Of a stretch of 32,000 nt of DNA, positions 1 through 32,000 are shown in pieces. Numbering within the stretch: the stretch's first letter is position 1; each line of letters starts with the position of its first letter. The position numbers and the translations under genes are program-made. Origin of the DNA: Candidatus Korarchaeum cryptofilum OPF8 (GTDB lineage: Archaea; Korarchaeota; Korarchaeia; Korarchaeales; Korarchaeaceae); NCBI RefSeq assembly GCF_000019605.1, contig NC_010482.1:510001-542000 (forward strand), written 5' to 3'. The notes under the pieces were generated by a model, which was not told the origin of the DNA, made no database searches, and worked only from the letters and a program-made list of their open reading frames with translations.

Positions 1-1
1 C

Positions 2-259
2 GTCTACACAGATCTATGGTGGTGGGTCGGGCAGGAGCATGAGGCTGAGGAGAGGAAAGCAGCTTTCCAGCCATATCAAGTGAACTCTAACTTGATGAAG
101 AGGGCAGCTAAGAACGCAGTCTTCATGCACTGCCTCCCCGCTGCTAGGGGGATGGAGGTGACCGATGACGTAATAGATGGGCCGTGGAGCATAGTCTGGG
201 ATCAGGCTGAGAACAGGCTCCACGTGGAGAAGGCTATATTGGTTCTACTCATGGGGTGA
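2..259 (+). CDS. argF: ornithine carbamoyltransferase, C-terminal fragment (5' end lies outside the window)
   Basis: Frame 2 is open from the window edge to TGA 257-259. It reads [90 protein letters not shown] and DQAENRLH are conserved C-terminal OTCase motifs. It is missing from the ORF track only because it has no in-window start. The listed 14..223(-) ORF is its antisense shadow. Confidence 0.85.
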
Positions 260-263
260 TGAT

Positions 264-1667
264 GTGTCAGTCTCATTCAAGAAGGTCCTTAAGTACTGGG
301 ACCTCTTTTTATTCAACGTTTGCGCCATAGTCGTGCTCGATACAGTGGCTTCATCAGCCGCTATAGGTATGCAGACATTCTTCTGGTGGTTCGTGACCCT
401 CTTCCTCTTCTTCATCCCCTACGGATTGATAACAGCTGAACTGGGCTCAGCGTGGCCCAGTGAAGGCGGCATATACGTTTGGGTCAAGGAGGCCTTCGGG
501 GAGAAGTGGGCCGTCATGGCCTCCTGGCTCTACTGGGTAAACGTAGCCATATGGATGCCCTCAGTATACGTGCTCTTCAGCGGGACTCTCGCTAAGGTAT
601 TCGCACCTGACCTCAATATATGGGCTCAGACGCTGATAGCGATAGTGATGACATGGGTAACCGTAGCTGCAGGTATATTAGAGCTTGGGAAGTCGAAATG
701 GATCCCTAACTTAGGCGCTATAGTGAAGGCCATAGTACTCTTAGGGGTAGGCGCGATAGGAGTTTACTGGACTTTTACCAGGGGCTTCGCGAACCCCTTC
801 GCACCTCAGGACTTGCTCCCCTCTTGGAGCGTAGCCCTAGCCTATCTTCCGGTGGTAGTTTACAACTACATGGGATTCGAGCTCGCTAGCTCAGCTGGGG
901 AGGAGATGGTTAACCCCCAGAGGGACGTCCCTAGGGCTATAATATTCGCTGGGGCAGCTATATTCCTCCTCTACGTGATAGGGACCTTCGGCCTCCTGGC
1001 GATACTCCCCCTGGATAAGCTGAGCATAGTCACGGGCATAATAGATTCTGTTATAGAGTTCTCCAAAATATTGGGACCAGCTGGAAGCGCTTTAACTTTG
1101 GCATTCGGCATAATGATACTGTACACATTCCTAGCCAATATGGTCACTTGGACGCTGGGCGCTAATAGAGTGCTAGCATCCACAGCGAGCGAGGGCCTCC
1201 TCCCCAGATCCCTCGGCCATTTGCACAGCAAGTACCTCTCGCCCGACTACGCTTACTACTTGACTGGTATCATAAGCACGCTCCTCCTCATAGGGAATGC
1301 AATACCGGCTGAGACAGTAGCTAGTATATTCTGGACGCTCTTCGCACTCTCCAGCTTGATATTCCTCCTCCCATATCTGCTCCTCTTCCCATCCTTCCTG
1401 AAATTGAGGTACAAGAGGCCCGAGGTAGCTAGGCCTTACAAACTACCGGGAGGCATGCCTCTAGCATGGATATCAGCGATATTGGGTGAGATATTCATAG
1501 CTATGGCATGCGTATTCTTCTTTATGCCCCCCGAGGAGATAAAAGATGTCTTCCTCTACGAGGCTGAGCTCATAGGGGGGACCGCCGCAGTGCTCATAAT
1601 TGGCTACTTGCTCTACATCTGGAGCGGGCGAGAGCGTGAGGGCATCCCAACCAGCCGAGTGGGATAA
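264..1667 (+). CDS. APC-superfamily amino acid permease (candidate arginine/ornithine exchanger by context only)
   Basis: 467-aa ORF with a GTG start 4 nt after the OTCase stop. It is hydrophobic throughout, with about 12 TM-length segments by eye. The N-terminal segment FFIPYGLITAELGSAWPSEGGIYVWVKEAFG matches the APC signature region. Confidence 0.85.
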   Translation: MSVSFKKVLKYWDLFLFNVCAIVVLDTVASSAAIGMQTFFWWFVTLFLFFIPYGLITAELGSAWPSEGGIYVWVKEAFGEKWAVMASWLYWVNVAIWMPSVYVLFSGTLAKVFAPDLNIWAQTLIAIVMTWVTVAAGILELGKSKWIPNLGAIVKAIVLLGVGAIGVYWTFTRGFANPFAPQDLLPSWSVALAYLPVVVYNYMGFELASSAGEEMVNPQRDVPRAIIFAGAAIFLLYVIGTFGLLAILPLDKLSIVTGIIDSVIEFSKILGPAGSALTLAFGIMILYTFLANMVTWTLGANRVLASTASEGLLPRSLGHLHSKYLSPDYAYYLTGIISTLLLIGNAIPAETVASIFWTLFALSSLIFLLPYLLLFPSFLKLRYKRPEVARPYKLPGGMPLAWISAILGEIFIAMACVFFFMPPEEIKDVFLYEAELIGGTAAVLIIGYLLYIWSGREREGIPTSRVG

Positions 1668-2817
1668 GGCCAGAGTGGTCCTCCTCTGCCAGCCGAGTAC
1701 GGAGACACTATTCGCGATACTGGAGACTAACTCCGCTAACTTCCTCTATCCATTCGATCTCAAGAAAGCTATCGAGGAACACAGGAATTATAGGAGGAAA
1801 CTTGAGGAGTTCGGAGCTAAGGTCTATGATGTTAGGGAGATGCTCATCAATAAATGCGATGATCCAGGTAACCTCAGGAGATTGAGGGAATTTGCCCTTA
1901 ATAGTGTGAAGTATGCTTTCGAGGGGATATCGGATGAGGATAGGGAGCAACTGCTATCTAACCTCAGGAGGACGATAGATGTACTCAGCCCCGAGGTGCT
2001 GGCCGATATAATAATACTGAGGCCCATAATAAATATAAGGTACAACCCCAGGGCCCTGGATCCGACCACTAGGTTCCTCTCCAGCTACTGCCTGGATCCG
2101 GCGAACAACCTCTACTTCATGAGGGACGGGATGCTGACTACTAAGGAGGGCGTAGTCATAGGGAACTTCACCCTAGACGTGAGGAAGATAGAGAACGATA
2201 TAGTAGAGCTGGCCCTTAGGCAGATGGGTATAGAGCCCATATATAGGGTTAGGGAGCCGGGGCATGCTGAAGGAGGGGACTTCATGCCGGCCGGCGATTT
2301 CGTCCTTCAGGGCGTGGGCCTTCTGAGCGATGAGGACGGGGTGAAGCAGATGCTAGATAATGGGGTCTACGGGAACGTTGAAGTGGCTCTAGTCAGGGAT
2401 CCGACTCCTGGTATGGAGGAGATGCACCTCGATACCTACTTCAACTTCCTCGGCAGTAAGCTCGCTCTACTCTCCGAGGACAGGATGATTGAGGGGAGGG
2501 AGCCCTCAGTTGAGATATTCGAACCCGTAGCTGAGGAGAGGGTGAGCTATAGGAGGAAGGGGAAGATGACCCTGAAGAAGTACCTAGAGGAGAAGGGGTT
2601 CGAGATATTCAAGATAACCGTTGAGGAACAGAGGAACTTCGCTCCTAACTTCCTCCTCCTCGAGGAGAAGAGGATAATAGGGGTTAAGCAGGCAGGAGAG
2701 TCCTTTGAGGAGAGGCTGAAGGAGTACGGTGTTAAAGCCGATCTCCTAGACTTCTCAGCTCTGACAGGAGGTTATGGAGGCCCTCACTGCATGAGCCAGG
2801 TCATACTAAGGGAGTGA
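1600..2817 (+). CDS. arcA: arginine deiminase
   Basis: The track start is TTG 1600. In-frame GTG 1636 and GTG 1675 are alternatives; 1675 lies 7 nt after the permease stop at 1665-1667. Guanidino-group-modifying enzyme motifs occur in ADI order: YFMRD, HAEGGDFMP, EMHLDTYFNF and the C-terminal GGYGGPHCMSQVILRE carrying the catalytic Cys. Confidence 0.85.
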   Translation: MATCSTSGAGESVRASQPAEWDKARVVLLCQPSTETLFAILETNSANFLYPFDLKKAIEEHRNYRRKLEEFGAKVYDVREMLINKCDDPGNLRRLREFALNSVKYAFEGISDEDREQLLSNLRRTIDVLSPEVLADIIILRPIINIRYNPRALDPTTRFLSSYCLDPANNLYFMRDGMLTTKEGVVIGNFTLDVRKIENDIVELALRQMGIEPIYRVREPGHAEGGDFMPAGDFVLQGVGLLSDEDGVKQMLDNGVYGNVEVALVRDPTPGMEEMHLDTYFNFLGSKLALLSEDRMIEGREPSVEIFEPVAEERVSYRRKGKMTLKKYLEEKGFEIFKITVEEQRNFAPNFLLLEEKRIIGVKQAGESFEERLKEYGVKADLLDFSALTGGYGGPHCMSQVILRE

Positions 2818-3840
2818 GAAGGGGAAATCGTCCACTATCTCAACCCTTATTTTCGGCATGTCATTGAACTCAGTGTGGAAGTTGTAGGCGCCCGCGTTCA
2901 GGAATATCACCTTATCCCCCGGCTTCAGCTCCCTATCCAAGTAGACCGAGTACCTGAATATATCCAGGGAGTCGGGGGACCTCCCCTTGAGCAAGTACCT
3001 GAATCCGCCTCCCTCGAGCTCCCCTAGGACCGGGAGCCTTATGTTGAGTAAGTAAGTGTCCATGTAAGCGTTGAATATAGAGCAATCGAGGATGACGTTA
3101 CCCTCATATACGTTCAGTACCTCAGCTTCTAGGGCTACCGAAGGTGCTGCTATGAACCTCCCCGGCTCCATCATGAGCTTTATCCCTCTAGAGTTGAGGA
3201 ATTCCTTAAGCTCCCCTATTTCCCTCAGGACAGCCTCTACCTCAGGCTTTGAATTCGCGTACTTCACAGGGATGCCTCCGCCTATGTTGATCCAATCTAT
3301 ACGCTCGAGTGAATCAGCTAAGGCCTCAGATACATCCTCCTTCAGGCTCCACTCCCCCACGTTCTGGGTCTTCCTGTGGAAGTGGATCCCCAGCTGATCT
3401 ATCAGATCTGATCTGATCTCCTCCATTATCCTGGGGACCTTCCTCCAGTCTATCCCGTAGACGAAGTGCTTCCCCGTATATATCGTGTGCTCCCTCATCT
3501 TTATTCTGATAAATAGATTTACCTTCTCCCCCCTCCTCTCAACTACCTTTATGAATTTTCCGAGCTCCGGTTCATTATCCACTATGAACCATCTCACCCC
3601 TCTATCGAGTAAGTAACTTATTTCATCCTCCCTCTCCCCCTGCAGGTAGTAAACTGCCCTCTCCCCCTCCACCCTCTCCATTGAAGCTATCGAGCTGACT
3701 CCTACCATGGAATCTGTCTCCTTGAGCACCTCCCATATGTGGGGGTTAGTCTTGTAACTGTAAGCCAGGGCATCGCAGTAGCTCCTCGCTATTGAGTACT
3801 GCCTGAGAGCTACTCTCCTGCTTAGTATGAACCTGGCCAA
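2806..3840 (-). CDS. type-III (alanine-racemase-fold) PLP enzyme, Orn/DAP/Arg decarboxylase-like, atypical active site
   Basis: 344 aa, with TTG start 3840 lying 4 nt after the dys stop. Motifs: AYSYKTNP (PLP Lys), GIHFH, IGGGIPVKY (Gly loop), MEPGRFI, NAGAYNF. The C-terminus aligns by eye with ornithine decarboxylase, but GRSPDSLD replaces GPTCDGLD. Confidence 0.75.
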   Translation of the reverse strand: MARFILSRRVALRQYSIARSYCDALAYSYKTNPHIWEVLKETDSMVGVSSIASMERVEGERAVYYLQGEREDEISYLLDRGVRWFIVDNEPELGKFIKVVERRGEKVNLFIRIKMREHTIYTGKHFVYGIDWRKVPRIMEEIRSDLIDQLGIHFHRKTQNVGEWSLKEDVSEALADSLERIDWINIGGGIPVKYANSKPEVEAVLREIGELKEFLNSRGIKLMMEPGRFIAAPSVALEAEVLNVYEGNVILDCSIFNAYMDTYLLNIRLPVLGELEGGGFRYLLKGRSPDSLDIFRYSVYLDRELKPGDKVIFLNAGAYNFHTEFNDMPKIRVEIVDDFPFSLP

Positions 3841-3844
3841 GCTA

Positions 3845-4777
3845 TCACCCCAGGAGCCCCTCCTCCCTCAGCCTCTCTATAGTGTAGAAAGCGATAAGCG
3901 GGAATAGGATAGTGGCATCCCCTATCACGGTGACTGAGTCAGAATCGTCCTTTATCTTCCCCCAGCTCTTCGCCTCAGACGTAGTTGCGCCGCTCATACT
4001 GCCTGAGAACTGAGTGGATGTAGTTATGTAGATAGCGTAATCAGCCCCTCCGCTCAATAGAGTCATGAGTATAGCGTGATGCTTGGATACTCCTCCTCCG
4101 AGGGCTATCACGCCCTTCCTGTCCTCCTGACCCAGCATCAATACCATCTTCCCGAAGTCCCCTATGACATCGAGCTCGAAATCCGGGTGCCTCTCCCTGG
4201 CCATGAATAAGTGGAAGCCGAGGGCACCATCAGTTATAGCTGGGCAGAAGACAGGGACTCCCCTCCTAGCTGCTTGATAGAGGAAGGAGTTCTCATCGCT
4301 CAACCTGAGCCCCAATTCCCTGAGGAAATCCGAGACAGTTAGCTTCCTCACTTCTAGCTCATCTATGAAGCGCGTGATGAATGCCTCGAATCTGGCGTAG
4401 CTATCGTTACTTATGAGTATGTTCCCAACTCTATTCATGCCGAGCTCATGCAACTCCACATCATCAGCTGAGAAGCGATGTATGTAGAACCTCTCCCCCA
4501 GGGCCTTCATCACATCCTCCTCTATCGCTCCGACAGTAGTTATCAGCGCATCCACTATCCCGAGCTTCACCAACTGAGCGAAGAGCCCCCTGAGCCCCGA
4601 AGTCCCCATGTTAGATGTGAAAGTCAGTATTACCTTAGCTCCCTCCCTCTTCATCTTGAAGAATATCTCAGCCGCTTTATAGAGCTCAGTAGCCTGGAAT
4701 CCTATGCTACCGAGGGATTCCACTAGCTCCCTCACGCCCATCCCGGGCTTCCATACTATGTCCTTTACGTACTCCAT
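3845..4777 (-). CDS. dys: deoxyhypusine synthase
   Basis: 310 aa. It contains TFTSNMGTSGLRG, ITTVGAIEEDV and GGGVSKHH (the catalytic-Lys motif of DHS). A TATA-like ATAAATTAATA on the minus strand at about 4796-4806 lies about 24 nt upstream of ATG 4777, so the transcript is probably leaderless. Confidence 0.92.
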   Translation of the reverse strand: MEYVKDIVWKPGMGVRELVESLGSIGFQATELYKAAEIFFKMKREGAKVILTFTSNMGTSGLRGLFAQLVKLGIVDALITTVGAIEEDVMKALGERFYIHRFSADDVELHELGMNRVGNILISNDSYARFEAFITRFIDELEVRKLTVSDFLRELGLRLSDENSFLYQAARRGVPVFCPAITDGALGFHLFMARERHPDFELDVIGDFGKMVLMLGQEDRKGVIALGGGVSKHHAILMTLLSGGADYAIYITTSTQFSGSMSGATTSEAKSWGKIKDDSDSVTVIGDATILFPLIAFYTIERLREEGLLG

Positions 4778-4802
4778 CCCGCATGAATCCCCTCATATTA
4801 AT

Positions 4803-5768
4803 TTATCTGCTGTGGAGCCAGCACCTGACCCTCCTACCGTCCAGATCGATGAGAGGGGGCTCCCTCTCGCTGCATATCTGCATAGCATATGGGCACCTGG
4901 GGTGCAGCTTGCATCCGGGGGGCGGGTTTGATGGATCAGCTATATCCCCCTTCAGCGTGATCTCCTCGAATCCAGACCTCTCCAGGGGTATTGAGGATAG
5001 TAGGGCCTTCGTATACGGATTCTTCGGATCCCCGACTACATCAGCAGTGGCCCCCTCCTCCATGACCCTCCCGAGGTAGAGGACGGCTATCCTGTTGGAT
5101 ATCAGGCTAGCCAGGACTATATCGTGTGTTATGAACATCAGGCCCTGCCCCAGCCTCTCCCTGAACTCCATGAGCAGCTTGAGTATGGAGGCCCTTATAG
5201 ATAGATCCAGGTTAGAAGTCGGCTCATCAGCCACTATGAAATCCGGCTCTAGCAACATAGCCCTAGCTATAGCTACTCTCTGGAGCTGGCCCCCGCTCAA
5301 CTGATAGGGCTTCCTCTCCATGAATTCCTCAGGAGGGGAGAGGCCGACTCTCTCTAACATCTTCGATACCCTATCCCCAGCTTCCTCCCTCGATATCCCG
5401 AAGTGTATCTCTAGGGGCTCGATAAGGGAATCACCGAGCTTTTGAACGGGATTGAAGCTCCCATAAGGATCCTGAGGGATTAGCTGCATCCTCCTCCTCA
5501 TCTTCCTGAGAGTACCTTCGCTCATCTCAGTTATATCAGTGCCATCGAATACCACTCTACCCTCAGTCGGTTTATAGAGCCTCAGAGCCACTCTACCGAG
5601 GGTCGACTTACCGCTCCCGCTCTCACCAACTATGCCGAGCACCTCCCCCCTCTCGACTTCCGCATCTATTCCATCTACAGCCCTGACGACCTTCTTCCTC
5701 CCGAGGGCACCTAAGTAGAAGTACATCTTGACGGCTTCCAATTTCAGGAGCATTAGATCACCTCCCAT
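4803..5768 (-). CDS. Opp/Dpp-type ABC transporter ATPase (OppF/DppF-like)
   Basis: Walker A GESGSGKST, signature LSGGQLQR, Walker B FIVADEPTS. The C-terminal oligopeptide-transporter extension carries 4 Cys (GCKLHPRCPYAMQIC...VRCW). Confidence 0.93.
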   Translation of the reverse strand: MGGDLMLLKLEAVKMYFYLGALGRKKVVRAVDGIDAEVERGEVLGIVGESGSGKSTLGRVALRLYKPTEGRVVFDGTDITEMSEGTLRKMRRRMQLIPQDPYGSFNPVQKLGDSLIEPLEIHFGISREEAGDRVSKMLERVGLSPPEEFMERKPYQLSGGQLQRVAIARAMLLEPDFIVADEPTSNLDLSIRASILKLLMEFRERLGQGLMFITHDIVLASLISNRIAVLYLGRVMEEGATADVVGDPKNPYTKALLSSIPLERSGFEEITLKGDIADPSNPPPGCKLHPRCPYAMQICSEREPPLIDLDGRRVRCWLHSR

Positions 5769-6696
5769 ATAACCAGCAGGAGACTAAGCGTCCATCTACG
5801 CTGAAGAGATCAGGAGTCTGCTCTCTGCATATATCCATCGCCTTGCTGCACCTGGGATGGAATCTGCATCCCTTAGGCGGCTCCCTGAGATCCGGCGGCA
5901 TCCCTGGGATTGATGAGGGCCATTCTCTCGAGAGGAGCCTGGGCAATGAGGAGAGGAGCCCCTTCGTATATGGATGCATCGCCTCCTTCATCATCATATC
6001 TTTATCAGCTACTTCCATCACCTTACCAGCGTACATCACGCATATCCTGTCTGCCCTCTCTAGAGCTAGAGCTATATCGTGAGTTATCAAGATCATACCC
6101 ATATCCCTCCTTATCTCATCAAGAAGATCCATTATCTGCCTCTGAACTATCACATCTAGGGCTGTTGTGGGCTCATCAGCTATGAGCAGGGAGGGGTTCA
6201 TGGATATGGCTGCAGCTATAGCGACTCTCTGCTTCTGCCCCCCGCTCAATTGGTGGGGGTATGCGTCAACCAGTTTCTCAGGTATACCGACCCGCTTCAG
6301 TAAGTATGCGGCCCTCTCCTTCGCCTCCTTCTCATCCACCCCATGCTCTATCATGACCTCAGCTACTATATCGTTCACCCTCCTCAGAGGATCGAGCGTA
6401 GTGAAGGGATCCTGGAATACCATGGAGACCTTGGATCCTCTTAACTTCCTCATCTCCTCCTCGCTCAGCCCCATTATATCCCTATCCTCGAGGATTATCC
6501 TGCCTTCCACTATCCTCCCTGGAGGAGGGACCATCCTCATTATCGCGAAGCCTAAAGTAGATTTACCGCTCCCGCTCTCACCAACTAAAGCTAAAGCTTC
6601 GCCCCTCCTGACCTCGAGGGATACGTTATCCACAGCGTAAACTACACCTTTCTTAGTGAAGTACCTCACGCTGAGATCCTCTACCTTGAGCATCAT
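5758..6696 (-). CDS. Opp/Dpp-type ABC transporter ATPase (OppD/DppD-like)
   Basis: Walker A GESGSGKST, signature LSGGQKQR, Walker B LLIADEPTT. The C-terminal extension carries 4 Cys (GCRFHPRCSKAMDIC...VSCW). It overlaps the next ATPase gene by 11 nt. Confidence 0.93.
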   Translation of the reverse strand: MMLKVEDLSVRYFTKKGVVYAVDNVSLEVRRGEALALVGESGSGKSTLGFAIMRMVPPPGRIVEGRIILEDRDIMGLSEEEMRKLRGSKVSMVFQDPFTTLDPLRRVNDIVAEVMIEHGVDEKEAKERAAYLLKRVGIPEKLVDAYPHQLSGGQKQRVAIAAAISMNPSLLIADEPTTALDVIVQRQIMDLLDEIRRDMGMILITHDIALALERADRICVMYAGKVMEVADKDMMMKEAMHPYTKGLLSSLPRLLSREWPSSIPGMPPDLREPPKGCRFHPRCSKAMDICREQTPDLFSVDGRLVSCWLYGR

Positions 6697-7511
6697 ATCG
6701 CCTCCCTCTCTCCTTTGCTCAGCCCCTCACTTATCAGAGCGAATCCCATGGCCAGTAGCGTTATCATGAGCCCCGGGAAGAAGACCATCCACCAAGCGCC
6801 TGAGAGGATGAACCCCTTACCCTTGTAGAGCTCATATCCCCAATCCGGAGTTGGGGGTTGAACGGAGAGGCCTAAGAAACTGAGGGCAGCTTCAGTCAGC
6901 ACGGCATCGGTGCTGCTCAAACTGAAGACGACCATTATCGTGGGGGCTACATGGGGCAATATGTGTCTGAAGAGCATCCTAGCCAGGGGGAGCCCGAGGG
7001 CCCTATTCACCTCTATGAAGGGCTCGGTCTTCACGCTGAGCACCTGCCCCCTGACCATCCTGAAGTAAGTCGGCACGTAGACTATAGCTATCGCTATAGC
7101 AGCGTTCACTGGGGAAGGCCCGAGCACTACTGCTAGAGTTATAGCTAGGACGAGGCTCGGGAATGCATATATAGAATCCATTATGAATGAGAGAGCCTTA
7201 TCAAGCTTCCCACTTATGTAACCGCTGAGGAGACCCAATGGGATCCCTATGACCGCGCTGAGTATTATAGAGGCGAAGACGACGAATAAGACGGATCTGG
7301 ATCCGTAAACGATCCTGGACCAAACATCGTAGCCCAAGTTATCAGTGCCCATCAAGTTGACCCCGTTAGGAGGGGATAGGGGAGGGCCGGCGACTTCATC
7401 GTATGAGAACGGGGCTATGTAATCAGCTAAAATCGATATAATGATTATGGAGGCCACTATAACTATCCCGGAGATTAAGAAGAGGTTCCCGCGTATCGAC
7501 AAAACTATCAC
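6693..7511 (-). CDS. Opp/Dpp-type ABC transporter permease (OppC/DppC-like)
   Basis: 272 aa polytopic membrane protein. It overlaps the ATPase gene by 4 nt and sits between the OppB-like and OppD-like genes. The N-terminal YIAPFSYDE segment is typical of OppC/DppC. Confidence 0.85.
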   Translation of the reverse strand: MIVLSIRGNLFLISGIVIVASIIIISILADYIAPFSYDEVAGPPLSPPNGVNLMGTDNLGYDVWSRIVYGSRSVLFVVFASIILSAVIGIPLGLLSGYISGKLDKALSFIMDSIYAFPSLVLAITLAVVLGPSPVNAAIAIAIVYVPTYFRMVRGQVLSVKTEPFIEVNRALGLPLARMLFRHILPHVAPTIMVVFSLSSTDAVLTEAALSFLGLSVQPPTPDWGYELYKGKGFILSGAWWMVFFPGLMITLLAMGFALISEGLSKGEREAI

Positions 7512-7512
7512 C

Positions 7513-8529
7513 TCAATACCTTATCCTCGGATCTATGTAAGCGTAAATAACATCCACGATCAAGCTTATCACGCCCACGAAGAAAGCGAAGACTATCACA
7601 ACAGCCTGTATCGCTGGATAATCCCTGTAAAAGACCTTCTCAACTAAGTAAGTTCCTATACCCGGCCAGCTGAATGTTGTCTCGGTTAAGACAGCCCCTC
7701 CCAGTAAGAGGGCGAACTGAAGCCCGGTATATGTGACTATAGGTATCATAGCGTGTTTGAGAGAGTACCTGACTATCTTATCCTCCTTAATTCCCCTCGC
7801 CCTATAAGCCAGGGAGAAGCCAGAATCCAGTGCCTTGATCATGTTGTTCCTCGCTAACCTCATGTAAGGGCCGCTCAGCATTATGCCCAAAGTTATAGAT
7901 GGGAGTATCAGATACTTGAGGGAATCGAAGAAGGCATATAAATTCCCTTGAATTAGTGAATCGAGAAGGACGAATCCAGTCGGTCCTGAAGGAGCTATTC
8001 CAGGCGTGATCCTCCCTCCTATCGGGAGGAGCCTCAACCAGATCCCGAAAATTATCTGAAGGAGCATACCGAACCAAGGGATGAATATAGTGTACAGAAA
8101 TGAGCCGAGAACTCTTATCGATGAATCTATGATCTTTCCCCTTCTCCTAGCAGCTATATAACCGAATGAGACCCCCAGGACTAAGCTGACTATTATAGAG
8201 GAGATAGAGAGCTCTACAGTCGCTGGAAGCCTCTCAATTATATCCTGAGCTATGGGCCTCCCCTGAATCACTAAGCTGACCCCCATATCCCCCCTGAGCA
8301 GGTTAGCTAAGTACTCGAAGTATTGGACGTGAATGGGCTTGTTCAAACCGAGCCTCTCCATTATGGCCCTCAATTGCTCCTCAGGTATGTTCTTCGTACC
8401 CAGCACCGCTAAGACAGGATTCCCCGGGAGGATCCTCAAGATGAAGAATACCAGCGTATAGAGGATCATTATAGTCGGTATTATCAGGAGAGTCCTCACC
8501 CCAATGTATCTAGCGAGCCCCATCCTCAA
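7513..8529 (-). CDS. Opp/Dpp-type ABC transporter permease (OppB/DppB-like)
   Basis: 338 aa from TTG 8529. ATG 8523, giving MGLARYIGVRTLLIIPT, is the more likely start. It is a polytopic protein and the first gene of the minus-strand array. Confidence 0.85.
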   Translation of the reverse strand: MRMGLARYIGVRTLLIIPTIMILYTLVFFILRILPGNPVLAVLGTKNIPEEQLRAIMERLGLNKPIHVQYFEYLANLLRGDMGVSLVIQGRPIAQDIIERLPATVELSISSIIVSLVLGVSFGYIAARRRGKIIDSSIRVLGSFLYTIFIPWFGMLLQIIFGIWLRLLPIGGRITPGIAPSGPTGFVLLDSLIQGNLYAFFDSLKYLILPSITLGIMLSGPYMRLARNNMIKALDSGFSLAYRARGIKEDKIVRYSLKHAMIPIVTYTGLQFALLLGGAVLTETTFSWPGIGTYLVEKVFYRDYPAIQAVVIVFAFFVGVISLIVDVIYAYIDPRIRY

Positions 8530-8684
8530 ACTCCTCCGGTAAGATCCCCTCGCTCTGGGGATATCAAAATTTAAGTTTTACTCCCGAGATCCGTTAATCG
8601 CACTCTTTTGTTTAAACAGCGGATCCCTGAAAGAGTACACCATAAACTTTTTATATTTCAGGGCCCATGCTATAATAAAATCTG
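8530..8684. promoter_or_regulatory. divergent promoter region for the ABC permease/ATPase array and the binding-protein gene
   Basis: 155-bp AT-rich intergenic region. TATA-like TAAAACTTAAATTTTG lies on the minus strand (8565-8580). AAACTTTTTATATTTC lies on the plus strand (8644-8659). There is also a 10-bp palindrome TGTTTAAACA (8609-8618) inside a GATCCG...CGGATC inverted repeat (8588-8624). Confidence 0.45.
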
Positions 8685-10247
8685 GTGATGTGCATGAAGA
8701 GAGCGTATCTACTGGCGATTTTAGTCGTCCTCGTAGTGATAGTCGCAGCCGCAGCCTATTTTCTCCTTCAACCAGCAGCTCCCCCTGCCGCTAGGATAAC
8801 CCTAGGAACCACGGATAAGATCTCCGACTTGGATACGTCCAATGCATATGATTTCTTCACGTGGGAAGTCCTCTCTAACGTCGGGGAGGGCTTGTACAAG
8901 TACGAGCCCGGTACGGACAAACTCATCCCTGGCATAGCTGAGAGGTACGAAGTGAAGGACGGAGGATCTACCTGGGTATTCTACCTCAAGAAGAACGTCA
9001 AGTTCTGCGATGGCACCCCCGTTAAAGCTCAGGATGTCGTCAGGAGCATTAAGAGAGTGATGAAGATAAATAGGGACCCAGCTTGGCTCGTAACTGATTT
9101 CGTAGAGGATGTAGTGGCTTTGGATGATTATACTGTGCAATTCAAACTCAAAAAGCCAGTCAGCTACTTCCTCGCCCTAGTGGCTACACCTCCATACTTC
9201 CCAGTCCACCCGAGCTACCCAGAGGACAAGATAGTCAGCGATGCGACTTGGGGAGGGGCTGGGGCTTACTGCATCAAGGAGTTCAAGAGGGATGAGTATC
9301 TGATACTCGAGGCCAACCCGTACTACCATGGGGATAAGCCGAAGAGCCCGAGCTTCGTGATAAGGTTCTACAAGGATGCTTCGACGATGAGACTCGCTCT
9401 AGAGAGGGGAGAGATAGATATAGCTTGGAAGACCCTCAGGCCGACGGATTACAAGGATCTCATGAACAATCCTAACTACAAGAGCGTAGTCGCACCGGGA
9501 GGATTCATAAGGTACATAGTGCTGAAGGTAGATGCGCCTCCGTTCAACAACGTATTGGTCAGGCAGGCATTGGCTTACGCTGTTGATAGATCCGAGATAG
9601 TGGATAAGGTATTCCTGGGAACCATGGCTCCTCTCTACAGCATGGTACCCAATGGGATGTGGAGCCACTTAGATGTCTTCAAGGAGAAGTACGGCGATAA
9701 GCCGAACCTGGAGATGGCCCGCAAGCTCCTAACTCAAGCAGGTTATAGCGAGACTAAAAAGCTTAAGATAGAGCTGTGGTACACGCCCACTCACTACGGT
9801 GACACTGAGGCGGATGTAGCTCAACTCCTCAAGAAGCAGTTTGAGGCAACTGGCATGATAGAAGTAGAACTGAAGAGCAGCGAATGGGCAACTTACCTGG
9901 AGCAGCAGAGATCTGGAAGGATGAACATTCACCTCCTGGGATGGTATCCTGACTACATAGATCCTGACGATTACCTAACACCCTTCCTCAGGACCGAGTC
10001 CAACAGGTGGCTCGCTACAGGCTACTCAAACCCCAGAGTTGATGAATTACTCGATAAGGCAGCCGTTGAAGTAGATACCAAGGCGAGGAGCAACTACTAT
10101 GCGGAGGTACAGAGGATATTAGCAGAGGATGCTCCTCTGATCCCTCTATTCCAGGGAGAGCTCATCCTCATAACTCAGAAGAATGTGAATGGCGTGCTAG
10201 TGGGCCCGCCGATGATGCTCACGTACTCAACGATATACAAGAGCTAA
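8685..10247 (+). CDS. family-5 (peptide/nickel-type) extracellular solute-binding protein
   Basis: 520 aa. Candidate starts are GTG 8685, ATG 8688 and ATG 8694. It has an N-terminal hydrophobic anchor AYLLAILVVLVVIVAAAAYFLL. Its size and its divergent position next to the Opp/Dpp permease and ATPase genes support the call. Confidence 0.85.
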   Translation: MMCMKRAYLLAILVVLVVIVAAAAYFLLQPAAPPAARITLGTTDKISDLDTSNAYDFFTWEVLSNVGEGLYKYEPGTDKLIPGIAERYEVKDGGSTWVFYLKKNVKFCDGTPVKAQDVVRSIKRVMKINRDPAWLVTDFVEDVVALDDYTVQFKLKKPVSYFLALVATPPYFPVHPSYPEDKIVSDATWGGAGAYCIKEFKRDEYLILEANPYYHGDKPKSPSFVIRFYKDASTMRLALERGEIDIAWKTLRPTDYKDLMNNPNYKSVVAPGGFIRYIVLKVDAPPFNNVLVRQALAYAVDRSEIVDKVFLGTMAPLYSMVPNGMWSHLDVFKEKYGDKPNLEMARKLLTQAGYSETKKLKIELWYTPTHYGDTEADVAQLLKKQFEATGMIEVELKSSEWATYLEQQRSGRMNIHLLGWYPDYIDPDDYLTPFLRTESNRWLATGYSNPRVDELLDKAAVEVDTKARSNYYAEVQRILAEDAPLIPLFQGELILITQKNVNGVLVGPPMMLTYSTIYKS

Positions 10248-10263
10248 CTCTACTACCCCTTCA

Positions 10264-10269
10264 TTTTTT
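10264..10269 (+). terminator. T6 tract downstream of the binding-protein gene
   Basis: TTTTTT lies 17 nt after stop 10245-10247. Oligo-T tracts act as archaeal terminators. Confidence 0.4.
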
Positions 10270-10411
10270 AATAGATTTAACGAACTTACCGGGATCATTA
10301 TTCTAATAACTTCCATTGGGCTTAAAATTAAAGATTTTTAATGAAAAGCGATTTTATGTATAAAGAGCTCCCCAAGGATTCGGAGGAAGGGAGTCACAGT
10401 TTTATATCTGA

Positions 10412-11065
10412 GTGATATTAATTCGGGGTGATCTCCTGGATAAAGTTCTGGGGACATCCCTAGCGAATGTATTCAGGATATGCTGCGGTCCTTTCGAGAG
10501 CCTCTGCTACCTAATTGAGAATAAAGCTGAGAAGAACTCGCTCCTCATAGATGCCGGATGCCCAGCTGAGGATATCGTAAGGCTCATTGAGGAGAGGGGC
10601 TTGAAGCTGGAAGCCATCCTGATAACTCATACGCACTTCGATCATTTACTGGGGCTCGGTGAGATAGTGAGAGCAACGAACTGCAGGGCACTAGCCCATC
10701 CCATGGACTTGGAGATGCTCCCCCTCTACTGGAAGGAGGACTTCGGCACCCTCCCGAGGATAGAACCTATAGAGGATGGGATGAGGATAAAGCTGGGGGA
10801 ATTGAGTTTCTTGGCCATTCATACACCGGGGCACACTCCCGGGAGCACTTGCTACTACTCGAGTGAGATAGGCTCGGTGTTCACGGGGGATACGCTATTC
10901 AAGGGCGCTGTGGGTACCTTACGCTACTCAGGGAAGCCGGACTACAAGCAGATGAGGAAGAGCTTGAGGAAACTATTGAGCCTCCCCGAGGATACTTCGG
11001 TTTTTCCTGGGCACGGGGATCCCACTACTATAGGGGAGGAGAAGAATACGATACTGAGCTTCTAA
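10412..11065 (+). CDS. MBL-fold metallo-hydrolase (glyoxalase II-like)
   Basis: 217 aa from GTG 10412. It has the HxHxDH motif ITHTHFDHLLG, followed by HTPGHTPGS and FPGHGD. Confidence 0.85.
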   Translation: MILIRGDLLDKVLGTSLANVFRICCGPFESLCYLIENKAEKNSLLIDAGCPAEDIVRLIEERGLKLEAILITHTHFDHLLGLGEIVRATNCRALAHPMDLEMLPLYWKEDFGTLPRIEPIEDGMRIKLGELSFLAIHTPGHTPGSTCYYSSEIGSVFTGDTLFKGAVGTLRYSGKPDYKQMRKSLRKLLSLPEDTSVFPGHGDPTTIGEEKNTILSF

Positions 11066-11082
11066 AAATATTCCTATTCCCA

Positions 11083-12189
11083 TCATTCAGATTCAGCTTT
11101 CTCCAGTTCCCTAGCTATCTCTCCGGGCCTCATAGTCACAATAACGCCCTTCTCCTCAGCTCTCCTAATGGTGAGCTCATCTGGTTCCTCAACGCATAAG
11201 AGGAAGAGCCTCGGCCTAACTTTATAGATCTCCTCATAAGCTTCGGATGCCCTCAATAGCTGCCTTATGTCCTTAGATCCCCCTCTCATCGCTATCTCAA
11301 CTAAAGCTACTACCTTCCTCCCCGTTATTACAGCATCGACTTCGGGCTTCCCCCTGGTTATGAAGCCCCTATCTACCTCTAGTCCCCTTTTGAAGCAGAG
11401 ATCCCTGAGATCCTGCCTTAACTCTGTCTCCCTGAGCTTCGCATATCTTCTATCGAGCCTTCCCACAGTGGAAGCAAGGCCGTTGACTGTCTTGGATAGC
11501 CTATTCACATTCTCAGTGAGCTCAGCTATCTTGCTCGACAATTGCGCATTTATCTCATCCGTCCTCTTGGAGAGGTTGTTTAAATTCTCAGTGAGCTCAG
11601 CTATCTTGCTCGATAGCTGCATGTTTATCTCATCCGCTCTCTTGGATAGTCTATTCACATTCTCAGTGAGCTCAGCTATCTTGCTCGACAATTGCGCATT
11701 TATTTCATCCGTCCTCTTGGAGAGGTTGTTTAAATTCTCAGTGAGCTCAGCTATCTTGCTCGACAATTGCGCATTTATTTCATCCGTCCTCTTAGAAAGA
11801 TCGCTCAGATTTTCAGTAAGCTCAGCTATTCTTTTCGATAGCTGCATGTTTATTTCGTTCACATTCTCAGACAGCTCAGTTATCTTGCTCGACAGTTGGA
11901 TGTTCATTTCATCAGCTCTCTTAGAAAGATTATTCACATTCTCAGTCAATTCGGCTATCTTGCCTGAGAGTTGCGCATTTATTTCATCCGTCCTCTTAGA
12001 AAGATCGCTCAGATTTTCAGTAAGCTCAGCTATCTTGCTCGACAGATCCTGATCGACTTTTACGATGACAGCGAGTACTTCCTCGAACATCCTGCTGATC
12101 AGTTCTGAAGCTAGCTTTGGGTCCTTCTCCAGAGCATACCAGAGCGAAGGCTTCACTCCCTTCTCTAGGAGCTCTTTAGTTTTCTCCAT
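11083..12189 (-). CDS. coiled-coil tandem-repeat protein with C-terminal PD-(D/E)xK-like domain (resembles DUF3782-type proteins)
   Basis: 368 aa filling the whole interval between neighbouring genes. A TATA-like ACATATTTAAATGC on the minus strand (12211-12224) lies about 28 nt upstream of ATG 12189. The central ~190 aa are seven full 25-aa units plus one shortened unit of SSKIAELTENLNNLSKRTDEINAQL. The C-terminus reads GKPEVDAVITGRKVVALVEIAMRGG...RLFLLCVEEPDELTIRRAEEKGVIV. Confidence 0.8.
   Translation of the reverse strand: MEKTKELLEKGVKPSLWYALEKDPKLASELISRMFEEVLAVIVKVDQDLSSKIAELTENLSDLSKRTDEINAQLSGKIAELTENVNNLSKRADEMNIQLSSKITELSENVNEINMQLSKRIAELTENLSDLSKRTDEINAQLSSKIAELTENLNNLSKRTDEINAQLSSKIAELTENVNRLSKRADEINMQLSSKIAELTENLNNLSKRTDEINAQLSSKIAELTENVNRLSKTVNGLASTVGRLDRRYAKLRETELRQDLRDLCFKRGLEVDRGFITRGKPEVDAVITGRKVVALVEIAMRGGSKDIRQLLRASEAYEEIYKVRPRLFLLCVEEPDELTIRRAEEKGVIVTMRPGEIARELEKAESE
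11491..12050. repeat. in-frame 75-bp tandem repeat array (8 units, one shortened to 54 bp) inside the coiled-coil gene
   Basis: The motif T(C/T)TCAG... recurs at 11511, 11586, 11661, 11736, 11811, 11865, 11940 and 12015, giving spacings of 75, 75, 75, 75, 54, 75 and 75. Segment 11491-11613 matches 11641-11763 with only 2 mismatches. Segment 11767-11829 is identical to 11971-12033. Confidence 0.95.
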
Positions 12190-12272
12190 ACTACAAAAGT
12201 GGATGTTAGGGCATTTAAATATGTCCCCCCAGCAACTTTAAAAAAGATGGGAGTCTCAGGCATTAGATAACT

Positions 12273-14315
12273 ATGGTTAAGGACCCTGTGTGCGGGATGG
12301 ACGTCGATCCTAAGAGAGCGGAGTACAAGCTCACTTACCAAGGACAGGAATACTATTTCTGCTCTAAAGCGTGTATGGAGGAATTCTCGAGGGACCCAAA
12401 ACGCTACTTATCTGGAGGTCATCATGAGGGCCACGTTCATCATTCCTCCGATTTAAAGAGGAGGCTTATAGCCTCCCTAATTCTCACAATCCCTATTTTT
12501 TTCACATCCGATGTGGCTGAGGATCTGGGGATCTCACTGGGGATACATCAGGGAATAATAGGGCTGATCTCGGCATCTCTCCTCTTCCTCTATGGTGGCT
12601 ACCCCTTCCTCAGAGGGGCTGTATCTGAGCTCAAGGAGAGGAGCCCGGGGATGATGTTACTCGTCTCTATAGGGATCTCAGCATCGTTCTTCTACAGCCT
12701 ATATTCCTTCCTATCAGGGGGTTCTAAAGCCTTCTACCTGGAGCTCGCTCTCCTGATCGATATAATGTTGATAGGACACTTCATAGAGGCTAAAGTGATA
12801 TCTGCAGCCACGAGCTCGATGGATCTGCTCGTGAGACTCCTCCCTTATGGGGCCCACCTCATCTCAGACGGTAGCTACAGGGACGTCCCCGTCAGGGAGC
12901 TGAAGCCCGGAGATATAGTCCTCGTTAAACCCGGGGAGAGAGTACCAGCCGATGGTGTTATTATAGAGGGCGTCTCCTCCTTCGATGAATCCATCCTGAC
13001 CGGGGAATCCGCCCCAGTGGTTAGGGGGAAGGGCGGGAGCGTTATAGCCGGTAGCATTAATCTAGAGGGAGCAGTCAAAATAGAGGTCAAGAGGACGGGA
13101 GAAGATAGCTATCTGGGTCAAGTTGAGAGGTTGATCAAGGAGATAAGATCCTCCAGATCTAGATTCAAGGAAATAGCTGATAAAGCTGCGTTCTTCCTCA
13201 CAATATTCGTCATAGCCTCGGGAGCGATTACCCTAGCCTATTGGTCATTGAACGGTCATAGCTTGGGCTTCGCTATCGAGAGGGCTGTCTCGGTCGTCGT
13301 AGTTGCCTGCCCTCACGCGCTGGGCCTAGCTATCCCTATCGTAATACAGAGGACGGCTATGCTATCCTCGAGCAGGGGCATACTGCTGAAGTCGAGGGAA
13401 GCCTTGGAGAGGGCTAAGGACGTGAAGGTCATAGTATTCGATAAGACAGGCACTCTAACTGAGGGTAAATTCAGAGTGAAGAGGGTAGAAGCCCTTAACG
13501 GCTTCGATGAGCTCGAGGTCCTGAAGTTAGCTGCTTCACTAGATTACCTCTCGAGCCACCCTGTGGCTAGGGCCATCGTGAGGAAAGCTGAGGAGGAAGG
13601 GATAAAGCTAGTCGACGTGAGGGAGTTCAGGAGCATCCCGGGTGTGGGTGTGGAGGGAATTGTAGAGGGCAGAAGGGTCTCCATTACTGCGGGATCGGAT
13701 ATACTCGAATCGGGGAGCACGGCTGTCCAGATAATTGTAGATGGAGCGTTAGCTGGGATCGTGGAGTTAGAGGACGATCCCAAGGAGGGAGTTGAGAGGG
13801 CTATCGAGGAGCTCAAGGGGATGGGCTACGAGGTTCACATGCTCACTGGGGATAGGAGAGCTGTTGCCTCTAAACTCTCTGAGAGATTGGGGATAGATAG
13901 CTATCATGCTGAAGTGAAACCTCATGAGAAAGTCGATATAATAAGGGAGATGCAGGAGAAGGGCTTAGCTGTCGCTATGGTGGGGGACGGGATAAACGAC
14001 GCTCCAGCGCTGCTGCAAGCCGATGTAGGTATCGCTATAGGTGCTGGTACAGATATAGCTATAGAGAGCGCTGACGTAATACTAGTCAGGAGCGATATAA
14101 GGGATGTGGTCTACTTCTTCAAGCTGGCCAAGTCCTCATACAGGAAGATGCTTGAGAACGTCCTCTGGGCCATAGGATATAATTCGCTGACTATCCCTCT
14201 CGCAGCAGGGGCCTTAGCGGGGCTAGTGGTGATAGGACCCGCGATGGGGGCTTTGATAATGAGTATGAGCGATATCATCGTTGTGTTGAATGCGATATCC
14301 CTCAACGTTAAGTAG
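12273..14315 (+). CDS. copB: heavy-metal (copper) P1B-type ATPase, CopB-like, with N-terminal TRASH domain and His-rich stretch
   Basis: 680 aa. TRASH-type signature VCGMDV...YYFCSKAC, then GGHHEGHVHHSS. P-type motifs are LTGESAP, the CPH transmembrane motif (VVACPHALGLA), DKTGTLT, MLTGD and GDGINDAP. Confidence 0.92.
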   Translation: MVKDPVCGMDVDPKRAEYKLTYQGQEYYFCSKACMEEFSRDPKRYLSGGHHEGHVHHSSDLKRRLIASLILTIPIFFTSDVAEDLGISLGIHQGIIGLISASLLFLYGGYPFLRGAVSELKERSPGMMLLVSIGISASFFYSLYSFLSGGSKAFYLELALLIDIMLIGHFIEAKVISAATSSMDLLVRLLPYGAHLISDGSYRDVPVRELKPGDIVLVKPGERVPADGVIIEGVSSFDESILTGESAPVVRGKGGSVIAGSINLEGAVKIEVKRTGEDSYLGQVERLIKEIRSSRSRFKEIADKAAFFLTIFVIASGAITLAYWSLNGHSLGFAIERAVSVVVVACPHALGLAIPIVIQRTAMLSSSRGILLKSREALERAKDVKVIVFDKTGTLTEGKFRVKRVEALNGFDELEVLKLAASLDYLSSHPVARAIVRKAEEEGIKLVDVREFRSIPGVGVEGIVEGRRVSITAGSDILESGSTAVQIIVDGALAGIVELEDDPKEGVERAIEELKGMGYEVHMLTGDRRAVASKLSERLGIDSYHAEVKPHEKVDIIREMQEKGLAVAMVGDGINDAPALLQADVGIAIGAGTDIAIESADVILVRSDIRDVVYFFKLAKSSYRKMLENVLWAIGYNSLTIPLAAGALAGLVVIGPAMGALIMSMSDIIVVLNAISLNVK

Positions 14316-14367
14316 TTCTATATTTTAACTATAGTAATTTTTAAATTATTTAGGCGTAGTTTAGCAT

Positions 14368-14928
14368 ATGCACCACATACGCCCTATGACCAAGGATGCC
14401 GTACTCTCAGCCTTCGGAGGGGAATCGATGGCCCACATGAGGTATCTGATCTTCTCAGGTATAGCTGAGAAGGAGGGATTCCCCAACGTGGCTAGGCTCT
14501 TTAAAGCTATAGCATACGCTGAGCAAGTTCACGCTACGAATCACTACAACGTGCTCAAGGATTATAAGGAAGATGCCAAAGTCTCCGCTGGGACGCCGAT
14601 AGGCCCGGGATCGACCTCTCACAACTTAGAGCTCGCGATAGAGGGAGAGGAGTATGAAGTGAAGGAGATGTACCCAGTTTATATGGAGATAGCCAGATCG
14701 CAGGGGGTCGATCAAGCGGAGAGAAGTTTCAAATGGGCATATGAGGCTGAGAAGATACATGCTGAGCTCTATAGAAAGACTAAGGAAAGCGTGGATGCTG
14801 GAAAGGATTTCAAGATAGAGGGGAAGGTATGGATATGCCCCGTCTGCGGTCACACTTACGTAGGTGAGGTGCCTCCGGAGAGGTGCCCCGTCTGCGGGGC
14901 TCCCAAGGATAGATATGTGGGCTTCTAA
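14368..14928 (+). CDS. rbr: rubrerythrin
   Basis: 186 aa; ATG 14386 is an alternative start. Di-iron ExxH motifs are ESMAHMRY, YAEQVHA and EAEKIHAE. The C-terminal rubredoxin-like segment reads CPVCGHTY...CPVCGAPKDRY. A TATA-like TTTTTAAATTATTT lies about 25 nt upstream. Confidence 0.92.
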   Translation: MHHIRPMTKDAVLSAFGGESMAHMRYLIFSGIAEKEGFPNVARLFKAIAYAEQVHATNHYNVLKDYKEDAKVSAGTPIGPGSTSHNLELAIEGEEYEVKEMYPVYMEIARSQGVDQAERSFKWAYEAEKIHAELYRKTKESVDAGKDFKIEGKVWICPVCGHTYVGEVPPERCPVCGAPKDRYVGF

Positions 14929-14933
14929 CCTCC

Positions 14934-14940
14934 TCTTTTT
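14934..14940 (+). terminator. T-rich tract after rubrerythrin
   Basis: TCTTTTT begins 6 nt after stop 14926-14928. Confidence 0.35.
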
Positions 14941-15191
14941 AGATGGCTTTCTCTGAAATATCCATCGTAACCTTCAGTGAATCCTCATTCTCTAGGGATC
15001 CCTCAATCTGGAAGCTAAAACTCGCTGAGCGGCTAAGACAATATCGAATTCTATTACATCATCGAATAAGCGCTCCTGCATGCCCTCTCCGATAAAAATC
15101 AAGATCTCAGCTGCAGGTCACTTGACATTTCGAGACTCTTTAATATATGCATAGCTTTTCTGAGCTCCCAAGAGGCCCTCTCAAAGGATCT

Positions 15192-15203
15192 CTATATATA
15201 TTA
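15192..15203 (+). promoter_or_regulatory. TATA-like box for the membrane-protein pair
   Basis: CTATATATATTA lies about 47 nt upstream of ATG 15245. A GGGGG Shine-Dalgarno-like run at 15234-15238 sits 6 nt before the ATG. Confidence 0.4.
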
Positions 15204-15244
15204 AGGGACGCTACCTTAGCTAAACTCACGAAAGGGGGATCTAC

Positions 15245-16555
15245 ATGGGAAACGCCCTATCGAAGATATCTATGATAGCTGAGGCTTTCTTCGCGGGCTT
15301 CTACGTCTCCATAACTAGGGGTCTCTTCATACCTATGCTAGCATACTCCGGCTACCCAGTTCGCGATATCTCCCTCGTCCTCGTACCCACAGCGGTAGGA
15401 GGGATCTTAGTATCATCGATCGTCTATAGGGATCCGAGACTTTTCGAGAGCAGGTTCAAGAGGGTGATAATCTCCTCGCACGTATTGGAGAGATTGATGT
15501 GGTTCTCACTCCCCTTCCTCCTCCTAAGCCCTCCCATCCTCTCCCTCGCTTACATGCTAGCGAACGTATCCGCGGCCCTCACCAGCATCCTGATAGGGGC
15601 TGCAGTATACTCCATGTTCAGCGGGGATGAGGTGATAGAGGTCTCGATACACAGATCTGCTGCATCATCCCTCTCCTCCCTGCTCGGTTCCCTAGTAATG
15701 ACTTACGTCTCCGCCGCTTACACAGCCCCCTCATCTTACTACTTGCTCTACTTCACGGCCCTCCTCGTAGGCCTCTCCGGCTCCATGCTCCTGATGATGA
15801 CGCCCATACCAAGATCGATATCAGAGCCGAGATCTAGCGTCGTGGAGGAAGTGAAGATAAGGAGCGGGACAGCTCTACTAATCCTGAGCCTCATGTTCGC
15901 TGGAAGCAATATGCTTGGTATCGCCTGGAGTCCTCTATTGAAGGAGCTTGGGGCCCCAGTTTACATAACCGTGGCCCTCACTATCACAGGGAACGTCGGC
16001 GGGATCCTTGGCTCATACGTATGGAGGGGGTACAAAGCTTACATAACAGCCATGCTACTGAACTCACTGCTCACGGCAGCTATACCATTCATAGCGGTGC
16101 CAACTTATCATATAGCAGTATCTTTCCTCACCTCCCTGACATTCCTGGGTGTGAACTTACTTGGCATGCACGTATTCTCGGAAGTGAATGATAGGATCGG
16201 GAGGATAAGGGCTTCAGCTTATCTAGTATCCTCCAACTACATAGGACTTTTGGCAGCGAGCCTCATCTCCACATTCCTCCAATCCCCCTCCCAGAATCTG
16301 ATCCTAGCTGGTTCCATCAAGATGCTCTCAACTTTAATAGCGCTAATCACGATACAAGAAGCTGCGATAGTTCCGGCTAAGAGGGCATATGAGATAAGCA
16401 AGATAATCTACTCAACCAGCCTCCTGGGATACTCCTTCACTCTCCAAGCCTCTAGAGAGCTCCTCAAGACATTCATATCGGCTTTAGCCCTGACTGCCCT
16501 CTTACTGGTGCTCTACATATTATATAGGGTAGCTCTAACTCTCATCGGGGTGTGA
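15245..16555 (+). CDS. polytopic membrane protein with MFS-like topology, function unknown
   Basis: 436 aa. Two hydrophobic halves are separated by a charged loop (PRSISEPRSSVVEEVKIRS), with about 12 TM-length segments by eye. I recognise no diagnostic motif. Confidence 0.6.
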   Translation: MGNALSKISMIAEAFFAGFYVSITRGLFIPMLAYSGYPVRDISLVLVPTAVGGILVSSIVYRDPRLFESRFKRVIISSHVLERLMWFSLPFLLLSPPILSLAYMLANVSAALTSILIGAAVYSMFSGDEVIEVSIHRSAASSLSSLLGSLVMTYVSAAYTAPSSYYLLYFTALLVGLSGSMLLMMTPIPRSISEPRSSVVEEVKIRSGTALLILSLMFAGSNMLGIAWSPLLKELGAPVYITVALTITGNVGGILGSYVWRGYKAYITAMLLNSLLTAAIPFIAVPTYHIAVSFLTSLTFLGVNLLGMHVFSEVNDRIGRIRASAYLVSSNYIGLLAASLISTFLQSPSQNLILAGSIKMLSTLIALITIQEAAIVPAKRAYEISKIIYSTSLLGYSFTLQASRELLKTFISALALTALLLVLYILYRVALTLIGV

Positions 16556-16556
16556 T

Positions 16557-17177
16557 ATGCAAATAGTCGAGGAGCTCCTCGAGGCCATGAACGATGTGAT
16601 CGCAGCAATACCTAAGGTGGCATTAGCTTCATTGATCCTCCTCATATCCCTGCTCATAATCAGGTTGACCAATAGGATGATAAGGTGGCTCGTTAAGACC
16701 GGGAAGCTCGAGGAGGGGATAAGGGAGCTATTTCCGGAGGGTACTAGGCTCCCCCTTGCCAGGATGTTCTCATTGCTTGCGGATTCACTCATACTCATCG
16801 CTGCTTCAGCAGCCATAATCAGGATATTCGTCCCTGAGCAAGCTCAACTCTACAGTGAGGCTATGAGCTACCTCACCAGGATCGGGAGCGTTGTTATCCT
16901 AACTTTAGTCTCCATAGTACTCACGGACGCATTAGTGAAATCCATGAGGTTTGAGAAGAAGACAGAGAGGTTCTTCCTGATGCTTATCTCCCTCATAATA
17001 GCCACTCTGATAATAGATCTAGTCAACCTGACTTATGAGATAAAATTCGCGCTCTCCTTAGGTTTCGCGATAGGAATAGGGGCTCTAGTCGGTGTATTCT
17101 CAGCATGGGCCTTCTTCGGAGAGTATCTGGAGAGGAAGATGTCCTCAAGATCGGAGAGCTCAGTTGAGGATGCATAG
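16557..17177 (+). CDS. small membrane protein, function unknown
   Basis: 206 aa. The ATG lies 1 nt after the upstream stop (TGAtATG). It has 4-5 TM-length segments and an acidic C-terminus. Confidence 0.6.
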   Translation: MQIVEELLEAMNDVIAAIPKVALASLILLISLLIIRLTNRMIRWLVKTGKLEEGIRELFPEGTRLPLARMFSLLADSLILIAASAAIIRIFVPEQAQLYSEAMSYLTRIGSVVILTLVSIVLTDALVKSMRFEKKTERFFLMLISLIIATLIIDLVNLTYEIKFALSLGFAIGIGALVGVFSAWAFFGEYLERKMSSRSESSVEDA

Positions 17178-17194
17178 AGCTGACATGAACGCAA

Positions 17195-17242
17195 AACTTA
17201 AAAATCAAGAGAGTTGCGGATGATCGCAACGCTTAAAAATTA
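17195..17242 (+). promoter_or_regulatory. candidate GRE promoter/operator: two identical TATA-like 9-mers flanking an inverted repeat
   Basis: CTTAAAAAT occurs at 17197-17205 and again at 17232-17240. Between the two copies lies GTTGCG-gatgat-CGCAAC (17213-17230). Confidence 0.4.
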
Positions 17243-17270
17243 TGAGGCGGGGCTTAAAGGAGGTGGGTCA

Positions 17271-19724
17271 ATGACTCTCACTACCCCCGAAGCCTCTTGC
17301 GAGGTCAAGATTTCGAAGGAAGTTGAGAAAAGGAGGAGTGTAATTAGGCCGATAAATGAGAGGATCGCTAGGTTGAGGGAGGAGAGTGTTAACGCTCAAG
17401 TTAAGGTATCCCTAGAGAGGGCTAAATTAATCACCGAATTTTACAAGAGCGATATCCCGAAGGGGAAATCGATCCCCGTGCAGAGGGCTCTCGCGTTCAA
17501 GTACCTTATGGAGAGAGTCAGCCTCCCCATCGAGGAGGGCCAGCTAATAGTTGGCCTCAGGGGGACTGGAGTTAAGGAAGTCCCGACTTACCCTGAGATA
17601 TGCGTCCACAGCCTCGAGGATCTCGAGATCCTCGATAAGAGGAAGAACATGCCCTACAAGGTAGATGAGGAGACCAAGGAGTTCTATGAGAGGGAAGCGA
17701 TACCCTTCTGGAGAGGCAGGGCCATGAGGGACATTATATTCGAGAGCTTACCCGAGGAGTGGATAGATGCCTATGAGGCAGGAGTTTGGACTGAGTTCAT
17801 GGAGCAGAGGGCTCCCGGGCACACTGCTGGCGGAGAGAGGATATTCAGGATGGGAGTCCTGGACATAAAGGAGCAGATAAGGAGGAAGATGGAATCCTTA
17901 GATCCCTCGGATCCCGAGTACTACGAGAAGATGGAGGAGCTCAAGGCCATGGATATAGTGGCTGATGCCATAATGATATACGCTAGGAGGTACGCTGAGA
18001 AATTGGAGCAGATGGCTAAGGAGGAGAAGGATCCTGAGAGGAAGAAAGAGTTAGAGCAGATGGCTGAAATATGCAGATGGGTACCAGCTCATGCTCCCAG
18101 AACCTTCTGGGAAGCTCTTCAGCATTACTGGTTCGTTCATGTGGGCGTTACTTATGAGACGAACCCCTGGGACTCTTTCAACCCGGGGAGGATAGATCAG
18201 CACCTCTATCCATTCTACAAGAGGGATATAGAGGAGGGAAGGCTAACTAGGGAGAGGGCCAAGGAGCTATTGCAAGCGTTCTGGCTCAAGTTCAACAATC
18301 AGCCAGCTGTCCCAAAGGTGGGGGTCACAGCTGAGGAGAGCTTCACCTACAACGACTTCTCCAAGCTTAACTTGGGAGGCCTGACGAAGGACGGGAAGGA
18401 CGGTGTCAATGAACTCTCCTACTTAATATTGGAGGTCCTGGATGAGATGAGGACACTCCAGCCCAATACTGCGGTTCTGATCAGTGAGAAAAATCCAGAT
18501 AGCTTCTTAATAAAGGCCCTCAAGGTAGTAGGCCCTGGATTCGGTGAGCCCCCCTTCTTCAATTTCGACGGAGTTATAGTGAAGATGCTGAGGCAGGGGA
18601 AGAGCCTGGAGGATGCCAGGACCTCTGGAGTGAGTGGATGCGTTGAATCTGGCTCCTTCGGGAAGGAGTGCTACATACTGACGGGTTACTTCAACCTGCC
18701 CAAGATACTGGAGATAACTCTCAATAATGGAGTGGACCCGAGGACCGGGAAGAAGATAGGCCTTGAGACAGGGGATCCGAGGGAGTTCAAGAGCTTTGAG
18801 GACCTTTGGAATGCTTTCATCAAGCAGGTGAAGTACTTCTTGGACATAAAGATGAAGGGGAATGATATAATCGAAGCTCTATACGCTAAGTACCTCCCAG
18901 TCCCGTTCCTCTCCCTCTGGATAGATGATTGCGTCGAGAAGGCGAAGGATTACAACGCCGGAGGAGCTAGGTACAACACTCAGTACATCCAAGTGGTCGG
19001 ATTGGGTACTATAACTGACAGCTTAGCTGCCATAAAGTACCATGTATTCGAGAAGGGAACCGTATCGATGTCGGAGCTCTTGGATGCGCTCTCAAAGAAC
19101 TTCGAGGGATATGAGTTCCTCAGGGAGATACTGAGAAATCCGGATAAGACGCCCAAATTCGGGAACGATGATGATTACGCTGACTCCATAGCTAAGGAAG
19201 TAGTCGATAGGATTGTGGAGCTTATAGAGAGCTATCCGAGGAGCCCCGTGAGGAAGGCATCGAGAAGAGCGTACTTCCTGCCCACGACAGTCCACGTCTA
19301 CTTCGGGAAGGTGACTGGAGCGACGCCTGATGGCAGAGTTGCGGGATTCCCAGTATCTGAAGGTATATCTCCAGTGCAAGGCATGGATAGGAGGGGCATA
19401 GCAGCCGTCTTCAGGAGCGTCGCTAAGTGCGATTGGGACAAGACTGGAGGGGCCCTCCTGAACCAGAAACTCACGCCTGATATATTTGATAATGAGGAGA
19501 ATTTGAGGAAGCTAGCTCAACTCATCAGAGCGTTCTTCAGGCTCGGTGGCCATCACGTGCAGTTCAATGTCGTCAGCGCTGAGCTCCTGAGGGAAGCTCA
19601 GAGGAGGCCTCAGGACTTCCAGGACCTCATGGTCAGGGTAGCCGGTTACAGCGACTACTTCGTCAACTTACCGAAGGGGCTCCAGGATGAGATAATAGAG
19701 AGGACCGAGCACAAATCCCTCTGA
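17271..19724 (+). CDS. glycyl radical enzyme, PFL2/glycerol-dehydratase-like (eliminase-type) family, substrate unknown
   Basis: The track ORF starts at TTG 17214. ATG 17271 is preceded by GGAGGTG (17259-17265) and lies downstream of the TATA-like boxes, giving 817 aa. The glycine-radical loop is FQDLMVRVAGYSDYFVNL (Gly codon 19644-19646). The thiyl loop is a single-Cys SGVSGCVESG (Cys codon 18639-18641, Glu at +2), not the CC pair of pyruvate formate-lyase. Confidence 0.9.
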   Translation: MTLTTPEASCEVKISKEVEKRRSVIRPINERIARLREESVNAQVKVSLERAKLITEFYKSDIPKGKSIPVQRALAFKYLMERVSLPIEEGQLIVGLRGTGVKEVPTYPEICVHSLEDLEILDKRKNMPYKVDEETKEFYEREAIPFWRGRAMRDIIFESLPEEWIDAYEAGVWTEFMEQRAPGHTAGGERIFRMGVLDIKEQIRRKMESLDPSDPEYYEKMEELKAMDIVADAIMIYARRYAEKLEQMAKEEKDPERKKELEQMAEICRWVPAHAPRTFWEALQHYWFVHVGVTYETNPWDSFNPGRIDQHLYPFYKRDIEEGRLTRERAKELLQAFWLKFNNQPAVPKVGVTAEESFTYNDFSKLNLGGLTKDGKDGVNELSYLILEVLDEMRTLQPNTAVLISEKNPDSFLIKALKVVGPGFGEPPFFNFDGVIVKMLRQGKSLEDARTSGVSGCVESGSFGKECYILTGYFNLPKILEITLNNGVDPRTGKKIGLETGDPREFKSFEDLWNAFIKQVKYFLDIKMKGNDIIEALYAKYLPVPFLSLWIDDCVEKAKDYNAGGARYNTQYIQVVGLGTITDSLAAIKYHVFEKGTVSMSELLDALSKNFEGYEFLREILRNPDKTPKFGNDDDYADSIAKEVVDRIVELIESYPRSPVRKASRRAYFLPTTVHVYFGKVTGATPDGRVAGFPVSEGISPVQGMDRRGIAAVFRSVAKCDWDKTGGALLNQKLTPDIFDNEENLRKLAQLIRAFFRLGGHHVQFNVVSAELLREAQRRPQDFQDLMVRVAGYSDYFVNLPKGLQDEIIERTEHKSL

Positions 19725-19735
19725 GAGGAGTCAGC

Positions 19736-20635
19736 TTGAGCGGGATGATATTCGATATCCAGAGATTCGCGATACACGACGGTCCAGGGATAAGGACCAA
19801 TGTATTCCTGAAGGGATGCCCCTTACGCTGCTGGTGGTGCCAGAACCCGGAAGGGATAAGCCCAAAGCCGCAGATAATGTACTTCGAATATAAGTGCCTC
19901 CACTGCCACCTCTGCGTCGATGTATGTCCTCTGCAAGCTATAAGGATAGATAAGGGGGACGTCCACATAATAGATAGGGAGCTCTGCGATGCCTGTGGGA
20001 AGTGCAGCGATAACTGCCCATCTAACGCTCTGAAGTTGGTCGGAAGGGAGTATAGCGTCGAGGAAGTGATGGAGGAGATAAGGAAGGATGTGACCTTCTT
20101 CGATTCCTCGGGAGGAGGGGTCACCTTCACCGGAGGGGAGCCCTTCTTCCAACCCCTCTTCCTCAAGGGGCTGCTCGAGGCTTGCAAGGCTGAGGGCATA
20201 CACACGGTAGTGGAGACCTCCGGATTCGTGTCCAGGGAGATATTGAGGAAGCTGATGCAGTACATAGATCTCTTCTATCATGACATAAAGCTGTTCGATG
20301 ATGAGAGCAGCTCGCTATACACCGGAGTCCCGAGCAAGCCGATCTTAGATAACATGAGGTTCCTGAGTGAGAGCAAGAGGAATATGGTGATCAGGTTCCC
20401 TGTGATACCGACTATAACGGATACAGAGGAGAATATAAGGGGAATAGCCGGCTTTTTATCGACCTTGAGGGTTGAGGAGATACATCTACTCCCCTTCCAC
20501 GACGTAGCTGAGAAGTACGCCAGGCTGGGCATGCCATATAAGATGAGGGTGCATGAGGCACCGAGTAGGGAGAGGCTGAAGGAGATAAAGGAGGTATTCG
20601 AGGGCATCGGGCTGAAAGTAGTGCTATATGGTTGA
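19736..20635 (+). CDS. glycyl radical enzyme activating enzyme (radical SAM with two auxiliary ferredoxin-type clusters)
   Basis: 299 aa from TTG 19736, with GAGGAG at 19725-19730 upstream; ATG 19745 is an alternative. It has CX3CX2C (CPLRCWWC), two CX2CX2CX3C motifs (CLHCHLCVDVCP and CDACGKCSDNCP) and the SAM motif GGGVTFTGGEP. There is an 11-nt gap after the GRE stop. Confidence 0.92.
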   Translation: MSGMIFDIQRFAIHDGPGIRTNVFLKGCPLRCWWCQNPEGISPKPQIMYFEYKCLHCHLCVDVCPLQAIRIDKGDVHIIDRELCDACGKCSDNCPSNALKLVGREYSVEEVMEEIRKDVTFFDSSGGGVTFTGGEPFFQPLFLKGLLEACKAEGIHTVVETSGFVSREILRKLMQYIDLFYHDIKLFDDESSSLYTGVPSKPILDNMRFLSESKRNMVIRFPVIPTITDTEENIRGIAGFLSTLRVEEIHLLPFHDVAEKYARLGMPYKMRVHEAPSRERLKEIKEVFEGIGLKVVLYG

Positions 20636-21608
20636 GCTAGAAAAGATTATCTATTCCTTCAGCCCGGATGAGAGTATGGACTTCAAGGAGATTAGCGATA
20701 GGATAGCATCGATGGTCTCGGAGATAGCTGAGAGCGTGGTCACGGTATACACTACAGTTCCTGAGATCTCCTTCTTCTTCGGCCCAAAGGTCCTGCATGG
20801 AGCTGGCTCTGGTTTCATCGCGAGGAAGGGCATGGTCGTGACTAACGCTCACGTAGTTGCTAGAGCGAAGGAGATAAATGTAGTTTTCAGCGAAGGTTCG
20901 AGCTCAAGGGGCAAGTTGAGGGCCCTAGATACCATGAGGGACCTAGCCTTAGTCGAGGTAGACTCAGACCTTCCTCCCCTGAGGATGGGCGATTCCGATA
21001 GCGTTAGGATAGGTGAGCTGGTCTTCGCAGTGGGTTCGCCCTTGGGGTTGACAGGGACTTCAGTTTCCATGGGCGTCATAAGCGCGGTCGGGAGAGCTAT
21101 AATAGATGAGGCGAGCGGCATCTACTTAGATGATCTACTCCAGACGGATGCAGCTATAAACCCGGGGAACAGCGGAGGACCGATAGTTAATTGCGGGGGA
21201 GAGGCCGTAGGCGTAGCCACTGCAATAGTACCATTCGCTCAAGGCATAGGGTTCGCGATCCCCATAAACTCCGTGAAGAGGTTCCTCTCGATGATAGAAA
21301 AATATGGGAGACCGATAAGGGCATGGATAGGGGTCTTCGTCGCACCATTGAACCCGAATATATCCCAGATGTACGGTATACCACAGAGGGAGGGGCTCAT
21401 AGTCGTTCAAGTCATCCCGAGATCGCCCGCAGCATCTAAGGGCATAAGGCCGGGGGATGTCATAGTCGAGGCGGCCGGAAGGAAGTTAATTAAAGCGAGT
21501 GACCTGAGGAATGCCCTAGAAGATAACTACGGTTCGGATTGCGTTAACCTCAAGGTATACAGGGATGGGAGCTCATTCGAAGTCTGCGTCCCCTTAATCG
21601 TGGAGTGA
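20628..21608 (+). CDS. HtrA/DegP-family serine protease with PDZ domain, no signal peptide
   Basis: 326 aa. ATG 20628 overlaps the activase stop (TGA 20633-20635). Triad contexts are [14 protein letters not shown] and GNSGGP. A PDZ-like segment reads [29 protein letters not shown]. The N-terminus [25 protein letters not shown] is hydrophilic. Confidence 0.9.
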
Positions 21609-21986
21609 CTCCCTGTAAGCTATAGCCACTATCTCAACTAAAGCGTTCTTGGGCAGGGCTGCAACTTGAATAGTCGCTCTGGCTGGCTTGCTCTCCGAGA
21701 AGTACTCGCTATATACCTCATTGAATTCATTGAAATGGGATAGATCCTTGAGGAAGACCGTGACATTGACCACATCCTTGAGGGAGCACCCGGCTTTCTC
21801 AAGGACAGCCTTTATGTTCTCCAGGACCCTCCTGGTCTGCTCCTTTATACCGCCATCGACGAGCTCGCCGGTCTTCGGGTCGATGGGTATCTGACCAGCT
21901 AGGAAGACGAAGTTGCCCGCTATAACGGCCTGACTATAGGGGCCTATGGGCTTCGGGGCCCTGTCAGTAAATACGTACTCCACCAT
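21594..21986 (-). CDS. ridA: RidA/YjgF/TdcF-family reactive-intermediate deaminase
   Basis: 130 aa. It contains [29 protein letters not shown] and [19 protein letters not shown]. An AGGTGG Shine-Dalgarno-like element lies 5 nt upstream of the ATG. Confidence 0.9.
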
Positions 21987-22017
21987 GGGACCACCTAGCT
22001 GGTGGGGGATTGAAGGA

Positions 22018-23238
22018 TTAAAACATGACCTGGCTGAACTCCAGTCCCATGCCCCTCAGCCTAGATATGAGGAGGTCAGCGTACTCCCTGCCGGGGACCT
22101 CGAGCACTAGCGTGACTTGAGTCATGCCAGGATGTATGAGCGGGTTCAACCTCTCATGCTCGATCTCAACTATGTTGAAGCCTAGCTCAGCAACTACATC
22201 GATGACCCTCTTCAGCTGCCCCGGTCTCTCGGGCAGGACCCCCATCACCTTTATCTGCCTTCCCTCGAGCAGTAAGACCCTGTTCATTATCCTATCCAGC
22301 ATCGATGGATCTATATTACCACCGGAGAGGACGCAGACGACCCTCCTCCCCTCCAGCCTAAGCTTCCCAGATAGTAGAGCTGCTACCGGGAGCGCCCCAG
22401 CTCCCTCAACGACGGTTTTCTCCCTCTCCAATAGTAGGAATATAGCTCTAGCTATCTCCCTATCGTCGACTAATACTATATCGTCAACGAACTCCCTCAT
22501 GATCTTCAGGGTCAATTCCCCCGGCCTCTTAACTATAACGCCATCGGCGATACTGTAAGCTCTATCGGTCTCCACGATCCTTCCCTCCCTGAAGGAGAGA
22601 TAAGAGGAGGGAGCTCCAGCCGGCTGAACCCCTATTACTTTTGCATTGGGCTTCAATCTCTTGACAGCTATAGCTATCCCGGATATGAGGCCCCCTCCAC
22701 CCACCGGCACTATGACGGCATCGAAATCCAGATCGCTTATCTCCAATCCTATAGTGCCCTGCCCAGCTATTATCTCGGGATCATCGAAGGGATGTATGAA
22801 AGGTATCCCCTCCTCCTTGGAGATCTCCATAGCTTTAAGATAAGCATCGTCGTAAGTCTCCCCGTGGAGGATCGCCTCGCCACCGTAGCCCTTAACGGCA
22901 TTCACCTTGAAGAAGGGCGTATACTTCGGCATCACTATCTTGGCTTTCATACCCAGGAGGCTAGCTGAATAAGATACCCCCTGCGCGTGGTTTCCGGAGC
23001 TAGCCGCGACGACGCTCTTAACTCCCCTCATCTTGCTCATCTTGTAATAAGCCCCCCTAACCTTGAAGGATCCAGTCCTCTGGAAGTTCTCCATCTTCAG
23101 GAATACCTCCGCTCTCGACAGCTGCGATATAGCGTCGCTGATCATGACAGGTGTCTTGCGTATCACCGGCTCCAAGCAGCTGCTAGCTTCCTTTATCATA
23201 CTGAAGATCTCCTCGGGGTTCATAGGGATCCTGATCAT
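22018..23238 (-). CDS. ilvA: threonine ammonia-lyase (threonine dehydratase) with one C-terminal ACT-like domain
   Basis: 406 aa. The PLP-Lys motif is GSFKVRGA, with SSGNHAQG and VGGGGLISG. The regulatory-domain-like C-terminus spans about 80 aa. A TATA-like element sits immediately upstream, so ATG 23223 (MNPEE...) may be the real, leaderless start. Confidence 0.9.
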
Positions 23239-23273
23239 GCATCATTAATAAAATTTCCAATTCGGCGAGGGGC

Positions 23274-24269
23274 TCACCCTAACTTAATCCCGCCCTCCTC
23301 ATCCACGCAGATATTAACCTCCGCGTAACCTATATGCCATATCTTGGACTTGCCGGAGCTCTCGGCAGCTGAGTAATAGAGGGCGTAATGCCTGCACCCC
23401 CCTATCTCTTCCAGCAGGATGGCGGAGCTGCGATAGATTACGAAGCTATCCCAGCCTTTAGATGAGGGTGCGAGCACTGGGAAGGAGCTCAAGTTCCATT
23501 CGATCCCATCCTTACTCGTAGCGAAGTAGAGTTCCCCCTCCCTCAATCCCTTCCCCCTGTTTATCAGGACGATGAAGGCATCGTAACCTTCCTTGACCTT
23601 CACGACATCCAAGTGCCATATATTCTTATCATGGGGGACGCCGTTCACTCTGCACTTCAGGGGCTCGCTCCAGGGCCCAAGAGGGGATGACGCCGTCCTC
23701 AGTTTTATTACGTTAGGCTCGGGCCTTATATCGACGTACCACATCTTGTATAATTTATCGCGCACTACCGCCGGAGATATGAGTGTCTCGGAGTTCCCCT
23801 CCAGTATGGGGATCTTCTCGCTCCATCTAATGCCATCTATCGAGTACTTCGCATATATTCGCTCCTCAAGCTTATAGGACCACCTGAAGAAGAGCCAGAG
23901 CCTCCCCCTCTCATCCAAGAAGATATCGGGATCTGAATAGTGGCCCTGGCTCGGAGCTCGCTCCAACGGATTAATTAGACCTTTAGGCACCTGCCAGTTC
24001 TTCCCATCATTACTTGCAACTATAGATGGATTCTCATATATGCTTGAGCCGTTAGGATATGGGGTGAAGGCCATCCAGTACCTGTAGCCTCCGATGGGGT
24101 TCTTGAGGAGGAGCACATCCGGGTGCATCGCCTGGCCGGACCCATCGTAAGTCGGTATATTCAGCATGAACCTAGGGGAGCCAGTGTCCCTTATGAGCGG
24201 GATGAGGAGGAATAGCACAATCAGGTAAAATATGAATCTGGCCTTCACCCCTCTCCTCAGCATAATCAC
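23274..24269 (-). CDS. membrane-anchored beta-propeller protein (glycoside-hydrolase-like, GH43/32/68-type fold suspected)
   Basis: 331 aa from GTG 24269; ATG 24263 is likelier. It has an N-terminal anchor FIFYLIVLFLLIPLI. Repeated Asp-box-like blades are SNDGKNW, SIDGIRW and SKDGIEW. The HPDV...YWMAFTPYP...ENPS segment recalls uncharacterised propeller proteins from glycan loci. Confidence 0.55.
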   Translation of the reverse strand: MIMLRRGVKARFIFYLIVLFLLIPLIRDTGSPRFMLNIPTYDGSGQAMHPDVLLLKNPIGGYRYWMAFTPYPNGSSIYENPSIVASNDGKNWQVPKGLINPLERAPSQGHYSDPDIFLDERGRLWLFFRWSYKLEERIYAKYSIDGIRWSEKIPILEGNSETLISPAVVRDKLYKMWYVDIRPEPNVIKLRTASSPLGPWSEPLKCRVNGVPHDKNIWHLDVVKVKEGYDAFIVLINRGKGLREGELYFATSKDGIEWNLSSFPVLAPSSKGWDSFVIYRSSAILLEEIGGCRHYALYYSAAESSGKSKIWHIGYAEVNICVDEEGGIKLG

Positions 24270-24293
24270 TCAAGTCGTTGAAAAATTAAAAAA

Positions 24294-24596
24294 TTAGGGG
24301 GTCTCACCCTTCAGCTCCCTGAGCCTCTCCTCGATGTACTTCAGCTGCTCCCTGATGCCTCTTTCCAGCTCCTCGAGGTATTTAATCTCCTCTTCCTTGC
24401 TGGGGAAAGTCTCCTTTATCCAGGAGCTAGGAGGAGCTCTGTAGTACCAGAAAGGCCAGCAACGCCCTCTAAAGACCCATCCAGGCCTCTCCCAGGGAGG
24501 AAGGTAGCTGAAGGGTCCATGACCCGGCCAGGGCCCCCAACCTCTCCACCAGCCTCTTCCCCAACCCATACTACCACCATATGAAATATGTTCCAT
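24294..24596 (-). CDS. Trp/Gly/Arg/Pro-rich small protein with C-terminal coiled coil (DUF5320-like)
   Basis: 100 aa from ATG 24596. The TATA-like AAGTTTAAATATTT (24597-24610, minus strand) abuts that ATG, so ATG 24569 (MGWGRGWW..., 91 aa) is the more likely start. There are 10 Trp in about 50 residues. The C-terminus reads EEEIKYLEELERGIREQLKYIEERLRELK. Confidence 0.7.
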   Translation of the reverse strand: MEHISYGGSMGWGRGWWRGWGPWPGHGPFSYLPPWERPGWVFRGRCWPFWYYRAPPSSWIKETFPSKEEEIKYLEELERGIREQLKYIEERLRELKGETP

Positions 24597-24617
24597 AAAT
24601 ATTTAAACTTTTCCATG

Positions 24618-25004
24618 TCATCCGATGGACTCGCTCTCGCATTCATGCCCGCATTCCCCATCCTCGCACGGCTCCCTTATCTCCTCGAGCTTCCCCTCAG
24701 CTAAAGATTTCAGGGCATCGCTGACACTCATCCCAGCAGCTCTATATACTCTGATTCCATATTCCAATAGGTGGCTCAGGGCCCCGGGCCCGATACCGCC
24801 CACGATCACAGCATCAATCCCTCTTCTAGCCAGGGCTTCGGATAGGGCCCTTCCACCTCCTCTCCCAGCTCCATGCGGGTTCTGGATGACCTCAACGGAT
24901 TCCATATCATCCAGATCCACTATCGTCACAGTCCTGGCCCTGCCGAAATGGTAGCTCACCCTATCCTGGAGGCCCCCCTCATCCGTGAAGACAGCCACTC
25001 TCAC
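24618..25004 (-). CDS. NifX/NifB-C-terminal-like (dinitrogenase FeMo-cofactor-binding family) protein
   Basis: 128 aa from a GTG start. The segment MRVAVFTDEGGLQDRVSYHFGRARTVTIVDL...VIVGGIGPGALSHLLEYGIRVY matches the small Nitro_FeMo-Co-type fold family. It has an acidic Cys-containing tail, EPCEDGECGHECESE. Confidence 0.75.
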   Translation of the reverse strand: MRVAVFTDEGGLQDRVSYHFGRARTVTIVDLDDMESVEVIQNPHGAGRGGGRALSEALARRGIDAVIVGGIGPGALSHLLEYGIRVYRAAGMSVSDALKSLAEGKLEEIREPCEDGECGHECESESIG

Positions 25005-25048
25005 GCTATCACCCCTGAAATATATTTCACAAATATTTAATATTTTCT
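25005..25048. promoter_or_regulatory. 44-bp bidirectional AT-rich promoter region
   Basis: GAAATATATTTCACAAATATTTAATATTTT lies between divergent starts GTG 25004 (minus strand) and ATG 25049 (plus strand). It contains two TATA-like elements. Confidence 0.45.
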
Positions 25049-26329
25049 ATGACAGAGCGGGAGCATCCTTTTATGTTGCATCCGCCATTAGAGGATATGG
25101 AACCTCTGATAAGGGGGATAATCACTGTAAGCATATTGATCATAGCGGCTAAGCTCTTCTCAGGTGTATTCAGAGGGCTCAAGCTCCCTCCGGTCCTGGG
25201 TGAGCTCTTCGCGGGGATCCTACTCGGCCCCTACGCCCTCGGAGGAGGTATCCTAATCTTCGGGGAGCCCCTAGTAGTGATAAACGAATACGTTGAAGGC
25301 TTCGCTGAAATAGGAGCAATACTCCTCCTTCTAGCGGCTGGTATAGAGCTGGGATTGGAGAGTTTGAGGGCATCCGGGATGATAGCTGCCTTGATAGCCA
25401 CTGGAGGAGGTATCTTACCCTTCCTCCTGGCCTACTACTTCTACTTGACCACTGGGAGCAGCGAGGCCGTAGCACTAATAGCTGGAGCTGCATTCGTAGC
25501 CACTAGCATAGCGATATCCAAGAGGATATTGAGCGACATGGGGCTGCTCAGCACTAGGATGGGAGCTACTCTGATGAGCGCAGCTGTCCTAGATGACATA
25601 GTGGGCATAGTAGTTCTGGGTGTCGTCGTGAGCGCTATATCGGGTGGATCGCTAGACCCACTGTCCATAGCATGGAAGACGGCATCCTTCATAGTGATCT
25701 GGCTAATAATCCTAGGGATATCGGTAGCGATAATACCGAGGTTCATAGAGGCCCTGGAGGACTTCGGCGGGAAGGGAGCTGTGAAAGCTATAGCTATCTC
25801 AGCCGGCCTCGGCACGGCTTCCGTGACAGGAGCCCTCGGGCTCAGCCCCCTGGTCGGAGCTTACGCTGCTGGGCTGGCGATAGGTGAGTCCAAGTGGAGG
25901 GAGGAGATAATGGAGCTAGTCTCGGATTTGGAGGCGATATTCGGATCTATCTTCTTCGCGTACCTCGGGACCCTCCTAGACCTCAGAGTGATGAGCGATC
26001 CGAAGGTAGTGAGCGTCATACTGATCCTCACGGCCCTCGCAATGGCTGGGAAGTTCGTAGGCGCTGCGATACCATCGCTCCTATCCCTCAGCTTGAGGGA
26101 GGCCGTTGGGTTAGGGGTGGGTATGATGCCGAGGGGGGAGCTCGGGTTGATAATAGCTTCGATAGGTATCACCACTGGAGCTTTAGGGAGCGAGGCTTAT
26201 GCCGAGATAGTGGGGATGGTCGCCCTCACTACGCTACTATCTCCATTAATACTGGAGAGGGTATGCAGGAGGGGGATGGGAGATGATAGAAGCGGGGTTG
26301 GAGGCGGAGAGGAAGTTCAGAGTAACTGA
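25049..26329 (+). CDS. CPA2-family cation:proton antiporter (Kef/NapA-like)
   Basis: 426 aa; in-frame ATG 25073 and ATG 25097 are alternative starts. It has about 12 TM segments. LGELFAGILLGPYALG and EIGAILLLLAAGIELGLE are typical of Na+/H+-exchanger-family proteins. Confidence 0.85.
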   Translation: MTEREHPFMLHPPLEDMEPLIRGIITVSILIIAAKLFSGVFRGLKLPPVLGELFAGILLGPYALGGGILIFGEPLVVINEYVEGFAEIGAILLLLAAGIELGLESLRASGMIAALIATGGGILPFLLAYYFYLTTGSSEAVALIAGAAFVATSIAISKRILSDMGLLSTRMGATLMSAAVLDDIVGIVVLGVVVSAISGGSLDPLSIAWKTASFIVIWLIILGISVAIIPRFIEALEDFGGKGAVKAIAISAGLGTASVTGALGLSPLVGAYAAGLAIGESKWREEIMELVSDLEAIFGSIFFAYLGTLLDLRVMSDPKVVSVILILTALAMAGKFVGAAIPSLLSLSLREAVGLGVGMMPRGELGLIIASIGITTGALGSEAYAEIVGMVALTTLLSPLILERVCRRGMGDDRSGVGGGEEVQSN

Positions 26330-26651
26330 GGAGATGCTAGCTAGCATAGTCGGAAGCGGGAGGGTCGATGTCCTCTCAACTCCCTCTATGATAGCTTTAA
26401 TGGAGAGCGTCTCGGAATCGATAGTAGCTGATAAACTCCCAGATGGTATGATCAGCGTGGGCACGATGGTCTGCGTGAGGCACAGGGCCCCAGCGTGGTT
26501 GGGGGATGAGATATTAGTTAGAGCGAGGCTCCTGGAGGTGAGCGGGAGGAGGCTGAAGTTCGAGGTGAGGTGCCTCAGGGGGGAGGAGGTCATAGGTGAG
26601 GGGGAGCATGAGAGGTTCATAGTTGAGAGGAAAAGGTTCAATAAACCTTAA
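26283..26651 (+). CDS. hot-dog fold thioesterase-family protein
   Basis: 122 aa. ATG 26283 is preceded by GGAGGGGG and overlaps the antiporter 3' end by 47 nt. The segments GSGRVDVLSTPSMIALMESVS...VGTMVCVRHRAPAWLGDEILVRARLLEVSGRRLKFEV...GEGEHERFIV match the small hot-dog thioesterase pattern. Confidence 0.7.
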   Translation: MIEAGLEAERKFRVTEEMLASIVGSGRVDVLSTPSMIALMESVSESIVADKLPDGMISVGTMVCVRHRAPAWLGDEILVRARLLEVSGRRLKFEVRCLRGEEVIGEGEHERFIVERKRFNKP

Positions 26652-26703
26652 TCTTTTTTAGAAAAGAATATATCCCTCGCGATCGGGAATACGTGGTGAG
26701 TCC

Positions 26704-27474
26704 ATGAGGGTATCTGAGTTCATGTCCCCCAATCCCCTGATAATAAACCCTGATATGAACCTCCTTCAGGCCCTCGAGATAATGGCTGAGAGGGATGTCT
26801 GGAGCCCCTTAGTTAAATCCGATAGGATATTAGGCTTCCTGACTGAGAGAGATCTCATAAATACTGTTGTCTCCCAGAAGATAGCGCCGGAACAACTCAG
26901 CGTGGCTGATGCAGCTAGCAGGAGATACGGGGTGGTGAGGCCCAGCGATAATTACGTGGACGCTGCTTCAGCGATGATGAAAGTTAAGTCTAGGCTCGTG
27001 GTCATGGAAGGTGAGGAGATAGTCGGCGTAGTTACTGCGGCCGATATAACTAGGGCTTACGCGAGCTCCAAGAGTAAAGTACCTCTCAGGCCTTACGCTA
27101 CATGGAGCGTGGTTAAGATAGGCATAGGGGAGAGCGTGGAGAGGGCGGTCGAGCTGATGAGGAGGGAGAGGATAGGCTGCCTCTTGCTCGAGGATGAGGG
27201 GGAGATAGTAGGGATATTCACTGAGAGGGATGTAGTTAAGGGATTCCTCATGGGAGGAGGTGATTACTGCGATCCTGTGGGGAAGTACGCGACTTTAAAG
27301 CTAATAACTATAGATCCCAACGCTACCTTGTCTGAGGCAGCTAGATTGATGGCCGAGAACAGGGTGAAGAGGCTCCCTATAGTGCAGGAGGGTAAGGTAA
27401 TCGGTATAATAACTGCTAGGGATGTAGTGGAGGGCATATGGAGGGAGTCGACTCTGGGAATAATGACGCCTTGA
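26704..27474 (+). CDS. CBS-domain protein (four CBS repeats, two Bateman modules)
   Basis: 256 aa. There are four repeats, each ending in a CBS-type G-hydrophobic-hydrophobic-T-x-x-D motif: ILGFLTERDLI, IVGVVTAADIT, IVGIFTERDVV and VIGIITARDVV. Confidence 0.85.
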   Translation: MRVSEFMSPNPLIINPDMNLLQALEIMAERDVWSPLVKSDRILGFLTERDLINTVVSQKIAPEQLSVADAASRRYGVVRPSDNYVDAASAMMKVKSRLVVMEGEEIVGVVTAADITRAYASSKSKVPLRPYATWSVVKIGIGESVERAVELMRRERIGCLLLEDEGEIVGIFTERDVVKGFLMGGGDYCDPVGKYATLKLITIDPNATLSEAARLMAENRVKRLPIVQEGKVIGIITARDVVEGIWRESTLGIMTP

Positions 27475-27482
27475 GGGGGAAG

Positions 27483-27734
27483 ATGAGGGTATTGGAGAGG
27501 ATAGAGATGGTCAAGGAGAAGTACAAGTGCCAGTACGTGCCCCTGATAAAGTTGACGAAGCTCCTCTCATCGATGGGCAATGAAGATGCTGTGGAAGTGC
27601 TCATAGATACGGATAGGTTCAGCTTAGAGTCTGTAGAAGCTTTAGCTAGAGCATACGGAGCTTCTTGCGAGATCGTATCCTCCAAGGGGAATCTCTTAGA
27701 GCTATTGATAAGGAGGTGTCGGGATGATCGCTAA
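27483..27734 (+). CDS. TusA/SirA-like small sulfur-carrier-fold protein with non-canonical Cys motif
   Basis: The track ORF starts at 27438, inside the CBS gene. ATG 27483, lying 8 nt after the CBS stop with a GAGGGGG run (27473-27479) just upstream, gives 83 aa. KEKYKCQYVPLIKLTKLLSSMGNEDAVEVLIDTD...LLELLIRR aligns by eye with E. coli TusA ([31 protein letters not shown]...YRYLIRK). Confidence 0.55.
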   Translation: MRVLERIEMVKEKYKCQYVPLIKLTKLLSSMGNEDAVEVLIDTDRFSLESVEALARAYGASCEIVSSKGNLLELLIRRCRDDR

Positions 27735-28920
27735 GATAAGGGAGGACTTCCCGATACTGAGGAGCGTGATATACTTCGATAACGCCGCGACGACCCAGAG
27801 GCCCAGGCAGGTGATAGAAGCTGAAAGGGAATTTTACGAGAGGTTCAACGCTAACGTCCATAGGGGAATACATAAATTGAGCAGGGAGGCTTCTGAGCTA
27901 TATGAGAGGGCTCACGAAACCCTGGCGAAATTCATAAACGCTGAATTCGAGGAGATCGTTTTCACATCGAACACGACCGATTCGATAAATATCGTGGCCT
28001 GGGGATGGGCAGTTTGGAATCTGAAGGAAGGAGATAAGATAGTGACCACTGAGATGGAGCATCACAGCAACATGCTGCCGTGGAGAATGATCTCAAAGCT
28101 GAGGGGATGCGAGCTAGCTTACGTTAAGGTGGATGAGTACGGAGTCCCGATCATGGAGGAGGCCGAGAGGCTCATAGATGAGAGGACCAAGTTAGTAGCT
28201 ATCTCAGGAATGTCAAACGTCACGGGAGCTATTCCAAACATTGAGAAATTCACAAAGCTAGCTAGGGAAGTTGGGGCATTAATATTGATAGATGGGGCCC
28301 AAATGGTCCCCCACATGCCCGTAGATGTGAAAAAGCTTGATTGCGATTTTCTAGCTTTCTCAGGGCATAAGATGCTCGGCCCCACGGGTACTGGAGTGCT
28401 ATACGGTAAGAGGGATTTGCTCGCGGAGATGATGCCAGCGAAACCGGGAGGGGGGACTATAGAGGATGTGACTCTCGAGGATCAGGAGTGGGCCGGCCTC
28501 CCGTGGAAGCACGAGGGAGGGACCCCGAACGTAGCTGGAGGTATAGGCTTAGCTGCTGCAGCTAATTACTTAATGGATGTGGGGATGGAATGGGTGAGGG
28601 AGCACGAAGTGAGGCTGACTCGCAGGGCACTGGAGCTCCTCTCGGGGATAGAAGGCATTAAGATCTACGGGCCGAGGAGGGCTGAGGAGAGAGGAGGCAT
28701 AGTTGCGTTCAACTTGAAGGGGATGGACCCCCACATGGTGGGGGCTCTACTTGATGCTAGAAATATAGCGGTCAGGACAGGGCTCCATTGCGCCCATCCC
28801 CTCCATAGGAGGCTAGGTGCTCCTCAGGGGACCGTTAGAGCCAGCTTCTACCTCTACAATACTGAGGAGGAGATAGGGATACTCCACGAGGAGCTAAAGG
28901 AGATAGCTACTCTCTCCTAA
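27724..28920 (+). CDS. sufS: cysteine desulfurase, class-V aminotransferase, group II (SufS/CsdA-like)
   Basis: 398 aa. AGGAGGTG (27711-27718) lies 5 nt upstream of the ATG, and the gene overlaps the TusA-like gene by 11 nt. Motifs are FDNAATTQRP, SGHKMLGPTGTGVLYG (PLP Lys) and RTGLHCAHP (catalytic Cys loop). Confidence 0.9.
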   Translation: MIAKIREDFPILRSVIYFDNAATTQRPRQVIEAEREFYERFNANVHRGIHKLSREASELYERAHETLAKFINAEFEEIVFTSNTTDSINIVAWGWAVWNLKEGDKIVTTEMEHHSNMLPWRMISKLRGCELAYVKVDEYGVPIMEEAERLIDERTKLVAISGMSNVTGAIPNIEKFTKLAREVGALILIDGAQMVPHMPVDVKKLDCDFLAFSGHKMLGPTGTGVLYGKRDLLAEMMPAKPGGGTIEDVTLEDQEWAGLPWKHEGGTPNVAGGIGLAAAANYLMDVGMEWVREHEVRLTRRALELLSGIEGIKIYGPRRAEERGGIVAFNLKGMDPHMVGALLDARNIAVRTGLHCAHPLHRRLGAPQGTVRASFYLYNTEEEIGILHEELKEIATLS

Positions 28921-28952
28921 AAAGAGAAGAGTCTAAAAAAGAGAGAAGGGAT

Positions 28953-30359
28953 TTACCAGAGGCCGAGTAGCTTCCAGTACGGAAGCCCTATCCCGAACCA
29001 GAGGAGCAGGTACAGAACGGATAGCAGGAAGCCGTAGCCCCACCATTCCTTTATGTCCAGGTAGCCTGAGCCGAAGTATATAGGCGCGGGCCCAGTGCCG
29101 TAATGTGTAGTGGCGGCCATCAAGTTAGTCAAGTATCCTAGGACGAGGGCTACGAGGAGAGGAGGAGCTCCAACACCAACCATAACTGCGGCGAAAGCGG
29201 GGAAGAATGCGGCAACGTGAGCTGTCATGCTCGCCATGAGATAGTGAACGTAATAGTAGATTATCGCTAGAACAACGAAGGCCGCTAGCCACTCCCAACC
29301 TGAGACTATGCCCTTGGATGCCTCAGCTATCCAGTTTATGACCCCGAGTTTGTTAAGCCCTGTAGCCAATGAGACGAGACCACCGAACCATATCAGGGCA
29401 TCCCATCCGCCTTTCTCCCCTAGCACATCCTCCCATCCTAGCACTCCGAATATCAGCATGAGGCTCAGGCCCACTAAAGCTGTGATAGTGGCATCTAGCT
29501 TTATCGTATCCCCTAGTATCCAGAGAGCTAAAACTATGAGGAATATTACTGCCAAGGTCTTCTCCTGTCTCGTCGCAGGCCCTAATTCCTTAAGCTTCTC
29601 CCTAGCGAGCTTGGGAGCCTCCTCACTAACTTTTATTTCAGGCTTAGTGATGAAGTAGATCAGAGGCGGTATTATTAGGAAAGTTATTATCCCAGGAAGT
29701 AAAGCGCCTATGAGCCAGTTGGTCCAAGTTACAGTGGCCTTTATCGTTTGAGATGCCAATTGGGCGACTAAGGGATTAGCAGCCATGCCAGTGAGGAACA
29801 TGGCGCCTGTCACGAGGGTCGTGTGATACTCGTTGAATATGAGGAACTTACCGACTTTCTTAGCTGTTGGTCCTGGTTCAGAATCGTAAGCGTGGCATAT
29901 ACTCCTCACTATCGGGTAGATCACTCCACCAGCTCTCGCAGTATTGCTCGGCATTGCTGGGGCGAGGACTAGATCCGTCAAAGATATGGAATAGCCTAGG
30001 GAGAGGGTCCTCCTACCGAGAGCTCTTATGAAGTAGTAAGCTATCCTCTCACCGAGCCTCGTCTTCAGGAAAGCTCTAGCAAACATATATGCGGTGAAGA
30101 TGAGCCAAACTGTTGAATTAGAGAAGCCAGAGAGTGCATCTCCTATCTTCAGGATGCCTGTAAGCGCAGAAACTCCCACGCCTATTATCACTATAGCTCC
30201 CTGTGGCAGGGGCCTGAGTATGAGTCCCAGTATGACAGCTATGAAGATGGCGAGCAGCCGCCAACCGTTGAGATCCATGCCAGCTGGGGGCGGGATGAAC
30301 CAGAGGATCAGGCCGACGAGGAGGACGAGCAAACCGTAAGCTATCTTCCTTCTATCCAT
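28953..30359 (-). CDS. DASS-family (SLC13-like) anion:cation symporter/exchanger
   Basis: 468 aa polytopic protein. It contains LAPAMPSNTARAGGVIYPI (SNT motif) and a second hairpin-like NLMAATTHYGTGPAPIYFGSGY. Confidence 0.85.
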   Translation of the reverse strand: MDRRKIAYGLLVLLVGLILWFIPPPAGMDLNGWRLLAIFIAVILGLILRPLPQGAIVIIGVGVSALTGILKIGDALSGFSNSTVWLIFTAYMFARAFLKTRLGERIAYYFIRALGRRTLSLGYSISLTDLVLAPAMPSNTARAGGVIYPIVRSICHAYDSEPGPTAKKVGKFLIFNEYHTTLVTGAMFLTGMAANPLVAQLASQTIKATVTWTNWLIGALLPGIITFLIIPPLIYFITKPEIKVSEEAPKLAREKLKELGPATRQEKTLAVIFLIVLALWILGDTIKLDATITALVGLSLMLIFGVLGWEDVLGEKGGWDALIWFGGLVSLATGLNKLGVINWIAEASKGIVSGWEWLAAFVVLAIIYYYVHYLMASMTAHVAAFFPAFAAVMVGVGAPPLLVALVLGYLTNLMAATTHYGTGPAPIYFGSGYLDIKEWWGYGFLLSVLYLLLWFGIGLPYWKLLGLW

Positions 30360-30369
30360 GGGGAAACCC

Positions 30370-30385
30370 CCTTCATAAATGAAGG
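30370..30385 (-). promoter_or_regulatory. 7-bp-arm palindrome between TATA-like box and DASS start codon
   Basis: CCTTCAT-aa-ATGAAGG lies at 30370-30385. The TATA-like TAAGTTTAAATTTTAGT (minus strand, 30388-30404) is immediately upstream, and ATG 30359 is 11 nt downstream. Confidence 0.5.
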
Positions 30386-30802
30386 TGACTAAAATTTAAA
30401 CTTATTTGTTTTCGTTTTCTGTCGAATTACATTTTTCTTAAACATGCTCTTGGACAAAATTCTCATTATTTTATATAGATATCCGATTCTTGCTTATAAA
30501 TATAATATATTACGGCGAGATAAGTCCTCTTTAAACTTTTACCTATATAGATCATAGAGAAAAATGCAGATAGGAGATATAAATATATTAATTCTAACAA
30601 TTTTTGGATATTAATTTTATGAAAGAATCGATTTTCATGATAAGTATGTAGCCAGAAATAGAGAAGGGTTCCCGAAGGGCAACTCCCTGCGATAGTTTGG
30701 CGCACTGAGAGGTCTCGCCTACCACTCTCTAGCAAAATTTTTTAGCCACATTATTCCTTACATCCCACATAAGGATTATCTAGCGATCATTATTTTTAGT
30801 GA

Positions 30803-31630
30803 TTATCGTTTATTTTTAATCCCCTCTATTTTTAATCTTCTCAATACCAATATGGCTGCTAGTATTAATGAAGCTGCCAGGACAGGTAGCCCTAGGGGGA
30901 ATCCGAAGAGCTCATCCTCCACTCTCAGGGGGAGCGATAGTGAGTTGGAGATCGAGCTGAGGGTACCGTTGAATAGAGCGACAGGATAGAGGCTTCCACT
31001 CATCAATCTCAGCCAGGAGAGGATGTATGAGAGAGTTAATGTGAGAAGAAGGAATGAGATCAGCCCTAGTGCATCTTCATGTTTCGGATAAATCTTTGTG
31101 AATATGAATGCTAAGGGGATACGCCATAACCACCAGATAGAGCCTATTATGATCGATGATCTGAATAATCCGAATCTTATAGTCTCCTCTAGCAAGAACC
31201 CTCTCCAGCCTATTTCCTCAATTAGCGAGGCGATCGTATTCACAGTCATCCCGGAGAGGAAGCTGGAGAGCACTAGCATTAAGCTCCCGAGCTCATCGTA
31301 TGATATGAGCTCCAATCCGGAGTAGCTGACCTTGAGGGGGATCTCGTTGATCGAAAGCGTTATCACATAGCTGATAGCTATTATCGATATAGAGAATATC
31401 AGGGAGTGAGCGATATACCTCCTCTTGAATGATGGGCTCAGGAGCCTCTCTAGGAGATCACCGAAGTATGCGAAGCTTACCAGAGCTACTCCTAAAGCCG
31501 GTATCAAAAACCTGGAGGTGAGCAGGAGCTTAGCTAGAGGTGGGGAGGCCTTAACAATCACGATTATCGTTATATCGAGAGCTATCGTGAGGGAGAATGT
31601 CACCAATATGTATTTCAGAAGTCTCCTCAT
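30803..31630 (-). CDS. CPBP (CAAX protease/Abi)-family intramembrane protease-like protein
   Basis: 275 aa polytopic protein with motif 1 EExxxR present as SLIEEIGWRGFLLEE. By eye it has lower GC than neighbouring genes. Confidence 0.75.
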   Translation of the reverse strand: MRRLLKYILVTFSLTIALDITIIVIVKASPPLAKLLLTSRFLIPALGVALVSFAYFGDLLERLLSPSFKRRYIAHSLIFSISIIAISYVITLSINEIPLKVSYSGLELISYDELGSLMLVLSSFLSGMTVNTIASLIEEIGWRGFLLEETIRFGLFRSSIIIGSIWWLWRIPLAFIFTKIYPKHEDALGLISFLLLTLTLSYILSWLRLMSGSLYPVALFNGTLSSISNSLSLPLRVEDELFGFPLGLPVLAASLILAAILVLRRLKIEGIKNKR

Positions 31631-31647
31631 CGATACCTGTAGCTCTT

Positions 31648-31659
31648 AAAAATAAAAAA
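31648..31659 (-). terminator. T-tracts after the radical SAM gene, overlapping the CPBP gene's TATA-like element
   Basis: The minus strand reads GTTTTTTATTTTTAAG, starting 9 nt after stop 31669-31671 and about 20 nt upstream of ATG 31630. Confidence 0.35.
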
Positions 31660-31668
31660 CCTAACGGA

Positions 31669-32000
31669 TCATCGGCCTGAGGATGCTCCCCTATAAGGAG
31701 GCTTCGGAGATCCTAGGCTAAGAGGCCCCCTCTGCTGAATGAACTTTCCCCTCATCGGTATCTCTGCCCCGCATCTGGGGCACCTCCACTTCCCCCCTTC
31801 CTGAATCAGGCTGAAGTGAGTCACTCTACACATCCTCCTTCGGATGAGGAGCTTCCCGCACTTAGGGCAGAAGGTACTCTCTAGATCGGGATCCCAAACG
31901 TTCCCCACGTAAACGAAGTTGATACCCTCCCTCATAGCCCTCTCCCTGAAGTTGAGGAGCTTTTTGAGATCGGTCTCAGGCTCCCTCCATCTATTCGCTG
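31669..32000 (-). CDS. amrS: AmmeMemoRadiSam-system radical SAM enzyme, C-terminal fragment (5' end outside window)
   Basis: The minus-strand frame stays open upstream of the track's ATG 31935 to the window edge (...ANRWREPETDLKKLLNFRERAMREGINFVYVGNV...). The tail VYVGNV...TFCPKCGKLLIRR...WRCPRCGAEIPMRGKF is the typical zinc-ribbon-like end of this PflA-like family. Confidence 0.7.
   Translation of the reverse strand, partial: ANRWREPETDLKKLLNFRERAMREGINFVYVGNVWDPDLESTFCPKCGKLLIRRRMCRVTHFSLIQEGGKWRCPRCGAEIPMRGKFIQQRGPLSLGSPKPPYRGASSGR

Follow-up and report, generated by a model that had tools for sequence, protein, structure and literature searches.

C. difficile's trans-4-hydroxy-L-proline dehydratase HypD, a glycyl radical enzyme (GRE), and its activating enzyme HypD-AE (6VXC/6VXE; Levin 2017, Backman 2020) are the closest described counterparts of the proteins discussed here, and the roles of 15 active-site residues of HypD have been established through its structure and mutagenesis (Backman et al. 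2020, PMC7077986). An adjacent proC gene characterizes the operon of Clostridiales, and hypD loci that do not carry proC are the norm outside this group. Glycerol dehydratase (GD; 1R8W) and HpyG/HpzG (8ID1, 8IOF) are also GRE 1,2-eliminases that carry a CXE motif, the latter two being N-methyl-cis-4-hydroxyproline lyases whose substrates, as for HypD, contain the hydroxyproline ring. Archaeal HypDs have been described as a clade that lies beside the HypDs of thermophilic bacteria (2018 paper, PMC6219649), and NCBI already applies the name HypD to the korarchaeal orthologue of Methanodesulfokora (87% identity to the protein described below) and to that of Aciduliprofundum. A 2026 review indicates that all PFL-like GREs of characterized function are bacterial, and that the function of A. 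fulgidus PFL2 (2F3O, AF1449) is debated between a glycerol dehydratase and an alkylsuccinate synthase. Earlier work has described the family together with its chemistry, structure and archaeal clade, and a routine annotation pipeline would be sufficient to name the hypD gene; a literature search on HypD in hot springs or Korarchaeum returned nothing specific.

The window analyzed here is a 32-kb stretch of archaeal DNA. As judged from its sequence, it very probably belongs to a Korarchaeum-like archaeon that ferments peptides and harbors a locus for a HypD-type GRE together with the radical SAM activase dedicated to it. Its features are the following.

17254..17260, + strand: Shine-Dalgarno-like GGAGGTG, 6 nt 5' of the hypD ATG (sequence inspection)
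17271..19724, + strand: hypD, predicted trans-4-hydroxy-L-proline dehydratase, 817 aa (PDB 6VXC similarity, NCBIfam NF043068, 15/15 active-site residues)
18636..18650, + strand: Cys loop GCVES, residues 456-460 (translation)
19635..19652, + strand: glycine loop RVAGYS, residues 789-794 (translation)
19736..20635, + strand: predicted hypD activating enzyme, radical SAM, 299 aa (TIGR02494, motifs, adjacency to hypD)
19817..19840, + strand: CX3CX2C radical SAM cluster motif CPLRCWWC, activase residues 28-35 (translation)
19895..20017, + strand: ferredoxin-like insert with two CX2CX2CX3C motifs, predicted to bind auxiliary [4Fe-4S] clusters (motifs, Pfam Fer4)

The hypD open reading frame starts with ATG, and inspection of the sequence 30-70 nt upstream reveals A/T-rich TTAAAAAT boxes that may represent the gene's own promoter. 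Translation confirmed the coordinates and the RVAGYS and GCVES loops proposed in a previous sequence-only reading, as well as the absence of a CC pair, since a scan of the whole 817-aa protein detected no CC dipeptide. The same reading had called for checks on the Cys and Gly loops, and both are intact and aligned with those of HypD: Cys457, predicted to carry the thiyl radical, and Glu459, which supplies the Glu of the CXE motif, align with Cys434-Val435-Glu436 of the C. difficile enzyme, and Gly792, the predicted glycyl radical site, with its Gly765. The protein matches the Pfam PFL-like (PF02901, 771 bits) and Gly_radical (PF01228, 112 bits) families and belongs to the GRE superfamily, displaying a PFL-like barrel followed by a C-terminal RVxG glycine radical domain; its single Cys with Glu at +2, in a CXE motif that aligns with those of HypD, GD and HpyG, is the arrangement of GRE 1,2-eliminases. 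It resembles C. difficile HypD in fold, length, Gly loop and CVE Cys loop, and is not a pyruvate formate-lyase, scoring 158 bits against the TIGR01255 equivalog (cut-off 994). Its earlier classification as an archaeal GRE of the Cys-x-Glu eliminase type is correct.

Among GREs of the PDB, C. difficile HypD (6VXC) is by far the best match for the 817-aa protein (965 bits, E 1.6e-289, 53% identity over 786 residues), with a score approximately twice that for A. fulgidus PFL2 or any other PDB GRE: glycerol dehydratase reaches 502 bits, HpyG (8ID1) 488, CutC 478, HpzG (8IOF) and A. fulgidus PFL2 (2F3O) 453 each, HplG (7VUA) 417, IslA 412 and PFL 122. For HypD a crystal structure with the substrate in place is available. 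The protein passes the NCBIfam HypD equivalog glycl_HYPD NF043068 (1170.1 bits, cut-off 1100), and all remaining equivalogs lie far under their own cut-offs, the next being at 582 bits (cut-off 1000); the match to the PFL2-3 subfamily model TIGR01774 also falls short, at 654.7 bits for a cut-off of 678.2. In the representative library (1.84 billion), just one full-length protein exceeds 640 bits, a HypD representative (920 bits) in which the 15 active-site residues are present, and the runner-up, at 632 bits, displays 12 of them.

Alignment to C. difficile HypD reveals that the 817-aa protein matches it at each of the 15 positions for substrate binding and catalysis. This fingerprint includes, in C. 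difficile numbering, His160, Asp278, Asp339, Glu436, Ser334, Phe340, Tyr450, Thr645, Phe152, Trp277, Arg156 and Lys326, of which Asp278, Asp339 and Ser334 are HypD-specific. In 197 members of the family (64-91% identity), 14 of the 15 positions never vary and the fifteenth is either Val or Ile. Most of the fingerprint is missing in GD, HpyG and 14 non-HypD representatives; GD retains five residues and HpyG seven, essentially the generic eliminase residues only. GD and HpyG/HpzG, at 35-36% identity, do not possess Trp277, Asp278, Asp339, Lys326, Tyr450 or Thr645. The window protein is an orthologue of HypD with full conservation of its catalytic and binding residues, and its gene is paired in an operon with that of the activase. 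The sequence-only reading had assigned the enzyme an unknown substrate and open chemistry, and had stated that close orthologues with a demonstrated substrate would overturn this view; it fails because the bit scores, the HypD equivalog pass and the conserved residues identify just such an orthologue in the characterized HypD.

A neighbor-joining tree that included three characterized GREs (C. difficile HypD, GD and HpyG) placed the window protein with Korarchaeia, in a separate clade of thermophiles whose sister is C. difficile HypD; GD and HpyG branch outside this pair. The thermophile clade mixes archaeal with bacterial sequences and, in contrast to C. difficile, the window's host is an archaeon, probably a hyperthermophile. 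Archaea account for 38 of the best 80 genomic matches, from at least eight lineages, a share that renders outdated the notion that GREs are sparse in Archaea. The predicted archaeal HypDs of Methanodesulfokora, Aciduliprofundum boonei, Thermoplasmata and Thermococci MAGs are 64-91% identical to the window protein and share both its fingerprint and the hypD-activase pair.

The activase gene starts at TTG 19736 (an alternative ATG lies at 19745), 11 nt after the hypD stop and just downstream of a GAGGAG; 68 of 78 related loci have an activase gene no more than 5 kb from hypD. As in C. difficile HypD-AE, the predicted enzyme carries two auxiliary clusters and is encoded directly downstream of hypD. 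Its CX3CX2C motif, two-cluster insert and hypD neighbor identify the 299-aa protein as a GRE activase. The insert motifs, CLHCHLCVDVC at residues 54-64 and CDACGKCSDNC at 84-94, together with Pfam matches to Radical_SAM and Fer4 families, the latter over residues 49-106, substantiate the extra 2x CX2CX2CX3C insert noticed in the sequence-only reading. The match to TIGR02494, the model for GRE activating proteins, reaches 355 bits (cut-off 174). The protein does not reach the cut-off of 425 of the HypD activase equivalog NF043069, scoring 351.2 bits, but NF043069 is still its top specific activase model, with the runner-up at 311 bits; the Thermococci orthologue, at 376 bits, is also under this cut-off.

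The neighborhood of hypD in the window offers few clues. A survey of open reading frames down to 110 aa (down to 80 aa in positions 12000-26000) yielded neither a P5C reductase nor an aldehyde dehydrogenase or a microcompartment gene, as had been claimed, and prolidase, hydroxyproline epimerase and P5C dehydrogenase are likewise absent from the 32-kb window. The locus thus differs from that of C. difficile in having neither an adjacent proC nor any sign of a Stickland proline-reductase context. The missing P5C reductase does not, however, count against HypD: a ProC motif (SPGGTT-type) was present in none of 1070 open reading frames within 10 kb of hypD in 80 related loci, in keeping with what is usual outside Clostridiales. 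An ALDH motif scan of the related loci yielded one P5C dehydrogenase-like gene, 250 nt from hypD in locus L037. In 15 of 78 related loci, a prolidase-like, proline-racemase-family or GH127 gene lies within 5 kb of hypD (M24 PepQ-like prolidase in 10 loci, proline racemase/4-hydroxyproline epimerase family in five, GH127 in three). In a Thermococci locus (L005) whose HypD is 86% identical, hypD is embedded in a full proline/hydroxyproline island, which the window does not possess; the order is ProDH-like subunits, OCD-family reductase, ProR-family gene, SNF symporter, hypD, ProR-family gene and activase.

The nearest relative of the 817-aa protein, at 91% identity, is encoded in a Candidatus Korarchaeum sp. 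MAG on a contig that is syntenic with the window. In the closest korarchaeal contigs an APC amino-acid permease lies immediately 5' of hypD, and in Candidatus Korarchaeum sp. the permease is accompanied upstream by a small AsnC/RAM-domain protein; the window carries neither. The 631-aa permease of Candidatus Korarchaeum sp. is a weak candidate for a part of the system, as no close homologue adjoins hypD elsewhere. The HtrA/PDZ protease at 20628-21608, whose start overlaps the activase stop, was rejected as a member because, in the korarchaeal contigs nearest to the window, a THUMP methyltransferase sits between protease and activase. Two membrane proteins encoded upstream, at 15245-16555 (weak MFS) and 16557-17177, were also discarded as a hydroxyproline transporter: they have no NCBIfam match, no association with hypD beyond Korarchaeum, and three genes intervene in relatives. 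The family of the oligopeptide ABC transporter at 4803-10247 occurs no more than 5 kb from hypD in 19 related loci, but in the window over 7 kb and several unrelated genes lie between the two, and the transporter is not counted as a member of the system.

Could the enzyme act on something other than trans-4-hydroxy-L-proline? The thermophile/archaeal clade could consist of HypD-like eliminases for a different isomer of hydroxyproline, for an N-methylated derivative of it or for a cyclic amino acid of the hydroxypipecolate type. The identity of only 53% to the assayed HypD, the existence of GREs for other hydroxyproline isomers (HplG, HpyG, HpzG), the proline-racemase-family genes that adjoin hypD in some relatives, a family with activity on several isomers of proline and hydroxyproline, and the exclusively bacterial origin of the PFL-like GREs characterized to date (2026 review) all leave room for such a shift. 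We nevertheless consider it improbable, given that the first-shell and catalytic residues of HypD are complete in the protein and kept in its clade (14 of the 15 strictly), that the HypD equivalog cut-off is passed, and that the enzymes for other isomers score just 417-488 bits and do not possess Asp278, Asp339, Tyr450 and Thr645; a neighboring epimerase could equally well supply trans-4-L-hydroxyproline to HypD.

Membership in the A. fulgidus-type archaeal PFL2 group, with substrate and chemistry open, was the view taken in the sequence-only reading, and it has the CXE eliminase loop and the archaeal host, both common to the two proteins, the uninformative neighbors in the window and the still unassigned function of A. 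fulgidus PFL2 (2026 review) in its favor. It is highly improbable in light of the complete HypD fingerprint and of the scores: A. fulgidus PFL2, with less than half the bits of HypD (453 against 965), is no nearer to the window protein than bacterial CutC or HpzG, and the TIGR01774 model remains under its cut-off, so that the kinship proposed with the Archaeoglobus/Thermococcales PFL2 proteins does not hold. The chance is slimmer still that the protein is a B12-independent glycerol/1,2-propanediol dehydratase or another small-molecule eliminase (acting on choline, isethionate or DHPS). It shares the CXE loop with these enzymes, and its His184 is the counterpart of His164 of glycerol dehydratase, but identity to the latter is 36%, the residues of glycerol dehydratase at the positions of Asp301, Asp362, Ser357, Tyr473 and Thr672 are His, Met, Phe, Phe and Ser, and the matching NCBIfam equivalogs score at most about half of their cut-offs.

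For the preferred HypD assignment, we infer the substrate, product and radical steps of the korarchaeal enzyme from its C. difficile orthologue. S-adenosylmethionine would be cleaved reductively at the CX3CX2C cluster of the activase, with electrons arriving through the two auxiliary clusters, and the 5'-deoxyadenosyl radical would take a hydrogen from Gly792, generating a stable glycyl radical. In each turnover the radical would pass to Cys457, whose thiyl radical would abstract a hydrogen from C5 of trans-4-hydroxy-L-proline. The substrate is expected to be held at its carboxylate by Ser357, Tyr473 and Thr672, at its amine, via water, by Asp301 and Asp362, and at its ring by Phe363, Phe176 and Trp300. 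The C4 hydroxyl would be lost as water, promoted by Asp301 with His184 and Glu459, and return of the hydrogen to C4 would yield delta-1-pyrroline-5-carboxylate (P5C), which enzymes encoded outside the window presumably oxidize to glutamate or reduce to proline. It is of note that 53% identity to an assayed HypD is, on sequence alone, compatible with a shift to a closely related substrate.

As a discovery the finding matters little, the protein being largely an ordinary HypD orthologue, although it does raise ecological questions regarding the origin of free hydroxyproline in the hot-spring habitat of the korarchaeon and the fate of P5C where no P5C reductase is linked. A broader reading, which we regard as rather unlikely, is that hydroxyproline breakdown by GREs is a widespread trait of hot anoxic communities, shared between archaea and bacteria and fed by hydroxyproline of microbial origin; the source may then be microbes and not animal collagen or plant cell walls, a possible candidate being trans-4-hydroxyproline as an organic solute of hyperthermophiles such as Thermococcus litoralis. 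If this were true, the korarchaeal enzyme would become the first GRE of an archaeon to which a function can be assigned, and would reveal an unrecognized geothermal hydroxyproline cycle in which the fate of P5C is unlike that in the clostridial Stickland route. In practical terms, since its substrate can be predicted with confidence and it stems from a thermophile, the korarchaeal HypD, possibly a robust scaffold, is a convenient first archaeal PFL-like GRE target for biochemistry.

The glycyl radical enzyme (GRE) encoded by the hypD gene of the window is, as predicted from its sequence, an orthologue of a known enzyme, trans-4-hydroxy-L-proline dehydratase (HypD), whose structure and mechanism have been characterised. 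The sequence-only reading of this DNA had described the open reading frames, both radical loops and the Cys motifs of the activase, all of which are present:

17271-19724, + strand: hypD, 817 aa, with an ATG start preceded by GGAGGTG
hypD residues 456-460: thiyl loop GCVES
hypD residues 789-794: glycine loop RVAGYS
19736-20635, + strand: activase, 299 aa, beginning 11 nt past hypD
activase residues 28-35: CPLRCWWC
activase residues 54-64: CLHCHLCVDVC
activase residues 84-94: CDACGKCSDNC

A longer hypD reading from a TTG start at 17214 is less likely than the one from ATG 17271. The Cys-Cys dipeptide is absent across the whole 817-aa protein. The interpretation given with that reading is partly supported, being right about an eliminase-type GRE from an archaeon and about its three-cluster activase. 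Pfam detects in the enzyme a PFL-like domain (771 bits) and a Gly_radical domain (112 bits); the activase matches Radical_SAM and several Fer4 families, and scores 355 bits on TIGR02494 (GRE activating protein; cut-off 174).

The best match of the window protein among all solved structures is Clostridioides difficile HypD (6VXC), at 965 bits (E 1.6e-289), with 786 residues aligned and 53% of them identical, and GREs of other function reach approximately half of that score or lower.

Scores of other GREs against the window protein
Glycerol dehydratase: 502 bits
HpyG (8ID1), a lyase for N-methyl-cis-4-hydroxyproline: 488 bits
CutC: 478 bits
HpzG (8IOF), a lyase for the same substrate: 453 bits
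Archaeoglobus fulgidus PFL2 (2F3O): 453 bits
HplG: 417 bits
IslA: 412 bits
PFL: 122 bits

Family models point the same way, since the protein passes the curated cut-off of the NCBIfam HypD equivalog NF043068 (1170.1 bits; cut-off 1100), falls short of that of the generic PFL2-3 subfamily model (654.7; cut-off 678.2), and lies far under those of the remaining NCBIfam equivalogs. Its earlier placement in the PFL2 group is thus wrong in view of both the structural and the subfamily scores; the overall picture drawn at that stage fits A. fulgidus PFL2, not the window protein.

The Hyp-bound structure of HypD, together with mutagenesis, has defined the residues that handle Hyp, or trans-4-hydroxy-L-proline (Backman et al. 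2020, PMC7077986): Glu436, Asp278, Ser334, Thr645, and Tyr450 form hydrogen bonds to Hyp, as does Asp339 via water; His160 is a catalytic partner; Phe152, Trp277, and Phe340 contact the ring; Arg156 and Lys326 are charge partners; and Cys434 and Gly765 are the radical sites. Mapping by HMMER alignment (PDB chain number being native plus 20, checked at Cys434) reveals that the window protein matches HypD at 15 of 15 positions (F176, R180, H184, W300, D301, K349, S357, D362, F363, C457, V458, E459, Y473, T672, and G792). At these positions glycerol dehydratase retains five and HpyG seven, essentially generic eliminase residues only, and across 197 aligned family sequences (64-91% identity to the window protein) fourteen never vary, with either Val or Ile at the fifteenth. 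The active site, the structural match and the equivalog score together overturn the claim of an unknown substrate.

To explore the boundary of the family, 1.84 billion representatives of 50% identity clusters were searched with HMMER in filter-only mode. Apart from fragments, a single representative of full length came back at 920 bits (52% identity, 15/15 fingerprint residues); below a gap follow one at 632 bits (41% identity) and a downward continuum. The 632-bit sequence, P0126, is the nearest non-HypD representative; it carries 12 of the 15 residues, the essential Asp278 being replaced by Tyr and Trp277 by a gap, and may be an uncharacterised GRE acting on a related substrate. Thirteen further representatives carry 2-7. 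In a neighbour-joining tree, which includes only three characterised enzymes and therefore serves to check consistency, not as a full phylogeny, the window protein groups with Ca. Korarchaeum sp. and Methanodesulfokora within a thermophile clade; C. difficile HypD is the sister of this clade, and both glycerol dehydratase and HpyG fall outside.

By analogy with HypD, the residues observed here would support the following chemistry. The CX3CX2C cluster of the activase and S-adenosylmethionine would generate a 5'-deoxyadenosyl radical that takes a hydrogen from Gly792, whose radical would pass to Cys457; the latter would abstract the C5 hydrogen of Hyp. Asp301 would deprotonate the amine and protonate the departing C4 hydroxyl, positioned by His184 and Glu459, and, upon loss of water, return of the hydrogen to C4 would yield delta-1-pyrroline-5-carboxylate (P5C). 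Oxidation of this product to glutamate, or its reduction to proline, would presumably fall to enzymes encoded outside the window.

The neighbours of hypD in the window encode a heavy-metal P-type ATPase, rubrerythrin, two functionally unassigned membrane proteins, an HtrA/PDZ protease, RidA, and threonine ammonia-lyase; genes for an ABC transporter of oligopeptides and for an amino-acid permease lie further off. Neither P5C reductase nor aldehyde dehydrogenase is found among the window genes, and the earlier remark that these neighbours give no substrate clue is borne out. Only 93 nt (17178-17270) separate hypD from the upstream membrane-protein gene, whereas the closest Ca. Korarchaeum sp. 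contigs carry at this point a 2.8-kb module (7301-9898 of contig L081) encoding an APC amino-acid permease of 631 aa, an AsnC/RAM-domain protein of 84 aa, and an unknown one of 146 aa; between the activase and HtrA these contigs have a THUMP methyltransferase as well, which is absent from the window. Other genes of the window include:

1600-4777: polyamine/hypusine group (agmatine/arginine deiminase-family, Orn/Arg decarboxylase-like, deoxyhypusine synthase), adjoining an amino-acid permease and the oligopeptide ABC transporter (4803-10247)
11083-12189, - strand: 368-aa protein, mostly near-identical tandem repeats of ~22 aa (SSKIAELTENLNNLSKRTDEINAQL); its sequence suggests a coiled coil followed by a globular C-terminal portion, and Pfam gave spurious coiled-coil matches only
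23274-24269, - strand: 331-aa protein, conserved in position in Korarchaeum sp. contigs, with a sub-threshold GH43 Pfam match, no matching NCBIfam family, and clear similarity to the 'carbohydrate-binding protein' of PDB 6N1A (E 4.6e-28)
24294-24596, - strand: 100-aa protein whose N-terminal half is rich in Trp, Gly, Pro and Arg (GWGRGWWRGWGPWPGHGP...), lacking any Pfam match; its gene is directly downstream of the PF02579 gene listed next
24618-25004, - strand: PF02579 gene (NifX/NifB-like, dinitrogenase FeMo-cofactor binding)

It is the neighbourhoods of relatives, and not that of the window, that are informative about substrate context. The open reading frames of 80 related loci were clustered and the clusters annotated, with neighbours counted within 5 kb of hypD:

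Activase: 68 of 78 related loci
Opp/Dpp-type ABC ATPases: 19 related loci
M24 PepQ-like prolidase: 10 related loci
Proline racemase/4-hydroxyproline epimerase family: 5 related loci
GH127 (beta-L-arabinofuranosidase family): 3 related loci

One proline-racemase-family member from these loci passes the 4-Hyp epimerase cut-off. A Thermococci MAG (L005), whose HypD shares 86% identity with the window protein and reaches 1157 bits with the HypD model, encodes at 2461-14433, in order, proline-dehydrogenase-like SoxA/SoxB-type subunits, an OCD-family reductase, a ProR-family gene, an SNF symporter, hypD, a second ProR-family gene, and the activase, an island that resembles the characterised proline/hydroxyproline cluster of Thermococcus litoralis (PMC4364671). 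The second ProR-family gene, between hypD and the activase, best matches trans-3-hydroxy-L-proline dehydratase, below cut-off. No ProC-like protein lies within 10 kb of hypD in the 80 related loci; a single P5C dehydrogenase-like gene occurs, in a Nitrososphaeria MAG, at a distance of 250 nt from hypD.

One genome per prokaryotic species was scanned, yielding 272 relatives; of the top 80 (64-87% identity), 38 come from archaea, so that the view of GREs as sparse in Archaea no longer holds for the HypD family. These 38 belong to Korarchaeia, Thermococci, Methanomethylicia/Culexarchaeia, Bathyarchaeia, Aigarchaeota/Nitrososphaeria, Desulfurococcaceae, Sulfolobales, and Thermoplasmata; the others come from bacteria that are thermophilic or halophilic. 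A Candidatus Korarchaeum sp. MAG has the closest protein (91% identity), and the window is syntenic with contig L081 on either side of the GRE, nucleotide identity being 80% over hypD and the activase (compared over 17298-20538) vs 67-73% in the syntenic flanks. A few bacterial sequences (Aerophobetes, 84%, and bacterium GBS-1, 83% protein identity) are nested among archaeal ones in the tree, a position that suggests transfer of hypD between archaea and bacteria among thermophiles.

An archaeal HypD clade is already noted in both literature and annotation. The discoverers of HypD reported it in 2018 in several archaeal genomes, as a clade of its own close to thermophilic bacterial HypDs (PMC6219649), and the NCBI name 'trans-4-hydroxy-L-proline dehydratase' is carried by orthologues of Methanodesulfokora (Korarchaeia), Aciduliprofundum boonei, and Thermoplasmata. 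According to a 2026 review, characterised functions among PFL-like GREs are exclusively bacterial, and the sole structurally characterised archaeal GRE is A. fulgidus PFL2, whose function is still debated. Accumulation of trans-4-hydroxyproline, as an organic solute, is reported for T. litoralis, which offers a possible microbial source of Hyp for geothermal habitats. The remaining interest of this locus lies in the activity of an archaeal HypD, the source of Hyp in such habitats, and the fate of P5C.
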